Source of the DNA: Candidatus Woesearchaeota archaeon | GTDB lineage: Archaea; Nanobdellota; Nanobdellia; Woesearchaeales; GW2011-AR9 | Direction of reading: 5' to 3' | DNA: 64,000 bases | Assembly (NCBI GenBank): GCA_016185725.1 | Contig: JACPNA010000042.1 | Span: forward strand, 1,681-65,680 | Part shown: positions 1 to 64,000 of the stretch, piece by piece | Numbering within the stretch: the stretch's first letter is position 1 | Layout: each line of letters begins with the position of its first letter | Made by a program: the position numbers and the translations under genes | The notes under the pieces: model-generated | The model's input: the letters and a program-made list of their open reading frames with translations, nothing else | What the model was told of the DNA's origin: nothing | Databases searched by the model: none

Positions 1-670
1 TATGAGTAAAATTCCTCTTATCCTCAATATATCCTACTCTTATTATTGGTTCTTGTTTACCTTGTTCAATTTTGGCAATTTGATAAGCATACCACGGAAT
101 TCCAAAAACATAATCCCTACGTGGTCCTTCATGATTAAACGCTCTCGTCCTAATTACATTTAAACCATAAGACCGATAATAAACATACCCAATTAAATCC
201 TGAGCAATTTTTGTAACCGCATAAGGATTGACCGGTCTTAAAACAGTTTCTTCATTAATGGGCAATTCCTCCTCTTTTATTTCCCCATGTTCTTCTCCTG
301 AACCAGGAATTAAAAAACGAGGATTTATACCTAACACTTTCATCGCATCCAGAAAATTAACCGTCCCATTATAATTAACATTCATATAATGAGTAGGATG
401 ATCCCATGAAGGAGACACAAAACTCTCCGCAGCAAGATGATATATTTTATCCGGCTTTACTTCATTAAGTAAATTACGCACACTAATCGAATCTGTAATA
501 TCACATTCTATAAACTTGATTTTATCCAGCAAATGTCTTATATTCCTTAGCCTTGAATTATTCCATCGTTTAATACCATAAACTTCATAATTCCCTTTCT
601 CTAACAGAAAATCAGCTAAATGAGATCCTACAAAACCTTCAATACCTGTTATTAATATTTTTTCTTTCAT
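1..670 (-). CDS. NAD-dependent nucleotide-sugar 4,6-dehydratase (GDP-mannose/GDP-heptose 4,6-dehydratase-like), partial. The N-terminus is at 670 and the C-terminus runs off the window.
   Basis: The reverse-strand translation starts MKEKILITGIEGFVGSHLADFLLEKGNYEVYGIKR (Rossmann GxxGxxG). It also contains ...TRAFNHEGPRRDYVFGIPWYAYQIAK, which resembles the Gmd 'RAFNHxGPRRG' region. An ATG at 670-668 immediately follows the gmhA stop. The six-frame track does not call it because it is truncated. Confidence 0.6.
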   Translation of the reverse strand, partial: MKEKILITGIEGFVGSHLADFLLEKGNYEVYGIKRWNNSRLRNIRHLLDKIKFIECDITDSISVRNLLNEVKPDKIYHLAAESFVSPSWDHPTHYMNVNYNGTVNFLDAMKVLGINPRFLIPGSGEEHGEIKEEELPINEETVLRPVNPYAVTKIAQDLIGYVYYRSYGLNVIRTRAFNHEGPRRDYVFGIPWYAYQIAKIEQGKQEPIIRVGYIEDKRNFTH

Positions 671-700
671 TTTCGTCGCCTTTAATAAGTCTATTTTAAT

Positions 701-1282
701 TTATACCTCTTTTTCTCTTTTAATTTTACCCACATGACTAGCTATCAAATGAGTAAGAACCATATGAATATCCTCAATTGGACCATAATTATTTGATGGT
801 ACAATAATGTGATAATCAACCATCTCTTTTGCTTCACCACCATCAAATCCCAACATGCCTAAAACTGTCGCCCCTACCTTTTTCGCTGTCTCTATCCCTT
901 TCAATATATTTTTTGAATTGCCACTGCCAGTTATTACTATCAACAAATCCCCTTTATTTATAAAATTCCTTAATTGTTGCGAAAATATATCCTCATAACT
1001 CAAATCATTTCCATAAGCAGTAAGTAATGATACATTGTCTGTCATTGAAATAACTCTAAGTCTTTTTTCATCATCATCATAAACTCTTTGAAGAGTTCCC
1101 TTATTAAGATCACAAGCAAAATGAGACGCCGTCGAAGCGCTCCCCCCATTACCTATAATAAATATTTGTTTGTCATTAGTATAAGCATCAAATATTAATC
1201 CTGTTGCTTTTTTTACATTTAATAAAGGTAATTTATCTATTGTTTTTTTCAATTCTTCGATATAATTTGTTATATGTTCCAT
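701..1282 (-). CDS. gmhA: Sedoheptulose-7-phosphate isomerase (SIS domain, GmhA)
   Basis: The 193-aa protein carries the SIS motif IFIIGNGGSASTASHFACDL and has GmhA-like length. Confidence 0.8.
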   Translation of the reverse strand: MEHITNYIEELKKTIDKLPLLNVKKATGLIFDAYTNDKQIFIIGNGGSASTASHFACDLNKGTLQRVYDDDEKRLRVISMTDNVSLLTAYGNDLSYEDIFSQQLRNFINKGDLLIVITGSGNSKNILKGIETAKKVGATVLGMLGFDGGEAKEMVDYHIIVPSNNYGPIEDIHMVLTHLIASHVGKIKREKEV

Positions 1283-1353
1283 CTAAAATACCGATTTTTA
1301 AGTTAAAATATTATAAAATACTAATCTACAGATATATATTGATTATGATTTTA

Positions 1354-2334
1354 TTATTCATCAACATAAATAATTTTGCTCCCTTCCATTTCAAAATTAA
1401 ATTTAAATTCTCTAAGATTAAATAACACTTTTCTGAGATTATCTTGCTTATTCTTTTCACAATAGAAAAGTAAAAAACCACCCCCGCCTGAACCCAGAAT
1501 CTTACCTCCAACAGCACCAGCTTTCAAAGCCTTTTCATAATAGCCAGTTATTAAAGAATTTGTTATATTACTAGCAAGTTTTTGTTTGAAAAGCCAATTT
1601 TTATGTAGTATACTTCCGAACTCCATGAGATTATCCGTTTCCAATGCTATTTTCAGTCTTTTTGACAATTCCACCATATTATTCAAAACTTCTAAATTAT
1701 CTTTTGTTTTATTTTTTTGTTCAGTCAGTGTAACATCTGATCTTGTATTTATCCCCGTATGAAACGCAATAAGATTTTTTTGAAGTGTTAATTTGGTTTC
1801 TCTTTTCATAATAATTTTTTCTACTTCAACTACTTCGTCTGAATTAAATGTAATAAAATTTAAACCGCCAAAAGCAACAGCATATTGATCTTGTTTTCCA
1901 ATAGGATGTCCTAAAATATTGATTTCTATTTCACAAGCTTCTTCTGCTAACTGCTTAGCCGATACATATTCTCCTCTAAAAGCATGCAAAGCATGTAAAG
2001 TGCCAACAAGAATAGCACTAGAAGAGCCAAGTCCAGAACCCTCATGATCTGCCAAAAGATCAGAGACATAGACTACTTCCATTCCTTTTGTCCACCCCAC
2101 CATTTTAAGAGCTTCTCTCACAAGCTGATGTTCAATTTTATCAATCGAATCAACTTCTTCTACTTTTGAATAAGCAATTCTTATTTTATCTGTAAACCTT
2201 TGGTTAACCATAATATATAGATATTTATTGATGGTTGTACTTAGAACAGAACCTAATCCCTGTTGATAATATTCCCTTAAATCTGAACCACCTCCTACAA
2301 AACTCATTCTAACTGGCGTTTTTGAAATAATCAT
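1354..2334 (-). CDS. hddA: GHMP-family sugar kinase, D-glycero-D-manno-heptose 7-phosphate kinase-like (HddA)
   Basis: The N-terminus MIISKTPVRMSFVGGGSDL is typical of HddA and other GHMP kinases. The protein has 326 aa and lies upstream of gmhA on the same strand. Confidence 0.7.
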   Translation of the reverse strand: MIISKTPVRMSFVGGGSDLREYYQQGLGSVLSTTINKYLYIMVNQRFTDKIRIAYSKVEEVDSIDKIEHQLVREALKMVGWTKGMEVVYVSDLLADHEGSGLGSSSAILVGTLHALHAFRGEYVSAKQLAEEACEIEINILGHPIGKQDQYAVAFGGLNFITFNSDEVVEVEKIIMKRETKLTLQKNLIAFHTGINTRSDVTLTEQKNKTKDNLEVLNNMVELSKRLKIALETDNLMEFGSILHKNWLFKQKLASNITNSLITGYYEKALKAGAVGGKILGSGGGGFLLFYCEKNKQDNLRKVLFNLREFKFNFEMEGSKIIYVDE

Positions 2335-2485
2335 ATTATCATTAATAATTGGTTTTATTATTTAAGTAAACCTCAACTTTAACGAATTTTTACTGATAAC
2401 TTTAAAAATGTTGTTATATTTTTAAATAAGTGTATTAAAAATCCAAAAATTATATTAAATAACTTATAAAAATACAAATATTCAA

Positions 2486-3412
2486 ATGAAATTATCAATA
2501 ATAATTCCTGCCTTTAACGAAGAAAAAAATATAACCCCCTTACATAATGAACTTTTAGCAACTTTAATTACTCTTAATTACAAATATGAAATTATTTTTA
2601 TTGATGATGGATCCACAGACAGCACTTTTAAAGAAATTCTTAAATTAAAAGAACAAGACAAAAATATTAGAATAATCAAGTTTAAAAAAAATTTTGGCCA
2701 AACCGCAGCGTGGAATGCTGGTTTTACTTTAGCAAAAGGAGATTTAATCATAGTAATGGATGCAGATTTGCAAAATGATCCTAAAGATATTCCTTTATTG
2801 ATAAACAAATTAAATGAAGGTTATGATATCGTCAGTGGTTGGCGTTACAATAGAAAAGATAATTTTTCAAAAAAAATATTCTCTTTCTTTGCTAACAAAT
2901 TAAGAAAATTATTAACCGGTGAAAAAATTCATGATTCTGGCTGTTCTTTGAAAATTTACAAAAAAGAATGTCTTAAAAATTTAAAATTATATGGTGAAAT
3001 GCATCGTTATATTACTGCAATTCTTTCTTGGGAAGGATATAAAATAGGAGAAATAAAAGTCAGCCATAATTTCAGAAATACTGGAAAAACAAAATACTCA
3101 TCATCAAGACTATTTAAGGGCATGATGGACCTTTTATTAATACTATTCTGGCAGAAATACTCGGGACGTCCTATTCATATTTTTGGACTATTGGGATTTT
3201 TATCCGCTTTGTTAGGTTTTCTTGCTGGAATAACTTCTTTATACTTCTGGTTTTTCAAAAATTTAAGTTTCTCCAAAACGTTTCTTCCTAATGCTGCAAT
3301 TTTCTTTATTCTAATGGGAATAAACTTGCTCATTTTTGGAATTATTGCAGATATATGTCTAAAAATATATTACAAAGATGAAGAACCTTATTTAATTGAA
3401 AAGATTATTTAG
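2486..3412 (+). CDS. GT2 glycosyltransferase with C-terminal TM helices (polyprenyl-phosphate sugar synthase, DPM1/GtrB-like)
   Basis: It contains IIIPAFNEEKNI...IIFIDDGSTDST and a DAD-like motif (VMDADLQNDP). The C-terminal ~80 aa are hydrophobic. Confidence 0.8.
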   Translation: MKLSIIIPAFNEEKNITPLHNELLATLITLNYKYEIIFIDDGSTDSTFKEILKLKEQDKNIRIIKFKKNFGQTAAWNAGFTLAKGDLIIVMDADLQNDPKDIPLLINKLNEGYDIVSGWRYNRKDNFSKKIFSFFANKLRKLLTGEKIHDSGCSLKIYKKECLKNLKLYGEMHRYITAILSWEGYKIGEIKVSHNFRNTGKTKYSSSRLFKGMMDLLLILFWQKYSGRPIHIFGLLGFLSALLGFLAGITSLYFWFFKNLSFSKTFLPNAAIFFILMGINLLIFGIIADICLKIYYKDEEPYLIEKII

Positions 3413-3416
3413 TATC

Positions 3417-3908
3417 CTACTTTTTATATGTTATTTTATTAATTTTTTTCAAGTAATCATTCATCAACATATCATTTTCTTCTGGAGCCCACTCCGCAAA
3501 TTCCCTATAAGTGGTAGGATTATATTTTCCAAGATACAACTCACAAAGAACTGAAGGTTCCAAAGTGATTATAGTATGATAAGTTTGTGCTGGTATTTCC
3601 ACAAAAACAGTATCCAAACTGGACAAAATATAACTTTCTCTAAAAGTACCATCATCATTAAAAATTATCACTTTCATTTTACCTAATATAAGTATCACTA
3701 TTTCTCTCCCATCATTCATTGGATGTTTGTGTGGTCTAACATAAGTTCCAGGAAGAAGTACATTAAACATTACTGCCGGAATTTCGCCCTTATCAGAACT
3801 TCTTAATAAATAAAAAGCTCTTTTCCTATCAGAAATTTTTGCTTTTTCAAATAATTCTTTTAAAATATTAGGTTCTAATTTTAATATATTACTTACATTT
3901 ATTCCCAT
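3417..3908 (-). CDS. Cupin-fold protein (WbuC-like)
   Basis: The 163-aa protein has a PHKHP metal-site-like motif in a small beta-rich sequence and sits in a glycan cluster. Confidence 0.4.
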   Translation of the reverse strand: MGINVSNILKLEPNILKELFEKAKISDRKRAFYLLRSSDKGEIPAVMFNVLLPGTYVRPHKHPMNDGREIVILILGKMKVIIFNDDGTFRESYILSSLDTVFVEIPAQTYHTIITLEPSVLCELYLGKYNPTTYREFAEWAPEENDMLMNDYLKKINKITYKK

Positions 3909-4025
3909 AAACTTTCAAATAAATGAAGCTTTATAAATTTTAATGAACATTTTTAATAATTAGCACAAAATCTGTTTTATTGTTACTATAAATTTATAAA
4001 TAGAAAAATATCAAAAATAAAACAT

Positions 4026-5741
4026 ATGAGTAAACTTTCATCGACAGATATTCAAAAAACAACAAAGTTGCTTGTTACTGGTGGTTGTGGGTTCATAGGT
4101 TCAAATTTTATAAGATATATTCTAGATAAATATCCTAATTGTGAAGTAATAAATATAGATAAATTATCTTATGGTGGTAATTTAGATAATCTTCGAGATA
4201 TAGAAACAAATCCGCATTACAAATTTATTAAAGGTGACATTTGTGACCAAAAATTAGTTGATGAAACAGTAAAAGAGATAGATGGAATAATTCATTTCGC
4301 CGCAGAAACACATGTAGATAGATCCATCCAAAGTTCAACTGATTTTATCAAAAGTAATGTAATAGGAACACAAGTATTACTAGAATCAGCTACAAAAAAC
4401 GGATTAAAAAGATTTCATTATATCTCTACTGATGAAGTATTTGGAGCATTAGGAGAAGAAGGAAAATTTAATGAAAAAAGTCCGCATGATCCTAAGAATC
4501 CTTATGCTGCAAGCAAGGCTTCTGCTGAACATCTAGTCCGTTCTTTTTTTCACACTCATCAATTGCCCATTACTATTTCTAATTGTTCTAACAATTATGG
4601 ACCCTATCAATACCCCGAAAAATTCATTCCGCTCTTTTTAACAAACTTAATAGAAAGTAAAAAAGTACCGGTTTATGGTAGTGGACTTAACGTAAGGGAT
4701 TGGATTCATGTAATAGATCATTGCCGAGCTATTGATTTAATTTATCATCAAGGAAAAATTGGTGAAAATTATTGTATTTGTACCAACGACGAAAAAAGAA
4801 ACATAGACTTAACTAAAGAGATATTGTCAGAATTTGGATTTGGAGAAGAGAAAATACATTTTGTTGTTGATAGAAAAGGACACGACTTTAGATATGCTAT
4901 GGATAATTCCAAAATAAAAGAATTGGGGTGGACACAAAGTATAGAATTAAAAAATGGTTTAAAAGATACGATTCAGTGGTACAAACAGAATGAATGGTGG
5001 TGGAAAAAACTCAAAGAAAATAAGGTAAAGGGAATAATACTAGCAGGAGGAACAGGAAGTAGATTACTTCCCTTAACAAAAGTTACAAATAAGCATTTAT
5101 TGCCTATCTATGATAAACCTATGATTTTTTATCCATTAGAAACGCTAAAAAAAGCGGGAATTACTGATATTATAATTGTCTGTGGGACGGAAAGTGTAGG
5201 TGACTTCCTAAAATTATTGGGTAGTGGAAAAGAATATGGAGTTAACTTAACATATCGAGTACAAGACGGCTCGGGAGGAATAGCACAAGCAGCTAGTTTA
5301 GCTAAAACTTTCGTTGGAAAAAGCAAATGTGTGATGATTTTGGGGGACAATATTTTTGAAGAAGATATTACTCCTTACGTTGATGCATTTGAAAAACAAA
5401 GAAAAGGAGCGAGAATTCTTCTTAAAAAAGTTGGAGAAAAAGAAGCAAAAAGATTTGGCGTTGCCATAGTTGAAGGAAAAAAAGTAACTTATGTTGAAGA
5501 AAAACCAGAGATTCCTAAATCTAACTTAGCAATGACTGGATTATATATGTTTGATGACGAAATATTTGATATTATCAGTCGCTTAAAACCTTCAAAAAGA
5601 GAGGAACTAGAAATAACCGACGCATTAGATGCTTATGTGAAAAAAGGAGAATTAGAATATGATATAATCACTGGATTTTGGTCAGATGCTGGTACATTTG
5701 AATCATTGCACAACTCTTCACTATTCATTAAAAAAACATAA
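4026..5741 (+). CDS. Bifunctional fusion protein. The N-terminal part is a dTDP-glucose 4,6-dehydratase (RmlB-like) and the C-terminal part is a glucose-1-phosphate thymidylyltransferase (RmlA-like).
   Basis: Residues 1-~330 contain LLVTGGCGFIGSNFIRYIL, YAASKASAEHL (YxxxK) and the HFAAETHVDRS motif of RmlB. Residues ~335-571 contain KGIILAGGTGSRLLPLTKVTNKHLLPIYDKPMIFYPLETL, the RmlA sugar-nucleotidyltransferase signature. The whole is a single uninterrupted 571-aa ORF. Confidence 0.8.
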   Translation: MSKLSSTDIQKTTKLLVTGGCGFIGSNFIRYILDKYPNCEVINIDKLSYGGNLDNLRDIETNPHYKFIKGDICDQKLVDETVKEIDGIIHFAAETHVDRSIQSSTDFIKSNVIGTQVLLESATKNGLKRFHYISTDEVFGALGEEGKFNEKSPHDPKNPYAASKASAEHLVRSFFHTHQLPITISNCSNNYGPYQYPEKFIPLFLTNLIESKKVPVYGSGLNVRDWIHVIDHCRAIDLIYHQGKIGENYCICTNDEKRNIDLTKEILSEFGFGEEKIHFVVDRKGHDFRYAMDNSKIKELGWTQSIELKNGLKDTIQWYKQNEWWWKKLKENKVKGIILAGGTGSRLLPLTKVTNKHLLPIYDKPMIFYPLETLKKAGITDIIIVCGTESVGDFLKLLGSGKEYGVNLTYRVQDGSGGIAQAASLAKTFVGKSKCVMILGDNIFEEDITPYVDAFEKQRKGARILLKKVGEKEAKRFGVAIVEGKKVTYVEEKPEIPKSNLAMTGLYMFDDEIFDIISRLKPSKREELEITDALDAYVKKGELEYDIITGFWSDAGTFESLHNSSLFIKKT

Positions 5742-5803
5742 AGATTAAAATACTTTAATGACGGATAAAGTGATAAATTCATATTAAAAAAAAGTAAAAA
5801 AAC

Positions 5804-6910
5804 ATGGAATATAAAATAACTTTATTCAAAGTTCATATGCCAAAATCTGTAATCAAGCCTCTTAAGAATACATTACTTAGTGGTTTTATTGGTCAAGGTC
5901 CTAAAGTTGAAGAATTCGAAAATATTTTGGGAAACTATATTGGAAATAAATACGTTCTTACTTTAAATTCTTGTACTTCTGCTATTCAATTAGCTCTTCG
6001 CTTGTGTAATGTTGGTTTTGGAGATGAAGTTATTTCTACTGCCATGACCTGTACTGCCACAAATGAACCCATTTTAGCTCTGGATGCGAAAATAATTTGG
6101 GCAGACATAAATCCTACTACCGGAAACATTGATCCAAAATCAATCAAAAATAAAATTACCAATAAAACCAAAGCAATTATAGCTATGCATTGGGGAGGAT
6201 ACCCTCCTGATTTAAAAGAAATTAATATTATTGCTAAAGAATATGGAATTAAAGTTATTGAAGATGCTGCTCATGCTTTTGGAGCAGAATACCAAGGACA
6301 AAAAATAGGTAATCATTCTGATTTTGTTTGTTTTTCATTTCAAGCAATAAAACACATTAATACTGTAGATGGAGGAGCATTGTTCTGTAAATCAGAAGAG
6401 GATTATAAAAGAGGTAAACTCTTAAGATGGTATGGTATAGATAGAGAAGAAAAAGATCGCTCTGATCATCGATTAGAAAAAGATATTAAAGAATATGGGT
6501 ATAAATTTCATATGAATGATGTTTGTGCAACAATTGGAATAGAACAAATGAAATTTATTGATAAAATTTTAGAAAAAAATAGAGCAAATATCAATACATT
6601 AAACAATGCCTTTCAAAACAACAATAAAATTAAATTATTAAGTTATAAAAATGATAGATTATCTGCGTATTGGTTATATACTATTCTTATAAAAAATAAA
6701 GATGATTTTAAAACAAAAATGAACGAGAAAGGGATAATGGTTTCTCCTGTACACGCACGTAATGATTCCCATACTATGTTTCAAGAATTTAGATGTGAAC
6801 TTCCCAATGTAGATAAATTTTATTCTGAAATGATTTGTATCCCTTCGGGATGGTGGCTTAAAAATGAAGAGATAGAATATATTATTAAAACTATCAACGA
6901 AGGATGGTAA
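5804..6910 (+). CDS. DegT/DnrJ/EryC1/StrS-family PLP-dependent sugar aminotransferase
   Basis: It contains DAAHAFGAEY and SFQAIKHI (the Schiff-base Lys region) and is 368 aa long. Confidence 0.85.
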   Translation: MEYKITLFKVHMPKSVIKPLKNTLLSGFIGQGPKVEEFENILGNYIGNKYVLTLNSCTSAIQLALRLCNVGFGDEVISTAMTCTATNEPILALDAKIIWADINPTTGNIDPKSIKNKITNKTKAIIAMHWGGYPPDLKEINIIAKEYGIKVIEDAAHAFGAEYQGQKIGNHSDFVCFSFQAIKHINTVDGGALFCKSEEDYKRGKLLRWYGIDREEKDRSDHRLEKDIKEYGYKFHMNDVCATIGIEQMKFIDKILEKNRANINTLNNAFQNNNKIKLLSYKNDRLSAYWLYTILIKNKDDFKTKMNEKGIMVSPVHARNDSHTMFQEFRCELPNVDKFYSEMICIPSGWWLKNEEIEYIIKTINEGW

Positions 6911-6940
6911 TTTAATAGAAGGAATATTAAAAAAATCATT

Positions 6941-8041
6941 ATGACTAAATTATTATGTATTACTTTATTTGGAGAAATTTGTGGGAGTAGTAGAGTAAGA
7001 GTATTACAATTTATTCCCTTTCTAGAAAAAAATAACATTCAATGTACTTCTAAAAAATTATTTTCAGATGAATATTTTAAGATAATATCTAATCAAAAAA
7101 AATGTAATTACTTAATCAAAAATCTATATACTATAAGTATAGCAATTATTATGTTATTAAAAAAAATAAAATACTCATTTATTGCAAAAAATTATGATGT
7201 AATTATTATCCAAAAAGATGCATTTCCCTTGATATTACAAAAAATAATGTATAAAAGAAACAAAAATATCATTTTTGAATTTGATGACACGATTTTTGAA
7301 CCAAGTCAATTTGCAAAAGGTTTAAATAAAATTTATGATAGGTATAGAATAAATATTTTGCCGCACTTTTTGGAAATAAGTAAACATATCATCGCTGAGA
7401 ACAACTATCTAGCAAATTACGCAAAACAATACAACAACAATGTGTCTATCATAACTGCACCAATAGACACTGAAAAATATTTTCCTAAAAAAAAAGATAA
7501 AAATAATGAAATAATTATAGGTTGGATAGGAAGTGCTTTTACAACCAATCAATTAAAATTATTAATTTCTCCTTTTAAAAAAATAAGTGAAAAATATCCA
7601 GATATATTAATAAAATTAATAGGAGCAGATAAAAATATAGATTTTGATGATATTCCTGTGAAATATGTTAAATGGTCTTTAGAAACAGAAGTAGAAGAAT
7701 TACAAAGTTTTGATATAGGTTTAATGCCCTTAGATAATGATCCTTTTAATAAAGGTAGATTAGGGTATAAAATGATACAGTATATGAGTATAGGAATACC
7801 AATAGTAGCTTCTGATATGGGATTAAATAAAGAGATAATTACAGAATATGAAAATGGTTTTTTAGCTTCAAATGATCAAGAATGGATAAACAAATTATCA
7901 TTACTTATAGAAAATAAAAATTTAAGAAAAAGAATGGGCAAAAGTGGGAGAAAAAAAGCTGTTGAAGAATATTCTCTAAAAATTGCAGAACAAAAAATCT
8001 TAAGTATAATCAAAACTATAGCAGAGAATAGTGCAAATTAG
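6941..8041 (+). CDS. GT-B glycosyltransferase (GT4/group 1)
   Basis: The C-terminal domain has the EYENGFL / E-x7-E-like motif and the length, 366 aa, fits this family. Confidence 0.65.
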   Translation: MTKLLCITLFGEICGSSRVRVLQFIPFLEKNNIQCTSKKLFSDEYFKIISNQKKCNYLIKNLYTISIAIIMLLKKIKYSFIAKNYDVIIIQKDAFPLILQKIMYKRNKNIIFEFDDTIFEPSQFAKGLNKIYDRYRINILPHFLEISKHIIAENNYLANYAKQYNNNVSIITAPIDTEKYFPKKKDKNNEIIIGWIGSAFTTNQLKLLISPFKKISEKYPDILIKLIGADKNIDFDDIPVKYVKWSLETEVEELQSFDIGLMPLDNDPFNKGRLGYKMIQYMSIGIPIVASDMGLNKEIITEYENGFLASNDQEWINKLSLLIENKNLRKRMGKSGRKKAVEEYSLKIAEQKILSIIKTIAENSAN

Positions 8042-8255
8042 CAATTATATCTTTTCAACAATTAATTATATAAACTAAACCAAAAATATAACAAAAAATA
8101 GCCGTTCGGAACTTATCCATGCACTAAAGTGCATAGGTCTTAAAGTTCCAAACTGAACAAGGAAATTTCATGCTAAAGCACAAGTTTTATACCCAAAGAA
8201 ATTTCCGATAAATACAAATAAGATATAACCAAAAATTAATTGAAAAATAAAACTC

Positions 8256-9698
8256 ATGGAAAATTACGATGTGATACTAGTAAACCCAGATTTTTTGAGT
8301 ATTTACAATGCCAAATTTCCTCCTTTTGCAGCTATGTTTTTATCATATGCTCTTAAAAAAGCTGGTTACTCCATTAGAATATTTGATACACAATTCGAAA
8401 AAGAAGATAATCTCTATGAATGTATCAAAAATAATAAACCACTATGGGTAGGATTCTCAGTAATGACTGGTCCAACCATAGCTCGAACTTTAAAAATATG
8501 CCAGAAAATTAGAGAGATCTCTTCAGATATAAAAATTGTCTGGGGAGGTCCGCATCCAACTTTACTTCCTAAAGATACTCTTAAACATAAACTTATTGAT
8601 ATTGTAGTCATATCAGAAGGAGAAAAAACCGTTGTGGAATTAACAAAAACACTAAAGAATAATGAAAACTTGGATTTAGTCAATGGAATTGGATATAAAA
8701 AAAATGAAGAGATTATAATTACTAAACCCAGAGAATTTACAACTGATTGGGATAATGAAGTGGGATTAGATTGGGATAATGTCAAAATAAATAATTACAT
8801 TGATTCTCAAGGCAAATATAAAAAAATTTCTTTAATTACTAGTCGTGGCTGTCCTTTTAGATGTAAATTTTGTTGGAATATAATGGCAAATAATAGACGC
8901 TGGAGAGGCTGGTCTGCTGAAAAAGTTATTGAAGAGATACAGCGTTTGCTTCCTTATGGGGTGAATTATATAACTTTAGAAGATGATAATTTTGGAGTTG
9001 ATTTAAATAGAGCTAAAAAAATTTTAAAATTTATGAAAACACGAGATATTTTATGGTCTTTTGAGGGTGTTCGCGTAGGAAAACACATCACCATAGAATT
9101 AATCCAATTTTTCAAAGAAAACAATTGCCATCATCTTTCTTTCGGAGCAGAATGTGGAAACCAGAAAATGCTTGATTACATTGCCAAAGATATTACTGTT
9201 GAACAACTAATTGAATCTGCTAGATTAACCGGACAATATAAATTAGGTGTTAGATATAGTTGGATTATTGGTTTTCCAAAAGAAACGCACGCTGATAGAA
9301 TGGATCTTATATCATTAATCAATAAAATTACTGAATTAAATCCTAATTGCGCTCATTATATTGGTATTTATGGACCTCACCCTGGTTCAGAAATATTTCA
9401 AGAAACTATTGAAGCGGGTTGGATTCCTCCTAAAAATGTAGAAGGATGGTCATTATTTAGAGAAGAAGTAGATTTACCTTACTGCAAAAATATGTGGTAT
9501 TTGAGGAGCATAGCTTTAGCTTGTTTCTTTAAATTTGCAGTAGACTCTTCTTTAAGAGCACACTCAAAAACAAAAATTATTTATAGAATTCCTTTTAAAA
9601 TTTTGAAGTTTGTATCTAACATAAGATGGAAATATAGATTATTCCACTTTCCAATTGAATACAAAATACTAACATTAATAAAAAATAAAATTACTTGA
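8256..9698 (+). CDS. B12-binding domain radical SAM protein (class B rSAM)
   Basis: An N-terminal B12-binding-like domain is followed by the CPFRCKFC CxxxCxxC cluster motif. The protein is 480 aa. Confidence 0.7.
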   Translation: MENYDVILVNPDFLSIYNAKFPPFAAMFLSYALKKAGYSIRIFDTQFEKEDNLYECIKNNKPLWVGFSVMTGPTIARTLKICQKIREISSDIKIVWGGPHPTLLPKDTLKHKLIDIVVISEGEKTVVELTKTLKNNENLDLVNGIGYKKNEEIIITKPREFTTDWDNEVGLDWDNVKINNYIDSQGKYKKISLITSRGCPFRCKFCWNIMANNRRWRGWSAEKVIEEIQRLLPYGVNYITLEDDNFGVDLNRAKKILKFMKTRDILWSFEGVRVGKHITIELIQFFKENNCHHLSFGAECGNQKMLDYIAKDITVEQLIESARLTGQYKLGVRYSWIIGFPKETHADRMDLISLINKITELNPNCAHYIGIYGPHPGSEIFQETIEAGWIPPKNVEGWSLFREEVDLPYCKNMWYLRSIALACFFKFAVDSSLRAHSKTKIIYRIPFKILKFVSNIRWKYRLFHFPIEYKILTLIKNKIT

Positions 9699-9715
9699 TA
9701 AGAAAAATAAACAAA

Positions 9716-10417
9716 TCATTTTGTCGCAATAATTATCATCATTTTTGAGAGTATTAAATTATTAGTCCTGTTATATAATATTAAGATATATCTTAAGAAA
9801 AAATTACATAAATTCAATGTACTTTGATAAATATAACCTTTCAAACCAATATTAAAACTTTCTTCTTTAATTATAATTTTACTAAAACCAGATAAAGACA
9901 GAACTTGTCGAACACTTTCGTATGAGTAATAGGTAGTATACGTAAAATCATTACTCATTGATCTTAAACAAAAAGGATTTGTAATGGAAGGAGTTCTTAG
10001 CAATATAACCCCATTTGAATTTAAAGCCTGCTGAATAGCTTGGAGATATATAATTGTTTCCTCTTTGGGTATGTGAGCAATGACATCACTTAAAAATATT
10101 AAATCATAAGTATTCTTATGTTTTTTTAAAAAATCAAGTGTATTATATACTAGTTTTACTTTTGAAGTAACTTTTTCTTTAACAAAATCAACTTGTTGTT
10201 TTCCTATTTCAATACCAAAATAATTAGTATAACCTTCTTTCTCAAGATACGCCAGAAAAGAGCCTCGACCAAAACCAATTTCCAGTATCTTACTGCCTTT
10301 ATCCTTGGGTAAATACAGACCATAATTAATTTTAATGTATCTTAATTCTAAAGCTATTCGTGTTTCATCAAAAAAAGAATAGTAATCCTTTGTATATTGG
10401 TGCCAAATATCTGTCAT
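9716..10417 (-). CDS. Class I SAM-dependent methyltransferase
   Basis: It contains motif I ILEIGFGRGSF and has 233 aa. Confidence 0.65.
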   Translation of the reverse strand: MTDIWHQYTKDYYSFFDETRIALELRYIKINYGLYLPKDKGSKILEIGFGRGSFLAYLEKEGYTNYFGIEIGKQQVDFVKEKVTSKVKLVYNTLDFLKKHKNTYDLIFLSDVIAHIPKEETIIYLQAIQQALNSNGVILLRTPSITNPFCLRSMSNDFTYTTYYSYESVRQVLSLSGFSKIIIKEESFNIGLKGYIYQSTLNLCNFFLRYILILYNRTNNLILSKMMIIIATK

Positions 10418-10450
10418 AATCTATATTTATTTTATTAATGATATAAAAAA

Positions 10451-11425
10451 CTATTGTATTAAAGATCGACTCTTTTTAATTTTTAAAAAACCATATGCCC
10501 CTAATAAGAAAGCGTACATTAATCCAAAAACGTGAAAAGCTAATCCCGATACTATTGATTGTTCCTTTGCAAAACCAAAAAACAATAAAACTAGGACCCA
10601 AGTCCCTTCCGTTGTGCCAAACCCCATAAATCCCTGTATTGGTAATAAATAAGTCAACATAGTTAAGCCAGAACCCAATACAAAAACTGAAATAGGAATT
10701 TGAATAAAATAGCTAACAACTATAAAATCAGCCAACAAAAGAAATGACCACAACAATAAAGAAATGATAAACATTTGAAAAATTAATTTTTTAGATTTAA
10801 TCATATCAAAATGTTGTAGTGTTTCAATAATTTTTTCCATTATTTTTCTAAGAAATAATAAAGATTGTTTTCCCCGTATTCTTTTCATGAAATTTAGAAT
10901 AGAATTGCGTTTAAAAATTAAAAGATAGATAATTAATAGCAGTAGAAAGCAAAAAAATAAAGCAAAATAATTAAAAAAGATATTACTTTTAGGAGTAAAT
11001 AACAATGAAATAGAAAAGAATAATAAGATTATTACCATGTCAAAAATTCTCAAAATTCCTAATGTGAACAAGCCTTTAGTCCCCTCTATACCTTCATTTT
11101 TAAGCAAAAAGATATGCGAAAATTCTCCCATTCTCCACGGCAAAACATTATTTAAAAAATTATGGATACAAGTAATATCAAATATTTTATAATAAGATAT
11201 ACTCTTCTCAAATAAAATGTAGGTGCGCAATGATCTTAAAATATTTCCTATTAAATATAAAATAAAGGATATTAATATAACATGCCATTTTAATTGAGAA
11301 AACACTGAAAATAAAAAATCCACAGAAATGCTTTTAAATAGTACCCACAAAATAGCTAAAGTAATAAATAAAGTTGCCAAAAAAACAAAAACTTTATTTG
11401 ATCTATTTTTTTTTACTTCCGCCAT
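10451..11425 (-). CDS. Polytopic membrane protein, PF03706/UPF0104 flippase-like (LPG-synthase TM-domain family)
   Basis: It has about 8 TM helices and the motif LPWRMGEFS, which matches the P-G-x-x-G-x-x-E core of PF03706. Confidence 0.5.
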   Translation of the reverse strand: MAEVKKNRSNKVFVFLATLFITLAILWVLFKSISVDFLFSVFSQLKWHVILISFILYLIGNILRSLRTYILFEKSISYYKIFDITCIHNFLNNVLPWRMGEFSHIFLLKNEGIEGTKGLFTLGILRIFDMVIILLFFSISLLFTPKSNIFFNYFALFFCFLLLLIIYLLIFKRNSILNFMKRIRGKQSLLFLRKIMEKIIETLQHFDMIKSKKLIFQMFIISLLLWSFLLLADFIVVSYFIQIPISVFVLGSGLTMLTYLLPIQGFMGFGTTEGTWVLVLLFFGFAKEQSIVSGLAFHVFGLMYAFLLGAYGFLKIKKSRSLIQ

Positions 11426-11484
11426 TATTTAGTTAAATTGAACGCAAAGGTATATAAAGATTTAGTATTGTGGCCAAAAAGTGA

Positions 11485-12246
11485 ATGAATATGAAGAATG
11501 AATATTTTCCAGAAAAAACGGACTATCCGGATAATTTAGATATTATTAAGACAAAAAAATCAAAACAGTACTATAACGCCATAGAATCTTCTGCTTCAGC
11601 TTACTTTGATAGTCCCAAAACAGTAAAAAAACTATTTTTTAAACGCCTTACTGAAGTAATATCCCTTATTGGAGATAAAAAATATAACCTTACATTGGAC
11701 GCAGGAACAGGTATCGGCATTGTGCTTCCATATCTCAGTCAAAAAAGTCAAGAAATTATTGCTATTGATTATTCTGATATTGTTAATTATGCTGCTTTTA
11801 TGTGTGAAAAGAAAGGAATAAAAAATGTCTCTTTTCAAAAAGTAGATTTAAATAAATTTACTTCTAAAAACAAATTTGATTTAATACTTTGTCTTAGCGT
11901 ATTAGAACACATAGAAAATCCCGCAATCATTTTTGAAAAATTCAATGAAATTTTACATGAGCATGGAACTTTAATAGTGGGTTATCCTATCGAAACAAGT
12001 ATTGTCAAATTGTTTAGGCACTTAGAGTCTTATTTTAGAAAAAGCATTAACAAAAAAATCATAGAGGATAGTTACAAAAAAACGGAAGAATTCGCAGGTC
12101 ATATCTCTGACTGGAAGAAAATAGACAGAGCATTGATCAAGAACTTTAATATAGAAAAAAAAATAGATTTGAAATTCTGCTTCTTAAAATATTATGCAAT
12201 AAGAAAAGTGCACAAAAAAAAAGAAGATAACCTTCATGAAACTTAA
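11485..12246 (+). CDS. SAM-dependent methyltransferase (Methyltransf_11/23-like)
   Basis: It contains LDAGTGIGIV (motif I) and DLILCLSVLEHIENP (motif II/post II). Confidence 0.65.
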   Translation: MNMKNEYFPEKTDYPDNLDIIKTKKSKQYYNAIESSASAYFDSPKTVKKLFFKRLTEVISLIGDKKYNLTLDAGTGIGIVLPYLSQKSQEIIAIDYSDIVNYAAFMCEKKGIKNVSFQKVDLNKFTSKNKFDLILCLSVLEHIENPAIIFEKFNEILHEHGTLIVGYPIETSIVKLFRHLESYFRKSINKKIIEDSYKKTEEFAGHISDWKKIDRALIKNFNIEKKIDLKFCFLKYYAIRKVHKKKEDNLHET

Positions 12247-13894
12247 AAGCGAACAAATTTACATATTAATTATCTTTGGGATATTACTATTTTTAGGTTT
12301 TGCAAGTTTATTTAGCAATAAATTAACCCATGATTTCCCGCAAGGATTTAATGCTAACGACGCTTTTTACAAATACAACCGGGCCCATAATCTTGCAGAA
12401 ACTAGTAACTGGAAAAATATAGAAGAGTATACTGTCGAAGGAAGAAAAGATCTTCTTCAGGATGACAGCCCTCTAGCTTATGTACTCACAGTAGTTTTTT
12501 CAAGCAATTCAAAAATACCAGATTTTGATGCTTACCAATTGATAGGAATAATCTCTAAAATTTTAGCGGCGTTTATAATATATATGATTATTAGGAAATT
12601 CAATCCAAAAGTTGCCCTTATTTCATTGGTCATAGTGCCATTCATATTCATAAAAAACAATTTCATCTCTTTTTATTTTGGTTGGATTCCTATCACTCTA
12701 GCTGCTTCAATATTAATACTCCTCATCTGGCTCCTTTTAAACTTTGAATTGAAATCTGCATGGTTAATCTTAGGAATAATTATAAGTTCTGTCTTACTAA
12801 CACATCTTTCTGAATTTTATTACGCCATTCTTATTACAAATATAATCTTAATATATTTGCTAATAAAAAATAAAAACAGAAAAATCTTAACGAAAACAAG
12901 TTATGCTTTAGTGATATTTATCATTTTAACATTCTATTTTTTACCAATTTTTATCAATAATTCTCTTAGTTTAGCACAAGACAAATCTGTTGTTACTATT
13001 AGCGCACTCAAACAGCCATCCTTCCCCATAACCCTTCTTTCAGATTTTAGCTTCTTTCAATATTTCATTATTCTTGGTATCTTAATATCATTTTATTATT
13101 GCTACCAACACAAAGAAAAAATAATCTACTTTTTACCACTCTATATATTAATAATCATCTCTAACTTTCCTTTATTAGGCATGCACGATCGCTTTTATCA
13201 ATTACGCTATTTTTGGCCTATCATATTTATGATCTTCTTTGGATTAAGTATTTATTATATTATCAACTTAATTCTAAGACTAAAACCATTTAAAAATATA
13301 AATGATAATCTCCAAAACATTATTTACATCATCTTAACTTTATTATTTATTATATTATCTATTAACTTATATTACACGCCTCCCTCACCAAATAGCTTAG
13401 TAGTAAACAAAGATATGTGGGAGGGTATGCAATGGGTAAAAAATAATATTCCTGAAAACAAAACAATACTCATTGTTCATGGTGATAGTTATCAGCAACA
13501 TGGAATCTTCTTGATGTTTGGGAAAGTAATTCACCAGATAAAAGATGAAGATTATTATACCAAATTAAATTCTGGACAAATATCCAAAAATTATACTATT
13601 CGCAAATTTATTCACGGCTATGATTATTACAAAAGAACAGGATTTTTTACTTTTGAACCAGTTAAATTAGGTAAACCAGAATGGGAACAAACTCGTGGTT
13701 GGGAAGAAACCAATCTTTGCGATTTTGAATATTATGTAATCGACAAACCCAGTAGATTTCCGCAAGTAATAAATTACAACGCTAAAATAAGAGCAACATT
13801 ACTAAACAATAAAGATTTCACCGAAATATTTAGTAATGGATGGTATAGTATACTAAAAAATAATAACCCTGGAGCTGATTGCCTTGGAAAATAA
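12236..13894 (+). CDS. Large polytopic membrane protein with a C-terminal extracytoplasmic domain; putative GT-C-fold glycosyltransferase
   Basis: The 552-aa protein has more than 10 predicted TM helices followed by a soluble domain (MWEGMQWVKNNIPENK...). This domain is paralogous to the C-terminal region of the 14285-16273 protein. Confidence 0.4.
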   Translation: MKLKSEQIYILIIFGILLFLGFASLFSNKLTHDFPQGFNANDAFYKYNRAHNLAETSNWKNIEEYTVEGRKDLLQDDSPLAYVLTVVFSSNSKIPDFDAYQLIGIISKILAAFIIYMIIRKFNPKVALISLVIVPFIFIKNNFISFYFGWIPITLAASILILLIWLLLNFELKSAWLILGIIISSVLLTHLSEFYYAILITNIILIYLLIKNKNRKILTKTSYALVIFIILTFYFLPIFINNSLSLAQDKSVVTISALKQPSFPITLLSDFSFFQYFIILGILISFYYCYQHKEKIIYFLPLYILIIISNFPLLGMHDRFYQLRYFWPIIFMIFFGLSIYYIINLILRLKPFKNINDNLQNIIYIILTLLFIILSINLYYTPPSPNSLVVNKDMWEGMQWVKNNIPENKTILIVHGDSYQQHGIFLMFGKVIHQIKDEDYYTKLNSGQISKNYTIRKFIHGYDYYKRTGFFTFEPVKLGKPEWEQTRGWEETNLCDFEYYVIDKPSRFPQVINYNAKIRATLLNNKDFTEIFSNGWYSILKNNNPGADCLGK

Positions 13895-14279
13895 CACCCA
13901 AAACAACTATAATAATTTAAAAAACCAAATTAAATTAGATCTAAAAAGCTTTGGAATAACCACTTTAATTTTAATAGTTATATTTATTGGAATTTTCTAT
14001 AAAGAAAACATACTAACCACCATTTGGGTAGTTCTTTCATTCTTACTTACTTTCACTATACCTGGATTCATTCTTTGCTACTTGTGGCATGATCAATTAG
14101 ATTTTCTAGAACGTTTCATAATCAGCAATATGCTCGGTTTAATCTCCGTAGGTATCCTAAGTTATAATATTTCTATTTATACCGGTATTAACATTAAGAT
14201 TATCAGTATAATTACACCAATAATAGTAACTATCATTTCTGGATCAATAGTATATTTCACTGAAAAAAAAGAAAGATAA
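13884..14279 (+). CDS. Small membrane protein (4 TM), hypothetical
   Basis: The 131-aa protein is hydrophobic and is translationally coupled (11-nt overlap) to the upstream GT-C-like gene. Confidence 0.35.
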   Translation: MENNTQNNYNNLKNQIKLDLKSFGITTLILIVIFIGIFYKENILTTIWVVLSFLLTFTIPGFILCYLWHDQLDFLERFIISNMLGLISVGILSYNISIYTGINIKIISIITPIIVTIISGSIVYFTEKKER

Positions 14280-14284
14280 ACAAA

Positions 14285-16273
14285 CTAAACCACCTTCACA
14301 ATAACTCCCCCATTATTCTGATAAACAACCACAAATTTATCTTTACTATTAAAATAATCTTGAAACTTTCCGATAATAATTTCTTGGGTTTTATTGCCGA
14401 AATCGTAATATCTAAAACTCATTGAATCTAAAATAAAATATTCATATTTTTCTTTTTTCAAGAAATTATAAACATCCAAGGAACTTTTATTGATAAATCC
14501 TTCTCTCAATTTGATATTCTGTTCACACCAATCACAATTATCCATATCTAAACCAATCACTTCATTATTCTGACTTCCAGAAAAAGACATGACTTTAGTA
14601 TTTTTAGGTAAACTATTCAACCATAAATACAATTGCACTTCCTCCATAGACGTCCAACTTGCTCCCGGTGGCCACATTGCCGTATTCACCGCATATTTTT
14701 GTTCCCCAGAAGTATACCATAATCCAATTAACAGAACCATAACCAACACTACCCTCACAACTTTAATTTTATCGGGAACTAATTTAAGTATAACAAAAAA
14801 TCCTTCCGCACAAATCAACGCTGTCGGAATTGCTAATAATAACCATGTCCTAAACCCAAATAACCCGGGAATATTAAATGTAGCGCTATTCACAATTAGA
14901 AAAGCAATCAATAACCACCCTAAAATTACCACGGGATAATAACTTTTATTTTTATAATATTTTTTTGCTAACATTACCACCATAAAGACCGAAATGATTA
15001 TTAAAATAGTGATAATTATACCCCAACCAATAGGATTATTAATCATATTACCTGATTTTGCTACAAAAAAATCATCAAAAGTATACGCTTTTGTCGCACT
15101 GCCTAAATTAGGCTTGAAATAATTCTGAACGAAACTAACTATCTTATACACTAAACTGGTATCCCGCGAAACTAGCCCCGGATCCAAATCGCTAATCCTC
15201 CCTGCTCTCTCTGTAAAAAAAGAACCAATCTTCATTGCCCACCACGATAACGATAAGGCTATTCCAATCAACAAAGAATAAAAATGTTCTAACGGCCATT
15301 TGCGTTCAAAAATCCATTTAATCACAACATAAACACCAAAAAACAGCAAAAATTTAATTGCATGCTCTGGATGAACTAAAAATATGCCAGCAATTGCTAA
15401 AGCAGAAACAAACATCCACTTCCTTGCCTCCTTTTTACATTCTTCCATTTCCTCATTGCCGCCACCGCTGCTGCCCTCACTATTAATACATTCCAAACAA
15501 TAAAACGCCACACAAACCAAAAATGGCAGCAAACTATGCGCCCAAATAAAATGACTCAGATAAGAAGGAATCACCGTTAAAATAAATGTAGCCAATAATG
15601 CCTTCTTTCGACTCTTCATAAATTTCGTTGCAAAAAAATAAAATACAATAATACTTAACGAAATAATTAACGCATTAAAAAATTTAAGCGTCCAATTCAC
15701 CGAATCATTAGTCTGATACAAAACCGCCATCAGAATGTCATACGCTGGAGGATAAGGATCAATATATCGAAACAAATCCTTACCCGTGTAAGGCTCATAT
15801 GCTGTTTTTTCCAGAGCAATATATCTCACACTTCTCGCATGCTCCCACGGATCATCATCTTCTAAATAAGGATAAGAAAAAGCTCCCGTGTGATACATAT
15901 AAAACGTAAACGCAAATAAAACAAAAACTCCTAATAAATAAAGATCTGCTTTATCTAATTTTATTTTGTTTATTTTGCTTATTTCATTTAAATCATCTTC
16001 AAAATTAAATTTATTTTTAATAAAATACCGGCCCAAACAATAAACAGGAACAGCTAAACTAACAACTAAAAAAATTCTCCAATCTAAGGGAATATGTGCT
16101 AAATTCAAAACTGTTCCCAATACCACAAAAACAGGCAATCCTATGCCCATTCTCATCAAATTTCTTTCCCAAAAATTACCCCACTTCTTTATAAATAATG
16201 TAGCTGTAAACCCCAATCCCCATAAATAAACAAAAAATAAAATTATTGTTGTAATATTCATATTTAACCCCAT
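14285..16273 (-). CDS. GT-C-fold-like polytopic membrane glycosyltransferase candidate (OST/ArnT/PMT-like architecture)
   Basis: The 662-aa protein has a many-TM N-terminal region with an acidic first-loop motif (YPYLEDDDPWEH, DxD-like) and a C-terminal soluble domain. No WWDYG motif is present. Confidence 0.45.
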   Translation of the reverse strand: MGLNMNITTIILFFVYLWGLGFTATLFIKKWGNFWERNLMRMGIGLPVFVVLGTVLNLAHIPLDWRIFLVVSLAVPVYCLGRYFIKNKFNFEDDLNEISKINKIKLDKADLYLLGVFVLFAFTFYMYHTGAFSYPYLEDDDPWEHARSVRYIALEKTAYEPYTGKDLFRYIDPYPPAYDILMAVLYQTNDSVNWTLKFFNALIISLSIIVFYFFATKFMKSRKKALLATFILTVIPSYLSHFIWAHSLLPFLVCVAFYCLECINSEGSSGGGNEEMEECKKEARKWMFVSALAIAGIFLVHPEHAIKFLLFFGVYVVIKWIFERKWPLEHFYSLLIGIALSLSWWAMKIGSFFTERAGRISDLDPGLVSRDTSLVYKIVSFVQNYFKPNLGSATKAYTFDDFFVAKSGNMINNPIGWGIIITILIIISVFMVVMLAKKYYKNKSYYPVVILGWLLIAFLIVNSATFNIPGLFGFRTWLLLAIPTALICAEGFFVILKLVPDKIKVVRVVLVMVLLIGLWYTSGEQKYAVNTAMWPPGASWTSMEEVQLYLWLNSLPKNTKVMSFSGSQNNEVIGLDMDNCDWCEQNIKLREGFINKSSLDVYNFLKKEKYEYFILDSMSFRYYDFGNKTQEIIIGKFQDYFNSKDKFVVVYQNNGGVIVKVV

Positions 16274-16304
16274 TAACTAATCTTACTAATAAATTATAGC
16301 TTCA

Positions 16305-17018
16305 TTATTTATATTTTCCTAAAATAGTATTTACCCTTATCTTAAATAAATCATGCAACATTCGCCAAGAATCTTTTAAAAAATGAACCGTGCTACCCTT
16401 CTGATCAACCCAAGTTACTGGTACTTCCGCCACTTTATATCCATAATTCTTAGCTAAATAAAGCATTTCCACATCAAAAGCGAAACGGTCAATTGTCATT
16501 ATACTGAAAATCTTCTTGGCTGGTTCTGCTTTCATTAATTTAAACCCGCACTGTGTATCTTTAAATTTGAGACCAACAATAATATTAACGAAAAAAGGAA
16601 AAAATTGCCCTGCAAATTGTCTATATTTTGACTGTTTAACAACGATATTAGAACCCTTTAAATTTCGAGATGCAACAACGAAATCATAACCATCTAAAAT
16701 AGATTGATAGAGCGTATCCAATTCCTTCATAGGAGTAGCTAAATCACTATCCATAAATAATATAAAATCGCACTTTGCCCGTAGAACTCCTTTTTTTATA
16801 GAATAACCTTTTCCTTTATTAACACTATTTTTTAAGACAGTAATATATTTATTTTTTTGAATAGAAGAGAAAGTATTATCATTTGAACCATCATCAACAA
16901 TTATTATTTCATAAGAATTTATTTTTTCACTATTTTTTAAAAAATATATTACAGATTCTAATGTATTTTTAATTCTCTTTTCTTCATTATACGCCGGAAT
17001 GACAATTGATAGATTCAT
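16305..17018 (-). CDS. GT2 glycosyltransferase (dolichyl/polyprenyl-phosphate sugar synthase-like, soluble form)
   Basis: It contains MNLSIVIPAYNEEKRI...IIIVDDGSNDNT and DSDL (DxD), and has 237 aa. Confidence 0.8.
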   Translation of the reverse strand: MNLSIVIPAYNEEKRIKNTLESVIYFLKNSEKINSYEIIIVDDGSNDNTFSSIQKNKYITVLKNSVNKGKGYSIKKGVLRAKCDFILFMDSDLATPMKELDTLYQSILDGYDFVVASRNLKGSNIVVKQSKYRQFAGQFFPFFVNIIVGLKFKDTQCGFKLMKAEPAKKIFSIMTIDRFAFDVEMLYLAKNYGYKVAEVPVTWVDQKGSTVHFLKDSWRMLHDLFKIRVNTILGKYK

Positions 17019-17049
17019 TTTTAATTTCTTTAATTTTTAAATGTTTCTT

Positions 17050-18795
17050 CTACTCTTTATAGTAAATAGTCCAATAGGTCAAATTCTGGATAGAAAAACC
17101 ATTTTCTAAAAAATTATGCCCCCATCTATTATAAAACTCTGATTCATGATATCGATACACAACAACATAAATCGGAATATTTCTAACTCCTTTCAATTGT
17201 TCTGCCAAATTTTTAGCATTATAATCAACTGCTTCTAATGAATCTCTTCTATATTCAAACAAAGGAGCCTGTTGTTTAAAAACAAACGGATTATATCCTT
17301 GTTTTGCTCGCATAAATGTAAACATAACATAATCAGGATTATAATACCAAGACTTAGTTGGATTGGGAGTTTCCGAACTTCCTGTTCCTGGAGCATGCAA
17401 TAATATTTTAAAATCCTGCTTAGATTTCAAATAATCCAATAACTGATCATTCTTCTCTCCAGAATCTTGATATGTTTTATTATACATCCAGATATCAACT
17501 AAAAACAAAGAAACGACAAAAGTTAGTATCACCAAAAAATAAATTATTTTCTGGCGTTTCTTAAATGTTAAATCAACCAGAGAATATAATCCATATGCAG
17601 AAGCAATTATGACCAAAGGAAAAGCATGAACAATATACCTGATTTGATGATTAGACATTCTCAATGAAAAATATAAATAAATAGCTAAAAAAAACAAGGA
17701 GATAATAACCATCTGTTTTCTTGTTTCTTTATCCTCAATTTTACCTTTAATAAGCAAATAAATAACATAAAAGAAGAACAACGTAAAAAATAAAGTTCTT
17801 TGCAGATAACCATGAATCATATAGGTAAAATTAGAAAATAATGTGCCCCGCCCCATCCAAGGATAGTTTAAAGATAAATAATTTAGATCATGAGTGCAAT
17901 CTCTTATCTCTTGAGAAGAAGTTGTTATAATCCTCTCTAAAAAATGATTATCAAATAAATTATATTTTAGCCATTGATAACTAATTAGCAAAAACACCAA
18001 ATTTTGCAAAAAAGCAACAAATATAATTTGCAACGCCCCTGAATCACCCAATATTTTCCAATTTAGTTTATATCCCGCTTCTTTTTTATCCTCCCAATAT
18101 TTCGCCAAAATCAAATAAATAAAATAAATCACAAAAAAGATATCTATAAATAAAGCCCCCGAATATTGAATCAACGTAGCCAAAGTCAAAAACAATCCCC
18201 CTATTAAGATATTCCAACTAAAATTAACATAAAAATCCTTAAAAAACTTAATTCTATAATTTTTCTTGACCGCGCGTACAAATGTAAAATAATACCAAAA
18301 TAAAGTCATCATCGCAATTGGTATGGGTGCTAAAGCTTGAATAGCACTATACATATAAAATAAAGTTGACATTATTAAAATAATAGAAGAACTTAATGCT
18401 ACTATCTCTTTCTTTGTTGCGCGTAAAGCAATTATATATACTAAAATAGCGCTGATTATGGAACAAATCAACGCCATAAATCGTATCGCAAAAAAAGTTG
18501 GCCCAAAAATAAAATAAAAAAGAGCTCTGATAAGACCATCAATCGGCGGATCAATATTCGCAAACCAGCCCGCATTATATCCCATTTGTTGATATTTATT
18601 GACAAATTCATCAAAAGGAACATAACTATCAAATAGTATCGTTTTAATATAATCATGCCAAATCATTCCTCCTGCCGCATGTCTTGATTCGTCATAAGAT
18701 AATTGAATGGTATCAAAAGTTGCAGAAATCCAAAAACTATAAACTATTAAAAACAAAACCAGCACAATGACATAAGGAGATACCTTCAATTTCAT
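17050..18795 (-). CDS. GT-C-fold membrane glycosyltransferase candidate (ArnT/PMT, GT39/83-like)
   Basis: The 581-aa protein has about 12 TM helices and an N-terminal loop ...SYDESRHAAGGMIW typical of the ArnT/PMT family. It lies immediately downstream of a GT2 gene. Confidence 0.45.
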   Translation of the reverse strand: MKLKVSPYVIVLVLFLIVYSFWISATFDTIQLSYDESRHAAGGMIWHDYIKTILFDSYVPFDEFVNKYQQMGYNAGWFANIDPPIDGLIRALFYFIFGPTFFAIRFMALICSIISAILVYIIALRATKKEIVALSSSIILIMSTLFYMYSAIQALAPIPIAMMTLFWYYFTFVRAVKKNYRIKFFKDFYVNFSWNILIGGLFLTLATLIQYSGALFIDIFFVIYFIYLILAKYWEDKKEAGYKLNWKILGDSGALQIIFVAFLQNLVFLLISYQWLKYNLFDNHFLERIITTSSQEIRDCTHDLNYLSLNYPWMGRGTLFSNFTYMIHGYLQRTLFFTLFFFYVIYLLIKGKIEDKETRKQMVIISLFFLAIYLYFSLRMSNHQIRYIVHAFPLVIIASAYGLYSLVDLTFKKRQKIIYFLVILTFVVSLFLVDIWMYNKTYQDSGEKNDQLLDYLKSKQDFKILLHAPGTGSSETPNPTKSWYYNPDYVMFTFMRAKQGYNPFVFKQQAPLFEYRRDSLEAVDYNAKNLAEQLKGVRNIPIYVVVYRYHESEFYNRWGHNFLENGFSIQNLTYWTIYYKE

Positions 18796-18881
18796 TAATA
18801 AACCTTAAAACAACCATCACTCTTAAAACCTTCGAACTAAAGCATAAGATATATAAATAGTTTATTGTTTTTTTTAATCTC

Positions 18882-19796
18882 ATGAAAGTCACAAAAATTC
18901 AGGAAAGTAACCCCCTTTTAAACATAATAATAAGTATTCCTGCTTACAACGAAGAAGCAACCATTGGTCAGGTTATCCAAGATATCAAAAACACCTTAAA
19001 ATTAACCGATTACAATTACAAAATTCTTGTTCTAAACGATGGCTCTACTGATAACACTGCTGAAATATCAAAAAAAAATGGTGCTATTGTGATATCAAAC
19101 AAACGAAACCTTGGCTTAGCCGAAACCTTTAAACGTGAAATGCAAGAATTCCTTACATTAAAAGCGGACATAATTGTTCATACCGATGCTGATGGACAGT
19201 ACCCTTCCCATTATATCCCTGAACTAATTAAGAAAATAGAAGAAGGCAATGACCTTGTTCTAGGTAGCCGTTTTGGCAAAGGTAAATATGAAGGTTCAAT
19301 ATTAAAAAAACTAGGCAATATAACTTTTGCCAAAGTATTTTCCAATCTACTAAAAACTAACATAACTGATACAACTACCGGCTTCCGTGCTTTCACTAAA
19401 GAAGTAGCTCAATTACCCTTAATTAACAATTTTACCTATACCCAAGAACAATTAATTCGTGCAGGGAAGGCAAAAATGCACATTGCTGAAATTCCTATTA
19501 CTACCCAAGAAACTCCTCGTCCCAGTCGTCTTTTCAAAAACCCCTTTGATTACGCTATTAAAGCCTGGATTAATATTTTTAGAATTTATCGTGACTTTGA
19601 ACCTCTCAAATTCTTTGGTAGAATTGGTGCATTATTTTTAGGAGTGGGATTTTTATTAGGAATTTGGATACTTTATTTATGGTTAACAACAGGTTCGGTT
19701 GGCGCTTTGCCAAGAGTAATTTTAAGCATGCTTTTAATAACAACCGGAATACAGATAATGCTCTTTGGCTTTTTAGCAGATATGAATAAAAAATGA
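18882..19796 (+). CDS. GT2 glycosyltransferase with C-terminal TM anchor (polyprenyl-phosphate sugar synthase-like)
   Basis: It contains IISIPAYNEEATI...LVLNDGSTDNT and TDADGQ, and has two C-terminal TM helices. Confidence 0.8.
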   Translation: MKVTKIQESNPLLNIIISIPAYNEEATIGQVIQDIKNTLKLTDYNYKILVLNDGSTDNTAEISKKNGAIVISNKRNLGLAETFKREMQEFLTLKADIIVHTDADGQYPSHYIPELIKKIEEGNDLVLGSRFGKGKYEGSILKKLGNITFAKVFSNLLKTNITDTTTGFRAFTKEVAQLPLINNFTYTQEQLIRAGKAKMHIAEIPITTQETPRPSRLFKNPFDYAIKAWINIFRIYRDFEPLKFFGRIGALFLGVGFLLGIWILYLWLTTGSVGALPRVILSMLLITTGIQIMLFGFLADMNKK

Positions 19797-20752
19797 ATTA
19801 TTCGAAAATAAAAAATTTATCGAAAAATATCCTAAAAATATCTGTTACTATTTTGATTATAATTTTTCTGATTTATAAAATAGGATTGAACAACCTAATT
19901 TCCACTTTATCTTCAGCCAACATATTAATTCTTTTAGTGATAATTCCGATAAAATTAATCTCTTTATTATTTACAACTTTAAACATAAAAATATTACTGG
20001 ATGTAATTAAAAAAAAAATAACTTTTTACAAATTATTTATTTATTCCAATCTTGCTTGGTCTATAGGCTTATTCCTTCCTGGTCGTCTAGGTGAATTTTC
20101 TCTTAGTCATTTTTTACAAGAAGAAGATTATACCTTAGGAGAAAGCGCTGCTGTTTCTTTATTAGATAAAATAAGTACATTTATTGTATTAGGCATATTA
20201 TCAATATTAGCCATACTCAAATATTTTGATACAATTTATGCCCTACAATTTTCTTTAATTCTTTTAACAATCTTAATCATCAGTTTATTTTTATTATCCA
20301 ACGAAAAAATAAGAAATATAATAAAGCAAAAAATCTTAGGAAAATATTCCTTATTATTTTATGGCTTTTATACTTCTTTTAAAGATATTCTAATAAATCA
20401 TAAAAAAATCTTTATATTAAACCTTCTTACCACATTAATCAAATGGAGTTTTAGTTTTCTTACTATTAAGATAATATTTATATCTTTAGGAACACCAACA
20501 CACTTTCTTGATATATCTTATATTACTTCCCTTTCCATGATTATTGCCTTAATTCCTATTAGCATAGGAGGGATTGGATTAAGAGAATCAACGGCAGTTT
20601 ATCTCTTTAATATTGTTTATATAAAACCAGAAATTACTTTAGCAGCACATTTAATTAATATTGCATTGAATTATATTATTGCTTTCATATTTATAACATT
20701 TAACTGGGACCTAATCAAAATCAACAAAGAAAAATATTCCAGCAAAAAATGA
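19793..20752 (+). CDS. PF03706/UPF0104 flippase-like membrane protein
   Basis: It overlaps the upstream GT2 stop by 4 nt and carries the motif LPGRLGEFS. It has 8 TM helices and is a paralog of the 10451-11425 protein. Confidence 0.5.
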   Translation: MNYSKIKNLSKNILKISVTILIIIFLIYKIGLNNLISTLSSANILILLVIIPIKLISLLFTTLNIKILLDVIKKKITFYKLFIYSNLAWSIGLFLPGRLGEFSLSHFLQEEDYTLGESAAVSLLDKISTFIVLGILSILAILKYFDTIYALQFSLILLTILIISLFLLSNEKIRNIIKQKILGKYSLLFYGFYTSFKDILINHKKIFILNLLTTLIKWSFSFLTIKIIFISLGTPTHFLDISYITSLSMIIALIPISIGGIGLRESTAVYLFNIVYIKPEITLAAHLINIALNYIIAFIFITFNWDLIKINKEKYSSKK

Positions 20753-20809
20753 AGATATTATTCTGTTCAAGACTTTGCCAAAACATTGATTCCTTTATCA
20801 TATTATCTT

Positions 20810-22945
20810 TTAATTTTTAACATTGAAGTTTCCATTCAAAATCTCCTCCACTCTAAAACAAATTTCCATTGATTCATATGCCTTATTCGCATCAATCAAT
20901 TCTGATTTTTCTCCGCGTAATTTTTTCAACAATTCTACAAGTTCAGCATAGTGCCCTTTATCTTGTTTTATACTGGATTTTTTACCATTAATAAACAACT
21001 GTTCAAAATCATCTAATACTGCAACATTACCTCCGCCAAATATCTCAATTCTTTCTTTAGATAAAGTATCATTAGCATAATCAGTATACACTAAAGTAGC
21101 AACAGATCCATCCCCATATTTAATCGTGACTGCCGCATTATTACTATCTATAACTCTTCCGTCCGAATTGATCTTATAAGCATTAATCTCTGAAAAACGA
21201 GTTCCAATTATATAATTAAAAAAACTAAACATATGGCACATCTCTCCTATAATCCTTCCCCCGCCTTCCTCTGGATCATTAACCCAATCCTCTCTTCCCG
21301 TCGGCTTGGTATTAACGCGATAATTAATTATTAGCGGATAATCACGTGTTTCAAAAAATGATTTAACCTGCTGAGTCAGAGGAGCATAATTTCTATTGAA
21401 ACCAACACTATACACCAATCCCTTCCCCTTCAACGTATTTAAAATGCTCCTGCATTCCTCTCGAGTAATCCCCATTGGTTTCTCTACAAATACCTGCTTC
21501 CCTTTTTTTAATGCTTCAATAGCAATTTTAGCATGTAAATTATGCCTTGTTGAAATAACCACTAAATGTATATCTTTATCATTAAGTACTTCTGTATAAT
21601 CTGCAGAACAATACTCCGCTCCATTAAGTAACGCTAAATTTTTAGCAGAACCTGGGTTTTTTGTTACAATGGCTTTGAGATTAAAATCATCTATCTTTTT
21701 AACATTAACTAAATGCGTGCCTTTTGCAAAATTTCCCGCACCAATTAGACCAACATTTATCTTTCCCACTATCTTTTTATTTGATGTAACTAAGCGCAAC
21801 GGCTCTTCCTTATTAAGTTCCTGGGGATAACTCAAAAGTACTATTAACGGAACAGGATTAGCTTTACTCAATGTTAAATATGCTTCTTCTGCCTCATCAA
21901 TTGAAAATTCTTTCTCTATTAACTCTTCAACAGAAATTTTCCGTTCCGCTAACAACCGTAAAAACTCTTGCATATTTCTATTTTCTGTCCATCGAACATA
22001 TCCCAAAGGATAATCCTGGCCTTTTTCCTCATAGTCTTTATCATATCTCCCCGGTCCGTATGAAGTAGAAATTAAAAAATCTAACTCTTTTTTATACATA
22101 ACCTCCCTATTGATAGTTATCGGAACCTTGCCCAACAATACAACTCTTCCTTTTTTTCTGCACATTTCCATAGAATTATTTATTATGTCCTTATTATCTG
22201 TGGCTGCACTGATGATTACACCATCTACACCTATCCCTTTCGTAAAATGAATTGCATTTTTAACAAAATCTGTTGTAAAAAATCTATGAACCTTAGCTTT
22301 TTTAGCTCTTTTTTCATTGATATCAATACCAATAACCTGACAGCCGATAGCACTGAGGATCTGACAAACTATTTGTCCTAACAATCCTAAACCATACACC
22401 ACAATAATCTCTCCGAATGAAGGATTTAATCTTCTCACACTTTGAATTGCTATTGAACCTATAGTTGTTAACGAAGCTTCTTTTAAAGAAACATTCTTAG
22501 GAATTTTTACAACTAAATTTTTAGGCACACAAACAATTTCCGCATGGCTCGCATAATTTTGTCCTCCGCAAGCAACATCATCATTAACAGAAAATTCCCT
22601 GACATTCTTGCCAACTTCCATCACCTTGCCAGAACAACTATATCCCAACCGCCACCAATTATTTAACATTTGTTTAACATAATTATACGTTTTGAAATAC
22701 CCCTCTTTTTTAGCCTTAATTATAACACTCTTAACCAACTCTTTCTTTTCTAAAGCAGTTTGATATAGCGGCTGTTTTAATTTTTTAACCGTATTCAGTT
22801 CCGTTCCGCTGCTTATTACAGAATACAAAACCTTAACTTTAACTTCATTATCTCCGCAGACAGGAACTGTAACTTCTTCAACCTGTACTCTCCCTTTCTT
22901 AGCAAAAACTTGTTTCATAGTAATACTACTCCATTTTAGCAACAA
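20810..22945 (-). CDS. Bi-domain oxidoreductase. The N-terminal part is a zinc-type MDR alcohol dehydrogenase and the C-terminal part is a Gfo/Idh/MocA NAD(P) oxidoreductase.
   Basis: The N-terminal domain has GroES-like and Rossmann regions (VVYGLGLLGQIV). The C-terminal domain begins KINVGLIGAGNFAKGTHL (Gfo/Idh/MocA). The whole protein is 711 aa. Confidence 0.7.
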   Translation of the reverse strand: MLLKWSSITMKQVFAKKGRVQVEEVTVPVCGDNEVKVKVLYSVISSGTELNTVKKLKQPLYQTALEKKELVKSVIIKAKKEGYFKTYNYVKQMLNNWWRLGYSCSGKVMEVGKNVREFSVNDDVACGGQNYASHAEIVCVPKNLVVKIPKNVSLKEASLTTIGSIAIQSVRRLNPSFGEIIVVYGLGLLGQIVCQILSAIGCQVIGIDINEKRAKKAKVHRFFTTDFVKNAIHFTKGIGVDGVIISAATDNKDIINNSMEMCRKKGRVVLLGKVPITINREVMYKKELDFLISTSYGPGRYDKDYEEKGQDYPLGYVRWTENRNMQEFLRLLAERKISVEELIEKEFSIDEAEEAYLTLSKANPVPLIVLLSYPQELNKEEPLRLVTSNKKIVGKINVGLIGAGNFAKGTHLVNVKKIDDFNLKAIVTKNPGSAKNLALLNGAEYCSADYTEVLNDKDIHLVVISTRHNLHAKIAIEALKKGKQVFVEKPMGITREECRSILNTLKGKGLVYSVGFNRNYAPLTQQVKSFFETRDYPLIINYRVNTKPTGREDWVNDPEEGGGRIIGEMCHMFSFFNYIIGTRFSEINAYKINSDGRVIDSNNAAVTIKYGDGSVATLVYTDYANDTLSKERIEIFGGGNVAVLDDFEQLFINGKKSSIKQDKGHYAELVELLKKLRGEKSELIDANKAYESMEICFRVEEILNGNFNVKN

Positions 22946-22977
22946 TATTTAAATATTTTGAAGTTCAAATCCCTTTA

Positions 22978-24870
22978 ATGACAAATAAGCTAAAGTTTTA
23001 TAGTAACAGACTTAAATGTATGAGTTTGCCGGAACTTCTCTACCGAATTAAATGGAAAACCAAACTAGAAACATATTATAAAATTTTAAGCTTAAAACAA
23101 CAAAAAATAAACCTTCCATTTGAACAATTACAGCAAGATTTTAACTCAACAAAATTTTGGTTTGAATATTCCCAAGAAAAAAACAAAGAAAAAATATTAC
23201 AAGAATATTATCCTAATCTTACCCCAAAAAGCACCATCTCAAAAGCTAATGCCTACCTGCAACACACCATTCCCATCTATGAACTTAGAAAAAACCTTGG
23301 GAAAGAAATAAATTGGAACAAAGATTACAAAACAGAAAAGATTTGGACACGCCAATTCATTGGTAAAATCCATCATGCAGATTCTAATTATGGTTATGTT
23401 CGCTACATTTGGGAGCTTAATCGCTGTAATCACCTCGTAACTTTAGCCCAAGCTTATTTTCTCACTGAAAACGAAAAATACGCTCAAGAGATCATTAGCC
23501 AAATAGGATCCTGGATTGGACAAAACCCTTACTTGAAAACTATCAACTGGTTTTCCGGATTAGAATTAGGAACCCGTATCATCAACTGGACCATTGCTCT
23601 AAAACTCATCAAAAAATCATCGTATTTGACACAAGAAAGATTAAATAACGCCTTATCATCAATTTATCTCCAAACAGATTTTACTTATCATAACCTATCT
23701 AAATACTCTTCTGCTAACAACCATTTGGTAGGAGAATTAGCAAGTATCAAATTAACAACTGCTGTCTTCCCCCACTTCCCTCACGCTAAAAAATGGAACA
23801 AAATAAGTACAAAAAAAATAGACCGTGAAATACTTCAACAAATTTATGAAGACGGTGTAGGTAAAGAGCAATCAGTAAATTACTTATTATTTATCCTAGA
23901 CCTCTATTTTTGGAGTTCCTTGGCTATTGACCAAGAAATAAAACCAGAAATAAAAACAAGAATAATAAAAAGTAGAGAATTCTTATCCGCCCTAGAAATA
24001 GGAACATTTCTACCATCCATTGGCGATACTGATGAAGCCTATGTATCCGGCATTCATTCTGAAAAAGAAAGAATTAATTTCTTTAACCATTGGACTGCCA
24101 AAATCAATCATAACCCACAAATCAAAAATACCCCTAGCAAACTATTCCCCTTAGGCGGCTATTTCATCTCAAAAAACACTGCACAAAACACCACTTTAAT
24201 CTTCGACTGTGGTCCTCTTGGCTACCTTTCTACTTCCGGACATGGTCACTGTGATGCCCTTAGTTTTATCCTCACCATAAACAACAAACCATTTTTTACT
24301 GATCCTGGAACGTATGTCTATCATGAAGGAAAAGAATGGCGTAATTACTTCAAATCCACTGAAGCACACAATACTATCAAAATTGATCAAAGAGATCAAT
24401 CGCAAATAACTGGTCCATTCACCTACGGAAAAAAAGCCCAAACAAAAATAATCAATTCCAAAATCAATCCCATAATTGACGAAATTACTGCTTCACATAA
24501 CGGCTATAAAAACAGAGGAGTAATTCATCAACGTACAATAACCCATGACAAAAAAGCACAAGAAATTACTATTTTAGACATATTACAAACAAAAAACAAT
24601 AAACCGCATGAATTATCTCTCTTCTTCAATTTATCTCCAACAATAAAAATACAAGAATCATCAAATAATCACTTCATTTTATCCCAAGAAAAAACAAAAA
24701 TAAAACTAACTTTAGATCCCTCATTAAATACTACGCAACACCATGGCGAAACAAACCCTATTTTTGGTTGGAATTCACCTCAATTCGGCATAAAAATACC
24801 CTCCTTGTGCTTAGAAAGTACAACTAAAATAACCACAACTACGACCTTTAAGACAACAATCACTTATTAA
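22978..24870 (+). CDS. Heparinase II/III-like family protein (polysaccharide lyase-like fold; function in glycan biosynthesis unknown)
   Basis: It contains NWFSGLELGTRIINW (Hepar_II_III_N) and a GHGHCDALSF motif, and has 630 aa. Confidence 0.65.
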   Translation: MTNKLKFYSNRLKCMSLPELLYRIKWKTKLETYYKILSLKQQKINLPFEQLQQDFNSTKFWFEYSQEKNKEKILQEYYPNLTPKSTISKANAYLQHTIPIYELRKNLGKEINWNKDYKTEKIWTRQFIGKIHHADSNYGYVRYIWELNRCNHLVTLAQAYFLTENEKYAQEIISQIGSWIGQNPYLKTINWFSGLELGTRIINWTIALKLIKKSSYLTQERLNNALSSIYLQTDFTYHNLSKYSSANNHLVGELASIKLTTAVFPHFPHAKKWNKISTKKIDREILQQIYEDGVGKEQSVNYLLFILDLYFWSSLAIDQEIKPEIKTRIIKSREFLSALEIGTFLPSIGDTDEAYVSGIHSEKERINFFNHWTAKINHNPQIKNTPSKLFPLGGYFISKNTAQNTTLIFDCGPLGYLSTSGHGHCDALSFILTINNKPFFTDPGTYVYHEGKEWRNYFKSTEAHNTIKIDQRDQSQITGPFTYGKKAQTKIINSKINPIIDEITASHNGYKNRGVIHQRTITHDKKAQEITILDILQTKNNKPHELSLFFNLSPTIKIQESSNNHFILSQEKTKIKLTLDPSLNTTQHHGETNPIFGWNSPQFGIKIPSLCLESTTKITTTTTFKTTITY

Positions 24871-25909
24871 CATTTATTTCCAACAAAACAGAATCCACGA
24901 TAATATTGGCCGTATTAACCAATTGTGTATCAATTATTCCCTTTATTTTTAATAACCATTTCTTTTTCTCTTTTTCATTCAATAATTCATCTATTTTCTT
25001 AAAAATATCTTTCTCTTCTTCTATCTTATAAATTCCTCCCCAACTCAAAAAAGGATTGTTCGCATACATTTCTCTACCACCGGTATAAATGCATGGTACT
25101 CCTAATAACGCTGATTCTCTCGCCATACTATCCCCCGAAGACAAGCAAAACAAAGCATAATACATTATCGAATAAACATCATCTAATGGTTCTTCTAATA
25201 TTGTACAATAAGGAGCATAAAATTCTCTTCTAGACTTATCTTCTAAAGAAAGCATTACTTTTATTCCTTTTTCCTGTAAATATTTTATAGAACTAACCAA
25301 CCCTTCTTGTTTGAGATTAGTATAATTCATACTAATCCCTGCTACCTCTCTTACAAAAACATAATTATTCTGTTCTAATCTTAAATCTTCAATTATTTTC
25401 TTTTTAGGTTTGTAAAAATCAGGGTGTAAATAAGCCAGCTCTTTAAATCCCCCATAAGCAACTATTTTCTTTGACCGTTTTGGAATTACCTTTGGAATTA
25501 TTAATTTATTAGCAAAAAAATAAGATAAACTAAAATTCAATTTAAATTCATAATCATCATAAAATAAAATTGATTTTATACCTAACAATCGAGAACAGAA
25601 TGCTAACGTAAAATCACCCACCCCTAACGTTAAACTAGCCTTGTTTTTTTTTAAATATTGTAATAGTCCTTTAATCCGCTTCATCACCATAAAAATTTTA
25701 CCAAAAGTATTCGGACTATATACTCCTATTTTTGTTAACGTATACGCGGGAAATTCTTTTTGTAATACTTTTTCTATTTTTCCCCTATCTAAATAAACAA
25801 TTTCTATCTCAAACCCTCTTTTATTAAGTTCTCTAATAGCCTTCTTAAAAAAATTCAAATGCGCTAAATGTATCACACTAAAAATAATTTTATTTGCTAT
25901 TGTCTTCAC
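24860..25909 (-). CDS. DUF354-family protein (GT-B/UDP-GlcNAc 2-epimerase-like fold)
   Basis: The 349-aa protein has a tandem Rossmann-like architecture, a glycine-rich C-terminal half (GGREMYANNPFLSWGG) and a sequence character typical of archaeal DUF354. Confidence 0.4.
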   Translation of the reverse strand: MKTIANKIIFSVIHLAHLNFFKKAIRELNKRGFEIEIVYLDRGKIEKVLQKEFPAYTLTKIGVYSPNTFGKIFMVMKRIKGLLQYLKKNKASLTLGVGDFTLAFCSRLLGIKSILFYDDYEFKLNFSLSYFFANKLIIPKVIPKRSKKIVAYGGFKELAYLHPDFYKPKKKIIEDLRLEQNNYVFVREVAGISMNYTNLKQEGLVSSIKYLQEKGIKVMLSLEDKSRREFYAPYCTILEEPLDDVYSIMYYALFCLSSGDSMARESALLGVPCIYTGGREMYANNPFLSWGGIYKIEEEKDIFKKIDELLNEKEKKKWLLKIKGIIDTQLVNTANIIVDSVLLEINVNK

Positions 25910-25937
25910 CTTAATCTAATTGTAATCACGCTCATCA

Positions 25938-27236
25938 TCAAACAAGTAATTTATAATTTTTAAATTCTGATCCTTTTTTCTTCAATAAGCCGTTTAAATC
26001 AATAATCTTCCCCTCATACCATTTTAATTTATCAATGCCTAAATAATCTACTGACCCTATAATTATAGTGTCAAATTTATTCAAATCTGGTTCTTTTACC
26101 GCCAAAAGTCCCATTTGTGGCAGTGTACTTTCAATAAATGTTTTATTAGCTCCTAATAATAAATCTTGTTCAAAAAGATTATCTACAAATTGTACATTGT
26201 AATTTAAATCCTTCAAATTACGCATTAACTTAACGTATGGGCTTTCTCTAAAATCATCTGTTCCATTCTTAAAAGTTATCCCTGAAATTAAAATATTTTG
26301 AGGATTTCCCTCTGTGATTTTTTGTAATGAATATCGTATCTGTTCATCATTCGATTTCATTACTGATTCTAAAACTAATGGAAATGTGCCCGAAGTTAAA
26401 GTTAAAATACCTTTCAAATCCTTCGGTAAACATGAACCCCCAAACGCAAATCCTGGTTTTAAATAATAAGGAGATAAATTTAAAGTCTTATCTTGACAAA
26501 AAATATTCATAATCTTATGGCTATCTATGCCTAATTCATTGCAAATTCTCCCTATCTCATTGGCAAACCCTACTTTTAACCCATGAAATGCATTATTAGT
26601 ATACTTAAATATCTCCGCTTCTTCTAACTTAACACGATGAATATTTTCTTTAACCCCTATCTTATCATAAAATTGTTCTAATAAATCGCCAGATTTTCCA
26701 TCAGCTTGACCAATTATTGTAAATGGTGGATGATAAAAATCTTGCACCGATGTGCCTTCCCTTAAAAATTCAGGGTTCATGCATCCCCCAAAACTTTTCC
26801 CCAGATATAATCCTGAATTTTTTTCAATGACTTTAATAAAATTTTGAGTTGTTCCAGGAGGAACAGTACTTCGAATAACAAATAGATGATAACCAGATTT
26901 ATTACGCAATTCTAAATTTAATTGTTCAGCTAAATTAGATATAGCATCTAAATTAATGCTGCCGTCTTCTCTTGATGGGGTTCCTACACATATAAATGAA
27001 ATATCAGTCTCATGTAAGACTTCCCCTAATGACTCTGTAACTTTAATCCTTTGTTTTCTTACTCCTTCTAATAATAACGCCGAAACTTCTTTCTCCTTAA
27101 AAGGAGAAACCCCTTTTTGAATAAGAGCATTCTTTTTTACATCAATATCATATCCCAAAACTGTAATACCTTCTTGTGCTAAGCAACCGGCAAGTGTTGC
27201 TCCTACATAACCAAAACCAAACACACTAACCTTCAT
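25938..27236 (-). CDS. Nucleotide-sugar 6-dehydrogenase (UDP-ManNAc/UDP-GlcNAc/UDP-Glc dehydrogenase family)
   Basis: It has an N-terminal NAD fold (VFGFGYVGATLAGCLA) and the catalytic Cys motif GGSCLPKD, and has 432 aa. Confidence 0.8.
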   Translation of the reverse strand: MKVSVFGFGYVGATLAGCLAQEGITVLGYDIDVKKNALIQKGVSPFKEKEVSALLLEGVRKQRIKVTESLGEVLHETDISFICVGTPSREDGSINLDAISNLAEQLNLELRNKSGYHLFVIRSTVPPGTTQNFIKVIEKNSGLYLGKSFGGCMNPEFLREGTSVQDFYHPPFTIIGQADGKSGDLLEQFYDKIGVKENIHRVKLEEAEIFKYTNNAFHGLKVGFANEIGRICNELGIDSHKIMNIFCQDKTLNLSPYYLKPGFAFGGSCLPKDLKGILTLTSGTFPLVLESVMKSNDEQIRYSLQKITEGNPQNILISGITFKNGTDDFRESPYVKLMRNLKDLNYNVQFVDNLFEQDLLLGANKTFIESTLPQMGLLAVKEPDLNKFDTIIIGSVDYLGIDKLKWYEGKIIDLNGLLKKKGSEFKNYKLLV

Positions 27237-28201
27237 TTGGGATTCCTCCTAAAATTATACACCAAATCATACCACTCCACCAACCTTCTCACACCTTCTT
27301 CAATACTGACTTTTGGTTCATAACCTAACATTTCCCTGCTTTTAGAAACATCGGCAAATGTCATCTCTACATCCCCTTGCTGTTTCTCCACATATCGAAT
27401 TTTCACCTTTTTATTTAAATTATTCTCAATTAATGAAACAAAATAATTTAGTTGTACTGGATTTGCACCACCTAAATTAAATAGTTCATATTTATGGCTC
27501 TTATCCAACGCAGCTACAACTCCCCCAACAATATCGCTAATATAAGTATAATCTCGTCTAGATGTTCCCTCTCCATAAATTTCTATCTCTTCTCCTCGAG
27601 CAATCTTATCCACAAATTTAAATGGAGCCATGTCCGGCCTTCCTCTTGGACCATATACCGTAAAGAATCGCAAACAAGAACAATTTAAATCATAAAGATG
27701 ATTATAATTATAACAAAATAACTCTCCCGCTTTCTTACAAGCAGCATAAGGAGATATCGGCTTATCAACCATATCTGTTTCTTTAAAACAACCCTCTGTC
27801 CTATTACCATAAACCGAAGAACTTGACGCAAACACGAAATTATCTATCCCATATTGTTTTGCCAATTCCAACAAATTAAGCGTCCCTCTAATATTAACCT
27901 CTTCGTATAAAAAAGGATTATTAATCGAAGGTCTAATCCCTGCTCGAGCCGCTAAATGTATTATCTTCCGTGGATTTTCTTTTTCAAAAACACTTCGCAT
28001 TAACGAAAAATCTAAAATATCCCCGCGACATAATCGACAATTTCTTTTTTCTAAACAATCAACAATATTCCGCTCCTTAATCCTTGGATTATAATAATCA
28101 TTAAAATTATCCACACAAACAACTTCATCTTCTCGCGCTAACAATTCTTCACAAACATGGCTTCCGATAAATCCTGCTCCGCCTGTAACTAATATTTTCA
28201 T
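27233..28201 (-). CDS. UDP-glucuronate 4-epimerase-like SDR (NAD-dependent epimerase)
   Basis: It contains [24 protein letters not shown] (YxxxK) and RFFTVYGPRGRPDMA, which is characteristic of UDP-GlcA 4-epimerases. Confidence 0.7.
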   Translation of the reverse strand: MKILVTGGAGFIGSHVCEELLAREDEVVCVDNFNDYYNPRIKERNIVDCLEKRNCRLCRGDILDFSLMRSVFEKENPRKIIHLAARAGIRPSINNPFLYEEVNIRGTLNLLELAKQYGIDNFVFASSSSVYGNRTEGCFKETDMVDKPISPYAACKKAGELFCYNYNHLYDLNCSCLRFFTVYGPRGRPDMAPFKFVDKIARGEEIEIYGEGTSRRDYTYISDIVGGVVAALDKSHKYELFNLGGANPVQLNYFVSLIENNLNKKVKIRYVEKQQGDVEMTFADVSKSREMLGYEPKVSIEEGVRRLVEWYDLVYNFRRNPK

Positions 28202-28204
28202 ATT

Positions 28205-29155
28205 CTACTCTCCGATCAACCCTCTAAAATATGTTATTGTCTTTTTCAAACCATCTTCTAAATCTATCCTTGGCTCCCAATCTAATTTCTTTTTAGCTAA
28301 ACTTACATCTGGTTTACGTTTACAAGGATCATCTTGGGGCAATTTTTGATAAACAATCCTGCTTTTACTCCCGGTATAAGCAATAACTTTCTCCGCTAAT
28401 TCCAACATTGTAAATTCATTAGGATTACCTAAATTAACCGGTCCATTGAAATTTTCACAATTCATCATTTTAATCATACCCGCAACTAAATCATCAACAT
28501 ACTGAAAACTTCTCGTTTGTTTTCCATCGCCATAAATTGTAATATCCTTGCCTTCTAACGCTTGCACAATAAAATTACTAACCACTCTGCCATCATTTTT
28601 TGCCATTCTCGGTCCATAAGTATTAAAAATTCTCACAATTCTCACCTCTACATAATTCTGGCGATTATAATCAAAAAATAACGTTTCCGCAACCCGTTTG
28701 CCTTCATCATAACATGCCCTTATCCCATCACAATTGACATTACCTTTATAACGTTCAGTTTGCGGATGTTCTAGCGGATCACCATACACTTCCGAAGTTG
28801 ACGCTTGTAATATTCTCGCTTTGTGTTTCTTAGCTAAACCTAACATATTTATTACCCCAATAGTATTAGCTTTAATCGTTCTAATAGCATTATACTGATA
28901 ATGTACTGGTGAAGCGGGACAAGCTAAATTATAAATTTCATCAACATGTTTATCCGCAAAATAAGGATTTATAATATCATGTTCAACAAATTCAAAATTA
29001 TTATCACTTAACAAATGTTTAATATTCTCCTCACTTCCCGTAAATAAATTATCTACACAAATAACATTTTCTCCATTAGACAACAATTTCTCGCATAAAT
29101 GGCTTCCAATAAATCCTGCTCCTCCTGTAACCAGAATATTTTTTTTCTTTATCAT
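28205..29155 (-). CDS. UDP-glucuronate decarboxylase (UDP-xylose synthase, UXS)
   Basis: It contains [19 protein letters not shown]...[18 protein letters not shown] and YDEGKRVAE (YxxxK), a typical UXS signature. It has 316 aa. Confidence 0.75.
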
Positions 29156-30480
29156 AGTTGTAAAGGATAATTCCTCCCCACACCATAATAATTAAATCCA
29201 TGATTATTTGCTGCTTTTGGCAACCATCTATTCCTTAAATCAAATATCAAATTACCTTGCATTAATTCTTTTAATCTATCAAAATCAGGTGCGTCAAACT
29301 CTTTCCATTCTGTTAATAATATCAACGCATCAGCATCTTTAACTGCAGCATATTTATCTTCTGCAAAATTGACTTTATCCCCGAAAATTTGCCTTGCTTT
29401 ACCATCTTGTGGATCATAAGCAACAACTCTAGCTCCTTCTTTAATCAATCTTTCAATTATTGGAACAGAAGCTGCATCTCTCATATCATCAGTATTAGGT
29501 TTAAATGTCAATCCCCAAACTGCTACGTTAACTTTATCGCCTGTCAACAATTTTTGCACTCTTTCCCCCATATAATTCTTATGTGCCTCATTTGAATGAT
29601 GAATTTGACTTAACAATAGGGGGTCATATCCATTTTCTCTAGCTCTTGCCGCTAACCCCTGTACATCCTTTGGAAAACAACTTCCCCCATATCCTGGACT
29701 AGGAAACATAAATTTATAACCTATTCTTTGATCTTCACACACCATTTTTCGTATAATATCCATGTCCGCTTCCGGAGTAATATCTGCAATCCTCGCAAAT
29801 TCATTGATCGTCGCTATTCTTGTTGCTAACGCCGTATTGGAAAACAATTTTGCTAATTCTGCATCTGCTGGTGAACCGCGAATAATTCTATCACTTTGAA
29901 TATTAAATGGATGATACAATTCTTGCATAACTCTAAACGCCTCATCAGAATGAGTGCCAATAATTATTCGATCTGGTTTAGCAAAATCACTAATCGCTGT
30001 TCCTTCCGCTAACGTTTCCGGATTAGAAACATATCCCCATCTAACCTTTGCTCCTTTTAACTTATTATTAAAAATATTATTTACCAATTCATAAGTTCCT
30101 TGTGGCACCGTACTCTTTCCTACAACAACTTTAAATCCCTCAGCATCTTTTAAAATATCGCCTATCTCTTCCGCTACACTTTTAACATATCTCAAATCAA
30201 ATGAACCATCTTCATCAGAAGGTGTTCCTACCGCAATAAATATCACTTTAGAATTTAACACCGGCTCTCTTAAATGATAAGTAAATTTCAAATTACCGTT
30301 AGCTAAATTGTTCTTAACTAACCTTTCTAATCCCGGCTCATAAATATGTACTTTACCATTATTTAAATCTTCAATTATTTCTTCATTATTATCTACACAA
30401 ACTACTTCATTGCCTCTATCTGCAAATAATGTGCCGGTAACTAAACCTACATAACCAGTTCCCACCATTGTGATTTTCAT
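29152..30480 (-). CDS. ugd: UDP-glucose 6-dehydrogenase (Ugd)
   Basis: It contains [16 protein letters not shown] and GGSCFPKD. The ORF track extends to 30540, but the ATG at 30480 is preceded by GGAGGT 8 nt upstream, so the shorter start is preferred. Confidence 0.8.
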
Positions 30481-30550
30481 AACAATAAACCTCCAAAATA
30501 AGCTTCTAACCCCATTAGTTAAAAGAGATATAATAAACACCTAAACTATC

Positions 30551-31303
30551 CTATAATTCTTGATAAATAATACCTAACGCAAACCGTTCCGTTTCTTCAT
30601 AATCCAATGCTTTACCCATCGCTTTAACCTTATCACTAGCATCATAACTATCATCTAAATGATAGATTTTATCCTTAAAATAATCATGTTCTTTGCCAAA
30701 CGTAATACAACTTTGCATTATATCCACAAACGCAAATCCTTCGTATTCAATCGCTTTTTTCATTATCTCTACTAATCCCTTAGGATCGCCAGAATACGCC
30801 CGAGCGACAAATTTTGCTCCCGAAGCAATTGCTAATGCCAACGGATTAACTGGCATTTCTTCCGAACCACTCGGACTAGACTTACTCTTCGTTCCCTTCT
30901 TTGACGTCGGCGAATATTGTCCTGTCGTTAATCCAAACACTCCATTGTTATGTACAAAATAGGCAATGTTCACATTGCGTCTACACGCGTGAATAAAATG
31001 ATTTCCACCTTCACCATATCCATCTCCATCTCCGCCAAAAGCAATCACTTTAAGTTTAGAATTTGCTAATTTGACACCTTGAGCAACCGGCAAACTTCTC
31101 CCATGCAGCCCTACAAATCCATACGCTTTTATCCAATACGGCAATTTTGCAAAACAGCCAACTCCAGAGACTAACACTGTCTCCTCTTGTGGTACATTCA
31201 ACTCCATTAACGCCTTTTTAACACTTAAAATAATGCCAAAATTTCCGCAGGTTGGGCACCAATTAGGTTGTTCTTCTCTTTGAAAATCTTTAAGTGTTAA
31301 CAT
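30551..31303 (-). CDS. 2-oxoacid:ferredoxin oxidoreductase, beta (TPP-binding) subunit
   Basis: It has a TPP-binding GDGDGYGEGGNHF-type motif, conserved Cys near the N-terminus, and 250 aa. Confidence 0.8.
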   Translation of the reverse strand: MLTLKDFQREEQPNWCPTCGNFGIILSVKKALMELNVPQEETVLVSGVGCFAKLPYWIKAYGFVGLHGRSLPVAQGVKLANSKLKVIAFGGDGDGYGEGGNHFIHACRRNVNIAYFVHNNGVFGLTTGQYSPTSKKGTKSKSSPSGSEEMPVNPLALAIASGAKFVARAYSGDPKGLVEIMKKAIEYEGFAFVDIMQSCITFGKEHDYFKDKIYHLDDSYDASDKVKAMGKALDYEETERFALGIIYQEL

Positions 31304-33018
31304 TTTTTCTTCAACTCCTCATATAATTCATCAACTGAAAAGTTTTTGCCATCATAACGTAAAATTGTCTCCTCAAACCGTATCATCGTTTTTTCTTGTA
31401 TTAATCCGCCCAATTGTGCAGAATAATTATTCTCCACTAAAATTAATTTCTTAGCCTTACCTAAAACATTTCCTACTTCCTCAGACATAAATGGTCGCAT
31501 ATATTTAACAATAAACGCATTAATGCTTTTTCCTTGTTTTTGTAATCGTTCTACTGCTTCAATAATTGCTCCTGACGTGCTCCCCCACCCCACCACAGTA
31601 ATCTCTGCATTTTTCTCTCCATAAATTTCTTGAAGCGGTAATTCTTTGGCAATATAATCTAGCTTATTCATTCTCCTCTTCATCATTTTTATTCTAATTT
31701 CCTGCTCTTCTATAATCTCTCCTACCTCATCATGCTCATCACCAGCGCAAGTATAAAAACCATTTTCCGTTCCTGGTAATGTTCTTTCATAAACACCATC
31801 ATTTTCAACCTGATAACGTTTGAATAAACCATTTCGTAGATCTTTATCCTCTAGTTTTATTTTAACCCCGTATTTTTTAGAAAAATCAATGCTCAATTTC
31901 CTGCTTTCATCATGAAAACTTAACGTCTTAAAACTTTCTGCCAATTGTTTATCGATTAATACTAATACAGGCAATTGATATTTTTCTGCTAAATAAAACG
32001 CTCTTTTAGTTTCTGTATAACATTCTTCAATATTTGCTGGTGCTAAAACCACATGCGGAAAATCTCCAGTTCCAGAATATAACACAAACTTCAAATCGCC
32101 CTGTTCTGTTTTCGTCGGCAATCCCGTTGACGGTCCTGGTCTTTGTCCTTCAACGACTACTAACGGAACTTCCGCCATCGAAGCTAATCCCATCGCTTCG
32201 ATCATCAACGCAAATCCCCCTCCTGATGACGCGCACATTGCTCGTGCACCGGCATATGATGCTCCAATCGCCATATTGATAACCGCAATTTCATCTTCCA
32301 CTTGCATCACTTTTAATTCCTTATTCTTCTCTGCTTCCTTAGCTAGATTATGTAATATCGCCGAAACCGGCGTCATAGGGTATTGTACATGAAATTTTAA
32401 CCCTGCATCTAACGCCCCTAACGTAACCGCGTCATTCCCGCTCAAAAAATCAAATTTATTATTATGCGCTTCTATTTCTTCAACCCTCTCCACTAATTTT
32501 TCCGCTTCTCTTGCTGCTTTAGAATTTCTTTCTCCCTGTCCTGCCTTCTCTTTAAAAAATTCTTTAATAACTTCTTCTAAAATACTTGATTTTATTCCAA
32601 AATACTTTACAAACGCCCCCAAAAACAACGCATTGACAATTCCTTTTTCTTGCAATTCCTGCTCTAACTTTTTGACTGGAATTTTAATCAAGACTAAATT
32701 TTTATTATCTTCTTCATTAACATTAAAACTATCATCAACAAAAATAATTCCTTTCTTCTTCATAAATTCATAATGCTTGGCAATTGTATCTTTACTAAAC
32801 GCAAATAATACCTCAACATCATTAACATCAGCACTGACATTACTATTTGTAATTCTTAATGTATGATAATTATGCCCACCTTTAATTTGTGAAGCATATT
32901 CCTTGCTAGAATAAATATGATAACCTAATCTTACAAATACCTTCGCAAGAATATCTGCCGCTGCTGCTAACCCTAATCCCGCCTCCCCCCCAATACGCAC
33001 TACTAAATCCTTCTTCAT
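31297..33018 (-). CDS. 2-oxoacid:ferredoxin oxidoreductase, fused gamma-alpha subunit
   Basis: The N-terminal gamma domain (RIGGEAGLGLAAAADIL) is fused to a pyrimidine-binding/transketolase-like alpha domain. It has 573 aa and overlaps the beta gene by 7 nt. Confidence 0.8.
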   Translation of the reverse strand: MKKDLVVRIGGEAGLGLAAAADILAKVFVRLGYHIYSSKEYASQIKGGHNYHTLRITNSNVSADVNDVEVLFAFSKDTIAKHYEFMKKKGIIFVDDSFNVNEEDNKNLVLIKIPVKKLEQELQEKGIVNALFLGAFVKYFGIKSSILEEVIKEFFKEKAGQGERNSKAAREAEKLVERVEEIEAHNNKFDFLSGNDAVTLGALDAGLKFHVQYPMTPVSAILHNLAKEAEKNKELKVMQVEDEIAVINMAIGASYAGARAMCASSGGGFALMIEAMGLASMAEVPLVVVEGQRPGPSTGLPTKTEQGDLKFVLYSGTGDFPHVVLAPANIEECYTETKRAFYLAEKYQLPVLVLIDKQLAESFKTLSFHDESRKLSIDFSKKYGVKIKLEDKDLRNGLFKRYQVENDGVYERTLPGTENGFYTCAGDEHDEVGEIIEEQEIRIKMMKRRMNKLDYIAKELPLQEIYGEKNAEITVVGWGSTSGAIIEAVERLQKQGKSINAFIVKYMRPFMSEEVGNVLGKAKKLILVENNYSAQLGGLIQEKTMIRFEETILRYDGKNFSVDELYEELKKKC

Positions 33019-33175
33019 CGTCTAAACCAAACAGACTTTATTTAAAAGTATTATGCAAGAAAAAACAATCAATAACAAGTAAAATTATGATGACGAAAAA
33101 TCGTAGTTCAGAACAAGAACATGTTAAACATTTTTTGATATACACCCTGGAAATTTCCTATAATAAAAATAAGGA

Positions 33176-33283
33176 GGACAGCTTACCGATGTTCCCACGT
33201 AACGCAGTACAAATCAGTACGGAGACGTTCTTAACTTCCGAGATCGAAACGGGATCGGGTGACCCACGCCCCTCTGGCCGTCC
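33176..33283 (-). rRNA. rrf: 5S ribosomal RNA
   Basis: The reverse complement reads GGACGGCCAGAGGGGCGUGGGUCACCCGAUCCCGUUUCGAUCUCGGAAGUUAAGAACG...GUGGGAACAUCGGUAAGCUGUCC. It matches the 5S consensus CCGAUCCCAUUCCGAAC-CGGAAGUUAAG and has a terminal helix I pairing (GGACGGC/GCUGUCC). It is a GC-rich island in AT-rich DNA. Confidence 0.8.
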
Positions 33284-33302
33284 AATAATGCTAATTCTCC
33301 CG

Positions 33303-33316
33303 CCTATTTATAAAGA
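33303..33316 (-). promoter_or_regulatory. Archaeal TATA box (TTTATAAATA) about 26 nt upstream of the 5S rRNA 5' end
   Basis: The minus-strand sequence is CTTTATAAATAGGCGGGAG, centred about 26 nt upstream of the predicted 5S start. Confidence 0.45.
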
Positions 33317-33388
33317 TTTCTGTTGATTAATACCCTTATTTAATTGACAATTAAATTAAAGAAAAAGAAAAGAAAAAAAGTAAAGAAA

Positions 33389-34489
33389 CTAATTCCCGCA
33401 CTGCGCCACCGCTGATGCTTCATCCTGTGTATACCCAAAACCCGGTGAAAACGCTTTATCCGGCAAAGATTCCGAACACTCTGCAGGTGGAGTATTAAAT
33501 GCATCGCAGATTGTCTTCAAATATGCCGCTGGAGACCGCTCTGAATTCGCTTCTGCCCCATTGATAATCAACGTTGGCGAACCCGCTACACTATATTTTT
33601 CATTATCTGCTTTGAATACATCGAACTTAGGGAATCTTCCGCTTAACCACGTAGTTTTATCATTAAACTGCTCTGTAATTCTAAACTCTGCATCTAACTT
33701 CTTCACACAGACTTTAAGTTTATCCTGATCAATTCCCGCTGTAGCTAAACACTCCTCGCCCTTGCCTTCCTTCAAGAAACACTTCAAATAAGTATTAAAT
33801 TTGCTTTTCTGCTCATTCCAAATACAGACCTGGTTCATTTCTTCCTTAACTTCCACCTCTCCATGCATGGCATAATAAACAAACTTCAATTCAAAATCAA
33901 CCTTATTGCCTAATTTTTCCACTGCTGATAAAATCCCTTTTTCTGCTTGTGTTCCATACGGACAATGACTCATTACAAACAATTCCACTGTAGGTTTATC
34001 TGATTTGGTGAATTCCGCTTGTTTTTGCGGACTTGAACTTGCCGTTCCTGCCGCCAACGGCTGAGTTACATCAATAGCCTGTGGAAAAAACAATTTTCCA
34101 TCCTTGGAAACATAACTATTAATCTCTTGACCATTCACACTTAATTTCATACTATAAATATTGCCTTCATCTTTAATTTCCTTTACCGAAGCTGTTGCCT
34201 GTCCTTGTAACAGATTTTTATTGATGAAATCCAATGTTTTCTGTGAAGCTTCTTCTTTAGAAACGCTCCCGCTGCCAAAAGATTTAAACCCGCTTGTAAA
34301 AAATGATATCACCAGCAATAACACTAAAACTCCCGTAACGACATACCAATAATTAAACTCTATTTCCTGTTTTTTACGATGTTCGGAGCCATGATGTTCA
34401 GAACTATGATGTTCATGACCACCTTTATGTTCTTCTGTATGCATCCCTTCATGTTCACAATTATGCTCGCATTTATGTTCTTCTGACAT
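33389..34489 (-). CDS. Membrane-anchored protein with a His-rich N-terminal tail and an extracytoplasmic DsbA/thioredoxin-like domain
   Basis: The N-terminus is MSEEHKCEHNCEHEGMHTEEHKGGHEHHSSEHHGSEH, followed by a single TM helix and a thioredoxin-fold region (FVMSHCPYGTQ, with only one Cys in the CxxC position). Eight further Cys occur in the C-terminal half. Confidence 0.5.
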   Translation of the reverse strand: MSEEHKCEHNCEHEGMHTEEHKGGHEHHSSEHHGSEHRKKQEIEFNYWYVVTGVLVLLLVISFFTSGFKSFGSGSVSKEEASQKTLDFINKNLLQGQATASVKEIKDEGNIYSMKLSVNGQEINSYVSKDGKLFFPQAIDVTQPLAAGTASSSPQKQAEFTKSDKPTVELFVMSHCPYGTQAEKGILSAVEKLGNKVDFELKFVYYAMHGEVEVKEEMNQVCIWNEQKSKFNTYLKCFLKEGKGEECLATAGIDQDKLKVCVKKLDAEFRITEQFNDKTTWLSGRFPKFDVFKADNEKYSVAGSPTLIINGAEANSERSPAAYLKTICDAFNTPPAECSESLPDKAFSPGFGYTQDEASAVAQCGN

Positions 34490-34512
34490 ATAGTACCCAC
34501 CTCAAATATTTT

Positions 34513-35277
34513 TTAATATACTTTTAACACTTTTCTCAACCCTATGCTAAATAGAATTGATAAAATTATATACCACGCTAACCATCCTGGATACCATCCA
34601 AACAAAGATACTTTTTTTCCTAATGGTCTTAACTTATTGTAATTAATTTTAAGCTGTTCAATATCAGAATGATCAAAAACGGTCACTGCTTCATCCGCTG
34701 ATAAAACCGTAGTAATTAACACCTTCTTGCTTTGTTCCGCCTCCCCGCTTTTAACCAAAAACTCATGATCGCCTTCCTTGCTCCTTAACGACCAAACTGC
34801 TTCTTTATTTTTTATTTCCTGTTTAACTTCGCTTAAAACTTCCGTATCATCATCTACTATTATCTCAGCATAGCCATTAACCCCTTCCTTAAAAACAGCA
34901 GTTACAGAATAAGATTCATCCGGAAATATTGGCTCATAGCTCAAATGTCCTGTCATCCATGCAAAAATAATCAAAATAGGAATCATCGTAATTAACGTTG
35001 GCTTTATCGAATGTTTCATATATTCAAAATTAGTCGTCATCGCTTCTTTTTGCATCTTCATCATTTCTTCCGGCTTATCCCTCATCAACTTAATTTTATC
35101 TTGAAACTCTTTCTGTTTATCCTTAAGCCTCTTCATTTCATCTTGATTACTAAAAAATTTGTAAGCTAACGTAACAATCAACGTAATAATTAATGCTAGA
35201 ATAACTATGCCTAAAAAAGGATTGAAATTGAGTATGGGCAGCATCACCGGATTAAAAATTGGATCTAAAAATGCCAT
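34513..35277 (-). CDS. DUF106/Oxa1-superfamily (archaeal YidC/EMC3/TMCO1-like) membrane insertase candidate with inserted soluble domain
   Basis: A TM1 helix is followed by a K/E/R-rich coiled coil (KRLKDKQKEFQDKIKLMRDKPEEMMKMQKEA), then TM2, a ~110-aa soluble insert and a C-terminal TM. Confidence 0.45.
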   Translation of the reverse strand: MAFLDPIFNPVMLPILNFNPFLGIVILALIITLIVTLAYKFFSNQDEMKRLKDKQKEFQDKIKLMRDKPEEMMKMQKEAMTTNFEYMKHSIKPTLITMIPILIIFAWMTGHLSYEPIFPDESYSVTAVFKEGVNGYAEIIVDDDTEVLSEVKQEIKNKEAVWSLRSKEGDHEFLVKSGEAEQSKKVLITTVLSADEAVTVFDHSDIEQLKINYNKLRPLGKKVSLFGWYPGWLAWYIILSILFSIGLRKVLKVY

Positions 35278-35331
35278 AACCTCATTTTTACAATATCCCC
35301 TTATAAACTTATTGGTGTAGAACTCTATAGG

Positions 35332-36345
35332 TTAGAAAGAGTATTTTCTTTTGACCGCCGCTTCTTCTTCCTTCTCAAACAAATATCCTGGTAAGAATGA
35401 TTTCTTAAAATACTGATAAAATTCCACCATATTAAAATCTTCAATTAAATCCTTAAAATCATTTCTTACTTGAATTATTAATTCTCTTACTCTTTCCCTG
35501 CTCGACGCTTCAATATCAATTTCCATATCCCAATCCCCTACCGTTTTATTCATCTGCACAATTTCTCTTGTTTTCAATAGATAACTTGTTAATGCCGCTT
35601 CTCTTTCTGGAGTGAAATTATGCAATTTCAAAAACAGTCTGACTTTTTCAATGCCTAATTGTCGTGCATCTAACAAATATTTGAACCCTTTGATGATTCT
35701 TCTTTTTTGCAGAGATTTAAACAAGCTATTTACTGTTTTAATATTTAATTCCGTATTGGCAGCTAATTTTGTCAGCCTCATCTTAGGTGCATATAACAAT
35801 TCCTTCATCAACTTGATTTCATCTTCTGTAAAATATTGCACTTCCCTATCTCCCCCGACGATTTTTTCTTGCTGTATTAATAACGGAGAATCTTCTAGTA
35901 ATAAATACGAACGTGGATAAACATGAGTTACTACATTCAGAATAATTTTATAATGATTCAACGTCGGAATAACTGCTGCAATTTTTTTTAGTTCTTTATT
36001 GAATCGTGAAGCATTGGGTGCCCCTACTTCTACGACAAAATCAAACTCTCCGCTTAATTCATACATTGACATAATATATTTATTCTCTTTCAATTGCTTG
36101 ATTATCGCCACCTTATCCTCTTCGCCAATATACCCGCCTTTGAAATAAACACGAAATAACAATATCCCGAAATAAGAATAATCAAAAATACAATGCGCAT
36201 TATTCACCATGCACTCTTTTTCTAAGACATCCAAAGAATATTTTATCCTCTGCGAACTCTTCCTCAATTGACTTGCTAACTCTTTAATCTTAATTCGTGA
36301 ATTTTCACAATACAAAAAGAGCAGATTTCTGTCAACAAGCACCAT
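35332..36345 (-). CDS. Tandem-duplicated Lrp/AsnC-like transcriptional regulator (2x HTH + RAM/ACT-like modules)
   Basis: Two HTH-like segments (IKIKELASQLRKSSQRI... and MRLTKLAANTELNIKTVNSLFKSL) are each followed by a beta-alpha-beta-like domain. The protein has 337 aa. Confidence 0.4.
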   Translation of the reverse strand: MVLVDRNLLFLYCENSRIKIKELASQLRKSSQRIKYSLDVLEKECMVNNAHCIFDYSYFGILLFRVYFKGGYIGEEDKVAIIKQLKENKYIMSMYELSGEFDFVVEVGAPNASRFNKELKKIAAVIPTLNHYKIILNVVTHVYPRSYLLLEDSPLLIQQEKIVGGDREVQYFTEDEIKLMKELLYAPKMRLTKLAANTELNIKTVNSLFKSLQKRRIIKGFKYLLDARQLGIEKVRLFLKLHNFTPEREAALTSYLLKTREIVQMNKTVGDWDMEIDIEASSRERVRELIIQVRNDFKDLIEDFNMVEFYQYFKKSFLPGYLFEKEEEAAVKRKYSF

Positions 36346-36451
36346 TTCTAAATATAATTTTTATTTATTAATAAATCTTGTGGCCAATATGATAAAAAAA
36401 CAAAAAATAAGTGAGAATACATATAAATACCCGCTTTACCTTTAAAACTTC

Positions 36452-37225
36452 ATGAACAGAGTCACTAAAGAAAATATTTTTGAGGCAATGATTCAGCTGC
36501 AATATTTTAACTTGCTTAATTCCCTGCCCTATTTCCAAAAAAATCAAATTTGTGACATTGATGGTACTCCTTTAAACAGCCAAGAAAATCCTCATTCTAA
36601 AGGCGCTTATATTATCTATGATGGTCCAGAAATTCTTGAAAAAGCCCGTTCCATGGCAGTACGTAAACATGGTTTTGGTTCTACCTTAGAAACACCAACA
36701 CAAACCGATTTGCTCGGCTACATAAAATCAAATAAAGATTCCGATGTTACTTTATTGTACAACACTGCTGCTCAACAAATTACTCCTCTGAAAGGTGAAT
36801 TAAAGAATTATGTGGAAGGAGAAGATTTAGAAAAAATTTTAAAATCCAACTTACCTGCCGATTTTGTTGAACCGAACGCTAATTCCCTCAATCTTGATCA
36901 AATCGGTACCAAAACTGCCAACGCCATTTTTGTTCCATATATCCTCAACAAAAACCAAGACGCGGGTGTGCGTACTATTTTGGTAAAACGTTCTCCTTAC
37001 GGATCCTTAGGCATGGGTAAAGTAGCCGAATTCAGCAAAGACGGTTTAACCCGTGAATTCTTCCTGTGTCACGACCAAAATCATCACGGCCTATTTGTTA
37101 ATGCCAACTACCACATAGTTGGAGAAGTTCGTACTTACTCTAAAGAAAACAACAAACTAAAACTAAAACAACATCAATTCGTTCACATTTCCCAGGAAGG
37201 AGATATACAATATAATATGCAATAA
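36452..37225 (+). CDS. Hypothetical protein (257 aa), no recognisable domain
   Basis: It is a long ORF with balanced composition and is divergent from the Lrp-like regulator. Confidence 0.45.
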   Translation: MNRVTKENIFEAMIQLQYFNLLNSLPYFQKNQICDIDGTPLNSQENPHSKGAYIIYDGPEILEKARSMAVRKHGFGSTLETPTQTDLLGYIKSNKDSDVTLLYNTAAQQITPLKGELKNYVEGEDLEKILKSNLPADFVEPNANSLNLDQIGTKTANAIFVPYILNKNQDAGVRTILVKRSPYGSLGMGKVAEFSKDGLTREFFLCHDQNHHGLFVNANYHIVGEVRTYSKENNKLKLKQHQFVHISQEGDIQYNMQ

Positions 37226-37644
37226 AGATCATCCCTGCAAGATATTCCCCTATCTAACAGTTGATCTGCAACGACTTCCCTATCTCCTTCCTTTTTATTA
37301 TAGCAAATGTTTTGGAACTATTCACAATAACTATAGAGGAGTTTGCAAAAAGGAATTTTGAGCACAATAAATCCTGAAACTAGACCAAGAGAGCCAAAAA
37401 TTCCACCATTTCAACTCCTCTTAGAGAACGCTGAGAAAAGAAACTTCTTTTCTGGCGCACCAAAAACAATGGTTTTTGAGTGCTTTGACAAGAAAGATGA
37501 ATTATTCAAAGTTCTCTATCTTCTAAAAATAAGCATCATTATTTCTAAACGCCCCTCTGAATATCCCTCTTCATAAGTTTTAAAAGTAAATACTACAAAT
37601 GTATCAAAAAAAAGAAACTAAGACTAAACAAAGAGGCGATATTT

Positions 37645-38058
37645 ATGAAAAAAACAATTATACCATTTCTATTAATTTTAGTATTGACATTAACCATCAG
37701 TGCCTGTACCACTTCCTCATCAGAAACTACTGCCAACACGCAAGTAACAACCGCCGCAACCGCCTCCACTTCCGACAACACCGACAAAGAAGTTCATATC
37801 GATATGTTCAATTTTGGTTTCATACAGGATCCCATCACTATCCAAAAAGGAGACCGTGTACGCTTACGTATTACCAGCAGTCAAGGAACCCATAGTCTCA
37901 CCATCCCCGAGTTAGGTTTATCCACTGGAGCAATTAGTGCAGGACAACAACAAGTACTCGAATTCACCGCTAAACAATCCGGCGCATTTAACTATTTCTG
38001 CACCATCCCCTGCGGTAGTGGACATCGGACCATGCGTGGACAGCTTACTATAGAATAA
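37645..38058 (+). CDS. Cupredoxin-domain lipoprotein (type-1 copper-site-like His/Cys/His/Met)
   Basis: It has a signal peptide plus lipobox (LTLTISAC), a Thr/Ser-rich linker, then GTHSL...YFCTIPCGSGHRTM (C-x3-H-x2-M). An RBS-like AGAGGCG lies upstream. Confidence 0.6.
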   Translation: MKKTIIPFLLILVLTLTISACTTSSSETTANTQVTTAATASTSDNTDKEVHIDMFNFGFIQDPITIQKGDRVRLRITSSQGTHSLTIPELGLSTGAISAGQQQVLEFTAKQSGAFNYFCTIPCGSGHRTMRGQLTIE

Positions 38059-38089
38059 ATTTATATAATATAAAAGTCTATTTTAATCG

Positions 38090-38446
38090 ATGGATTTAAC
38101 ATTAATTAAAATTAGGAGAACTACATGGCAGGAATTTCATAAAGACTTTAACCCAGAAGAAACAAAGATTATTTTGAAGAATAATCGAAGAATTGGTTAT
38201 TATGCACTCAAAAATAAATCAGATCATTATTATATAGACAATGTTCAAATTTCCCCCTCCATGAAAGGAAAAGGAATTGGAACACACATTCTGAAATTAA
38301 TAGAAAAACAGGTTCTTAAAACAAAAACCAAGGTAATCAAGTTAGAAGTTTTTAAAGATAACCCTGCCAAAAAACTATATGAAAGATTTAACTATAAACT
38401 AATAAAAGACAAAAAGACGTCTATATTAATGGAGAAAAAAATATAG
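38090..38446 (+). CDS. GNAT-family N-acetyltransferase
   Basis: It contains the acetyl-CoA binding motif (V/I)xxxxKGKGIGTHIL and has 118 aa. Confidence 0.6.
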   Translation: MDLTLIKIRRTTWQEFHKDFNPEETKIILKNNRRIGYYALKNKSDHYYIDNVQISPSMKGKGIGTHILKLIEKQVLKTKTKVIKLEVFKDNPAKKLYERFNYKLIKDKKTSILMEKKI

Positions 38447-38490
38447 TATCTTTCCCTACATCATATTTTCTCAGCACCCTATGCTTCAAA

Positions 38491-38509
38491 CTTTTTCTTT
38501 TGGAAAAAG
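38491..38509. terminator. Hairpin (CTTTTTC-ttttg-GAAAAAG) in a T-rich context between convergent GNAT and secY genes
   Basis: A perfect 7-bp inverted repeat is flanked by T-tracts. Confidence 0.3.
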
Positions 38510-38595
38510 GAAACTAAATTGTTACATTCAGTCGCTAAAGTACCCCGACTTAACACCTCTTAGAAAAATAACCTAAAAAATATTTTAAAAACACC

Positions 38596-39984
38596 CTACT
38601 CCATAAACTTTCTCATCGTCGGATTCATGTCCATCATATGTTGCTTCGCAATCTCTTCATACAACTTGTACACAATCATCACCGCTAATAATATCCCCGT
38701 TCCACGCGATAACGCCCCCGTTAAATCTGCAATCGACGCTAATAACCCTATTGCCGCCCCTCCCACGATAGTAAGTGGCCATATATATCGCTCTAAAATT
38801 CTCTCTAACACTCGTTCGTCCCTTCTAAACCCCGGAATTTGTAGACCAGAATTTAATATCTGTTTCGCTTGCGAACGCGCATCCATGCCTGACGTTTGCA
38901 CCCAGAAAATACTAAACAAAATCGCTCCTCCCACCATTAAAGAGATATAAAAAAACGCTTGACCTAACTGTGATAACGTAAAACTTCCCCTAATTACATT
39001 CTGCACGATATCCGGAGAACTTATCCAATACACAACCCCGCTTATCGGTGAATTCCCGGAAAACGTACCTAAAAGAGGATGCCCCCATTTTTCTAACAAG
39101 CGAGCAAATAGCTGTATATTCGCAATAAATGCCGCGACCAAAATAACCGGAATGTTGGAAGTATAAAAGAAATTCAATGGCCAGCGCATGCTATACCCCC
39201 TCACTCTTCCAAATGATAATGGAATTTCCACCTTCATCGCTTGACCATACACACAAATCGCAAACACAATTAACGTAGAAACAACCGCCGCGAACATTAA
39301 CGCTGCTGTTGTCACATCTCCTGATGCTAAAGATTGAAATAACGCCGGAATCGCTCCCGCCGCAATTTCCGGATTAGTTGGTGAAGGCAAAAAGTTAAAC
39401 GCCCTAATAAATATCTCTTGTGCTACCCCTGCTGCAATAAAAAGCGATATTCCCGAACCTAAACCCCACTTGGAAACAACTTCGTCCATGAACATAATTA
39501 AAATTCCGCCGAGAGTCAACTGAAATATCAACAACAATTCCATCTGCAAAAACAACGGCGTTCCTGCCAACGCCGGTGAAGGTGCTAACCCCCCCATAAA
39601 CACATAAATACACGCTTCAAAAACAACAAAAAACATCCCCAAAAATTTTTGTAATCCTTGGAATTTCTTTCTGCCTTCTGTATTCGTTAAATCAAACTTC
39701 AATATTCCTGTTCCATTCAATAACTGCAGAACAATAGAAGCAGTTACTAATGGCCCAATACCTAACGAAATAATGCTTCCAAACGACGCACCTAAAATAA
39801 TCGATAAAAACTCAAACTGCTGTAGCGCGTTTTCTCCTAACCCATATAATGGGATATGTCCCATCACAAAAAAAATCACTAAAATAATTAACGTCCATTT
39901 TAATTTTTCCTTAAACGGCAGTTTTTTCTGTAATGGACCTCGAACTTCCGGTAAATTAGAAATAATTGTATCAAATAAACCCAT
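38596..39984 (-). CDS. secY: Preprotein translocase subunit SecY
   Basis: The 462-aa, 10-TM protein sits at the end of the ribosomal operon with typical SecY sequence. Confidence 0.9.
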   Translation of the reverse strand: MGLFDTIISNLPEVRGPLQKKLPFKEKLKWTLIILVIFFVMGHIPLYGLGENALQQFEFLSIILGASFGSIISLGIGPLVTASIVLQLLNGTGILKFDLTNTEGRKKFQGLQKFLGMFFVVFEACIYVFMGGLAPSPALAGTPLFLQMELLLIFQLTLGGILIMFMDEVVSKWGLGSGISLFIAAGVAQEIFIRAFNFLPSPTNPEIAAGAIPALFQSLASGDVTTAALMFAAVVSTLIVFAICVYGQAMKVEIPLSFGRVRGYSMRWPLNFFYTSNIPVILVAAFIANIQLFARLLEKWGHPLLGTFSGNSPISGVVYWISSPDIVQNVIRGSFTLSQLGQAFFYISLMVGGAILFSIFWVQTSGMDARSQAKQILNSGLQIPGFRRDERVLERILERYIWPLTIVGGAAIGLLASIADLTGALSRGTGILLAVMIVYKLYEEIAKQHMMDMNPTMRKFME

Positions 39985-39992
39985 CTTTAAAT

Positions 39993-40454
39993 TTAACTTT
40001 CTTCCTCACCGATAACATCTGAAGAAAGCACTTCACCCCCTGCAGCCTTAACCTTTTCAGCTGCTGATGCGCTGCATCGATCCACACTTAACTTTAATTT
40101 CATTTCCACAATTCCTGTTCCTAATAACTTGCCATAACCTAATTCTCCCAAATCGATTGCAATAACATCCCCTTCTTTTACAGCCTTGCCTTGCTTTAAT
40201 AATTTCTCTATCTTATCTTTAGTGAAATAATTTAAATTAATTGCTTTAACATCCACACTGTCTCTTCTTGGTAAAAATCCTTGTGCTCCTAATTGATTGG
40301 GCATCCCTGCTTTCTTTTGTCCTGCCCTTTTACCTGTGCCTGCTCTTCCTTTTCCACCGCGGCTGCCTGCACCTCTCCGCTTCTTGCGCATACCCCCACC
40401 ATGATTACTGCTTCCTCTGTACTTCCCTACCTTCTTTTTCTTATGAACGACCAT
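39993..40454 (-). CDS. rpl15: Ribosomal protein uL15
   Basis: It has a Gly/Arg/Lys-rich N-terminus (GKGRAGTGKRAGQKKAG) and sits at the expected operon position. Confidence 0.85.
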   Translation of the reverse strand: MVVHKKKKVGKYRGSSNHGGGMRKKRRGAGSRGGKGRAGTGKRAGQKKAGMPNQLGAQGFLPRRDSVDVKAINLNYFTKDKIEKLLKQGKAVKEGDVIAIDLGELGYGKLLGTGIVEMKLKLSVDRCSASAAEKVKAAGGEVLSSDVIGEEES

Positions 40455-40455
40455 T

Positions 40456-40923
40456 TTATAACATCCTCTTGATTAAATCATTAATTTTTTCTCCCCTATA
40501 CCCTAACCCGCCCCCAACTTTAAAAGGAACTTTTATTCCTTTCCTTCCAAATCCCTTGCGTGGCGGATTTAATCGAAAATAAGGTTTGTAATCCTTTCCA
40601 TTAAAACTAAATATAGCATACTTATATTTTTTCTTAACATCTGTTTTGCGGGATAAAAATAATTCTCCTCGCTTTTCAACCAATTCTTTAACTGTAGCAT
40701 CATCAATTTCTCCCCAAGTAACGCAATCTTTAACTTTTACAACCATTCCTTTCATAGTAGGAGTATTATCAACAATAACCGCATGATTTTTTCTGAACAT
40801 ACGTAACATTGCGAGCGTATCTTTAACATCTTTGCTTAAATCAATTAATCCTCTCACTAATACCACAACTAACTTATTTCCACTTCCCGCAACAACTTTT
40901 TTTGCTTGAACTTTAGCCATCAC
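40456..40923 (-). CDS. rpl30: Ribosomal protein uL30
   Basis: The sequence is archaeal L30-like and it sits at the expected operon position. Confidence 0.8.
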   Translation of the reverse strand: MMAKVQAKKVVAGSGNKLVVVLVRGLIDLSKDVKDTLAMLRMFRKNHAVIVDNTPTMKGMVVKVKDCVTWGEIDDATVKELVEKRGELFLSRKTDVKKKYKYAIFSFNGKDYKPYFRLNPPRKGFGRKGIKVPFKVGGGLGYRGEKINDLIKRML

Positions 40924-41750
40924 TATGCCTCCCCTTTCTCCGCATTCTCACTCTTCTCAACAGTCTCTACCTTAACTTTTCCTTCAACAATTCCCAATTT
41001 ACGGACATCTTCTGGTTTAATTTTAACTTCTGATAATTTTTTAAGAGCATCTACCAGAGCATATATCAAATTTAATTTTGTACCTGTTTGTCCTTCTGTC
41101 TTGCTCCATACATCTTTAATTCCTGCTAAAGACAAAATCTTTGCGCATTCTTTTTCTACACATAAACCTTTACCTCTTGGTGCTGGCATTAATGTAATCT
41201 TTACCGAACCGCACTTACCTGTAACTGCAAACGGAACTGAATTTGCTTCTCGCGCATCGGTAGCCCAACTGCCGCATCCTCTCCTGACACGAATAATATT
41301 TAATCTTGCATCTCTCCTCGCTTTATCTCTTGCTGGCACGGTTTCTTTACTCATGCCTAAACCAACGCCAACATATCCATCCCTATTACCCACTACTGCG
41401 CAAGTCATAAACTTAATTTTATTCCCTTCTTTTGTTTTCTTTTGCGTCTGTCTAAAAATTCTTCTCTGACCACCGCCAAATTTACCCTTGGCCTGACCAA
41501 TTAATAATAAATCTTCTTCCAGATTAGAAATTAAGACATTGGCAATTTCCGGCTCAAGAATAGTATAACCATTATCAAAAATTTGATCTATATCATTGAT
41601 TATTCCCTCTTTGACTCTTCTGCCTAAATCAGTAATAGGTTTCCATTGCGCTTCCCTTTCAGGAATATCTTCTATTCCCACCTCGCTTCCTGACTTGATT
41701 ATTTCAACTTCTTTCTTGAACGATTTTTTTGCGACTTTTTCTTTTGCCAT
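40923..41750 (-). CDS. rps5: Ribosomal protein uS5 (with Lys/Glu-rich C-terminal extension)
   Basis: It has S5 dsRBD and C-terminal domains and sits at the expected operon position. Confidence 0.8.
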   Translation of the reverse strand: MAKEKVAKKSFKKEVEIIKSGSEVGIEDIPEREAQWKPITDLGRRVKEGIINDIDQIFDNGYTILEPEIANVLISNLEEDLLLIGQAKGKFGGGQRRIFRQTQKKTKEGNKIKFMTCAVVGNRDGYVGVGLGMSKETVPARDKARRDARLNIIRVRRGCGSWATDAREANSVPFAVTGKCGSVKITLMPAPRGKGLCVEKECAKILSLAGIKDVWSKTEGQTGTKLNLIYALVDALKKLSEVKIKPEDVRKLGIVEGKVKVETVEKSENAEKGEA

Positions 41751-41774
41751 ATTTGATTATTACCTTTTTTTTGA

Positions 41775-42368
41775 TTATTTAACTTTCTCTTGCGCCAATT
41801 TTTGTTTTACTTGCTCAAATATTGCTTCGATTGATTCTGGCACAGCTTTATTTTTTAAATACTCTGCAAATCTTAGATTATACCCCTCTTTCCCCTTTAA
41901 ACTCTTGGCATAATCAGCCACATGCTTTCCGCTGATTCTTGCTTTATCGGGAAAAACTTCTTTATCATCACCATGCGGCACATTTAAACCGCCATCCAAT
42001 GCACCTAATAAAAATGCATAAACTTTTCCTTTGGCAATTGGAGTTTTAAACCCCGCATCTAAAATGGCTTCTTTAACACCTTTAGATAGCGCTTTTTTAG
42101 CCGCTAACACCCCCGTCAGATAAGCTGCCGGAAAATTTTTAAGAGAAAAATTCCACCCATACTTTCTTAACCCATAAGAATCTACTCCCGCTAAAATTTT
42201 ATCCCCTTTGCTTTCAAATACAATTAACTGTGCAATTACCCTTGAATTTGTAAATCTAACCGTTAACCTTGGCTTGCGCGCAAATAATAACCTCAGCCTT
42301 TTCTTATAATTAGTCTTTAACTCGCGCTTTCTTCGAAACGGAACCGTTTTTGGTTTAAGTGATTTCAT
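41775..42368 (-). CDS. rpl18: Ribosomal protein uL18
   Basis: It belongs to the L18P/L5e family and sits at the expected operon position. Confidence 0.8.
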   Translation of the reverse strand: MKSLKPKTVPFRRKRELKTNYKKRLRLLFARKPRLTVRFTNSRVIAQLIVFESKGDKILAGVDSYGLRKYGWNFSLKNFPAAYLTGVLAAKKALSKGVKEAILDAGFKTPIAKGKVYAFLLGALDGGLNVPHGDDKEVFPDKARISGKHVADYAKSLKGKEGYNLRFAEYLKNKAVPESIEAIFEQVKQKLAQEKVK

Positions 42369-42383
42369 TTTTTATTATTAACC

Positions 42384-42860
42384 TTATTTTTTGTTTTCTT
42401 TATTTTCTCTTTGTTCTTTCTGATCAAACATTTGATGCTCATTCAAAAACATTTTAACGTGGCGTACATTTCTGAAATAACCGCCCCTGCACATGGCATA
42501 TATTTTATGATAGTTTGCTGATGATAATAATTCTTTGTCTTTTAGCTCCTTAATAAATTCACGTTGAGCTCTAATTCTTGTCATCCACTGTTCTTTTCTT
42601 GGAACTATTGCATACTTTGAACCTTTCTTGCTGCCTCTATTCTTCCTTCTTCCCTTGCGCTTTTGTTTCAACAGCTTTCTTGCTCTTCCTCTTGACTGTT
42701 CATTTTCACCGCTCTTGTAAATTTTTCCTACGGCAATTAAACCGCGGATATCTGATCGAGTGATAGCTTTCTCAATATCAACCAATGCTCCTTCTTCAAA
42801 TCTTACTTTGCTTGGCGAAATCTTCAAAATCTTCCCCGCTAATTTTTTTTTACTGTTCAT
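42384..42860 (-). CDS. rpl19e: Ribosomal protein eL19
   Basis: The sequence is L19e-like (KRKGRRKNRGSKKG). Confidence 0.8.
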   Translation of the reverse strand: MNSKKKLAGKILKISPSKVRFEEGALVDIEKAITRSDIRGLIAVGKIYKSGENEQSRGRARKLLKQKRKGRRKNRGSKKGSKYAIVPRKEQWMTRIRAQREFIKELKDKELLSSANYHKIYAMCRGGYFRNVRHVKMFLNEHQMFDQKEQRENKENKK

Positions 42861-42885
42861 TTGTTGTCGCCTTGATTTTTTGATT

Positions 42886-43536
42886 TTAAACTTGTTTTTT
42901 GATTAATACCTTCTCCTTAACTTCTTTTTCTTCCTTATTTTCTTTATTTTCTTTATCTTGTGCTGCTGCCTCTGCCCCTTCTATAGCGCCTTCTTTTTGA
43001 GCTTTTTCTTTAGCTTTTTCTTCCTCTTCTTTTTTCTTTTTCTCTTCTGCTCTCTTCATCTTTTCTTCTTCTTTTTTGTTCTTTAATTTTGTTTTTTCAT
43101 CTTTCAACTTTTTACGGACATTGAACTTATGTTGTAATTTTATGCTCATTTCCCCTAAATCTCTTACATTAAGAACACGAATCTTTCTTTCTTGGGCTGC
43201 TTTCAATATCAATAACTTTTTCTTCATTCCTACATCAGAAGCAATAATCGCTCCTTGTCCTTTTGGATTTAATGATAATAATTGTTTGTCATTATAAACA
43301 ATAACTTTTTCTAGACCAGATGAATGTAAACCCCTCACTTCTTTGGGCGAACTATACCCTACCCTTGGCAAAACCGGCCTTCCCAAATTCCTTTGACGTA
43401 CTGCTGAATGTAACCCCCTAGGATAACGCCATTTTTCTTCTACTCTTGCCTTATAATTAGATTCTTTAATTACAAACCTGGGCTTCTTCCTCTTTGCTTT
43501 AGCTCGTAATTCTAATAATCGTTTAATATCCTTCAT
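42886..43536 (-). CDS. rpl32e: Ribosomal protein eL32 with ~80-aa Lys/Glu-rich C-terminal tail
   Basis: It has an L32e core (RYPRGLHSAVRQRNLGRP...) plus a low-complexity KE-rich extension. Confidence 0.8.
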   Translation of the reverse strand: MKDIKRLLELRAKAKRKKPRFVIKESNYKARVEEKWRYPRGLHSAVRQRNLGRPVLPRVGYSSPKEVRGLHSSGLEKVIVYNDKQLLSLNPKGQGAIIASDVGMKKKLLILKAAQERKIRVLNVRDLGEMSIKLQHKFNVRKKLKDEKTKLKNKKEEEKMKRAEEKKKKEEEEKAKEKAQKEGAIEGAEAAAQDKENKENKEEKEVKEKVLIKKQV

Positions 43537-43541
43537 TGTAA

Positions 43542-44087
43542 TTAAATCTCCGTCTTGCCTGCTTTCTTAGTAATATAACATCCATCCTGAAAAATTCTTC
43601 TATCCCTGTTGGTTATCCTGCACATATTTTCAACACGCGAAGCCATTAATCCTGCCTTTTCTTTATCCGCACTAGTGATTATAACTTCCACGCCATTGAC
43701 TTTAACATCAACCCCTTTTATTATTTCAACTTTTCTAGGAACTGCTTCTCCTAAAAAATTCTTTATTACAAATTCTTGACCGCTAACCGTAACTGTCATT
43801 GGGAAATGACCAGAACAAACTTTCAAAAGATAAACATGTGGTTCTATAACCCCTTTAACCATATTAACAATATGTGCTTCGAAAGAACCAATCATTGTTT
43901 TTTCCCTTTTAGTTGCTTTAAGCGCTTCCAAAATAATCTTCTCCCCTTCCACTTTAATTTTAAGACGTGGATGTGCAAACATTCTTTCTACCTCTCCTTT
44001 GGGACCTTTTACCTTCAAAACATTATGTACATAAGTACTTATAACTCCTTTCTCCAATACAATTTCCCGTTTTAAGTTTTCTTTCAT
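43542..44087 (-). CDS. rpl6: Ribosomal protein uL6
   Basis: It has a two-domain L6 sequence and sits at the expected operon position. Confidence 0.8.
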   Translation of the reverse strand: MKENLKREIVLEKGVISTYVHNVLKVKGPKGEVERMFAHPRLKIKVEGEKIILEALKATKREKTMIGSFEAHIVNMVKGVIEPHVYLLKVCSGHFPMTVTVSGQEFVIKNFLGEAVPRKVEIIKGVDVKVNGVEVIITSADKEKAGLMASRVENMCRITNRDRRIFQDGCYITKKAGKTEI

Positions 44088-44097
44088 CTTAATGAAT

Positions 44098-44487
44098 TTA
44101 ATAGCAAAATGCTAACAACTTTCCCCCCATGCCTTTTTCCTTGGCTTCGATATGGGTCATAATTCCTTGTGGTGTTGAAACAATTATTACCCCAAAATCC
44201 TTAGCGGGCAAATAACGTTTCTCCCATTTCTCATAATTATCTTTTTTAGTGGAAAATCTCGGCTTAATCACACCACATCTGTTAATGTTCCCTAACAAAT
44301 TTAATTTAATAATTCCTCCCTTACCATCTTCAACTAATTCAAATGTTCCCAAATAACTGTGTTCATTCATAATTCCTAAAATCTTCTTCAAAATAGCTGA
44401 CGCTGGTTTAATCAGGACTTCCCGCTTTCCTACTTTCTCAGCATTCACTATCTTGGATAATGCTGCTGCCAACGGATCATTTAACAT
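44098..44487 (-). CDS. rps8: Ribosomal protein uS8
   Basis: The sequence is S8-like (MLNDPLAAALSKIVNAEKVGK). Confidence 0.85.
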   Translation of the reverse strand: MLNDPLAAALSKIVNAEKVGKREVLIKPASAILKKILGIMNEHSYLGTFELVEDGKGGIIKLNLLGNINRCGVIKPRFSTKKDNYEKWEKRYLPAKDFGVIIVSTPQGIMTHIEAKEKGMGGKLLAFCY

Positions 44488-44540
44488 TTTTTATTTTTAC
44501 CTCTTCAATTAATCATTAATATTTTAATTTTGATTTTTAT

Positions 44541-44771
44541 TTAGCTGAATTTTTTAAACCCTAACCCCACCGCCATTTCCCTAAAGCAATGACGACACAA
44601 ATTTAAACCATATTTATCTATGTGTCCCCCCATTCTTCCGCAGTTTCGGCATTTTTTTAGTGCCGCTCCGCATGACCTCTTCTTCGGTTGATTAAATTTG
44701 ATATATTTAGCCTTCTTGATCGGCTTCGCATTTAACTGCGTGAACATTTTTTTATAATCGCTCGTTGTCAT
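44541..44771 (-). CDS. rps14: Ribosomal protein uS14 (zinc-ribbon type)
   Basis: It contains CRNCGRMGGHIDKYGLNLCRHCFRE. Confidence 0.8.
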   Translation of the reverse strand: MTTSDYKKMFTQLNAKPIKKAKYIKFNQPKKRSCGAALKKCRNCGRMGGHIDKYGLNLCRHCFREMAVGLGFKKFS

Positions 44772-44797
44772 TTTTTATATTCAATAATTCAATTTAA

Positions 44798-45343
44798 CTA
44801 TTGAACCTCCACGCCTAATTTTTTTATGAACGCCATCGCTTCTTGTTTAGTAATTTGTTGTTTTTTACCTATGCTTGTTTGCTTAATCCTTCTTTTTTTT
44901 ACCCTATACCCAAATCTCTCTAAAGTAACTGCAACTTCTAAACCCATAATTTTTAATTCCGGATCATATTTTACTCCTTCAATATCAATATACTCCGGAA
45001 TACCAAAAGACAAATTACCACTATTATCAAAATTACTTACCTTTAATTTATTTTCTTTGGCTGCTAACAAACGCTTCAGCAGCTTTTCTGCATCTTTCCT
45101 TACTGTAACTTTACAGCCGATAGCTAATCCCGGACGTAAACCCCACCCTGGAATTCTGCGTTTAGTAGTGGTTTTAACGGGAGTGCAGCCCAGTGCTAAT
45201 ATTCCTAACAACTTTAATCCTCTCTTCATTAAATCTTCACTTTTGCCTGCACCCACATTTAAAGTAACTTTCGCTATCTTAATTTCACGCATAGGATTCT
45301 CTTTTCCTGATACATTCTCTTTTCCGGATTTTAGTATTGTCAT
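44798..45343 (-). CDS. rpl5: Ribosomal protein uL5
   Basis: The sequence is L5-like and it sits at the expected operon position. Confidence 0.8.
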   Translation of the reverse strand: MTILKSGKENVSGKENPMREIKIAKVTLNVGAGKSEDLMKRGLKLLGILALGCTPVKTTTKRRIPGWGLRPGLAIGCKVTVRKDAEKLLKRLLAAKENKLKVSNFDNSGNLSFGIPEYIDIEGVKYDPELKIMGLEVAVTLERFGYRVKKRRIKQTSIGKKQQITKQEAMAFIKKLGVEVQ

Positions 45344-45378
45344 TTTTTTTATTTTGAAGATATTGATTCTTTTCTGGA

Positions 45379-46065
45379 TTATTTTTTTAATTGTATAACT
45401 GGCTCTTTTTCACCAACTACAAATAAATATGCTTTAGCTGTCTCGACCTCTTTACCATCAGTAACATAAACTGCTTGATCCCCTTTTATTTGTTTGAGTA
45501 TGCCCACATCACCGCAATGTTTGCCTTTTGTTAAAAAAACGGTCATCCCTGCTTTCAAAGGCAGAACTTTCGTAACCTCTGATTTTGGAAGAGATAATAC
45601 TACACTATCTCCTACCTTGATTTTTTCTGTACTTAAGAAGTTCTTGCCATCATAAAGATTATACTGTACTTTTCCTTTAGGTAATATTCTTTTGCCGATA
45701 ACTTTACCAACCTTAACCTTGCTTTCTGCAGCATTGATCTCCCTTAATGTTAAAAATCCATTTTCGTCGATAAACATCCTATAGTGCTTATTCAAATCAC
45801 CGATTGTTAACACATCAAATAAACCCACATTAAATCGATGGTCTTTTTTTCTTCTTCCATCAACTAATATATTTTTGTTATTCAAAATTTTACGTACTTC
45901 ACCCATAATTGCTCCTAATCTTAATGTATCTCTCATTAAGACGCCTAAAGGCAAACCCATCTCTTTAGCATGCGCTCCCGGACTGGGCTTCACTGTAAAT
46001 ATAAACTGTTTTCTATCAATTCTCCACGTTCGTGGTGATGCAATTCTTTTCAAGTGGCTTGTCAT
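45379..46065 (-). CDS. rps4e: Ribosomal protein eS4
   Basis: The S4e N-terminus is MTSHLKRIASPRTWRI. Confidence 0.85.
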   Translation of the reverse strand: MTSHLKRIASPRTWRIDRKQFIFTVKPSPGAHAKEMGLPLGVLMRDTLRLGAIMGEVRKILNNKNILVDGRRKKDHRFNVGLFDVLTIGDLNKHYRMFIDENGFLTLREINAAESKVKVGKVIGKRILPKGKVQYNLYDGKNFLSTEKIKVGDSVVLSLPKSEVTKVLPLKAGMTVFLTKGKHCGDVGILKQIKGDQAVYVTDGKEVETAKAYLFVVGEKEPVIQLKK

Positions 46066-46093
46066 TTTATTTTAACCTTTCATTATCTAAACT

Positions 46094-46612
46094 TTAATTT
46101 TTTATTATGCTTTTCTTAACGAAAATTTTCCCTTCATCCTTCATTACTTTCTTTCCCATATTTTTATCGCTGCCTGCGGAAACAACTTTTTTCGCCGCTT
46201 TGTCTTCCTTCTTATTAACACTCTTATGGATATTCTCTAACTTTTCCTTTCTATATTTATCCCCGCTCAGCTCTAAATCAACAATAACTAAATTTGAAGG
46301 GTGAAATGGAAGTTGTACTTTTGAACCGCTTTTCTTAATCATTTCTAACCCTACAATATACACTCTTTCTCGTTTTAGATTAATATGATCGACTTTACCC
46401 TCTTTCTTATTATACTGTCCGCGCGTAACTTTAACTTTGTCTCCCTTCCGTAATTGTATCGCTCTTGTACCATGCTTGGCTCTTAATTCTTTAGACAAAT
46501 GAACATGCATAAACTTTTGTTTTATATGTAAAGGAGCATTAAATCTGTATTTTCTTTGCTTTCTGGCTTGTGCACTTTGTTTCCAATTTTTTGAAAACTT
46601 TCTTTTTGTCAT
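46094..46612 (-). CDS. rpl24: Ribosomal protein uL24 (KOW) with K-rich C-terminal extension
   Basis: It has a KOW motif (KGDKVKVTRGQYNKKEGKV). Confidence 0.8.
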   Translation of the reverse strand: MTKRKFSKNWKQSAQARKQRKYRFNAPLHIKQKFMHVHLSKELRAKHGTRAIQLRKGDKVKVTRGQYNKKEGKVDHINLKRERVYIVGLEMIKKSGSKVQLPFHPSNLVIVDLELSGDKYRKEKLENIHKSVNKKEDKAAKKVVSAGSDKNMGKKVMKDEGKIFVKKSIIKN

Positions 46613-46651
46613 TTTTTTAACACTCCATTTATAATATTAATTTTACATTAT

Positions 46652-47053
46652 TTATACAATTATGCTTGCCACCTTTGCCACCGCTGGCCATCTTTCTGCT
46701 ACTTCCTTGGCAATAGGACCTTTGAAAATTGTTCCTTTAGGATTGCCCTTTTCATCTTTTAATACAACTGCCGCATTATCTTCAAATTTTATTCTTGTTC
46801 CATCTGGCCTCCTATACTCTTTTCTTTGGCGCACGATTATTGCTGGAACGACTGTTTTTCTCATTTCTAATTTCCCTTTTTTAACTGCCGTCATTACTAA
46901 ATCGCCAACTCCTGCTGCCGGAACTCTGCCCCTGACCGTCTTATGACCTATAACCGCAATAATCTTTAACACCTTAGCTCCAGAATTATCACATGTATCC
47001 ACACGTGCTTCTAACGGTAAAGCTCTAGGAATACTGCTTTTTAATGCTTTCAT
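46652..47053 (-). CDS. rpl14: Ribosomal protein uL14
   Basis: The sequence is L14-like and it sits at the expected operon position. Confidence 0.85.
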   Translation of the reverse strand: MKALKSSIPRALPLEARVDTCDNSGAKVLKIIAVIGHKTVRGRVPAAGVGDLVMTAVKKGKLEMRKTVVPAIIVRQRKEYRRPDGTRIKFEDNAAVVLKDEKGNPKGTIFKGPIAKEVAERWPAVAKVASIIV

Positions 47054-47496
47054 TGTTTCACCGCGTGAACGTTTTTATAATCTTTTGTCTCTGCGCTTTC
47101 TTTATGTTTGCGTGCATGCATTTTTTCTTTTTCTAATCTCTCTGCTGCTTCTTTCACTAGACTTAACTGATCAACATCACCTAATAATTGGATTATAACA
47201 TGGTGCTTCATTTTGCTTAATGGTCTCGTCTTTGCTGCTAATACTTGCTGACCAATCTTCGCATTAAGACAGCCCGGATTATGTACTCTCATCCTTGAAC
47301 GCTTCAATTCATAACGCTCATATTTTGGAACATAAACTGATCTAGACCATTCTATCGTTGCCGTTCTATTAATGTCTTTTTTCACTATTTTTCCTCTATA
47401 AATTTCGTTCTTTACACTAATATCTCCATGGAAGGGGCATTTTTTATCTGTACACTCTATTTTTGGCGCCTTGACGCCCAATACTTCATTTTTCAT
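47050..47496 (-). CDS. rps17: Ribosomal protein uS17 (with C-terminal extension)
   Basis: It has an S17 OB-fold (GKIVKKDINRTATIEW...). Confidence 0.8.
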   Translation of the reverse strand: MKNEVLGVKAPKIECTDKKCPFHGDISVKNEIYRGKIVKKDINRTATIEWSRSVYVPKYERYELKRSRMRVHNPGCLNAKIGQQVLAAKTRPLSKMKHHVIIQLLGDVDQLSLVKEAAERLEKEKMHARKHKESAETKDYKNVHAVKQ

Positions 47497-47598
47497 CTTA
47501 GTTTAATCCTCAACTTTAATTAATTTTAATTATTTCTATCCTAAGCTGTCTCGCTCTCCTATCACTCCCACCTATCCAACATTTTCCCGTATCAAAAT

Positions 47599-47847
47599 TT
47601 AACCTTTGATACGTTCTTCGGGACGCCTATTTATCTCCTTCCCGGAAATGATTGTCCCCTTTGGTGATAGTTTGAATGTGATATTATTCTTTAGTAAACG
47701 TTTCATTTTACCATCCTGCTCTATAACCAACGTTGATTTTGTTTCATCAACAACTTTACCGCAAATTCCTTGATTGAATTTATTTGTTGATTCTACAATG
47801 CATATTTCCTTGCCGATTAACTCAAAAGGGAATATCTTTATCTTCAT
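47599..47847 (-). CDS. rnp1: RNase P protein component 1 (Rpp29/Pop4)
   Basis: It contains ELIGKEICIVESTNKFNQGICGKVVDETKSTLVIEQDGK, an Rpp29 Sm-like fold. It sits in the conserved position between S17 and SUI1. Confidence 0.7.
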   Translation of the reverse strand: MKIKIFPFELIGKEICIVESTNKFNQGICGKVVDETKSTLVIEQDGKMKRLLKNNITFKLSPKGTIISGKEINRRPEERIKG

Positions 47848-47879
47848 TTGATCTCACCAAAATGTTTCCGTTTTGATGT

Positions 47880-48209
47880 CTAATCCCCCCCGCTAAATGT
47901 CAAATCCTCAAATACTATCATTTCCTCAGGGAAACCTAATTCTGCTAATGCCTTCTTTGCTTTTAGTTTATGATCACCCTGTAGTTCAATCACGCCATTT
48001 TTAGCCGTGCCACCGCAGGCAAATTTTGATTTTAATTTTCTGAATATTTCTTCCAAATTTGCATCCTTAGCCATCCCATCAATCACCGTATACTTCTTTC
48101 CGAACTTCCTCTTTTCGATTTTAACCACGATTTTTTGTTGTTCACGTGCTATAGTCTCGCAAACACACAAATCTTGTGGTAGACCGCACTGATTGCAAAC
48201 GCCAACCAT
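47880..48209 (-). CDS. Translation initiation factor SUI1 (aSUI1/eIF1)
   Basis: It contains FACGGTAKNGVIELQGDHKLKAKKALAELGF (SUI1 domain). Confidence 0.8.
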   Translation of the reverse strand: MVGVCNQCGLPQDLCVCETIAREQQKIVVKIEKRKFGKKYTVIDGMAKDANLEEIFRKLKSKFACGGTAKNGVIELQGDHKLKAKKALAELGFPEEMIVFEDLTFSGGD

Positions 48210-48212
48210 ATT

Positions 48213-48416
48213 TTACTCCTGCTTAACCTCCTTTTTGTTCAATAACGTTAACGCCCTGGCAATATTTTTCTTTATTTGTTTCAACTTGCCTGGATTTTGT
48301 ACATTAGCCCCACTTGCTACTTGACTATTTAATTTTAATAATTCTTTTTTGAATTCTGCCAATCTCTCTCTCAACTGTTCTTCCGACAGACTTGTGAATG
48401 CGCTTATTCTTTTCAT
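48213..48416 (-). CDS. rpl29: Ribosomal protein uL29
   Basis: It is a short coiled-coil protein at the conserved operon position. Confidence 0.8.
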   Translation of the reverse strand: MKRISAFTSLSEEQLRERLAEFKKELLKLNSQVASGANVQNPGKLKQIKKNIARALTLLNKKEVKQE

Positions 48417-48423
48417 TGCTTAT

Positions 48424-49209
48424 TTATTCCTCTTTCTTTTCCTCTTTTTTTTCTTCTTTTTCTGCAATAACTTCTTCAGTATTTTCCTTTGCCTTTTTCT
48501 TAGATGCTGTTTTTTTCTTTTCTGTTTTTTCTCCTGAAACTTTCTTTTTGCTTCCTTTCTCTTCCTCTTTCTTGACAATTTCACCTATAGTTGTAGGTTT
48601 CTGTTCCTCAGCTTCTTTTAATATCGTAACCTGGTCAGGTAATATTAAATCAGGCGGCATGATTGCTACTTGGATACCGATAATTCCCGTCTTTAACAAC
48701 GCTGCCGTTTTTGCTTTTCTTACTCCTTCTAACGCGGCATCCCCACATTTTTTAAGATAGCCCTGATAAAATCTCCAGCTCTTTGCTCTCGCTCCCGGAA
48801 TTTTACCTGAAATAATAACTTCCACCCCTAATGCTCCAGAGTTCATTACATTCTCCATAATTTTATGACCAACACCTTTGAACCTTGCTGAACCAAACCT
48901 CTCTAAAGAACCTGCTATTCTTTCTGCAACAATATTGGCATCTAAAAAAACGTTTTTTACTTCATTGATTTCAATCTGCGGATTTTCTAATTTGAAATTT
49001 TGTTTCAGTTCTTTAGTCAAATCCCTTATATTTGATCCCTTTGAACCAACAATTAAACTCGGTTTGCTAGTATAAATGATAATTTTTTCGCCTAAAGGAA
49101 TTTTCTTTAATTTGATTTGTGATATGCCCACTCCTTTTAACTTACCTTCTATGTACTTCTTAATATAAAACTCCTTGGTTTTCTGTGTAATGAACTCGCG
49201 CTCAATCAT
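48424..49209 (-). CDS. rps3: Ribosomal protein uS3 (KH domain) with K/E-rich C-terminal tail
   Basis: It has KH and S3-C domains and a low-complexity tail. Confidence 0.85.
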   Translation of the reverse strand: MIEREFITQKTKEFYIKKYIEGKLKGVGISQIKLKKIPLGEKIIIYTSKPSLIVGSKGSNIRDLTKELKQNFKLENPQIEINEVKNVFLDANIVAERIAGSLERFGSARFKGVGHKIMENVMNSGALGVEVIISGKIPGARAKSWRFYQGYLKKCGDAALEGVRKAKTAALLKTGIIGIQVAIMPPDLILPDQVTILKEAEEQKPTTIGEIVKKEEEKGSKKKVSGEKTEKKKTASKKKAKENTEEVIAEKEEKKEEKKEE

Positions 49210-49733
49210 TATTCAGACCTCTCTGTACCTTTTTGCTTCATTATTTTTTCCTTCTTATCTCCTTTAACGGCTTTTTCTTCTTTCTTATTATCATTTTTCT
49301 TTTGCTTTCTTTCTATAACTTCAATTTCAATATGGGTTCTTTTAGTGGCATGTCTTCCCCTTCCCCCCGAAAAAGGAATGGATGCTTTATTTGCAATTAA
49401 CTTGCTGATTTTTAATGAACTTGTATTCAAACCTTTAAATTGTGCGTTGGCTTCCACTGATTTTAATAATTGCAAAAAGTGACTTGCTGCTTTTTGTGGA
49501 AATCTTCCGCCAGCCATACCTGGCTTATGTCCTAAATCCATTGTTGCTCTTCTATACGGTACGGGTTTTCTCATTGCAACAACCTCTTCTAAAAAAGCCT
49601 TCGCCCAAGCCAAATCTTCATATCGTAAATGATAACTTATTTCTACACTTTGTTTAGTAGAGATAGGAGCGCTTAACAATCGAGCGGTAGCACTATGTTC
49701 CTTTGCTGACCCTTTATTTTTATTTTCTGCCAT
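49209..49733 (-). CDS. rpl22: Ribosomal protein uL22
   Basis: The sequence is L22-like and it sits at the expected operon position. Confidence 0.8.
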   Translation of the reverse strand: MAENKNKGSAKEHSATARLLSAPISTKQSVEISYHLRYEDLAWAKAFLEEVVAMRKPVPYRRATMDLGHKPGMAGGRFPQKAASHFLQLLKSVEANAQFKGLNTSSLKISKLIANKASIPFSGGRGRHATKRTHIEIEVIERKQKKNDNKKEEKAVKGDKKEKIMKQKGTERSE

Positions 49734-49797
49734 TGTTTTTTTCTCCCTATTTATTCATTATTAAATGTTAATCTTTATTTATTATAAATGTTAAATC

Positions 49798-50178
49798 TTA
49801 TCTTGCTGATACCGCCTTGCTTGACCTTGTAGCGCCAATACCTGCTGAACTATGTGTAACAGATTTTCTAGTGTGTGAAAACTCACCTAAAAAATGTCCA
49901 ATCATATCCGGCATTATAAGTACCATCACATATTCTTTGCCATTATAGACTTTTATAGTTTTACCGATCATTGCTGGCATAATAATCATATCCCTGCAAT
50001 GCGTTTTAATATCTGGATCATTAGCCTCCACCTTCTTTAATAATCTTTTATGTTGTTCGCTTAACCCCCTCTTTAATGATCTTCTTTGTCTGGAAGGAAC
50101 TAAAGTCATAAATGTCTTTATATCTAATCTTTTTATCTGTTCTTCTGTTCTTCCTTGCCAAATGAATTCTTTTGCCAT
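49798..50178 (-). CDS. rps19: Ribosomal protein uS19
   Basis: It has an S19 motif (GHFLGEFSHTRK...). Confidence 0.85.
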   Translation of the reverse strand: MAKEFIWQGRTEEQIKRLDIKTFMTLVPSRQRRSLKRGLSEQHKRLLKKVEANDPDIKTHCRDMIIMPAMIGKTIKVYNGKEYVMVLIMPDMIGHFLGEFSHTRKSVTHSSAGIGATRSSKAVSAR

Positions 50179-50308
50179 TTTTTTAACCTTGCATATTTTT
50201 TATTTATAGGAAATTTCTAGACGAAATTTCTTATTCGAGAAAGACGTAGTCTTTCTGAACAGGAAAACTTTGTTTTCCTTGTTCCCAAAAAATCATCGGG
50301 ATTTTTCA

Positions 50309-51013
50309 TTATCTTTTCCTACCTGTTCTTCGTGGTGCAATCTTACCCACTTTCCTTCCCGGAGGCGCACTTCTTGGAGACTGTGTAGGCCTGCCTTTGA
50401 TATGTGAACATTTTCCACCAAAGGGATGATCAACTGCGTTCATGGAAATACCACACACTCTAGGATATAACCTGCCTTGTGCTTTGAACTTATGAAACCG
50501 TATCCCTGCTTTTAAGAACGGCTTTTCCGTTCTTCCTGAACCCGCTACAATTCCTAACGCTGCCTTGCATAACGGTGAAAATAATCGTTCTTTTCTTGAT
50601 GGTAACTTGATTTTGATGCCCTTGTCTTCTTTCGCTACTATTTTAGCAAACGTGCCTGACGCTCTTACTAATTTGCCGCCATCTCCTGGCTGTAATTCCA
50701 AATTATGAATAAATGAACCTTCCGGAATATCTCTTAAACATAAAACATCACCATTATGCATTTCCGCACTGCTTCCTACACTAACCATATCCCCCACTTT
50801 AATTCCCTCTGGAGCGATTGCTAAATTCTGTTCTCCGGTTAAATAATGAACTCTCATTAATGGTGCCGTATGTCCTGCGCAATGCACTAAATCAACTACT
50901 GTTCCCGTTGATTCTGTAGGGTAATGTTTAACTTCACCCTCATAGTTATGACTAGAAGCGCGATACACCGGGGTTCCTCGTCCTCTGCGTTGTGTTATTA
51001 ATCTTTTACCCAT
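50309..51013 (-). CDS. rpl2: Ribosomal protein uL2
   Basis: It has L2 signatures (DHPFGGKCSH...). Confidence 0.9.
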   Translation of the reverse strand: MGKRLITQRRGRGTPVYRASSHNYEGEVKHYPTESTGTVVDLVHCAGHTAPLMRVHYLTGEQNLAIAPEGIKVGDMVSVGSSAEMHNGDVLCLRDIPEGSFIHNLELQPGDGGKLVRASGTFAKIVAKEDKGIKIKLPSRKERLFSPLCKAALGIVAGSGRTEKPFLKAGIRFHKFKAQGRLYPRVCGISMNAVDHPFGGKCSHIKGRPTQSPRSAPPGRKVGKIAPRRTGRKR

Positions 51014-51027
51014 AGTTTACACCATTG

Positions 51028-51357
51028 TTATATTAATCCCAAATCCGCACTGACATCTGATGCCAAAAATTGCGGTGTCAATTTTACTGTTGCTCTTTTT
51101 TCTCCTCTGATAGAGTTTTGCATATTAACTTTAGCTACTTTAACTTTAAACATCGTTTCTACCGCTTTCTTAACCTCTTGCTTGCTTGCAGAACTGCTTA
51201 CTACAAAAGATAACTTATTATCAAACTCTATTTGTCTGATACTTTTTTCCGTTGATAATGGATATAATAATACTTTATGATAATCTGCCTCTCTTGCTGC
51301 TTTAATCCCTAACTGTTTTTCTTCCCTTCCTTTCTTTACTGTTTCTTTTTTTGCCAT
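51028..51357 (-). CDS. rpl23: Ribosomal protein uL23
   Basis: The sequence is L23-like and it sits at the expected operon position. Confidence 0.8.
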   Translation of the reverse strand: MAKKETVKKGREEKQLGIKAAREADYHKVLLYPLSTEKSIRQIEFDNKLSFVVSSSASKQEVKKAVETMFKVKVAKVNMQNSIRGEKRATVKLTPQFLASDVSADLGLI

Positions 51358-51380
51358 TTTTGATTTAGTTTTTTGATTGA

Positions 51381-52187
51381 TTAATTATACAAATTATCTT
51401 TTTTTAGTGCATCGATTGCTTTTTCTGTCCATAACGTTACTCTTCCCGGCATTGCACCCGGAGCAAGTAATTCCGCATTCAAACCTTTTACTATAGTAAC
51501 ATCAATACCTTCGATATTTTCTGCTGCCTTTATTACTGGACAATTTTCTGCAACAACTATGAGGATCCCCTTTTTACGTTGGTATCTTCTTCCTCTACGT
51601 TTGCCTATTCCCGCCCTAATCTTCTTAACTGCACATCGTGCCAATTCATCTTTAAATCCTAATGCTTGCAGTATTTCTTCCACCTCTTTAGTCTTGGATA
51701 GACTTTCAAAAGATGAATCCATTACAAACGGATATTCCACCGGAACTTTATGACCTCTTTTACAAACAATAACTTTATTTACTGTCGCGGCCAATGCCGA
51801 CCTTATAGCTTTTTGATTTTCTTTCTTATTGATTTTCTGTTCTAAAACTTTTTCTGCCTTCGGTGGATGAGATCTTCTGCCTCCCACTGTTTGTGGACTA
51901 TATGCTCCTACCCAGAACATTCTTGTTCCTCTTCGTGATAAGATTTTACGATTGACCCTGCTGATGCCAAACCCATAACACCCACGGTAATCCCTACGCC
52001 GTTTACTGACTGAAGAAGCTGAGCGCTTACCTGCTTCTTCATAAGCACCATATCGCTGTCTTGAAGCACTTTGTAACGCATGAACTGCTCTCTTGATTAA
52101 ATCTGGACGATACTCTTCGCTAAATTGCGAGGGTAGCTCTTTATCTCCCGATTTTTTCTTTTGCAAATCAATTATTGGTAATTTCAT
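51381..52187 (-). CDS. rpl4: Ribosomal protein uL4 (L1e)
   Basis: The sequence is archaeal L4-like. Confidence 0.85.
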   Translation of the reverse strand: MKLPIIDLQKKKSGDKELPSQFSEEYRPDLIKRAVHALQSASRQRYGAYEEAGKRSASSVSKRRRDYRGCYGFGISRVNRKILSRRGTRMFWVGAYSPQTVGGRRSHPPKAEKVLEQKINKKENQKAIRSALAATVNKVIVCKRGHKVPVEYPFVMDSSFESLSKTKEVEEILQALGFKDELARCAVKKIRAGIGKRRGRRYQRKKGILIVVAENCPVIKAAENIEGIDVTIVKGLNAELLAPGAMPGRVTLWTEKAIDALKKDNLYN

Positions 52188-52196
52188 TTTTTAGCC

Positions 52197-53159
52197 TTAT
52201 TTTGAGATATAATTTATATCAGGCACTTCTTTACTTATTTTTTTTACACGTTCTGCTGCCGTCAACAAAACTTCTCTTTTAACTGGTCCGACTACTGAAC
52301 CATGCACTAGCACATAACTATTTTTTACTATGCCATAATTGTCTAATCCGCCCACTCGATTGACTTCTGCGCCATCATGCCCTATTTTTACAATTTTTTT
52401 ATTATATTCTGTTCTTTGATGATAACCCATTTTCCCTGATTGAGCAACACTAAACTCCACTCTTTTTGGCGTCCATGAACCCAGCGTAGCAATCCCTCTC
52501 TTAGTTTTCTCTGCTTTGTGCGATCGTATTTGAACGCCATATCTCTTCACCGTGCCTTGAAAACCCTTGCCTTTAGTAACACCACGAATATCAATTAAAT
52601 TACCCGGCTCAAAAACATCTGTAATAGCAATTTGTTTGCCTAATATACTCTTAGCAAAAGTAAGCTTATCATCCTTCTTACCACCTAACGCAATTTCCAA
52701 TAACTTTGGCTTCTTTGTTCCTATAGGAGCAACATTTTCTGGAAGAGTTTGTACTACTAATCTTAAATCATCAAAATCTTTAATCTCATCAATACTTTTA
52801 CCTTGCTTTTTTGGCAACGGCATTGTTCTCCCTAAGTTCTTCTCTAATTTACTTGCCCAAATAGAAGCGGATTTTATTAAACCATATAATGAATTTTTAT
52901 AAAAAGAAACACCTGAAATTAATAATGGAGGACATTCCAAAATAGTCACAGGAATAGAGATAATCTCACCTTTGGTATTGGACTTTGCTCGTGTATCCAT
53001 AAACTGCACATGTGTCATTCCTGCCTTGACTGCAATAAATCCTAACAATTTTACTTTGCTTTCCGTAGCCCAATTCCTAACCCTGACTAATGTATGTCGA
53101 GACCTTTTTCTAGGCCAATACTGCATACTTCCTCTACGTGGATGTCGTATATTTCCCAT
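52197..53159 (-). CDS. rpl3: Ribosomal protein uL3
   Basis: The sequence is L3-like and it is the first gene of the operon. Confidence 0.9.
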   Translation of the reverse strand: MGNIRHPRRGSMQYWPRKRSRHTLVRVRNWATESKVKLLGFIAVKAGMTHVQFMDTRAKSNTKGEIISIPVTILECPPLLISGVSFYKNSLYGLIKSASIWASKLEKNLGRTMPLPKKQGKSIDEIKDFDDLRLVVQTLPENVAPIGTKKPKLLEIALGGKKDDKLTFAKSILGKQIAITDVFEPGNLIDIRGVTKGKGFQGTVKRYGVQIRSHKAEKTKRGIATLGSWTPKRVEFSVAQSGKMGYHQRTEYNKKIVKIGHDGAEVNRVGGLDNYGIVKNSYVLVHGSVVGPVKREVLLTAAERVKKISKEVPDINYISK

Positions 53160-53520
53160 TGTATTATATCATCTAAAGATTACTTAACTTACCTAAGCAA
53201 TACCCAAGTAACACTGCAACCTTTTATTTTAATTGCCTATTCATAGTTTTCATCAAGAATTAGCTATGCTAAAGATGATGTCAACCTTTTCAGGCATAAT
53301 TCCAAAAATCATTGATTCTTAAGAACCAGTGTGATTTCGGATTAAATGTACATAACCAAAATTAACTTTTTGATTAAATAAGCTTAAATTAAGCTTGTTT
53401 CTCCATGGGAACCACCCTTATTTATAAAGATATCGGTAGAGAAAAATAAAATCATACCTCATTGTATTGAATATTAACTCCTTCCTAACATAAACTTCTA
53501 ATTCCACCATGAATTAAAAT

Positions 53521-53757
53521 TCATCTCTCCCTCACCATCCTCACCGTCGACTCTAGACTACTGTCCTCCTTAAATGGATTACTGCTGTCATTAACAAAAA
53601 AATTCACCTTCACCCAATTCTTCTTATGACAATCATCACATTTAACCACTTTATAATCTAATTCTACCCATGGCGAACGCACAATTTCATCTGCTAAATC
53701 ATTAGGACAATACTTACATTTATGTTCCCGCAACTTGCGCATGAGAGTATCATTCAT
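53521..53757 (-). CDS. Small zinc-ribbon protein (CxxC...CxxC), hypothetical
   Basis: The 78-aa protein contains CKYC and CDDC pairs. Confidence 0.4.
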   Translation of the reverse strand: MNDTLMRKLREHKCKYCPNDLADEIVRSPWVELDYKVVKCDDCHKKNWVKVNFFVNDSSNPFKEDSSLESTVRMVRER

Positions 53758-53796
53758 AAGAGAAACGCACCTTTCTGAATATTAATATAAGGAAAA

Positions 53797-53804
53797 TTTA
53801 AATA
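53797..53804 (+). promoter_or_regulatory. TATA-box-like TTTAAATA upstream of nop5-flpA
   Basis: AAAATTTAAATATATT lies about 30-35 nt upstream of the nop5 ATG, which suggests a leaderless or near-leaderless transcript. Confidence 0.35.
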
Positions 53805-53834
53805 TATTCCGCTTTTCGCATAATTTGAAGTTAA

Positions 53835-54809
53835 ATGAACTACCTTTTCACTAACATTATTGGGACTTTTATTTTAGATGACCACTTCAAGATAATTGAC
53901 CAAATTACCTTCAAAACAGTTCAAGACTATTTAACTAAAGAAACATCAGAACAAAAATTAACTAAAAAGCACCCCCTAACTAAACCCCTCCCTCCAGAAA
54001 AACTCGCCTTAGCTTTAAACAACTTCCGAAACAAAAAATATCATCTTGAATTTTATCAAAAAAATCTCTCCTTAACCAAAAAAGCCATCAGAAATTCCGT
54101 TACAGAAGATCAATTAATAATTCAAGCCATTGCTAACATCAATGAATTAGACAAAACCATCAACCTCTTAGGCAAACGCCTTAGAGAATGGTATAGCCTG
54201 CATTTCCCTGAACTTTCCGAAAAAATTGATAATCATGAAAAATATGCTCAATTCCTCTTAGAAAAAACGAGAACAGAATTAATCAAAGAACTGAACATTG
54301 ATTCAGAAATTATGGGTGCCGATTTAGACAAAACTCATCTTGACGAAATTAAACAACTCGCTAACCAAATATTACAACTACGTGATTTGCGCTATAAACA
54401 TGAATCTTATCTTCACGAAGTCATGCAAAAATACTGCCCAAATATTTTAGAAATGTCCGGTACAACCATTGGCGCAAAACTAATCGAACTTGCCCGTGGA
54501 TTAAAACAGCTCGCTATTCTGCCTGCCTCTACCGTTCAACTTCTCGGCGCAGAAAAAGCCTTATTTCGTCATATAAAAACTGGCTCACGCTCTCCGAAAT
54601 ATGGCGTGATTATTAATCATCCCTTCATCCAAAACGCTCCTCGCGATTGTAAAGGAAAAGCCTCGCGTATTTTAGCCGACAAAATTACCTTATGCGCCCG
54701 TTTAGATTATTTCCACGGCGAATTTAAGGCCTTGGAATATAAACAAGATTTAGAAGAAAAATTATCCCAAACAAAAAAAAAACAACCAAAAAATGTCCAG
54801 AAAAATTAA
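53835..54809 (+). CDS. nop5: C/D box sRNP protein Nop5 (Nop56/58 homologue), short form apparently lacking the coiled-coil domain
   Basis: It has a Nop domain (GAKLIELARGLKQLAILPASTVQLLGAEKALFRHIKTGSRSPKYGVIINHP) and a KKxx-rich tail. It has only 324 aa. Confidence 0.85.
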   Translation: MNYLFTNIIGTFILDDHFKIIDQITFKTVQDYLTKETSEQKLTKKHPLTKPLPPEKLALALNNFRNKKYHLEFYQKNLSLTKKAIRNSVTEDQLIIQAIANINELDKTINLLGKRLREWYSLHFPELSEKIDNHEKYAQFLLEKTRTELIKELNIDSEIMGADLDKTHLDEIKQLANQILQLRDLRYKHESYLHEVMQKYCPNILEMSGTTIGAKLIELARGLKQLAILPASTVQLLGAEKALFRHIKTGSRSPKYGVIINHPFIQNAPRDCKGKASRILADKITLCARLDYFHGEFKALEYKQDLEEKLSQTKKKQPKNVQKN

Positions 54810-55467
54810 ACCGCATAAACTATTTGAAATGTATGAAGAAGCGCATGGCAGAAGAATCTTCACTAAAAGTATTGTTCCTAACTATACTCCCTTTGATGAA
54901 CGTATCGTTCGTGAAGATGGAGAAGAATATCGCGAATTCGATCCCACGAGAAGTAAACTTGCCGCTGCCATCATGAAAGGCAGTTTAAACATTGGCATGA
55001 GAAAAGATGATGTTATCCTTTACTTAGGTGTTTCTCACGGCTATACTTCTTCCTTTGTCTCTGATATTATCGGAAAAGACGGTCTTATTTTTGGCATTGA
55101 CCCTGCTCCTCGCGTAATTCGCGACTTGGTCTTCCTTTCTCAACATCGCCAAAATATTGTTCCTATTCTTGCTGATGCCAATCATCCGGAAACATACGCC
55201 GACAAAATCTGCACACCGAATATCATCTATCAAGACATCGCCCAAAAAAATCAAGCTGAAATCTTCCTTACTAACTGCAAATTGTTCCTCCAAAAAGGCA
55301 GTTACGGTCTACTTGCCGTAAAAGCCCGCAGTATTGACATCAAACGTTCATCCAAACAAATTTTTGAAGAAGTAAGAAAAAAAGTAGAAAAAGAATTGAC
55401 TGTCATCGATTATCGCATTCTTGACCCCTTAGAAAAAGATCATTGCATGATTATTGTTAAGAAATGA
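54793..55467 (+). CDS. flpA: Fibrillarin (rRNA/tRNA 2'-O-methyltransferase FlpA)
   Basis: It contains VLYLGVSHGYTSSFVSDIIGKDGLIFGIDPAPRVIRDLV (SAM motif I) and overlaps nop5 by 17 nt. Confidence 0.9.
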   Translation: MSRKIKPHKLFEMYEEAHGRRIFTKSIVPNYTPFDERIVREDGEEYREFDPTRSKLAAAIMKGSLNIGMRKDDVILYLGVSHGYTSSFVSDIIGKDGLIFGIDPAPRVIRDLVFLSQHRQNIVPILADANHPETYADKICTPNIIYQDIAQKNQAEIFLTNCKLFLQKGSYGLLAVKARSIDIKRSSKQIFEEVRKKVEKELTVIDYRILDPLEKDHCMIIVKK

Positions 55468-55585
55468 ATTTTAGTATCCTACTTTCTCTAAATATTTTTG
55501 TAAATCCTTATGTTCCTTATCACAATCAAATCTAAAAAAATAATTCTCACTAAATTTTATAAACATTAACATCTTTGCTCACTAA

Positions 55586-55873
55586 ATGTCCCTTTCCCGT
55601 CACGCCGCCTATCTTTATCTTTATTCTCGTAAATTACAGCATCTCACCGAAAAAATCCAAAAATTAACTAAAGAGGCCCAATCCCACATCCAAAAACATA
55701 ATTCCACTAATGACCAGACCGCCAAAGAAAGATATCGCTATAAACACGCTAAATTAATGCAGGAAATCCAAAAATTAATGAAAAAACATAACGAACTGCT
55801 CAGCTGGATACATCACCATCAAGCTTCTTTCGCTTACGCCTTACAGAGAGAACATAAACTTAACTTTAAGTAA
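55586..55873 (+). CDS. Hypothetical coiled-coil protein (95 aa)
   Basis: It is an ORF with a K/Q/H-rich helical character and no recognisable domain. Confidence 0.3.
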   Translation: MSLSRHAAYLYLYSRKLQHLTEKIQKLTKEAQSHIQKHNSTNDQTAKERYRYKHAKLMQEIQKLMKKHNELLSWIHHHQASFAYALQREHKLNFK

Positions 55874-55884
55874 ATTAACTCTGA

Positions 55885-56145
55885 TTATTTCTTAACCACT
55901 TTAATAATATTCACCGGACAGACATCAGCCGCTTCTTGATTGGTTGCTCTTGCCTCTTCCGAATCAATATCTAACTCCCACTGTTCACCAACTTTCTTAG
56001 AACCTTTCAAATTAGCCATACCCTCCTCATCCATTTCCCAAAAATCAGGGCTAATCGCTGCGCATGCCCCGCAACTAATACACTGATCCTTCAAATGCAC
56101 AATTAAATGTTTTGCCATTTTAAAAATACCCCTCTTACTAATCAA
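55885..56145 (-). CDS. 4Fe-4S ferredoxin (single cluster)
   Basis: It contains CISCGAC...C and ...CP. The true start is likely the internal MAKHLIVH. Confidence 0.65.
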   Translation of the reverse strand: MISKRGIFKMAKHLIVHLKDQCISCGACAAISPDFWEMDEEGMANLKGSKKVGEQWELDIDSEEARATNQEAADVCPVNIIKVVKK

Positions 56146-56231
56146 AAAAACCCCTTATTTATATTATTTTCCCATCACTTTACCCTTACTCCGCAGAAAG
56201 CTTTATATAAATTGTTTATTTTATTCTTCCT

Positions 56232-57194
56232 ATGCAAAAGAGTGTGAGAAAAACCCTATTTTTATCTCTCCTGATTTTCTCTCTCCTATTCTTAATCTCC
56301 TGCAGTAAAGTTGCCGGTGGTGAAACTCCTCCTGACACTGCCGCTCGCCTTAAAGCCGTTCAGACTGGTACCCAAGGCATTGTTCTAAGAATCATGCCTA
56401 ATGCTCCTCCCCCTATAATTTACGATCGCAATGAACTAGTCGCTATTGTTGATGTTGATAATAAAGGTAACTTCCCCTTAGAACCAACGGAATGTTTCAT
56501 CCAAGTAACCGGCTTTGACCCTACTATCATTAAGGGTAGTATGAATTCTCCTCATTCCTGTGCCGAAAACTATCCCGGAATATTTGAAGGAAAAACAATC
56601 TATAACCTCAATGGTGGCACTAACCAAATTGAATTCCGTTCTCCTAATGTTATTCTCCCTCCTGGAGTTCAGGAATACAGCCCTATTTTAAATTTCTTAT
56701 CCTGTTATCATTATCATACTATCGCTAATCCTCAAATATGTGTAGACCCTTTATTTTATCAAGTAACTTCCCAGCAAAAAACGTGTATTCCCAAATCTGT
56801 AGGTATGACTGGTGGACAAGGAGCACCTGTTGCCATAAGCAATGTTGGCGTAGAGATGACCGGTGGTCGCGCTGTATTTACTATTACCATCAACAACATT
56901 GGTGGTGGTCGTGTGCTCTCCCCCTATGCCAACTATCAAGAATGCGGACAAGCTTCTATTGCTCGAACTGACGAAGATAAGGTCGTCTTTGACGTAAAAT
57001 TAGCTGGAGCCAGCCTTGTTGACTGTAAACCTCGAGATAAAATTGTCCGTCTAAATAATGGTATTGGTCAAATATTTTGCACATTTAATATCCCTGGTTC
57101 TACCGCATATGAAACCCCTTTGTCTATTGACTTAGATTATAGCTACATGCAATCCTTTACCCGCCCCATAAAAATAGTAAAAACACCCGAATAA
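56232..57194 (+). CDS. Secreted lipoprotein, hypothetical (paralog A)
   Basis: It has a signal peptide with lipobox-like LISCSK and a beta-rich mature domain ending ...GAPVAISNVGVE...VFTITINN. Confidence 0.55.
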   Translation: MQKSVRKTLFLSLLIFSLLFLISCSKVAGGETPPDTAARLKAVQTGTQGIVLRIMPNAPPPIIYDRNELVAIVDVDNKGNFPLEPTECFIQVTGFDPTIIKGSMNSPHSCAENYPGIFEGKTIYNLNGGTNQIEFRSPNVILPPGVQEYSPILNFLSCYHYHTIANPQICVDPLFYQVTSQQKTCIPKSVGMTGGQGAPVAISNVGVEMTGGRAVFTITINNIGGGRVLSPYANYQECGQASIARTDEDKVVFDVKLAGASLVDCKPRDKIVRLNNGIGQIFCTFNIPGSTAYETPLSIDLDYSYMQSFTRPIKIVKTPE

Positions 57195-57314
57195 AACCGA
57201 TTTGACTTCCAAGAACTAAAAAAGTTTAAATACCCCTCTTCTTTAATCCTTCAATAAAGTATAATAGGTATAATAATTACAACATTTAAATTATAAATTA
57301 AAGAGGCTGATAAT

Positions 57315-58226
57315 ATGAAATACAAAAGTATAATTCTATTTATTGTAATGCTTGCTAGTATGTTGCTGCTTACTGCTTGTAATACGCAACAACAAACCAA
57401 CCAACCCAAAGGAATTTATATAGGTGGTACTCTCGGTATAGTCGCTAAATTTCAGCCATTTGGCGTCACTGAAGATAACATTTACAGCATCTACGACTCT
57501 GAAACATTTCCTATAGAAACAACCTTTACTAACAAAGGGGAGTATGAAATTAAACCCGGCGATGTAACTATTAAATTACTTGGTCCCTCTGAAAAAGAAT
57601 TCTCCGGTATAGCTAATTGGGAATTAAAAAATAAAGATACCGTAGAAAAAATAAGTGAACTAACACCTAACGGCGGAGAAGAAACCCTTAGTTTTGCTTC
57701 TGATGCCAAATATCTCAGCCCTGTTACCGGAGCAATTCAACGCGCTTGGTTTGCTAATATAGAATACAAATATCAAACCTACGCTATCGTTCCTGAAGTA
57801 TGTTTAAAAGAGGACCTCACTGATAAACGCGTTTGTGAAGTTAAAGATCCAAAAAAAGCAGTATCTGTTTCTGGCGCCCCCATAACTATAACTAACGTAG
57901 AAGAAGACACCTCGGGAAAAGGAATTATGGCCTTAAAATTCAAAATTAAAAACGTCGCTACCGGCAAAGTAGCCCTCCCCGCAGAAGATTTTTCTCCTAA
58001 TCTAGACAAACTCTCTTTCTCATTGGACGATTCTGCTTGGGAATGTAAATCCACCGGAAAAATCAATGAAGCACGTCTTATAAACGGAGAAGCAGAAATC
58101 GTCTGTAAACTAAAAGAAGCCCTGGCTAAAGGCGCACTTTCCACAACGCAAGTTAAACTAACGCTTGACTATAAATATAGAGATATAATCTCCGAGAAAA
58201 TTCAAATCAAGCAAAGCGTAAAATAA
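57315..58226 (+). CDS. Secreted lipoprotein, hypothetical (paralog B)
   Basis: It has a signal peptide with LLTACN lipobox and shares C-terminal architecture with paralog A (GAPITITNVEE...ALKFKIKN). Confidence 0.55.
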   Translation: MKYKSIILFIVMLASMLLLTACNTQQQTNQPKGIYIGGTLGIVAKFQPFGVTEDNIYSIYDSETFPIETTFTNKGEYEIKPGDVTIKLLGPSEKEFSGIANWELKNKDTVEKISELTPNGGEETLSFASDAKYLSPVTGAIQRAWFANIEYKYQTYAIVPEVCLKEDLTDKRVCEVKDPKKAVSVSGAPITITNVEEDTSGKGIMALKFKIKNVATGKVALPAEDFSPNLDKLSFSLDDSAWECKSTGKINEARLINGEAEIVCKLKEALAKGALSTTQVKLTLDYKYRDIISEKIQIKQSVK

Positions 58227-58275
58227 ATTTTTTTATTTATATTCATTTTTCATAAACAATATTATTTTAATTAAC

Positions 58276-59394
58276 ATGGAACTACCACTAACAAACCAAC
58301 CCTTATTCCACCGTTTCCAAGAATTCTTTAAAACTCTTTCTAAAAACGACAAAATTGCCATTTATCACGACACTGACCCAGATGGCATCACTTCTGCAAA
58401 AATCATTACTGCTTGTTTAAACCGCTTGAATCTTAACGTTAAGTTATATTTACAAAGTCAAAAAGGCGAAATTGATATTAGCAATGAAAACATTGCTCTT
58501 ATCAAAAAACATCATATCACTAAACTCATTACTACCGATAAAGCGATCGAATGTTCTCCTGAACAAATTAAAAAAGTAGAACAATTTGCGAATATTTGTA
58601 TCTTCGACCACCATGTTATAGAAAATGACATCTCTTCAACAAAAACAGTGTTCCTTAAACCGCAATTATTATTCCAAACTAATCGTCCTGATCAATATTG
58701 TAGTGCCAAATTTACCTACGATCTTCTCAACACTCTCACTCCTTTAGACGACCTCGATTGGATTTGCTTAGCTGGTGTTATTGGTGATATGGCTTTTCCC
58801 GCTTGGCCTGAATTTGTCCATAAAACTCTTAAAAAATACAAATTAAAAAACAAAGACCTCTTCTCCACCAAAATTGGTCTTCTCACTCAATTAATTTCCT
58901 TTGCCGAATCTCTTGATGAACAAAAAAAATGTTTAAAGATCATTCTTTCATCTAATAACCTCACCCAAGCCCTTTCCCTGATGCGCCCTTATATGAAAGT
59001 GAAGTTAGAACTTGATAACTACACCCAAAAATTTGATAAACATGCAGAAAAATACAACCAGAACAATCTTTTAATTTTAGAAGTCAAATCACCCTACAAA
59101 ATAAAATCCTTGATTAGCAGCAAAATTGCCCACAAAAAATATCCTCATAAAACTATTATTACTACGCAAAAAATCGGACAGTTCATGACTATCTCTGCCC
59201 GCCGTAATGATTGTAAAATAAGCATGAATATTCTTTTAAAAAAATCTCTTGGCAACCTTCCCGGCAACGCCGGTGGTCATATTCCTGCCTCTGGCGCTTC
59301 TGTATCCATTAAAGATTATCCCGAATTCAAACAAAATCTCATCAAAAACGAACTAGAAATGCGCACGGAAAAAAAATCTAAAACTGCTTCTTAA
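58276..59394 (+). CDS. DHH/DHHA1-family phosphoesterase (short RecJ/GAN/NrnA-like)
   Basis: It has a DHH motif (ICIFDHHVIEND), an Asp-rich motif (IYHDTDPDGITSA) and a DHHA1 GGH motif (NAGGHIPASGAS). It has 372 aa. Confidence 0.7.
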   Translation: MELPLTNQPLFHRFQEFFKTLSKNDKIAIYHDTDPDGITSAKIITACLNRLNLNVKLYLQSQKGEIDISNENIALIKKHHITKLITTDKAIECSPEQIKKVEQFANICIFDHHVIENDISSTKTVFLKPQLLFQTNRPDQYCSAKFTYDLLNTLTPLDDLDWICLAGVIGDMAFPAWPEFVHKTLKKYKLKNKDLFSTKIGLLTQLISFAESLDEQKKCLKIILSSNNLTQALSLMRPYMKVKLELDNYTQKFDKHAEKYNQNNLLILEVKSPYKIKSLISSKIAHKKYPHKTIITTQKIGQFMTISARRNDCKISMNILLKKSLGNLPGNAGGHIPASGASVSIKDYPEFKQNLIKNELEMRTEKKSKTAS

Positions 59395-59683
59395 ACCTAA
59401 AACTACTTCTCCAGACAAAAATCCCACATAAATTGGAAGAACTTTCGATAACCCTCCGCTAGTACTTTACTTTTCAAAACAAATTGTAATGGCTCATCAT
59501 AAAGTTCTCCTAGTTTAACCACCACAAATGGAACTACATAATCTCCCAATATGTCCACCGCCGTAGCACTAGAATATTTCTTTGGTAAAAATTTATACGA
59601 CTTACCCGCAATATTTAAGAATAATGATGTCTAATAATTTTTGTATCCTATTATTTTAATTGATATACAAATCAAACCACTCT

Positions 59684-60640
59684 TCACCGAATTCCCACCA
59701 ACATCACAAACGCTAAAAAACTTTCTAACTGAATATACTCATCACTTCCTTCTACCATCCTAAACTCTACTTCTCCGCATTTATCAACTAACTCTACTTT
59801 TTTTCGATCATCGAGATACAAATTCCAGATCTCTTTTTGAATTTGTTTAATCACATCAATTCCCGACAGCCCATAATCCAGCATCAATGATAATAGCTTC
59901 TTCCTTGCCTCAATGAAATTACCATTCGCTGCAATCGACAAAACTTCATTGACCTCTCTCGGTTTCGCTACTGAAGCCATAGAATAAACCAAATTCGCAT
60001 CAATTTTTGCATTCAGAACCGCACAACTCTGCATAATATTCTCTAATTTTCGACAATCGCCTTCACACACTTCAAATAACGCCTTTCGTGCATCAGAAGA
60101 AACTTCCAATTTTTCTCCCTTACCCACTGTATCAATAACCACGCCAATCTCTTGTTCTGATAACGGCTTAAACCGAAATACTGCGCATCGACTTTGTATT
60201 GGATCAATAATCTTTGAACTATAATTACATGATAAAATAAAACGGCAAGTCTTAGTATAATTCTCCATTGTCCGTCTAAGAGCCTGTTGTGCTTCTCGTG
60301 TCAAAGCATCCGATTCATCTAAATAAATCAATTTAAATGGCACATCGCCGATTGCTCTTGTTCGCGCAAAATCCTTAACCTTGACCCTGATAATATCAAT
60401 TCCTCGTTCATCAGAAGCATTTAATTCTAATGTGTTATCACGCCAATATTCTCCAAATAACTGCTTAGCAATAACCAAAGACAGCGTTGTCTTACCTATT
60501 CCCGCCGGTCCGGAAAACAACAAATGAGGCATATTTCCTGATTTTACAAACGCTGCCACTTTTTCTACAATTTCCTTCTGACCTTTAACCTCATCAAAAC
60601 TTGCTGGTCTATACTTCTCTGTCCAAATTGTCGAAGTCAT
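59684..60640 (-). CDS. rfcS: Replication factor C small subunit
   Basis: It has a Walker A (LLFSGPAGIGKTT), a DEAD-like box (IYLDESDAL) and an SRC motif region. It has 318 aa. Confidence 0.9.
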   Translation of the reverse strand: MTSTIWTEKYRPASFDEVKGQKEIVEKVAAFVKSGNMPHLLFSGPAGIGKTTLSLVIAKQLFGEYWRDNTLELNASDERGIDIIRVKVKDFARTRAIGDVPFKLIYLDESDALTREAQQALRRTMENYTKTCRFILSCNYSSKIIDPIQSRCAVFRFKPLSEQEIGVVIDTVGKGEKLEVSSDARKALFEVCEGDCRKLENIMQSCAVLNAKIDANLVYSMASVAKPREVNEVLSIAANGNFIEARKKLLSLMLDYGLSGIDVIKQIQKEIWNLYLDDRKKVELVDKCGEVEFRMVEGSDEYIQLESFLAFVMLVGIR

Positions 60641-60694
60641 AAAATATCAAGACTATACTTAGTTTATAAGTTTTACTCCCCCCAAATCTCTACA

Positions 60695-60886
60695 CTAAAA
60701 AACATATAATATCACTTGCTTAAAAATACTAAACATTTGCGGCAAAGACAAATTAAACACAAAAACAACTACTAACGTAGCTAATAACACCCAAATCATT
60801 GCTTTCAGCACCAACGTTAAAATCTCCTCTAAAAAAACCAAAATTAACACCCCCGATGCTATAACTATAAGCAAAAATATATCCAT
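60695..60886 (-). CDS. Possible small 2-TM membrane protein (63 aa)
   Basis: It is a hydrophobic ORF between rfcS and mscS on the same strand. It has no homology signal and may be spurious. Confidence 0.2.
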   Translation of the reverse strand: MDIFLLIVIASGVLILVFLEEILTLVLKAMIWVLLATLVVVFVFNLSLPQMFSIFKQVILYVF

Positions 60887-60945
60887 TTAAAACCTAAAAA
60901 CAGAGAAAGTATTTAATAATTACTCTAAAAAATAAATTTAAAAAA

Positions 60946-62016
60946 TTAATCCTTCACATGAACAACTTGTGTAGGATAAGGAATCATAATCTTAGCCTTA
61001 TTTAAAGCATTATATACTTCTTCCGTTATCTTCAGCTGCATCGCCGCTTCTTTATCCCAATGCTCCACCCAAAAGAATACCCTAAACTTCAATGCAAAAT
61101 CTCCCATCTCAAAAAATTGTACCGAAGGAGCCGGTTTTTTGGAAACACCCTCTATTTTACTCACTACACCCATTACCACCTTCCTCACTTTCTCTACATC
61201 CGTGCCATATTCCACCCCAAAATCTACTCGTCCTCTAACTCTAGTATCTGGCTGAGTAAAATTCATCACTCTTGAATTTGCTAAATAACCATTGGGGATA
61301 TACACTACTTCATTATTGAAAGTCATCAACTTTGTGCTTCTCAACCCAATATCGTGAATAATTCCCACTTCTCCGCTTTCCAATTTTATCTTATCCCCGA
61401 TTTGGTAAGTCTTATCAACTAATAAATTAATTCCGCCAAGAACATTCTTCAAAGAATCCTGCAACGCTAATCCTAACACAATACCACTGATACCCACGCC
61501 AGCTAAATAAGGAGTAATATTAATCCCCCATATATTAAGCGCCCACATCAACGCAATTATCACAAATACGATATGCGATGCTTTATGAAATAACGGTAAT
61601 AACACATCATCTAATTTACTTTCTGTTCTCTTAGAAAATGTTATGCCCCACCCTTCAATGAATACATCTAAAACCCTCATTAACACAAACAAAAATGTTA
61701 CTGCTAACAACGTATCCACAACATTAACCAGCCGATCATGCCACCCCATATTAAATAAAGCTAATTTTACCCCGAAAACCAATATTAGCAAAAATATCGG
61801 CTTGCTCGTATATTTGAATATCAAATCATCAATAATTGTCTCTGTTTTCCCCGCTAAAGTTTTCAGATATCCATTAAACAAAAACAATAATACTCCCGCA
61901 AAGACTGCAAATGCCACCACTATTGCAATTGAAGAAATCAGCAGATTATCCATATATGGTAACGTATGTACTCTTCCCAACAGATTATCCATGAATGCTT
62001 GCGTTATTAAGACCAT
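60946..62016 (-). CDS. Mechanosensitive ion channel, MscS family
   Basis: It has N-terminal TM helices followed by an MscS beta-domain (LANSRVMNFTQP...). Confidence 0.85.
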   Translation of the reverse strand: MVLITQAFMDNLLGRVHTLPYMDNLLISSIAIVVAFAVFAGVLLFLFNGYLKTLAGKTETIIDDLIFKYTSKPIFLLILVFGVKLALFNMGWHDRLVNVVDTLLAVTFLFVLMRVLDVFIEGWGITFSKRTESKLDDVLLPLFHKASHIVFVIIALMWALNIWGINITPYLAGVGISGIVLGLALQDSLKNVLGGINLLVDKTYQIGDKIKLESGEVGIIHDIGLRSTKLMTFNNEVVYIPNGYLANSRVMNFTQPDTRVRGRVDFGVEYGTDVEKVRKVVMGVVSKIEGVSKKPAPSVQFFEMGDFALKFRVFFWVEHWDKEAAMQLKITEEVYNALNKAKIMIPYPTQVVHVKD

Positions 62017-62213
62017 CTTCTCTCAAGACAAACCCTTCTTTAAATATATTTCGCTTCAAAATTTTTTGTGTTATCCCCAAACTATTCCCTGTGATGAGTT
62101 TTTTTTAATTTAGAAGTTATTTAGCTTTCCACCAATTAAATTTAACCATCAACATCCAAAAAAATCAACCAACACTAAAAAAAGAAGAATAAATTAAAAA
62201 TTCTTACTTGAAA

Positions 62214-62498
62214 TTAATCCTCTTTCATATCCCCCACATCACCGGAAGGAACAGCATTTCTTGAAATGATCACTACATCCCCAATTGACTTCACTAGTTG
62301 ATGTGGTACAATGACCCCTCTTGCACTGCCGATAACTCTGCTTAAGAAAGAAGTTTTAGTTGCTTTAATTCTCCACCCAGAAATTTTATTTCCTGCCAGA
62401 ATACATTCCTCTATGTCGCCAAAGTAATCACCTGAATCTGTGAACACTTTTAAATCATACGAATCCGATAATTTTCTCATTTTTAACATAAATTTCAC
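62214..62498 (-). CDS. PRC-barrel domain protein
   Basis: The 94-aa protein has a PRC-barrel-like sequence (VIGSARGVIVPHQLVKSIGDVVIIS). Confidence 0.55.
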   Translation of the reverse strand: MKFMLKMRKLSDSYDLKVFTDSGDYFGDIEECILAGNKISGWRIKATKTSFLSRVIGSARGVIVPHQLVKSIGDVVIISRNAVPSGDVGDMKED

Positions 62499-62573
62499 CT
62501 CTATTGTAGATTATAATTATTACTCTAAAAGTAAGCCCTTAAGTTTAAATACTTTTCTGTTATGCAGTAGCTT

Positions 62574-63326
62574 ATGAAGACAATGCCTTCTCTTAAGCTC
62601 TTGGGAACTTCTCATATTGCTCAGCAAAGTATCAACGAAATAAAACACGCCATAACTGTTTTTCAGCCAGATATCATTGCTTTAGAACTAGATACCCCGC
62701 GTGCTCATTCCTTGCTATCAGAAAAACAAAACAAAATTTCCCTAACCGCCATCACTGAAATAGGTGTTAAAGGCTATTTATTCGCTAAAATCGGGCAAAT
62801 CGCCCAACAAAAATTAGGCAATTCTGTAGACATTGCCCCCGGCTCAGAAATGAAAACAGCTCTGGAACTAGCTAAAAAAAATAACCTTCAAATAGAATTA
62901 ATTGATCAGCCCATTCAAATCACCTTGAAAAACTTCTCTAAACATTTAACCTGGAAAGAAAAATTTCATTTCTTCACCGATATCCTCCACGGAATTTTCT
63001 TTCCGAAAAAACAACTTCGTGAATTTGGCCTGGAAAAACTAGATTTACGTAAAGTTCCCGAAAAAGAACTAATCATGAAAATAGTCGCCCAGCTAAAAAA
63101 ACGCTACCCTAACATCTATAAAACCCTTATTGACGACCGTAATCGTTATATGGTTAAATGCCTTGTTAAACTTCTACGCGAACATCCCGGAAAAAAAATT
63201 CTGACCATTGTCGGCGCCGGCCATTTAGACGGCATGCAAGAGTTATTGTTAAAGATAGATGTTATAAGAACAGGAGAGAACTTTGCAAAAAATCATCCTA
63301 AAGAGAAAAATCTCATACCCCACTAA
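62574..63326 (+). CDS. TraB/GumN-family protein
   Basis: The N-terminus is LKLLGTSHIAQQSINEIKHAITVFQPDIIALELD and a GAGHLDG-type motif lies near the C-terminus. Confidence 0.7.
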   Translation: MKTMPSLKLLGTSHIAQQSINEIKHAITVFQPDIIALELDTPRAHSLLSEKQNKISLTAITEIGVKGYLFAKIGQIAQQKLGNSVDIAPGSEMKTALELAKKNNLQIELIDQPIQITLKNFSKHLTWKEKFHFFTDILHGIFFPKKQLREFGLEKLDLRKVPEKELIMKIVAQLKKRYPNIYKTLIDDRNRYMVKCLVKLLREHPGKKILTIVGAGHLDGMQELLLKIDVIRTGENFAKNHPKEKNLIPH

Positions 63327-63385
63327 ATTTTTTACTGAAAAAAAACTACAATTTTTACCGTAACATTTTTAAAAAACAACCCCTT

Positions 63386-63824
63386 TTAACTTCATAAAGT
63401 AGCAGTGGCAGGAGCTCACACAAACCGCAGGTCGTATGTTGTGGGATTGAGTCTAATCACAAAATCCCACTTGAATGAATTTCAATTCAAATATTTGACT
63501 TGCTCAACGGTTTGCGAGGAAAGTCCGTCCACCAGTAAAGAGAATTAACCTCTCTCTACAACATGACCGCTTCCCTAGGAAGGAGGAGAAATCCCTCGGC
63601 TCTGGCTCAGAAACGACATGTCCATAACTAAGGATGATATTGGCGAAGCTTCTTGTGAAAGAAGTCAGTTAACCCTTTGACATTGGTTATGGGAACAATT
63701 AAACGGCGAAACCTGGTCGGTGCAAGTACATTTATGTACGCTTAGTAGAATGCTCTAAACGACTATCGGCATTTCTTAGAAATGTTTTGGGTCTTACAAA
63801 AGACGGCTTACGCCACTCTACTTT
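63386..63824 (+). ncRNA. rnpB: RNase P RNA (archaeal), boundaries approximate
   Basis: CR-I-like GAGGAAAGUCCG lies at 63516-63527. CR-V-like ACAAAAGACGGCUUACGCC lies at 63797-63815. The terminal pairing is AAAGUAGCAGUGGC (63387-63400) with GCCACUCUACUUU (63812-63824). It is a GC-enriched island, and a TTTAAAAA TATA-like element lies about 20-25 nt upstream. Confidence 0.55.
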
Positions 63825-64000
63825 TCTTTATTTTAGTGAACAACATAATTAAAGCCTAATTTTATATGTCGTTTACTATCTAATGAGCGACACAATTTAA
63901 TGATTTGCTTATGTCACTCATTATTTAACCAAAAACTATAAAAACTACCCTAAAAAACAATACTTTTATGACCGATGACAAAATTCGCTTGCCTTCAGGA

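Follow-up and report, generated by a model that had tools for sequence, protein, structure and literature searches.

A divergent gene pair in the glycan island of a Woesearchaeota archaeon may encode two proteins that together form an epimerase system for manno-uronic acids, which would act in the cytoplasm during glycan assembly and not in degradation. We give this reading a probability of roughly 0.4. The pair lies in the window, that is, the whole 64-kb stretch of DNA analysed, and consists of a bi-domain oxidoreductase gene and a heparinase-III-like gene with a short palindrome between them:

20810..22918, minus strand: bi-domain oxidoreductase, 702 aa (Pfam; 100% identity to MBI2662485.1)
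22944..22957, no strand: perfect 14-nt palindrome AATATTTAAATATT inside the divergent intergenic region (from the sequence)
22978..24870, plus strand: heparinase-III-like (PL12-like) protein, 630 aa (Pfam, PDB profile search, AF2 model)

The pair had been noticed in a first-pass annotation. That observation is confirmed, and the interpretation given with it is partly supported.

The heparinase-III-like protein

The 630-aa heparinase II/III-family protein with a GHGHCDALSF motif was correctly recognized in the first-pass annotation, and its ORF carries both Pfam domains of the family (Hepar_II_III_N, 98.7 bits; Hepar_II_III_C, 159.1 bits). The gene caller starts it at Met15 (616 aa, P0001), and the N-terminal consensus of the family, MxxxxxxYxxRLxxMSxPExxYR, fits the 630-aa form. 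Residues of this protein are numbered here on the 616-aa Met15 form (alignment A1); the 630-aa form is obtained by adding 14. The catalytic residues of PL12 are kept (N234, H235, Y288 and H408), while H410 and D412 are specific to the family. The catalytic set is invariant across 34 diverse members and maps onto Asn240, Tyr294 and His424 of HepIII, the catalytic roles of which have been reported (PMC12088678).

Profile searches of the PDB matched the protein to 5jmd (E 2.4e-44) and 4mmh (E 1.7e-37). With its AF2 model (pLDDT 90.4), Foldseek placed PL12 at the top, followed by PL33, 17, 15, 35, 39 and 21. Heparinase III/HepC (PL12; PDB 4MMH, 5JMD, 4FNV) is the best match in both sequence and fold, sharing the two Pfam domains, the (alpha/alpha) toroid/beta-sandwich fold, the catalytic Asn/Tyr/His and many nearby residues. 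Nevertheless, the identity is only 18-20%, the NCBIfam HepC score is 91 bits against a cut-off of 700, and the invariant His410 of an HGHxD motif stands where HepIII has Gln. Unlike HepC, the protein has no signal peptide, is found in biosynthetic and not in polysaccharide-utilisation loci, and in some cases forms a fusion with GT4. Such natural fusions are of the types GT4-hep and GT4-GT4-hep (P0256, P0272, P0337, P0363), in a family that, at E<=1e-30, counts 11,070 cluster representatives.

No signal peptide, TM segment or hydrophobic N-terminus was seen in the protein, and its N-terminal helix is kept across the family; because of these two features it is predicted to be cytoplasmic. A signal peptide together with intact lyase residues had been named in the first-pass annotation as speaking for a secreted, degradative role. 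The former is absent and the latter are present. The intact residues cannot separate a lyase from a C5-epimerase, and a true lyase fits them equally.

Uronate C5-epimerases related to lyases are known, namely dermatan-sulfate epimerase 1 (DS-epi1, modelled on heparinase II) and the alginate epimerase AlgG. Their principle is the one proposed here, in which the C5 proton next to the carboxylate is abstracted in the manner of a lyase and the other face is re-protonated during biosynthesis. Both, however, stand outside the lyase-like family, are extracytoplasmic and act on finished polymers; AlgG is a beta-helix, and DS-epi1 is absent from the best 50 fold matches of the model.

Partners of the lyase-like gene

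The island carries further genes around the pair:

8256..9698, plus strand: B12-binding radical SAM protein, 480 aa (Pfam)
12236-13894, plus strand: PMT/DUF6541-like (GT-C-type) large membrane protein (Pfam)
14285-16273, minus strand: PMT/DUF6541-like (GT-C-type) large membrane protein (Pfam)
16305-17018, minus strand: GT2 (Pfam)
17050-18795, minus strand: PMT/DUF6541-like (GT-C-type) large membrane protein (Pfam)
18882-19796, plus strand: GT2 polyprenyl-phosphate-sugar-synthase-like gene (Pfam, NCBIfam)
19793-20752, plus strand: flippase-like LPG_synthase_TM gene (Pfam, NCBIfam)
24860..25909, minus strand: DUF354 protein, 349 aa (Pfam DUF354, 71.5 bits; weak MurG similarity)
25938..27236, minus strand: AlgD-like GDP-mannose 6-dehydrogenase, 432 aa (PDB 1mfz match)

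The steadiest partners of the lyase-like family are AlgD-like GDP-mannose 6-dehydrogenases and GT-B glycosyltransferases. AlgD-like orthologues occur in 45 of the 81 related loci with enough flank, 33 of them within 600 nt, and GT4 genes in 37/63, where flippases, chain-length regulators and WecG are also present. Translational coupling of the lyase-like gene to GT4 genes is also seen. The AlgD-like protein of the window matches the GDP-mannose 6-dehydrogenase 1mfz over residues 1-418 (E 2.3e-100, 339.5 bits), whereas the best UDP-glucose dehydrogenase reaches 190.9 bits; a bacterial representative gives 536 bits with AlgD vs 232. The window protein is the predicted source of GDP-mannuronic acid. 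This dehydrogenase, the most constant partner of the lyase-like gene, had been missed in the first-pass annotation.

The DUF354 gene is convergent with the lyase-like gene, with an 11-nt overlap, and holds the place taken by GT4 in bacterial loci. It adjoins the AlgD-like gene in L084, L086, L168 and L169; no solved structure was found among the relatives of its product, which probably serves the archaeal module as its GT-B glycosyltransferase. The B12-binding radical SAM protein, all of whose NCBIfam matches fall under the cut-off, resembles C-methyltransferases and probably belongs to the same module, its family being encoded immediately upstream of the lyase-like gene or next to the oxidoreductase gene in L084, L086, L167, L168 and L169. 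The GT2 and LPG_synthase_TM gene pair is also present in L086, L167, L168 and L169, while L084 has only an LPG_synthase_TM-methyltransferase fusion at the contig edge. The PMT/DUF6541-like proteins and GT2, whose counterparts in L167 and L168 also flank the module, are presumed to use lipid-linked sugar donors outside the membrane.

Throughout the bacterial and archaeal neighbourhoods compared, the loci are biosynthetic glycan loci. This bears on the idea of a catabolic pair, in which a cytoplasmic oligo-uronate lyase and a reductase for the unsaturated monomer would work as in alginate utilisation (PL15/PL17 and DEH reductase). Cytoplasmic PL15/PL17 oligo-alginate lyases with the same fold do exist, and a lyase beside an oxidoreductase superficially recalls such a system. 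The evidence nonetheless weighs heavily against it, as transporter, kinase and aldolase genes are absent nearby, every neighbourhood examined consists of glycosyltransferases, nucleotide-sugar enzymes, flippases and polymerases, and the lyase-like domain is fused to GT4. We regard it as highly improbable.

A genuine uronate lyase in a biosynthetic locus is a more serious alternative, even if an unlikely one. Its task would be the trimming, termination or recycling of faulty mannuronate chains, and the oxidoreductase would be an unrelated, co-regulated tailoring enzyme. Cognate housekeeping degraders such as AlgL (alginate) and BcsZ (cellulose) are common in polysaccharide operons. The full PL12 catalytic set is kept, as is most of the architecture of the active site; the nearest folds are lyases without exception, and relatives carry the PGAP name 'alginate lyase family protein'. 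However, housekeeping lyases and hydrolases are extracytoplasmic and have signal peptides, which this family lacks, and the fusion and translational coupling to GT4 would set degradation at the site of synthesis. A lyase would also leave the ManNAcA-to-GalNAcA gap of Ralstonia, described below, unexplained.

Recurrence of the pair

The pair was said to recur in bacterial surface-polysaccharide loci, and it does. Among 80 loci seeded with the lyase-like gene, 7 contain the oxidoreductase and the majority do not; among 80 seeded with the oxidoreductase, 16 contain the lyase-like gene (15 of the 16 within 2.5 kb). The two homologue lists gave 14 same-contig coincidences besides. About three quarters of the oxidoreductase loci have no lyase-like gene, and the commonest neighbour there is an asparagine-synthase-like amidotransferase (33/80). 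In the archaeal relatives L167-L169 the lyase-like gene is present and the oxidoreductase absent. The oxidoreductase thus often accompanies the lyase-like gene, though as a facultative partner, and the two enzymes, therefore, need not act in sequence on one carbon skeleton.

Wherever a 6-dehydrogenase is visible in a pair-containing locus, it is of the manno type (13/13; nine AlgD-like, four WecC with WecB). For the chemistry, earlier described simply as unknown, the field is now limited to uronic acids of the manno configuration.

The bi-domain oxidoreductase

The maximal ORF of the oxidoreductase (20810..22945, minus strand) runs for 711 codons from TTG 22945 without an internal stop, and an overlooked stop splitting it into two genes, a concern raised earlier, is not there. 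The start is likely ATG 22918; the 702-aa form that it gives is 100% identical to MBI2662485.1, 'bi-domain-containing oxidoreductase [Candidatus Woesearchaeota archaeon]' (NCBI). Four Pfam domains were detected (ADH_N, 24.9 bits; ADH_zinc_N, 55.8; GFO_IDH_MocA, 85.4; GFO_IDH_MocA_C3, 32.8), with an MDR half at about residues 1-365 and a Gfo/Idh/MocA half at about 386-690. At least 7,998 database proteins match the fusion, and the top matches listed align over 92-100% of the query with 44-90% identity. Judged from the sequences, the fusion is genuine and no artefact.

Invariant residues include GLGLLG (176-181), D199, GAGxFA (393-395), E479-K480-P481 and H562, as well as the family signature S284-YGPGRYD...VRWTExRN315. 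The latter, the most conserved motif of the family, falls in a low-confidence loop of the AF2 model (pLDDT 88.4, pTM 0.83). The Gfo half has the Rossmann motif, the EKP motif and the catalytic His, and its nearest neighbours in sequence and structure are pyranoside C3-dehydrogenases: KanD2 (6JW6), GenD2 (6NOR), levoglucosan dehydrogenase (6A3F), SqgA (8QC3) and DgpA (7XR9), along with the archaeal UDP-GlcNAc 3-dehydrogenase NF040723. Its scores, though, are far under the equivalog cut-offs, and unlike these enzymes it is permanently fused to an MDR domain, which carries the signature.

The label 'zinc-type' given to the MDR half does not hold, since Ser33 and Tyr93-Ser94 replace the Cys and His-Glu of Zn-ADHs. 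Its best alignments are to Zn-free quinone oxidoreductases and enoyl reductases, the best matches including CurK, JamJ, Zta1 and QOR, and the subgroup is also kin to BchC-type alcohol dehydrogenases (NCBIfam bchC match). The enoyl-reductase likeness, together with the intact lyase residues, would suit a deoxygenation in which the lyase fold removes the substituent or hydroxyl at C4 by elimination and so forms a 4,5-unsaturated uronate, the MDR half reduces the double bond and the Gfo half adjusts C3, yielding a 4-deoxy uronic acid. Against this stand the BchC kinship, the lack of any tie between the pair loci and a known 4-deoxy-uronate glycan, and the sugars listed for the EPS I of Ralstonia, among which there is no deoxy-uronate (PMC3759889); such a route is quite improbable.

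The Ralstonia EPS I and Parabacteroides loci

In the eps operon of Ralstonia solanacearum (CP022482.1), the same two families are adjacent as CFM90_25485 and CFM90_25490, labelled 'dehydrogenase' and 'heparinase'. They follow the genes for UDP-GlcNAc 2-epimerase and UDP-ManNAc dehydrogenase and precede a WbuB-type GT4; in a Parabacteroides capsule locus, the pair lies beside WecC/WecB, which stand for UDP-ManNAcA synthesis. Both pairs are translationally coupled by a start-stop overlap. The Ralstonia pair is co-directional and would draw on UDP-ManNAcA, whereas that of the window is divergent, with GDP-ManA as precursor. The oxidoreductases share 35% identity over 674 aa, the lyase-like proteins only 20%, the Ralstonia protein being of a distant subfamily.

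Among the sugars of EPS I, galactosaminuronic acid is included and mannosaminuronic acid is unlisted (PMC3759889). In the literature searched, no assigned function was found for the two eps genes. The GalNAcA of EPS I is reportedly the L-form (Orgambide et al. 1991). As L-galacto is the C3,C5-epimer of D-manno, L-GalNAcA is the 3,5-epimer of D-ManNAcA.

The same net change, D-manno to L-galacto by inversion of C3 and C5 in a GDP-activated sugar, is brought about by GDP-mannose 3,5-epimerase. That is a single enzyme of the SDR family which forms a transient 4-keto group on a neutral sugar, while the pair comprises two proteins with three unrelated domains and a uronic acid. Its logic could be split over both proteins: one oxidoreductase domain would oxidise C4, the lyase fold or spontaneous enolisation would invert C5 and C3, and the other domain would re-reduce C4. 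The equal net result suits the Ralstonia context, a chain with two nucleotide-binding domains is apt for a cycle of oxidation followed by reduction, and start-stop overlaps of the two genes are seen in Ralstonia, Parabacteroides and L170. Yet the nearest relatives of the Gfo half oxidise C3 and not C4, lyase-fold chemistry has no need of a 4-keto group, and the lyase-like protein would be non-functional in the many loci without the oxidoreductase, which makes this scheme improbable.

The intergenic region and the origin of the pair

The head-to-head layout is kept in the archaeal relatives L084 and L086. The gap of 32 nt reported earlier holds as an ORF-to-ORF distance; measured from one probable start codon to the other, the gap is 59 nt (22919-22977). 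The suggestion of a shared promoter region is plausible, and the palindrome AATATTTAAATATT offers a concrete candidate. It carries a TATA-like TTTAAATA box on either strand, the two being opposed; the centre lies roughly 27 nt away from ATG 22978 and roughly 32 nt away from ATG 22918. The palindrome is unique in the 64 kb even with one mismatch allowed; 0.39 matches are expected by chance, and 34/100 shuffles had at least one. L086, a distant relative, has an exact copy between its own oxidoreductase and lyase-like genes (9966-9979), at distances of 29.5 and 28.5 nt from their ATGs, and no second copy elsewhere in the locus. The palindrome is a candidate bidirectional archaeal TATA element, from which the pair is probably co-expressed.

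Horizontal acquisition of the pair, also suggested earlier, finds no compositional support as a recent event: GC, GC3 and strand-specific skew are all native. From sequence divergence, any inter-domain transfer would be older than the split from relatives at 37-46% identity.

Proposed function

In the proposed epimerase system, the AlgD-like dehydrogenase would make GDP-D-mannuronic acid. In the lyase-like protein, Asn would neutralise the carboxylate, with Tyr and His as base and acid at C5, and C5-epimerisation from D-manno to L-gulo during biosynthesis is the most likely outcome. It would work alongside a GT-B glycosyltransferase (DUF354 in the archaeon, GT4 in bacteria), on a substrate that may be nucleotide- or lipid-linked. 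The oxidoreductase would perform a second inversion, at C3, by oxidation and re-reduction, the Gfo/Idh/MocA half acting like a pyranoside C3-dehydrogenase and the Zn-free MDR half providing the second hydride step. The site of oxidation (C3, C4 or C2) is a guess from the fold neighbours. A comparable logic is seen in DprE1/DprE2, the oxidation-reduction epimerisation system of decaprenyl-phospho-ribose, where an oxidase and a reductase, as separate enzymes, invert one stereocentre of a lipid-linked sugar; these, however, are two proteins and not a fusion, have FAD oxidase and SDR folds, and act at C2.

No biochemical data for any member of either family were found in the literature searched. 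The net result would be a 3,5-epimerisation from D-manno to L-galacto, giving L-GalA in the archaeon and L-GalNAcA from UDP-ManNAcA in Ralstonia, while loci without the oxidoreductase would carry out the C5 inversion only. The pair would thus fill the vacant ManNAcA-to-GalNAcA step in the main slime polysaccharide of the wilt pathogen Ralstonia.

A divergent gene pair with a shared control element

According to the first-pass annotation, a fusion of a zinc-type alcohol dehydrogenase and a Gfo/Idh/MocA dehydrogenase stands head-to-head with a heparinase II/III-family protein. Pfam domains and open reading frames bear out this arrangement.

20810-22918, minus strand: bi-domain oxidoreductase (MDR + Gfo/Idh/MocA)
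22944-22957, between the two genes: perfect 14-mer palindrome, AATATTTAAATATT
22978-24870, plus strand: heparinase-III-like (lyase-like) protein

The minus-strand frame runs without interruption over 20810-22945, and the overlooked stop that might have split it is absent. Its likely start is ATG 22918, which gives 702 aa, the length of MBI2662485.1 (Candidatus Woesearchaeota, DPANN), to which it is 100% identical. The NCBI name of that protein and of a Parabacteroides homologue is ‘bi-domain-containing oxidoreductase’, and the MDR and Gfo/Idh/MocA parts do lie in one chain of about 700 aa. The plus-strand frame encodes 630 aa with both heparinase II/III Pfam domains; this start is favoured by the N-terminal consensus of the family over the Met15 start of one gene caller. 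Residues of the lyase-like protein are numbered here as in the 616-aa Met15 form of the family alignment (A1); adding 14 gives their numbers in the 630-aa form. The gap between the genes is short, as was claimed, but the real start codons are 59 rather than 32 nt apart.

The palindrome carries one TTTAAATA box per strand. The boxes are centred upstream of their genes, the plus-strand one about 27 nt from ATG 22978 and the minus-strand one about 32 nt from ATG 22918, a spacing expected for archaeal TATA boxes of leaderless or near-leaderless transcripts. No second match was found in the 64-kb window, even with one mismatch. In L086, an archaeal locus with relatives of both genes, the identical 14-mer lies between these genes as well, at 29.5 and 28.5 nt from their ATGs, and nowhere else in the 22-kb locus, while the proteins themselves are merely 43% and 65% identical to those of the window. 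Another archaeal locus, L084, has a 134-nt gap with separate TATA-like boxes and not the palindrome. Since the element is the sole match in the window and recurs between the same genes in L086, its standing as a candidate bidirectional control element of both genes, with a predicted promoter role, is well supported, in line with the shared promoter region proposed earlier. TTG 22945 falls within the palindrome and is unlikely to be the start codon of the oxidoreductase.

The lyase-like protein

The lyase-like protein scores 98.7 bits with Hepar_II_III_N and 159.1 bits with Hepar_II_III_C (Pfam cut-offs 22 and 24). Its AF2 model (pLDDT 90.4, pTM 0.90) is helical up to about residue 363 and consists of strands thereafter, that is, an (alpha/alpha) toroid with a beta-sandwich. 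Through Foldseek, the model was matched to 5jmd (E 2.2e-26) and 4fnv (TM 0.68); the nearest solved folds are PL12 lyases, followed by those of PL33, PL17, PL15, PL35, PL39 and PL21. A profile of 34 diverse members finds heparinase III structures at E 2e-44 to 2e-37. Once the +24 offset in the numbering of chain 4MMH is taken into account, N234, Y288 and H408, invariant across the 34 sequences, align to HepIII Asn240, Tyr294 and His424, which in PL12 act as neutraliser (Asn240) and base/acid (Tyr294/His424) (PMC12088678). Domains, fold and the catalytic Asn/Tyr/His all mark the protein as PL12 heparinase III-like.

It scores far below HepC, with 91 bits for equivalog NF045573 (cut-off 700) and 83 bits for NF045572 (cut-off 600). 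A secreted, degradative role had been named as the finding that would overturn a biosynthetic one, and here the picture is divided: the catalytic residues are kept, but the hydrophobic N-terminus of HepC-type export is missing and the neighbours are biosynthetic instead of belonging to glycosaminoglycan utilisation. The N-terminus is a conserved hydrophilic helix, common to bacterial and archaeal members, including the Ralstonia protein.

The family comprises 11,070 cluster representatives at E<=1e-30. In one 1147-aa protein (P0485), a heparinase-like domain is joined to F420-dependent oxidoreductase domains (FrhB/FdhB-like) and 4Fe-4S clusters, which makes a second, different type of redox/lyase-fold fusion. 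No NCBIfam equivalog scored at its cut-off with either the lyase-like protein or the oxidoreductase, and the full-text literature search returned nothing specific to the pair. Both proteins belong to annotated families which, as far as that search showed, are uncharacterised.

The two halves of the oxidoreductase

Pfam detects PF01408 (85.4 bits) and PF22725 (32.8 bits) in the oxidoreductase. The Rossmann motif G393-x-G395, the motif E479-K480-P481 and the catalytic H562 are invariant in its family, as expected of Gfo/Idh/MocA members. This half is closest to enzymes that oxidise pyranosides at C3, namely KanD2, GenD2, levoglucosan dehydrogenase, SqgA and DgpA.

The other half exceeds the cut-offs of ADH_N (24.9 bits) and ADH_zinc_N (55.8 bits) and is an MDR protein at the fold level, with an invariant GLGLLG at 176-181 and fold matches of TM 0.72-0.81. 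The label ‘zinc-type’ has to be given up: Ser33 and Tyr93-Ser94 occupy the positions of the Cys and His-Glu ligands of zinc-dependent MDR alcohol dehydrogenases. A helical insert (39-85) replaces the structural zinc lobe, and the best alignments are with the Zn-free enoyl/quinone reductases CurK, JamJ and QOR (‘LGYDFSG’). A 4-deoxygenation route through this ene-reductase-like half is a conceivable but very unlikely role for it. The strongest signature of the family, SYGPGRYD...VRWTExRN (284-315), lies in a low-confidence loop in an otherwise confident model. At least 7,998 database proteins match the fusion family; among the top matches listed, which come from Bacteria and Archaea, query coverage is 92-100% and identity 44-49%.

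Genomic partners and the tightness of the pairing

As the earlier annotation held, the pair recurs in bacterial polysaccharide loci; the Ralstonia EPS I operon and a Parabacteroides distasonis capsule locus are two such cases. The pairing is real but facultative. When 80 bacterial reference-genome loci were seeded with the lyase-like protein (each at <=35% identity), the oxidoreductase was present in 7. Conversely, 16 of the 80 metagenome loci seeded with the oxidoreductase contained the lyase-like gene (11 of 48 with >=6 kb of flank), in 15 of these 16 within 2.5 kb and on the same strand. At least 14 of the best 120 oxidoreductase homologues are on contigs of exactly the same length as those of top matches of a second lyase-like subfamily, and hence on the same contigs. 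The oxidoreductase was not found in the archaeal relatives L167-L169. Its commonest neighbour overall is an asparagine-synthase-like amidotransferase (33/80), which is absent from the window. Counts of neighbours based on ORFs are minimum values, the lyase-like ORF having been missed in 15 high-GC loci; those from tblastn and profiles (7/80, 45/81 and 16/80) are preferred.

The commonest neighbour of the lyase-like gene is a GT4 glycosyltransferase, present in 37 of the 63 analysable loci seeded with it. Other common neighbours are a nucleotide-sugar dehydrogenase, an AMP-ligase-like protein, WecG/TagA, an NTP-transferase, asparagine synthase and chain-length regulators. Some homologues (P0256, P0272, P0337 and P0363) are natural fusions of one or two GT4 domains with the lyase-like domain. 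A genuine housekeeping lyase is an unlikely reading, as both the cytoplasmic location and these fusions speak against it. A catabolic role for the pair is contradicted by every neighbourhood examined and is highly improbable.

An AlgD-like gene occurs in 45 of the 81 loci with enough downstream sequence, and in 33 it is <=600 nt away. The window has one as well, at 25938-27236 on the minus strand. Its product aligns to 1MFZ over residues 1-418, the full length, at 339.5 bits, against 190.9 bits for the best UDP-glucose dehydrogenase; for a bacterial representative these scores are 536 (AlgD) and 232. No dedicated NCBIfam equivalog gave a match, and the gene is, by these scores, a predicted GDP-mannose 6-dehydrogenase of the AlgD type.

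Annotated plasmid loci of the lyase-like gene have likewise biosynthetic surroundings. One of them (L172, Chondrinema litorale plasmid NZ_CP111067.1, 17936-37552) combines it with four sulfotransferases, four GT4, a sugar dehydrogenase and a flippase. With its four sulfotransferases it resembles a glycosaminoglycan-like assembly line. It is a candidate bacterial locus for a sulfated polysaccharide akin to glycosaminoglycans, whose sulfation could be coupled to the epimerisation of uronates.

The pair in Ralstonia and Parabacteroides

The oxidoreductase query matches 132 Ralstonia megaplasmid records. In strain HA4-1, the bi-domain protein is encoded inside the EPS I operon, where the genes come in the order EpsA, a phosphatase, a tyrosine kinase, UDP-GlcNAc 2-epimerase, UDP-ManNAc dehydrogenase, two transporters, a GT4 and an acyltransferase. 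These are followed by the ‘dehydrogenase’ (the bi-domain protein), the ‘heparinase’ (4-nt overlap) and a WbuB-type GT4 (4-nt overlap), after which come the initiating transferase and genes of bacillosamine type. Over 674 aa, the Ralstonia oxidoreductase and that of the window are 35% identical. Its lyase-like partner, at 20% identity (E 3e-17), is a remote member of the superfamily; it retains the motifs NNH, Tyr, H...DAL and HNT...D-RDQ.

The sugars listed for EPS I are N-acetylgalactosamine, a bacillosamine derivative and galactosaminuronic acid, and ManNAcA is not among them (PMC3759889). The operon makes UDP-D-ManNAcA, and the pair and the acyltransferase are its only enzymes without an assigned role. 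The uronic acid of EPS I is reportedly the L-enantiomer.

In the Parabacteroides distasonis capsule locus, the order is GT4, bi-domain oxidoreductase, ‘alginate lyase family protein’ (19-nt overlap), WecC, WecB and GT4. Two more loci (L170 and L001) have the oxidoreductase, the lyase-like gene and an AlgD-like dehydrogenase in a row. A 6-dehydrogenase is visible in 13 of the 30 pair-containing loci and is of the manno type in all 13 (9 AlgD-like, 4 WecC with WecB), with none of them having a UDP-glucose-type enzyme alone.

The archaeal module

Five archaeal relatives at 37-46% identity (L084, L086, L167, L168 and L169) share a wider module. In all five, a B12-radical SAM gene is kept together with methyltransferases and a flippase-like LPG_synthase_TM gene, and most keep a polyprenyl-phosphate-sugar-synthase-like GT2. 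DUF354 and an AlgD-like dehydrogenase of about 406 aa are kept in all except L167, whose contig ends short of their position. PMT-like GT-C proteins are found in L167 and L168. All genes of the module are also present in the window, at 8.2-27.2 kb.

8256-9698, plus strand: B12-binding radical SAM protein that resembles BchE, HpnJ and PhpK-type methyltransferases, with scores below cut-off
10451-11425 and 19793-20752: two LPG_synthase_TM flippase-like genes
within 12236-20752: three large PMT/DUF6541-like GT-C membrane proteins
16305-17018 and 18882-19796: two GT2 polyprenyl-phosphate-sugar-synthase-like genes
24860-25909, minus strand: DUF354 protein

DUF354 has no solved relative and gave just a weak match to MurG. 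The radical SAM gene lies 13 kb from the lyase-like gene in the window, and directly upstream of it or beside the oxidoreductase in the five relatives, which suggests that the same glycan has a sugar with C-methylation or another radical-based modification. The island at 12236-20752 has an unusual density of lipid-linked-sugar machinery, and its layout resembles ArnC/ArnT-type modification systems.

Further sugar genes flank the module, and a second uronic-acid branch adjoins it at 27233-30540 on the minus strand.

701-2334, minus strand, at the left edge of the island: SIS-domain (GmhA-like) gene and GHMP-kinase gene, side by side
4026-5741, plus strand: 571-aa fusion in a single ORF, N-terminal dTDP-glucose-4,6-dehydratase-like SDR and C-terminal nucleotidyltransferase (RmlA-like)
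5804-6910, next after the fusion: DegT-type aminotransferase
6941-8041, after the aminotransferase: GT4
27233-28201, minus strand: GalE/TviC-like epimerase
28205-29155, minus strand: ArnA/UXS-like SDR
29152-30540, minus strand: UDP-glucose 6-dehydrogenase of UDP-glucose type, the second dehydrogenase of the window
30551-33018, minus strand, directly after the sugar genes: two-subunit 2-oxoacid:ferredoxin oxidoreductase

The second uronic-acid branch would yield UDP-GlcA and, probably, UDP-xylose or UDP-GalA. The genes at 4026-8041 look like a compact amino-deoxy-sugar branch, and those at 701-2334 may be the beginning of a nucleotide-heptose pathway. A two-subunit 2-oxoacid:ferredoxin oxidoreductase also follows the sugar genes in L168 (16891-19361), the relative at 43% identity; therefore, the synteny of this central-metabolism enzyme with the glycan island is conserved. 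ARAGORN found no tRNA genes in the 64-kb window despite its large ribosomal-protein operon. The window is archaeal, as its ribosomal proteins L3 and L4 exceed the cut-offs of the archaeal equivalogs.

Strand composition and horizontal transfer

Recent horizontal acquisition, which had been suggested for the pair, finds no footing in composition: GC (0.34 and 0.335), GC3 (0.27 and 0.30) and codon distance are all inside the range of the window. The codon usage of the lyase-like gene is somewhat deviant, like that of all other plus-strand genes past 12 kb, because these share a strand-wide excess of C; therefore, the gene has long been resident in its present orientation.

Past about 12 kb (12000-64000), the plus strand is C-rich regardless of gene orientation, with a coding-strand GC skew of -0.08 to -0.31 in plus-strand and +0.22 to +0.44 in minus-strand genes. 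In plus-strand genes at 2.5-12 kb, the skew is positive. The pattern resembles a strong asymmetry of the strands, linked to replication or transcription, which may switch near 10-12 kb.

In a rough NJ tree, built without bootstrap, all lyase-like proteins of archaeal-type contexts form one clade nested among bacterial sequences, while that of Methanobacterium oryzae falls with Parabacteroides instead. This pattern fits a family that is mainly bacterial and has crossed between the domains repeatedly and long ago, and not a recent acquisition.

Proposed chemistry

D-manno and L-galacto sugars differ at exactly C3 and C5. The lyase fold is suited to removing the C5 proton beside a carboxylate, and C5-epimerisation begins in the same way. 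An epimerase is proposed because the UDP-D-ManNAcA made by the EPS I operon is not listed in the polymer, because these two positions are the ones to be changed, and because the lyase fold takes the C5 proton while the Gfo half, joined in one chain to a second domain for hydride transfer, is similar to C3-dehydrogenases. For the C5-epimerase class, the support is contextual: the cytoplasmic location, the GT4 fusions, the adjacent manno-uronate synthesis and the gap in the Ralstonia pathway.

The lyase-like protein would thus be a cytoplasmic uronate C5-epimerase acting with a GT-B transferase, and the oxidoreductase would invert C3 by oxidation and re-reduction. In the window, the mannuronate of GDP-ManA would become an L-galacturonate residue; where relatives lack the oxidoreductase, L-guluronate would result. 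We give this proposal as a whole, drawn from context, a probability of about 0.4. A broader version is more doubtful. In it, the two proteins would form a hitherto unrecognised 3,5-epimerase for activated or lipid-linked manno-uronic acids, with C5 handled by the lyase fold and C3 by the double oxidoreductase, and would supply the missing route to L-galacto-uronic acids (L-GalNAcA in Ralstonia EPS I, L-GalA in the surface glycan of the present DPANN archaeon). On its own, beside the AlgD-like dehydrogenases of thousands of bacterial loci, the lyase-fold protein would produce cytoplasmic L-guluronate for non-alginate heteropolysaccharides.

The known lyase-fold C5-epimerases, GDP-mannose 3,5-epimerase and the redox epimerisation by DprE1/DprE2 are similar in chemistry to what is proposed here, but differ in their parts. 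A C4-keto, GME-like division of labour between both proteins is quite unlikely.

Two other connections were considered and set aside. The archaeal GlcA C5-epimerase Agl32 is an AglQ-like protein of 372 aa, whose fold resembles that of cellobiose 2-epimerase. A role in pseudomurein (3,5-epimerisation of GlcNAcA to N-acetyl-L-talosaminuronic acid) is not supported: the window is from Woesearchaeota, the Methanobacterium oryzae pair stands in an ordinary Wzx-type glycan locus, and the subfamily of its lyase-like member is also found in Methanosarcinales and Methanocella, with none among the named matches from Methanobrevibacter or Methanothermobacter.

The finding is real, and the 3,5-epimerisation chemistry is a testable, unproven hypothesis.

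Significance

To our knowledge, the entry of L-uronic acids into bacterial and archaeal surface polysaccharides, beyond the polymer-level epimerisation of alginate and animal glycosaminoglycans, appears largely unassigned. A very large family (>11,000 sequence clusters), misleadingly named ‘alginate lyase family protein’ or ‘heparinase II/III family protein’, is here tied to cytoplasmic glycan assembly through its adjacency to the synthesis of GDP-ManA or UDP-ManNAcA. The pair in the EPS I operon of Ralstonia solanacearum offers a genetically tractable test case, EPS I being a major virulence factor. If the proposal is true, thousands of annotations would be corrected, a new enzymatic solution to 3,5-epimerisation would be added, and sugar composition would be easier to predict from capsule and O-antigen loci, including those of gut Bacteroidales and methanogens. 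For the DPANN archaea, the module suggests an acidic, mannuronate-derived surface glycan that is built via lipid-linked intermediates.

Follow-up and report, generated by a model that had tools for sequence, protein, structure and literature searches.

What does an exported protein of the thioredoxin fold do when its active site holds a single cysteine, and what does a histidine-rich tail on the opposite face of the membrane add to it? The question is posed by one open-reading frame in the window, the 64,000-nucleotide stretch of DNA analysed here, and the host of the encoded protein is a DPANN archaeon. The initial annotation had proposed a metal-regulated or metal-delivering thiol-oxidoreductase. 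We give somewhat better than even chances to the reading that the protein is a type-II anchored, exported thioredoxin-fold member of a DPANN/CPR family, which acts as a thiol-disulfide catalyst through Cys176; on the best reading of the sequence its activity would be that of an extracytoplasmic isomerase or reductase. The reading frame itself is real and mostly as first described, with an ATG start and 366 codons on the minus strand (Table 1). A gap of 23 nt separates the stop codon of the upstream DUF106 gene from this Shine-Dalgarno-bearing frame, which makes co-transcription of the two likely, and the T-rich tract past the stop codon is plausibly an oligo-T terminator of the archaeal type.

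Table 1 The reading frame, the parts of its product and its surroundings, in window positions.
Feature	Positions	Strand	Residues	Description	Source
Whole reading frame	33389..34489	minus	366 aa + stop	Type-II anchored GILT/DsbA-like protein	
N-terminal tail	34367..34489	minus	1-41	Cytoplasmic, His/Glu-rich, low complexity; 11 His, 2 Cys, HxxxH periodicity	
Signal-anchor helix	34292..34351	minus	~47-66	Single transmembrane helix, RKK just before	
Membrane-proximal domain	34106..34267	minus	~75-128	Alpha+beta; one helix and a 3-stranded sheet	
Linker	33995..34105	minus	129-165	Low complexity, conserved KSDKP at its end	
Thioredoxin fold	33443..33994	minus	166-349	With helical insertion (GILT/DsbA-like)	
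Active-site motif	33953..33964	minus	C176-P-Y-G179	Inside invariant MSHCPYGTQAEKG	
Structural cysteines	33476..33826	minus	222, 237, 247, 261, 328, 338	Span of the six	
Cis-proline loop	33575..33580	minus	S304-P305	In GSPTLIING, of the thioredoxin fold	
C-terminal arm	33392..33442	minus	350-366	Invariant GFG, 11 mostly small residues, Cys364-Gly-Asn at end	
Shine-Dalgarno-like motif	34498..34503	minus		GAGGTG, 8 nt upstream of ATG	sequence read
T-rich tract	33345..33388	minus		Immediately past the stop codon	sequence
Upstream gene	34513..35277	minus		EMC3/TMCO1/DUF106 (YidC/Oxa1-like insertase); conserved upstream neighbour in closest relatives	
SecY	38596..39984	minus		End of ribosomal-protein cluster	

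The transmembrane helix of the initial annotation was borne out by a single hydrophobic segment (Kyte-Doolittle peak 2.38), and exactly one such segment, N-terminal in every case, was found in 121 of 121 family proteins. More Lys and Arg residues lie on the N-terminal flank of this helix in 110 of the 121, and the positive-inside rule supports a predicted N-in/C-out, type II topology, which places the thioredoxin domain outside the cytoplasm and not, as in the inverted arrangement, within it. The DsbA-like thioredoxin fold proposed for this ectodomain was recovered both in a confident AF2 model (mean pLDDT 84, >90 over most of residues 75–350, low in the last 4–16 residues) and in fold searches. 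The inserted helical domain and cis-Pro loop of the DsbA/Thioredoxin_4 class are present, and Foldseek returned 30 DsbA-family matches at E <= 1e-3. Mouse GILT was the closest solved fold and DsbA proteins came next; ScsC proteins were among the top matches, and YjbH (6ghb), GST-kappa and HCCA isomerase also matched. The membrane-proximal domain has a cystatin/PepSY/DsbG-N-terminal-like fold. Comparison of folds was needed here because a PDB sequence search with the family profile gave weak matches near the cis-Pro loop only (best E 0.006) and missed the GILT chain.

GILT is also the commonest Pfam match of the family (PF03227; 76 of 121 members at E <= 0.01, best 4.3e-5). The window protein itself scores 18.5 bits against this model (E 0.0026), below the gathering threshold of 22.4, and is similarly sub-threshold for Thioredoxin_4 (16.7 bits vs. 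a cut-off of 23.2, in a test with PF01323 and PF13462). Profile-profile comparison with an 18-sequence alignment of vertebrate GILT gave an E-value of 3.9e-5 and a probability of 70.6%, in an alignment whose N-terminal register is wrong (motif PYG is set against GILT VPYGNA), and which matches HGE..E, the cis-Pro and six structural cysteines, the latter corresponding to the invariant GILT residues C129/145/159/175/223/235; hhalign with mouse GILT as a lone sequence was uninformative (probability ~1%). Both eukaryotic GILT and the DsbA-type oxidoreductases are distantly related to the window protein. It possesses the GILT fold and conserved cysteine framework, whereas the GILT signature CQHGxxECxxNxxxxC is reduced to H209, G210, E213 and the final cysteine, C222; A207 and V214 replace two signature cysteines, so that the CQHGxxEC disulfide is absent. 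The family protein has CP[YF]G where GILT has a CxxC reductase site, it is prokaryotic and membrane-anchored whereas GILT is a soluble lysosomal or endosomal enzyme that works best at acidic pH, and it adds an N-terminal cystatin-like domain, a transmembrane helix and a cytoplasmic tail.

With the DsbA proteins of Gram-positive bacteria and actinobacteria (S. aureus 3bci, M. tuberculosis 4jr4/4k6x, BdbD, MdbA) it shares an extracytoplasmic location, often with an N-terminal anchor in DsbA, a cis-Pro loop (GSPT vs. GTPT) and a thioredoxin fold whose helical domain holds an extra structural disulfide. It differs from them in having no CxxC and no evident DsbB/VKOR partner, and in its extra C-terminal cysteine arm. 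The DsbC/DsbG/ScsC isomerases likewise differ, as the window protein has neither CxxC nor a DsbD-type reductant; it resembles DsbA and GILT, not DsbC, in a catalytic domain that carries a helical insertion, and its N-terminal domain, though DsbG-like, is equally similar to generic cystatin and PepSY folds. Sco and TlpA proteins pair CxxxC and CxxC, respectively, with a distal His ligand, whereas the query motif has a single cysteine, and the best fold matches are GILT and DsbA, not Sco.

The family comprises >2,500 clusters at 90% identity; it is confined to DPANN archaea and Patescibacteria (CPR), among which at least 569 species genomes carry it. It has no Pfam model, and in the literature on DPANN/CPR disulfide, thioredoxin, DsbA, CPYG and GILT we found no paper on it. 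CP[YF]G, the cis-Pro loop and a near-C-terminal cysteine are essentially invariant across the family. In the window protein the site is CPYG (codons TGT CCG TAT GGA), a monothiol as originally read; it sits at the N-terminal end of helix alpha-1, the position of CxxC in other proteins of this fold. Among 121 proteins C176, P177 and G179 do not vary. CP[YF]G together with a C-terminal cysteine was found in 82 of 83 species loci, and the 83rd has the terminal cysteine and fails the motif pattern only.

Selenocysteine at Gly179 was considered, its GGA codon being one base from TGA, and was set aside: TGA variants gave 0 matches in the metagenome collection, as did the Cys variant (CPYC, TGY) of the Gly codon. 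The control for this codon-variant search, the Gly pattern, matched 70 of 84 loci in a local set outside that collection. A weak NCBIfam match is to a ‘DF family (seleno)protein’.

Loss of the canonical CxxC would also suit a redox-inactive thioredoxin-fold protein, i.e. a holdase, adaptor or structural envelope protein in which Cys176 is non-catalytic. Non-redox parallels include DsbA-like YjbH, PDI b domains and CxxS GILT-like proteins. YjbH 6ghb, GST-kappa and HCCA isomerase, all matched here by fold, are non-redox DsbA-fold proteins, and CxxS GILT-like proteins are described in mosquitoes. However, two domains of life have kept the whole MSHCP[YF]GTQxEKG block together with the cis-Pro loop, and the cysteine is never replaced in single-module proteins, which argues for catalytic constraint; the only module without it, module 1 of the tandem protein P0004, adjoins an intact one. 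Inertness is the reading to which we give the least credence, and under it the protein would be one more thioredoxin-fold envelope protein.

Eight more cysteines had been counted after CPYG; there are seven, at positions 222, 237, 247, 261, 328, 338 and 364, and the eight of the whole ectodomain are all invariant in 121 homologues. The pairs 222–261, 237–247 and 328–338 probably form disulfides. In divergent modules 237 and 247 are lost jointly while 222 and 261 stay, and 328 and 338 travel as a pair. Degenerate module 1 of P0004 has lost Cys176 (AYSPYLL) and the C-terminal tail cysteine and has kept the other six; loss of the tail cysteine there may reflect the internal position of the module. 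Across 302 sequences the arm cysteine lies 0–3 residues from the C terminus, and the spacer between GFG and this cysteine, of which 68% is A/S/G/T, measures 10–13 residues in 271 of the 302. As one protein with two CPFG modules (P0122) has no terminal cysteine, the arm cysteine is not obligatory. The string SPGFGY also prompted a search for a PGF-CTERM/archaeosortase sorting signal, which was rejected, as no C-terminal hydrophobic helix is present in the 121 proteins; (P)GFG is followed only by the short stretch of small or polar residues and Cys-Gly, without the helix and basic tail of PGF-CTERM.

Two roles are conceivable for the terminal cysteine, as a resolving arm or in dimerisation. Redox residues carried on flexible C-terminal arms are found in the GCUG tail of mammalian thioredoxin reductase, the Cys pair of MerA, the CGC arm of Erv2p and, as resolving cysteines, in atypical 2-Cys peroxiredoxins. 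The design in common is a cysteine that lies 1–3 residues before the C-terminal end, is carried by a flexible arm made up of small residues and constrained in length, and pairs with a fixed active-site cysteine; the folds and cofactors are unrelated, and the Cys176–Cys364 pairing in our protein is a putative one. In the alternative, Cys364 would form an intermolecular disulfide and thereby a covalent homodimer, leaving Cys176 as a pure monothiol isomerase or former of mixed disulfides in a DsbC/DsbG-like dimer. The equivalent near-C-terminal cysteine of the GILT precursor reportedly does form such an intermolecular disulfide, giving a covalent homodimer. The narrow spacer and invariant GFG hinge fit reach to a defined site, which speaks against the dimer, although a dimer contact could constrain the length too; we consider the dimer unlikely.

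The cytoplasmic tail was the starting point for the metal hypothesis, and its His-rich character is real, although the composition differs in detail from that first given: the first 40 residues hold 11 His instead of ~14 and two Cys instead of three, together with 10 Glu, and the first ~46 residues hold 11 His, 12 Glu and two Cys. The HxxxH spacing noted originally is strict over His 5, 9, 13, 17, 21 and 25 (i,i+4), with further His at 27, 28, 32, 33 and 37. Against a background of 1.8% His in the long open-reading frames of the window, the probability of at least 11 His in 40 residues is 1e-10 (~2e-6 after correction), and no comparable His-rich stretch occurs in the other frames of the window. 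Residues 1–41 are predicted to be disordered (AF2 pLDDT <50). Composition and HxxxH/EH spacing are shared with HypB, SlyD, UreE, Hpn and the loops of ZIP and CDF transporters, and the tail gives weak, composition-driven HMM matches to the His-rich loops of ZIP and CDF/DmeF transporters. Unlike the tails of HypB, SlyD and UreE, however, it has no metal-handling or metal-enzyme maturation domain attached and is not conserved in its family; the domain to which it is joined is a thioredoxin fold across the membrane.

Homologues with a comparable tail recur among many archaeal members, with a median His content of 23% among the top 113 tails, but the 23 bacterial (CPR-type) loci are all essentially without the tail, although their ectodomain motifs are invariant. 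Among archaea at least five His are present in the tail at 21 of 57 species loci and fewer than five at the remaining 36. The tail is kept by composition and not by sequence, in part of the family only, and its two cysteines are confined to the nearest relatives. The tail DNA consists of imperfect tandem repeats of 15 and 24 nt, a build typical of fast-evolving low-complexity sequence.

A tail that binds Ni, Zn or Co, and so regulates the thiol-oxidoreductase or delivers metal to it, draws on the His, Glu and Cys content, the i,i+4 spacing, the transporter-loop matches and the recurrence in archaea just described. It is set against the absence of the tail in bacteria and its His-poor state in most archaeal members, by which a metal-driven core function is not supported, and against its unconserved, repeat-built sequence. 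Moreover, the membrane separates the tail from the catalytic domain, with one helix between them, so a single-pass protein would offer metal no route across, and no metal-handling gene is found among the conserved neighbours. The proposal of a metal-regulated or metal-delivering enzyme is consequently unsupported, and we regard it as improbable. Metal binding by the tail of the window protein is chemically possible, indeed plausible; it cannot be the core mechanism of the family. By comparison of sequences the tail is a variable add-on and not the core of function. It would be a lineage-specific, repeat-derived accessory that may bind divalent metal, with a core activity independent of it.

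Metal could instead concern the ectodomain, as a chaperone or buffer (e.g. for copper) of the Sco or ScsC type with Cys176, Cys364, Met173, Met208 and His209 as ligands. Met173, Met208, His209 and Cys176 are invariant and, from fold topology, would lie close together on the same sheet edge; ScsC (‘suppressor of copper sensitivity’) ranks among the top fold matches, and the window carries, at a distance of 3 kb, the gene for a CuA-type cupredoxin lipoprotein. Yet the His of MHG corresponds to the one conserved in CQHG, the GILT signature, and is therefore inherited from the family, not a new metal site, whilst His175 is replaced by Y, Q, K or E in some members and no Sco-type CxxxC...H motif is present. 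The cupredoxin linkage was rejected as a family trait, the lipoprotein gene being a neighbour at 0 of 84 related loci. We hold such a chaperone to be highly improbable.

For the thiol-disulfide catalyst favoured here, an exposed Cys176 thiolate would attack disulfides in newly translocated envelope proteins, or be attacked by their thiols, to give a mixed disulfide. Since Gly replaces the internal resolving cysteine, the mixed disulfide needs one of two other resolutions. Either another substrate thiol would take part, with isomerase or shuffling chemistry as in CxxS mutants of PDI, or the C-terminal arm would carry Cys364 to the site, so that the redox pair is a split one. The membrane-proximal cystatin/DsbG-N-like domain may serve in oligomerisation or in holding substrate. 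Within the window, proteins with a lipobox and 8 and 4 extra cysteines are encoded, and these are likely substrates judging from their cysteine content.

Gene order bears on where such a catalyst would work. In the closest Woesearchaeal relatives the order is SecY–DUF106(YidC-like)–X–L34e (in P0026 and P0065, and at 13 of 83 loci), which is the ancestral order in the clade of the window, and the position of the gene in a SecY–YidC-like operon in this clade puts its product where proteins are exported. The linkage was rejected as a family-wide trait, being found at only these 13 of 83 loci in the closest clade. No redox partner, including a DsbB/VKOR gene, is visible in the 64-kb window, and neither DsbD nor CcdA is among the recurrent neighbours. 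CPR bacteria and DPANN archaea are generally not known to possess quinones or respiratory chains, and so would be unable to run DsbB/VKOR-type oxidation.

DPANN archaea and CPR bacteria rely on surface proteins for attachment to host cells, and we found no paper on how disulfide-bonded envelope proteins are folded or maintained in them. If the protein is a true disulfide isomerase or oxidoreductase, it would represent a third design for extracytoplasmic oxidative folding beside DsbA/DsbB and DsbA/VKOR, anchor the origin of GILT among prokaryotes, and provide a marker and a target that can be tested in the uncultivated DPANN/CPR organisms. A more far-reaching version is a self-contained envelope catalyst exchanged horizontally between DPANN and CPR, with a split CPxG/terminal-Cys centre, GILT as its sister or descendant, and a tail that adds metal or pH control in some Woesearchaeota; this we put forward tentatively and as a whole think doubtful. 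Canonical CxxC proteins accompany the family elsewhere: Thioredoxin_4/DsbA proteins with CxxC recur beside it (14 loci), a DsbA domain fused to a Cys-rich membrane domain is a frequent neighbour in other genomes, and in three proteins (P0130, P0169 and P0172) CPFC modules are fused to CPxG modules.

The gene under study spans 366 codons from an ATG start, with a GAGGTG motif 8 nt 5' of the ATG and a gap of only 23 nt to the stop of the upstream gene, and its coordinates are exactly those of the initial annotation. Its product possesses one hydrophobic segment, C-terminal to which lies the expected monothiol motif, C176-P-Y-G179, followed by seven further cysteines (222, 237, 247, 261, 328, 338 and 364). 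An AlphaFold2 model, built with a 121-sequence alignment of the family (GILT/DsbA-like homologues with a CPxG motif), has a mean pLDDT of 84 and is confident across a thioredoxin fold with a helical insertion. All 121 proteins contain exactly one hydrophobic segment, and in 110 of them Lys and Arg are in excess on its N-terminal flank (mean 4.3 vs 1.6), which indicates an N-in/C-out topology. Since neither an inverted topology nor a missing thioredoxin fold was seen in the model or the flank counts, the structural interpretation of the initial annotation stands, namely a single transmembrane (TM) helix and an extracytoplasmic thioredoxin fold.

A search for the family among 5.8 billion proteins matched 2,582 clusters at E <= 1e-3; named sources are Woesearchaeota, Nanoarchaeota and a few Patescibacteria; none of the matches listed carried a Pfam domain and nearly all of the named ones were "hypothetical". 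P0004, a family member with tandem modules, served as the query for an exhaustive HMMER scan of 50%-identity representatives, of which 1,856 matched at E <= 1e-3 and 486 at E <= 1e-30. When one genome was scanned for each GTDB species, the family was present in at least 569 species of Woese-, Pace-, Nano- and Aenigmarchaeota and of Parcu-, Vogel-, Falkow- and Nomurabacteria. At the bacterial locus L002 the neighbours (L32p, NusB, FtsH and RNase III) are genuinely bacterial, the family is therefore common to DPANN archaea and CPR bacteria. Loci L007, L008, L030 and L042 are among "binchicken" MAG records titled "uncultured Methanosarcinales" or "uncultured Gammaproteobacteria"; because the family copies resemble the DPANN (tailed) type under the former title and the CPR (tail-less) type under the latter, these titles look like placeholder taxonomy.

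Invariant in the 121-sequence alignment are M173, C176, P177, G179, Q181, K184, Y206, M208, H209, E213, E216, G303-S304-P305, N310, G350 and G352, together with all eight ectodomain cysteines. A metal site with Cys, Met and His ligands, as in Sco/ScsC, is in our view very unlikely, and it is a shade less likely still that the thioredoxin fold is redox-inert. Of the 120 closest proteins, 116 have CP[YF]G by a strict motif pattern, and the four exceptions still carry it in the contexts MSQCP[YF]GT or MSHCPYGM. Among 83 species loci, 82 combine CP[YF]G with a Cys in the final five residues, and the remaining one keeps the terminal Cys too. With TGA (Sec) or TGY (Cys) at the Gly codon in its conserved context, the same pattern had no match in 241 million metagenome records, and of 84 fetched loci 70 match the version with the Gly codon; to judge from these counts, the Gly of CPxG is fixed.

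Pfam GILT is the commonest match in the family (76 of 121 at E <= 0.01), with every score close to the threshold or under it; the window protein reaches 18.5 bits, the cut-off being 22.4. For a direct comparison we used a profile of 18 vertebrate GILTs, collected with the mouse sequence from PDB 6nwx, which a human GILT query matched at E 1.7e-89. Profile-profile alignment with hhalign (E 3.9e-5, probability 70.6%, 134 columns) pairs H209-G210-E..E213 with QHGE.EC of GILT, S304-P305 with V-P-W, and C222, C237, C247, C261, C328 and C338 with the invariant GILT residues C129, C145, C159, C175, C223 and C235. Its N-terminal part is mis-registered, so the putative equivalence of C176 and GILT C69 rests on the fold match. 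GILT precursors have a 10-15-residue tail ending Cys-x-x at the C terminus, which echoes the terminal Cys of the family; unlike GILT, the family lacks both the CxxC and the CQHGxxEC disulfide, and possesses a membrane anchor and an additional N-domain. Distantly related to GILT and DsbA, the family lies outside both of their Pfam families, and we found no description of it in Pfam, NCBIfam or the searchable literature. Though part of a well-known superfamily, it is set apart by a CxxG motif that is strictly fixed, a conserved arm with a terminal Cys, a distribution only across two ultra-small episymbiotic radiations and, in one clade, its place in a SecY-YidC-like operon.

Divergent and multi-module representatives reveal how the cysteines covary. 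Positions 237 and 247 are lost jointly with 222 and 261 kept (CAAC, CKSC, CYAC, CQAC, CLYC and CVHC at 222/237/247/261), 328 and 338 are present or absent as a pair, and one module has lost the first four and retained the last two. This covariation implies three predicted structural disulfides (222-261, 237-247 and 328-338), with C176 and C364 left over. In the tandem protein P0004, module 1 is degenerate (AYSPYLL instead of SHCPYGT) and has lost both C176 and the tail Cys, the other six cysteines being retained. Across 302 sequences the spacer from the invariant GFG to the terminal Cys measures 10-13 residues in 271 and is 68% Ala/Ser/Gly/Thr, with 0-3 residues beyond the Cys; such a narrow length range and small-residue composition are the hallmark of a tethered arm whose reach is defined. 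Counter-examples exist: P0122, with two CPFG modules, lacks a terminal Cys, and the first modules of other tandem proteins carry a different Cys-rich segment instead of the arm.

The protein presents a membrane-anchored, exported fold of GILT/DsbA type, in which the nucleophile position holds one invariant Cys and a cis-Pro loop is present, and we lean slightly towards thiol-disulfide exchange based on C176. Cys176 would make mixed disulfides with envelope proteins emerging from Sec/YidC, which, because an internal resolving Cys is missing, would have to be resolved elsewhere: either by substrate thiols, giving isomerase chemistry as in CxxS PDI mutants, or by Cys364 swinging in to form a split redox pair. 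The assignment of Cys364 as the resolving residue is tentative. Rather less probable is that it dimerises the protein, for which the parallel is the near-C-terminal Cys of the GILT precursor, which is reported to be dimerising.

The window protein begins MSEEHKCEHNCEHEGMHTEEHKGGHEHHSSEHHGSEHRKK, a His-rich tail as first described, although it holds 11 His and 2 Cys in its first 40 residues and not the ~14 and 3 estimated. His 5, 9, 13, 17, 21 and 25 follow a strict i,i+4 spacing; against a His background of 1.8% in the long ORFs of the window, a stretch of 40 residues with at least 11 His has a probability of 1e-10, and the other ORFs of the window contain nothing comparable. The encoding DNA repeats imperfectly in tandem, at periods of 15 and 24. 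In the 120 closest proteins the median tail length is 37 residues and the median His content 23%. Species-level loci look different: 21 of 57 archaeal loci have at least 5 His, the remainder being Glu/Lys/Asn-rich, and at all 23 bacterial-type loci the protein begins straight at the signal anchor. The tail is alignable only at a basic cluster and Trp ahead of the TM helix, its Cys are limited to the nearest relatives, and it matches ZIP and DmeF through composition. An accessory extension derived from repeats, it lies across the membrane from the catalytic domain, and from its composition may well bind Zn or Ni in the window organism. The metal-regulated or metal-delivering function initially proposed is not supported, as the tail is His-poor in most archaeal loci, missing from the bacterial-type ones and on the other membrane side; we regard it as unlikely. 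The only conserved element seen in cytoplasmic tails is an N-terminal MTHFE(K/N)E, which precedes the variable His-rich region in one subclade (loci L005, L010, L013, L014, L015 and L024; proteins P0011, P0023, P0026 and P0027).

The gene directly upstream encodes a YidC/Oxa1-like insertase, and SecY, the end of a ribosomal-protein cluster, lies 4 kb away. Contigs of P0026 and P0065 read ...L30-L15-SecY-DUF106-X-L34e-L14e, where X is the family gene. By tblastn, DUF106 is immediately 5' of the family gene at 13 of 83 loci, all closest relatives (SecY 73-82% identical), the linkage to translocation machinery is therefore real but clade-specific. The insertase itself is 254 aa (253-258 aa among relatives), and because its Pfam match is limited to residues 14-113, it carries a ~100-residue insert or extension ahead of its last TM helix.

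When neighbours from all loci were clustered, the next most recurrent was a canonical Thioredoxin_4/DSBA protein (14 loci), in many cases preceded in the same polypeptide by a Cys-rich membrane domain that has no match in Pfam, then a class-V aminotransferase (10 loci) and Lgt (9 loci). P0130, P0169 and P0172 join a CPFC DsbA-like module and a CPxG module within a single polypeptide, and neighbourhood and fusion evidence jointly give the family a functional link to dithiol oxidoreductases. The fused neighbours are ~305-326 aa, with a canonical CxxC domain as C-terminal half; their N-terminal ~150 residues are multi-TM with conserved Cys pairs (MICIIALIVF...NCVFKKITLRKC...YGNCNG...FC) and could be a disulfide-generating module of DsbB/VKOR type, so far undescribed, that is fused to DsbA. 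Other multi-module relatives are P0125, P0129, P0174, P0206, P0122 and P0004, some with tandem CPxG modules and extra CxxC-containing Cys-rich segments between.

Coordinates of features in the window, the window protein and related loci
Feature	Position	Strand	Remark
Glycan-type gene region	window 1-30540		mostly sugar-nucleotide/glycosyltransferase-type genes, large multi-TM proteins
Pfam-confirmed sugar-nucleotide genes	window 25938-30540		two UDP-glucose/GDP-mannose dehydrogenases, two NAD-dependent epimerase/dehydratases
2-oxoacid:ferredoxin oxidoreductase pair	window 30551-33018		
Target gene	window 33389-34489	-	
EMC3/TMCO1/DUF106 gene	window 34513-35277	-	directly upstream of target gene
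Genes between SecY and DUF106	window 35332-37225		
Cupredoxin/COX2-like protein	window 37645-38058	+	lipobox LTISAC
Lipobox protein	window 56232-57194	+	LISC; 8 additional Cys
Lipobox protein	window 57315-58226	+	LTAC; 4 additional Cys
Disordered tail	residues 1-41		pLDDT below 50
Hydrophobic segment	residues ~47-66		
Helix	residues 47-64		AlphaFold2
Small helix-plus-three-strand domain	residues 78-128		AlphaFold2
Linker to thioredoxin fold			poorly ordered (AlphaFold2)
Thioredoxin fold + helical insertion	residues 166-350		pLDDT 94-98, confident
C-terminal end	last 10-15 residues		low confidence (AlphaFold2)
DsbA-fusion neighbour	L074 7178-8158		
DsbA-fusion neighbour	L032 7202-8179		
DsbA-fusion neighbour	L020 4955-5884		
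DsbA-fusion neighbour	L071 8967-9899		
DsbA-fusion neighbour	L023 2319-3233		
DsbA-fusion neighbour	L004 9878-10852		

Several genes separate SecY from DUF106 in the window, whereas the two are adjacent in close relatives. The inserted genes encode an unusually long Lrp/AsnC-like regulator (337 aa, with matches to one HTH and one AsnC domain), a 257-aa protein that is unannotated and lies on the opposite strand, a GNAT acetyltransferase and a cupredoxin. The last, a 137-aa lipobox protein between SecY and the target gene, has a CuA-type ligand pattern (C119-x3-C123-x3-H127-x2-M130); no other cytochrome-oxidase gene lies near it, and a cupredoxin adjoins the family gene at none of 84 related loci. 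Further along, two adjacent lipobox proteins without a Pfam match both carry an even number of additional Cys; they could plausibly be surface proteins with disulfide bonds and serve as clients. The richness of the first half of the window in sugar-nucleotide and glycosyltransferase-type genes suggests that an island for the biosynthesis of cell-envelope glycans lies upstream of the 2-oxoacid:ferredoxin oxidoreductase pair.

What the first reader, a model, noticed from the sequence alone, without database searches (positions are those of the whole stretch)
63386..63824. Probable RNase P RNA, unusually long, co-resident with Rpp29 in the same window
CR-I (GAGGAAAGUCCG) and CR-V-like (GACGGCUUACGCC) elements plus a terminal P1/P2-like pairing delimit an RNA of about 440 nt. 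This is longer than typical archaeal type-A RNase P RNAs of about 300-370 nt. About 130 nt separate the 5' end from CR-I, which suggests an expanded P3 or an inserted AT-rich element. The protein subunit Rpp29 is encoded at 47599-47847.
Basis: seen in the sequence. Interest (0 to 1): 0.5.

Follow-up and report, generated by a model that had tools for sequence, protein, structure and literature searches.

The report
RNase P RNA with expanded P3
This is the gene for the catalytic RNA of the tRNA-trimming enzyme RNase P in a Woesearchaeota (DPANN) archaeon; it is about 90 bases longer than in most relatives, mainly because helix P3 carries a branched extra domain that about one in six related species share and that the papers I searched do not describe.

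Summary
The finding holds. Window 63396-63824 (+), 429 nt, is an archaeal RNase P RNA gene. Rfam RNaseP_arch scores 83.8 bits (E = 1.4e-23), 0.2 bits under the gathering cut-off, so a threshold scan of the window misses it. The model mis-reads CR-I as P1/P2 because P3 is 94 nt long, not about 20.

P1, P2, P4 (with the bulged U), P5, P7-P9, P15 and P19 all form. Except for P2, whose register slips in my alignment, they covary across 51 distinct homologues from Woesearchaeota/Nanoarchaeota genomes. All 51 gene copies checked also have a TATA box 29-33 nt upstream of P1, and most lie downstream of a TraB gene. Rpp29 at 47599-47847 is confirmed.

The extra length comes mainly from a P3 domain: stems P3a and P3b, capped by a junction with hairpins A and B. 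Hairpin A has compensatory changes in 8 of 10 pairs. The domain occurs in 9 of about 52 species loci. Close relatives (about 90% core identity) lack it, and it was found nowhere outside P3.

It is most likely a dispensable peripheral domain kept in the mature RNA, for stabilisation or protein docking; that role is inferred. A 17-nt hairpin in J5/7 adds the rest. It is a new variant of a known RNA, of moderate interest.

The parts
63367..63374 (+). TATA box (TTTTAAAA) of the RNase P RNA gene
   Evidence: A TATA-like octamer lies 29-33 nt upstream of the GUAG of P1 in all 51 gene copies checked (44 of them at 31-32 nt). In the window the distance is 32 nt.
63396..63824 (+). RNase P RNA gene, 429 nt
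   Evidence: Rfam RF00373 gives 83.8 bits, E = 1.4e-23. The ends are set by P1. All 19 related loci scanned, 18 of them with the gene downstream of a TraB gene (L005 and L098 included), score 94-157 bits.
63396..63409 (+). P1 5' strand (C63403 bulged); pairs with 63812-63824
   Evidence: 12 of 13 pairs show compensatory changes across 51 distinct sequences, and 94-99% of cells are paired.
63411..63415 (+). P2 5' strand GGAGC; pairs with GCUCU at 63752-63756
   Evidence: The pairing is read directly from the sequence. By eye, relatives show matched variants AAAGC/GCUUU, GAAGC/GCUUC and UUAGC/GCUAA. My alignment slips register here because the window strand is one base shorter, so the column count gives only 55% paired.
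63421..63514 (+). P3 domain, 94 nt: P3a 63421-27/63508-14, P3b 63428-39/63491-502, hairpins A and B, 5-nt bulge 63503-07
   Evidence: The minimum-energy fold is -33 kcal/mol, z = -4.8. A closing stem with hairpin A is predicted in 9 of 11 homologues folded separately, and in 7 of them the second stem (P3b) as well. The closest relative by terminal-helix and P4 sequence, L032, has a 26-nt P3 here.
63441..63470 (+). Hairpin A: 8-bp stem, tandem non-canonical pairs (G.A/A.A here, G.A/A.G in relatives), 2-bp cap, 6-nt loop
   Evidence: Model R1 scores 73.7 bits here. Eight of 10 pairs have changes on both sides and 98% of cells are paired. RNAalifold predicts the same hairpin independently.
63471..63490 (+). 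Hairpin B: UUGAAU/AUUCAA stem, loop GAAUUUCA (GAAUUUGG in most relatives)
   Evidence: The sequence is conserved in 12 homologues. The stem is only weakly supported by covariation, because the UGA/UCA core never varies.
63516..63529 (+). CR-I with the P4 5' strand (AAG-U-CCGUC, 63521-63529)
   Evidence: Sequence read. P4 cells are 100% paired. Compensatory pairs are CCGUC/GACGG, CCACC/GGUGG and, in L048, AGGUCC/GGCCU.
63539..63555 (+). Extra hairpin in J5/7 (AGAGA-AUUAACC-UCUCU), in the position of P5.1
   Evidence: It is absent from L032, L017, L051 and L018. By eye, roughly 15 other relatives carry extra sequence at this position, with or without the P3 domain.
63565..63718 (+). Specificity domain P7-P12 (P7 63565-69/63714-18, P8 63570-82, P9 63583-97, P12 about 63620-93) with CR-II and CR-III
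   Evidence: The Rfam alignment has high posterior probability here. P7, P8 and P9 are 94-98% paired, with compensatory changes in 13 of 14 pairs.
63726..63739 (+). P15 as a plain hairpin (GUACA-UUUA-UGUAC); no L15 loop, P16, P17 or P6
   Evidence: Only 4 nt stand where the Rfam model has 35. The same short hairpin is present in all relatives, 95% paired.
63761..63793 (+). P19 in J2/4: GAC/GUC, internal loop UAUCG/UUUGG, then GCAUUUC/GAAAUGU
   Evidence: All 10 pairs show compensatory changes across relatives. The internal loop is conserved. P19 is reported in various archaeal clades (PMC12974513).
63797..63811 (+). CR-V with the P4 3' strand (GACGGCUU, 63802-63809)
63821..63833 (+). T-rich tract (UUUUCUUUAUUUU), likely transcription stop
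   Evidence: Sequence read. T-runs follow P1 in the relatives as well. That it acts as a terminator is inferred.
47599..47847 (-). Rpp29 (Pop4) protein subunit gene
   Evidence: PF01868 at 63.1 bits, E = 2.3e-17. The neighbouring genes match L29, SUI1 and S17 in Pfam; the L14 call rests on my reading of the translated ORF.

Best explanation
Window 63396-63824 (+) encodes the catalytic RNA of ribonucleoprotein RNase P, which removes 5' leaders from precursor tRNAs, in a Candidatus Woesearchaeota (DPANN) archaeon. It is transcribed on its own from a TATA box at 63367-63374 and ends in a T-rich tract. The core is that of the archaeal family: P1, P2, P4 with its bulged U, P5, the P7-P12 specificity domain, and CR-I to CR-V. 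Like all its Woesearchaeota relatives it has a reduced form with P15 as a bare hairpin, no P6/P16/P17, and a P19 hairpin. The unusual length comes from two lineage-variable additions. The first is a 94-nt P3 domain: two stacked stems (P3a, P3b) ending in a three-way junction with conserved hairpins A and B. The second is a 17-nt hairpin in J5/7. Inferred, not shown: the P3 domain stays in the mature RNA as a peripheral 'expansion' element. It would help the catalytic domain fold or offer a docking surface for a protein subunit, without touching the chemistry. The enzyme can do without it, since close relatives lack it, but it is kept under selection for structure where present.
For: Identity:
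- RF00373 scores 83.8 bits, E = 1.4e-23.
- All 19 related loci scanned, 18 of them with the gene downstream of a TraB gene, pass the gathering score at 94-157 bits. The seven that carry the P3 domain or another long P3 insert are reported 5'-truncated, the same mis-registration as in the window.
- P1, P4, P5, P7, P8, P9, P15 and P19 are 85-100% paired, with many compensatory changes, across 51 distinct sequences.
- P4 covaries directly: CCGUC/GACGG, CCACC/GGUGG and AGGUCC/GGCCU.
- The TATA box lies at a fixed distance in all 51 gene copies checked.
- Rpp29 is encoded in the window.

P3 domain:
- The fold has z = -4.8.
- Model R1 finds it in 13 loci, always inside P3 of an RNase P RNA, at 55-74 bits for the 12 complete copies (27 bits for L006, cut by a contig end). 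It finds only one copy in the 64-kb window.
- Hairpin A has changes on both sides in 8 of 10 pairs and is 98% paired. None of 500 shuffles reaches the observed values, and slid partners fall to 22-54% paired.
- P3b has a different sequence in each lineage yet pairs in the window, L005, L054, L071, L021, L048, L024 and L031.

Dispensability: close relatives lack the domain. L005 and L040 share 90.8% core identity, L024 and L098 90.6%, and L025 and L008 89.8%.

Age: domain identity between lineages (49-91%) is similar to core identity (65-84%).
Against: - The score is formally below Rfam's gathering cut-off.
- No expression, end-mapping or activity data exist, so retention of the domain in the mature RNA and any stabilising or docking role are inferred.
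- The window's own copy is the most degenerate of the set: hairpin A has G.A/A.A where relatives have G.A/A.G, and the hairpin-B loop is GAAUUUCA where most have GAAUUUGG. It may be decaying.
- Hairpin B and the 3' part of the domain have competing pairings that I could not resolve.
- Only 12 distinct copies were available.
Confidence: 0.85

Rival explanations
1. The P3 insert is an intervening sequence (an archaeal bulge-helix-bulge intron) that the splicing endonuclease cuts out, so the mature RNase P RNA has an ordinary short P3.
For: The domain is present or absent among very close relatives, as archaeal introns are. Removing hairpins A and B would leave a plain P3a/P3b hairpin. A bulge-helix-bulge-like alternative fold appears at the same relative position in the window, L005 and L071.
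Against: Bulge-helix-bulge-like hits are no more frequent than in shuffled sequence in most copies, and none is found in L025 or L084. That alternative fold would unfold hairpin A, whose 10 pairs are 98% kept and 8 of which show compensatory changes. Selection of that kind is not expected for a passive intron.
Confidence: 0.05
2. The insert is a selfish or accidental insertion (a miniature mobile element or slippage product) with no role in the enzyme, tolerated because the tip of P3 is permissive.
For: P3 is a hot spot. L007, L057 and L072 carry unrelated P3 extensions. The domain is often absent in near relatives. The window's copy has lost two conserved motifs.
Against: Only one copy exists in the window and none lies outside RNase P RNA in 605 kb of related loci. 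Viral contigs that match a loose pattern score at most 18 bits. Hairpin A and P3b keep their pairing through sequence change. Domain divergence tracks core divergence, so there is no sign of recent spread.
Confidence: 0.08
3. The locus is a decaying pseudogene of RNase P RNA, and the functional copy or a protein-only enzyme lies elsewhere in the genome.
For: The score is just under the Rfam gathering cut-off, and there are two insertions relative to the closest relative.
Against: CR-I, CR-IV and CR-V, the bulged U of P4 and every core helix are intact. The promoter sits at the conserved distance. In 18 of the 19 related loci scanned the gene lies at the same position downstream of TraB, and it scores 94-157 bits in all 19. 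A survey found no HARP protein-only enzyme in any DPANN genome examined (PMC6380272). Rpp29 is retained.
Confidence: 0.03

Closest known systems
Archaeal RNase P RNA, Rfam RF00373 (type A consensus)
   Same: It has P1-P5, P7-P12 and CR-I to CR-V, the P4 pseudoknot with its bulged U, and a GAUGA...UGAC sequence in P12 at the place where other archaeal RNase P RNAs bind L7Ae (sequence resemblance only; a kink-turn was not tested). An Rpp29 partner is encoded nearby.
   Different: P3 is 94 nt and branched, where the consensus is a simple hairpin of about 20 nt. There is no P6, P16, P17 or L15 loop. It has an extra J5/7 hairpin. It scores 0.2 bits below the gathering score, and the model mis-aligns the 5' end.
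Archaeal type M RNase P RNA (Methanococcales, Archaeoglobus)
   Same: It lacks P16, the P6 pseudoknot and the substrate-recognition loop of P15, as type M is defined in PMC4919922.
   Different: Type M also lacks P8. Here P8 (63570-63582) is present and covaries. The lineage is DPANN, not Euryarchaeota. PMC12974513 reports such P16/P17 losses as arising independently in several archaeal lineages.
P3 domain of eukaryotic nuclear RNase P and RNase MRP (ES3.1 / P3a; binds Pop6-Pop7 = Rpp20-Rpp25)
   Same: P3 is elaborated from one helix into proximal stem, internal loop or bulge, and distal stem. It sits at the same place in the catalytic domain.
   Different: I saw no sequence resemblance to it (not formally compared). 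The archaeal domain ends in a three-way junction with two conserved hairpins. It occurs in only about one sixth of the species sampled. No protein partner is known or tested. Reviews describe the prokaryotic P3 as a single helix (PMC8509007).
P5.1 and P19 of bacterial type B RNase P RNA
   Same: The J5/7 hairpin (63539-63555) occupies the position of P5.1. The J2/4 hairpin (63761-63793) occupies the position of P19, which is also reported in archaeal clades.
   Different: No homology to the bacterial elements is shown. The J5/7 hairpin is sporadic among relatives.

Membership tests
Archaeal RNase P RNA (RF00373) | Covariance-model score at or above the curated gathering score (84 bits) | tested here: inconclusive
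   The score is 83.8 bits, E = 1.4e-23, so the hit is absent from the gathering-threshold scan. The alignment takes CR-I for P1/P2 because of the P3 insert. All 19 related loci scanned score 94-157 bits, and the seven with the P3 domain or another long P3 insert are 5'-truncated in the same way.
Archaeal RNase P RNA (RF00373) | CR-I and CR-V pair to form P4 with a bulged U | tested here: met
   AAG-U-CCGUC (63521-29) pairs with GACGGCUU (63802-09). P4 is 100% paired across 51 sequences, with three pairs showing compensatory change.
Archaeal RNase P RNA (RF00373) | P1 and P2 close the molecule, with P3 between P2 and CR-I | tested here: met
   P1 is 63396-409/63812-24, P2 is 63411-15/63752-56 and P3 is 63421-514. 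Twelve of 13 P1 pairs show compensatory changes. P2 pairs in the window sequence; matched variants in relatives were read by eye only.
Archaeal RNase P RNA (RF00373) | Specificity domain (P7-P12) with CR-II and CR-III | tested here: met
   The region aligns to the Rfam model with high posterior probability. P7, P8 and P9 are 94-98% paired and covary.
Archaeal RNase P RNA (RF00373) | Archaeal protein subunits encoded in the genome (Rpp29, Rpp21, Pop5, Rpp30, L7Ae) | tested here: inconclusive
   Rpp29 is confirmed (PF01868, 63 bits). I did not look for the other four in the window, and the rest of the genome is not available.
Archaeal RNase P RNA (RF00373) | Cleaves the 5' leader of precursor tRNA | not testable with these tools
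   This needs reconstitution or in vivo data.
Type A subtype | P15 internal loop (L15), P16/P17 and the P6 pseudoknot | tested here: not met
   P15 is a 5-bp hairpin with a 4-nt loop where the model has 35 nt. The same holds in the four relatives aligned, and the P15 stem covaries across 51 sequences.
Type M subtype | Absence of P8, together with absence of P16, P6 and L15 | tested here: not met
   P8 (CUUCC/GGAAG, 63570-82) is present, 94% paired, with 4 of 5 pairs covarying. The definition is from PMC4919922.
Eukaryote-type P3 domain | Helix, internal loop, helix, bound by a Pop6/Pop7 (Alba-fold) heterodimer | not testable with these tools
   The shape is only partly alike: P3a, a bulge, then P3b. 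Protein binding is unknown.
Archaeal bulge-helix-bulge intron | Two 3-nt bulges on opposite strands, separated by 4 bp, at the insert borders | tested here: not met
   Hits are no more frequent than in shuffles, are absent from L025 and L084, and conflict with hairpin A.

The most novel reading that the evidence does not exclude
The branched P3 domain may be an independently evolved archaeal counterpart of the eukaryotic P3 domain. Its conserved hairpins (the tandem G.A helix of hairpin A and the GAAUUUGG loop of hairpin B) would recruit L7Ae or a so-far unrecognised subunit. Its three mutually complementary strands covary together in L021, so it might also switch between two folds during assembly. 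That would make Woesearchaeota a natural with/without system for studying how RNase P RNAs acquire protein-binding expansions.
Probability: 0.2. Interest if true: 0.6.

Novelty: new variant of a known kind. Interest (0 to 1): 0.4.

Why it matters
There is a practical consequence. The insert pushes a genuine, essential RNA gene just under Rfam's threshold, so threshold-based annotation will report this genome as lacking RNase P RNA. The same mis-registration truncates the 5' end in other relatives with a long P3. There is also a biological point. Reviews describe the prokaryotic P3 as a single helix and tie P3 elaboration to the protein-rich eukaryotic enzymes. Here a 90-160-nt structured P3 domain with covariation support exists in an archaeal lineage, next to sister species at about 90% core identity that lack it. 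That gives matched natural pairs for testing what a peripheral RNA domain contributes to a ribonucleoprotein ribozyme. It also shows P3 to be a hot spot for gain and loss of RNA in genome-reduced DPANN archaea.

Tried and rejected
1. The whole-window Rfam scan at gathering threshold returned only 5S rRNA. The RNase P hit appeared only with the E-value threshold.
2. A simple search for the longest ungapped P1 helix was misled by A/T-rich flanks. I replaced it with a gapped local alignment.
3. The nearest TraB relatives (P0002, P0003, P0005 and others) were fetched to obtain closer RNase P RNAs. Their contigs either end or carry other genes downstream, so they gave no closer homologue.
4. The single metagenome scan with a domain-specific pattern gave only 3 true hits and 5 chance hits.
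5. I tested a kissing contact between the hairpin-B loop and the J5/7 hairpin loop. It is rejected because J5/7 hairpins and the P3 domain occur independently of each other.
6. I tested pairing of the hairpin-B loop with P19. Complementarity of 7-10 bp exists in 4 of 10 RNAs, but P19 is the same in relatives without the domain, so this is probably chance.
7. Bulge-helix-bulge intron: see the rival explanations.
8. Kink-turn or K-loop reading of hairpin A. The order stem-GA-loop-GA-stem resembles a K-loop. However, there is no 3-nt bulge and the 2-bp cap covaries, so I do not claim it.
9. The viral-contig scan used too loose a pattern. All hits were chance, at 18 bits or less.
10. The weak match to snoU105B on the minus strand (E = 1.4) was dismissed.
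11. The 47-aa ORF at 63405-63548 lies inside the RNA and is taken as spurious.

Full report
**Observation.** GAGGAAAGUCCG lies at 63516-63527 and GACGGCUUACGCC at 63802-63814. The terminal pairing joins AAAGUAG(C)AGUGGC (63396-63409) to GCCACUCUACUUU (63812-63824). The RNA therefore runs 63396-63824, 429 nt.

**Rfam result.** A scan of the whole window at gathering thresholds reports only a 5S rRNA. A scan of 63200-64000 at E-value threshold gives RNaseP_arch (RF00373) at 63517-63822, 83.8 bits against a gathering score of 84, E = 1.4e-23. The printed alignment shows why the score is low. The model uses CR-I as its P1/P2 strand and skips the true 5' part, because P3 is far longer than the model allows.

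**Organism and relatives.** The neighbouring TraB/GumN gene (62574-63326) is identical to a protein of a Candidatus Woesearchaeota MAG. An alignment of TraB homologues retrieved 80 loci from Woesearchaeota/Nanoarchaeota genomes, one per species.
- In about 50 of them an RNase P RNA gene lies downstream of TraB on the same strand.
- All 19 related loci scanned with Rfam (18 of them from this set) pass the gathering score at 94-157 bits. The seven with the P3 domain or another long P3 insert are reported 5'-truncated, as in the window.
- A TATA-like octamer lies 29-33 nt upstream of the GUAG of P1 in all 51 gene copies checked. In the window it is TTTTAAAA at 63367-63374.
- A T-rich tract follows P1.

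**Core structure.** The helices were read from the sequence and counted across 51 distinct homologues.

| Helix | Cells paired | Pairs with compensatory change |
|---|---|---|
| P1 | 94-99% | 12 of 13 |
| P4 | 100% | 3 of 8 |
| P5 | 100% | 2 of 4 |
| P7 | 95% | 5 of 5 |
| P8 | 94% | 4 of 5 |
| P9 | 98% | 4 of 4 |
| P15 | 95% | 3 of 5 |
| P19 | 85-99% | 10 of 10 |

P4 covaries directly. CCGCC/GGCGG is the commonest form. CCGUC/GACGG occurs in the window and five others, CCACC/GGUGG in two, and L048 has AGGUCC/GGCCU. By eye, L019 also shows GUCUGC/GGCAGC; it was not in the counted set.

The whole clade has P8 but only a 5-bp P15 hairpin, without L15, P16, P17 or P6. It is neither full type A nor type M as defined in PMC4919922. 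Independent losses of P16/P17 in several archaeal lineages, and the occurrence of P19 in archaea, are already described (PMC12974513).

Rpp29 at 47599-47847 (-) is confirmed by Pfam (63 bits), inside an L29-SUI1-Rpp29-S17-L14 cluster.

**Why it is long.** In 39 relatives the distance from the 5' end to CR-I is 34-49 nt (median 38). In the window it is 121 nt by the same measure. Aligned with L032, the closest relative by terminal-helix and P4 sequence (331 nt), the window RNA has two insertions: about 77 nt in P3, and a hairpin in J5/7 at 63539-63555.

The P3 region folds at -33 kcal/mol, z = -4.8. Its parts are:
- P3a, 63421-27 with 63508-14;
- a 5-nt bulge;
- P3b, 63428-39 with 63491-502;
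- a junction bearing hairpin A (63441-70) and hairpin B (63471-90).

**The P3 domain in other genomes.** The same domain is recognisable in L005, L025, L054, L071, L031 and L024. A covariance model of hairpins A and B (R1) was searched over 605 kb (the window plus 96 loci). It found 13 copies (the 12 complete ones at 55-74 bits), adding L048, L021 and L006. Every copy is inside P3 of an RNase P RNA, none is elsewhere, and the window has only one.
- Hairpin A is an 8-bp stem, then tandem G.A/A.G, then a 2-bp cap with a 3-6-nt loop. It is 98% paired, with changes on both sides in 8 of 10 pairs. No shuffle reaches the observed values, and slid partners drop to 22-54% paired.
- RNAalifold finds hairpin A independently.
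- Hairpin B is conserved in sequence (YUGA...GAAUUUGG...UCAR) but has little covariation.
- Folding each of 11 homologues alone gives hairpin A in all of them, a closing stem with it in 9, and P3b as well in 7. P3b differs in sequence in each lineage.
- The L025 group lacks P3b and forms a 3' hairpin in its place.
- The strand next to CR-I can pair either with the 5' strand of P3 or with the stretch after hairpin B. In L021 all three changed together. I could not resolve this (note 3).

**Distribution.** Among the species-level loci, 9 of about 52 with a readable RNase P RNA 5' region carry the domain. Its carriers are interleaved with non-carriers:
- L005 against L040: 90.8% core identity;
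- L024 against L098: 90.6%;
- L025 against L008: 89.8%;
- L005 against L007: 92.5% TraB identity, and L007 has a different P3 insert.

Identity between domains (49-91%) is of the same order as identity between RNA cores (65-84%), with weak correlation (r = 0.28). So the domain looks old and repeatedly lost, not recently spread, although exchange by recombination is not excluded. P3 is a hot spot: L007, L057 and L072 carry other extensions. The window's copy is the most divergent, with G.A/A.A in hairpin A and GAAUUUCA in loop B.

**Mechanism.** The following are shown: the gene's identity, its core fold, its promoter context, and that the P3 domain is a structured element under selection that the enzyme can do without. 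The following is inferred: the domain is kept in the mature RNA and acts as a peripheral element. It would stabilise the catalytic domain of a reduced RNA that has lost P16/P17/P6, or provide a protein-docking surface, as the elaborated P3 does in eukaryotes (PMC8509007; PMC12974513).

**Rivals.**
- Intron. Scans for bulge-helix-bulge motifs give no more hits than shuffles, and the candidate fold destroys hairpin A.
- Functionless or mobile insert. There are no other copies, the viral hits are chance, and covariation argues against it.
- Pseudogene. The core and promoter are intact, and a survey found no protein-only HARP enzyme in any DPANN genome examined (PMC6380272).

**Novelty.** Full-text searches found no paper that treats RNase P RNA of Woesearchaeota or related DPANN groups. 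The recent survey of 298 archaeal RNase P RNAs illustrates P3 elaboration (ES3.1) only with the human RNA and, for Nanoarchaeales, mentions only loss of P2 and P3. My verdict is an ordinary, essential gene, correctly spotted, carrying an apparently undescribed variant of P3. Interest is moderate.

Noticed in passing
window 33173-33285 (-): 5S rRNA gene, 62.4 bits. It was the only Rfam hit at gathering threshold in the whole window.
   Followed up: no
window 1-64000: ARAGORN finds no tRNA gene in 64 kb. This may be real, or it may reflect intron-containing or split archaeal tRNAs that the tool misses.
   Followed up: no
window 63539-63555: A hairpin (AGAGA-AUUAACC-UCUCU) in J5/7, the position of bacterial P5.1, is absent from the four relatives aligned with the window (L032, L017, L051, L018). 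By eye, roughly 15 other Woesearchaeota RNase P RNAs carry extra sequence of other kinds at the same position.
   Followed up: partly
window 63761-63793 and all related loci: The J2/4 hairpin (P19) is a two-part helix with a conserved internal loop, YAUCG opposite UUUGG, in nearly every relative. The role of that loop is unknown.
   Followed up: partly
L048:4262-4780: This RNase P RNA has a divergent CR-I (GAGUUGAAGGUCCG) matched by a compensating change in CR-V (GGCGGCCUA). It also has a 130-nt P3 domain.
   Followed up: partly
L007 about 6030-6165; L057:5826-5931; L072:5045-5121: These loci carry other, unrelated P3 extensions. L007's TraB is 92.5% identical to that of L005, yet L007 carries a different insert of about 50 nt, so P3 turns over quickly.
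   Followed up: partly
L021:3741-3876: Three strands of the P3 domain (CGGCCCUUUU, CAGCCCUUUUG, CAAAAGGGUUG) changed together, so both alternative pairings stay perfect. This could be a switch or the trace of a duplication.
   Followed up: partly
L002-L081 (record titles): Many of the GTDB records are titled 'uncultured Methanosarcinales archaeon', yet their TraB and RNase P RNA group with Woesearchaeota/Nanoarchaeota MAGs. The titles look like mislabels.
   Followed up: no
L090-L092: The closest TraB relatives of the window (87.5% identity) have no RNase P RNA in the 120-140 nt after TraB. They carry a GC-richer sequence there, and the contigs end, so the synteny is not universal.
   Followed up: partly
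L024:5030-5425: A run of N (a masked stretch) lies inside this RNase P RNA gene, in the CR-IV/P2 region.
   Followed up: no
window 59684-62498: Upstream neighbours are an RFC small subunit (59684-60640, -), an MscS-type channel (60946-62016, -) and a PRC-barrel protein (62214-62498, -). The MscS / PRC-barrel / TraB order recurs in L096 and L097 and, with a Pfam-unannotated 91-aa ORF in the PRC-barrel position, in L100.
   Followed up: no
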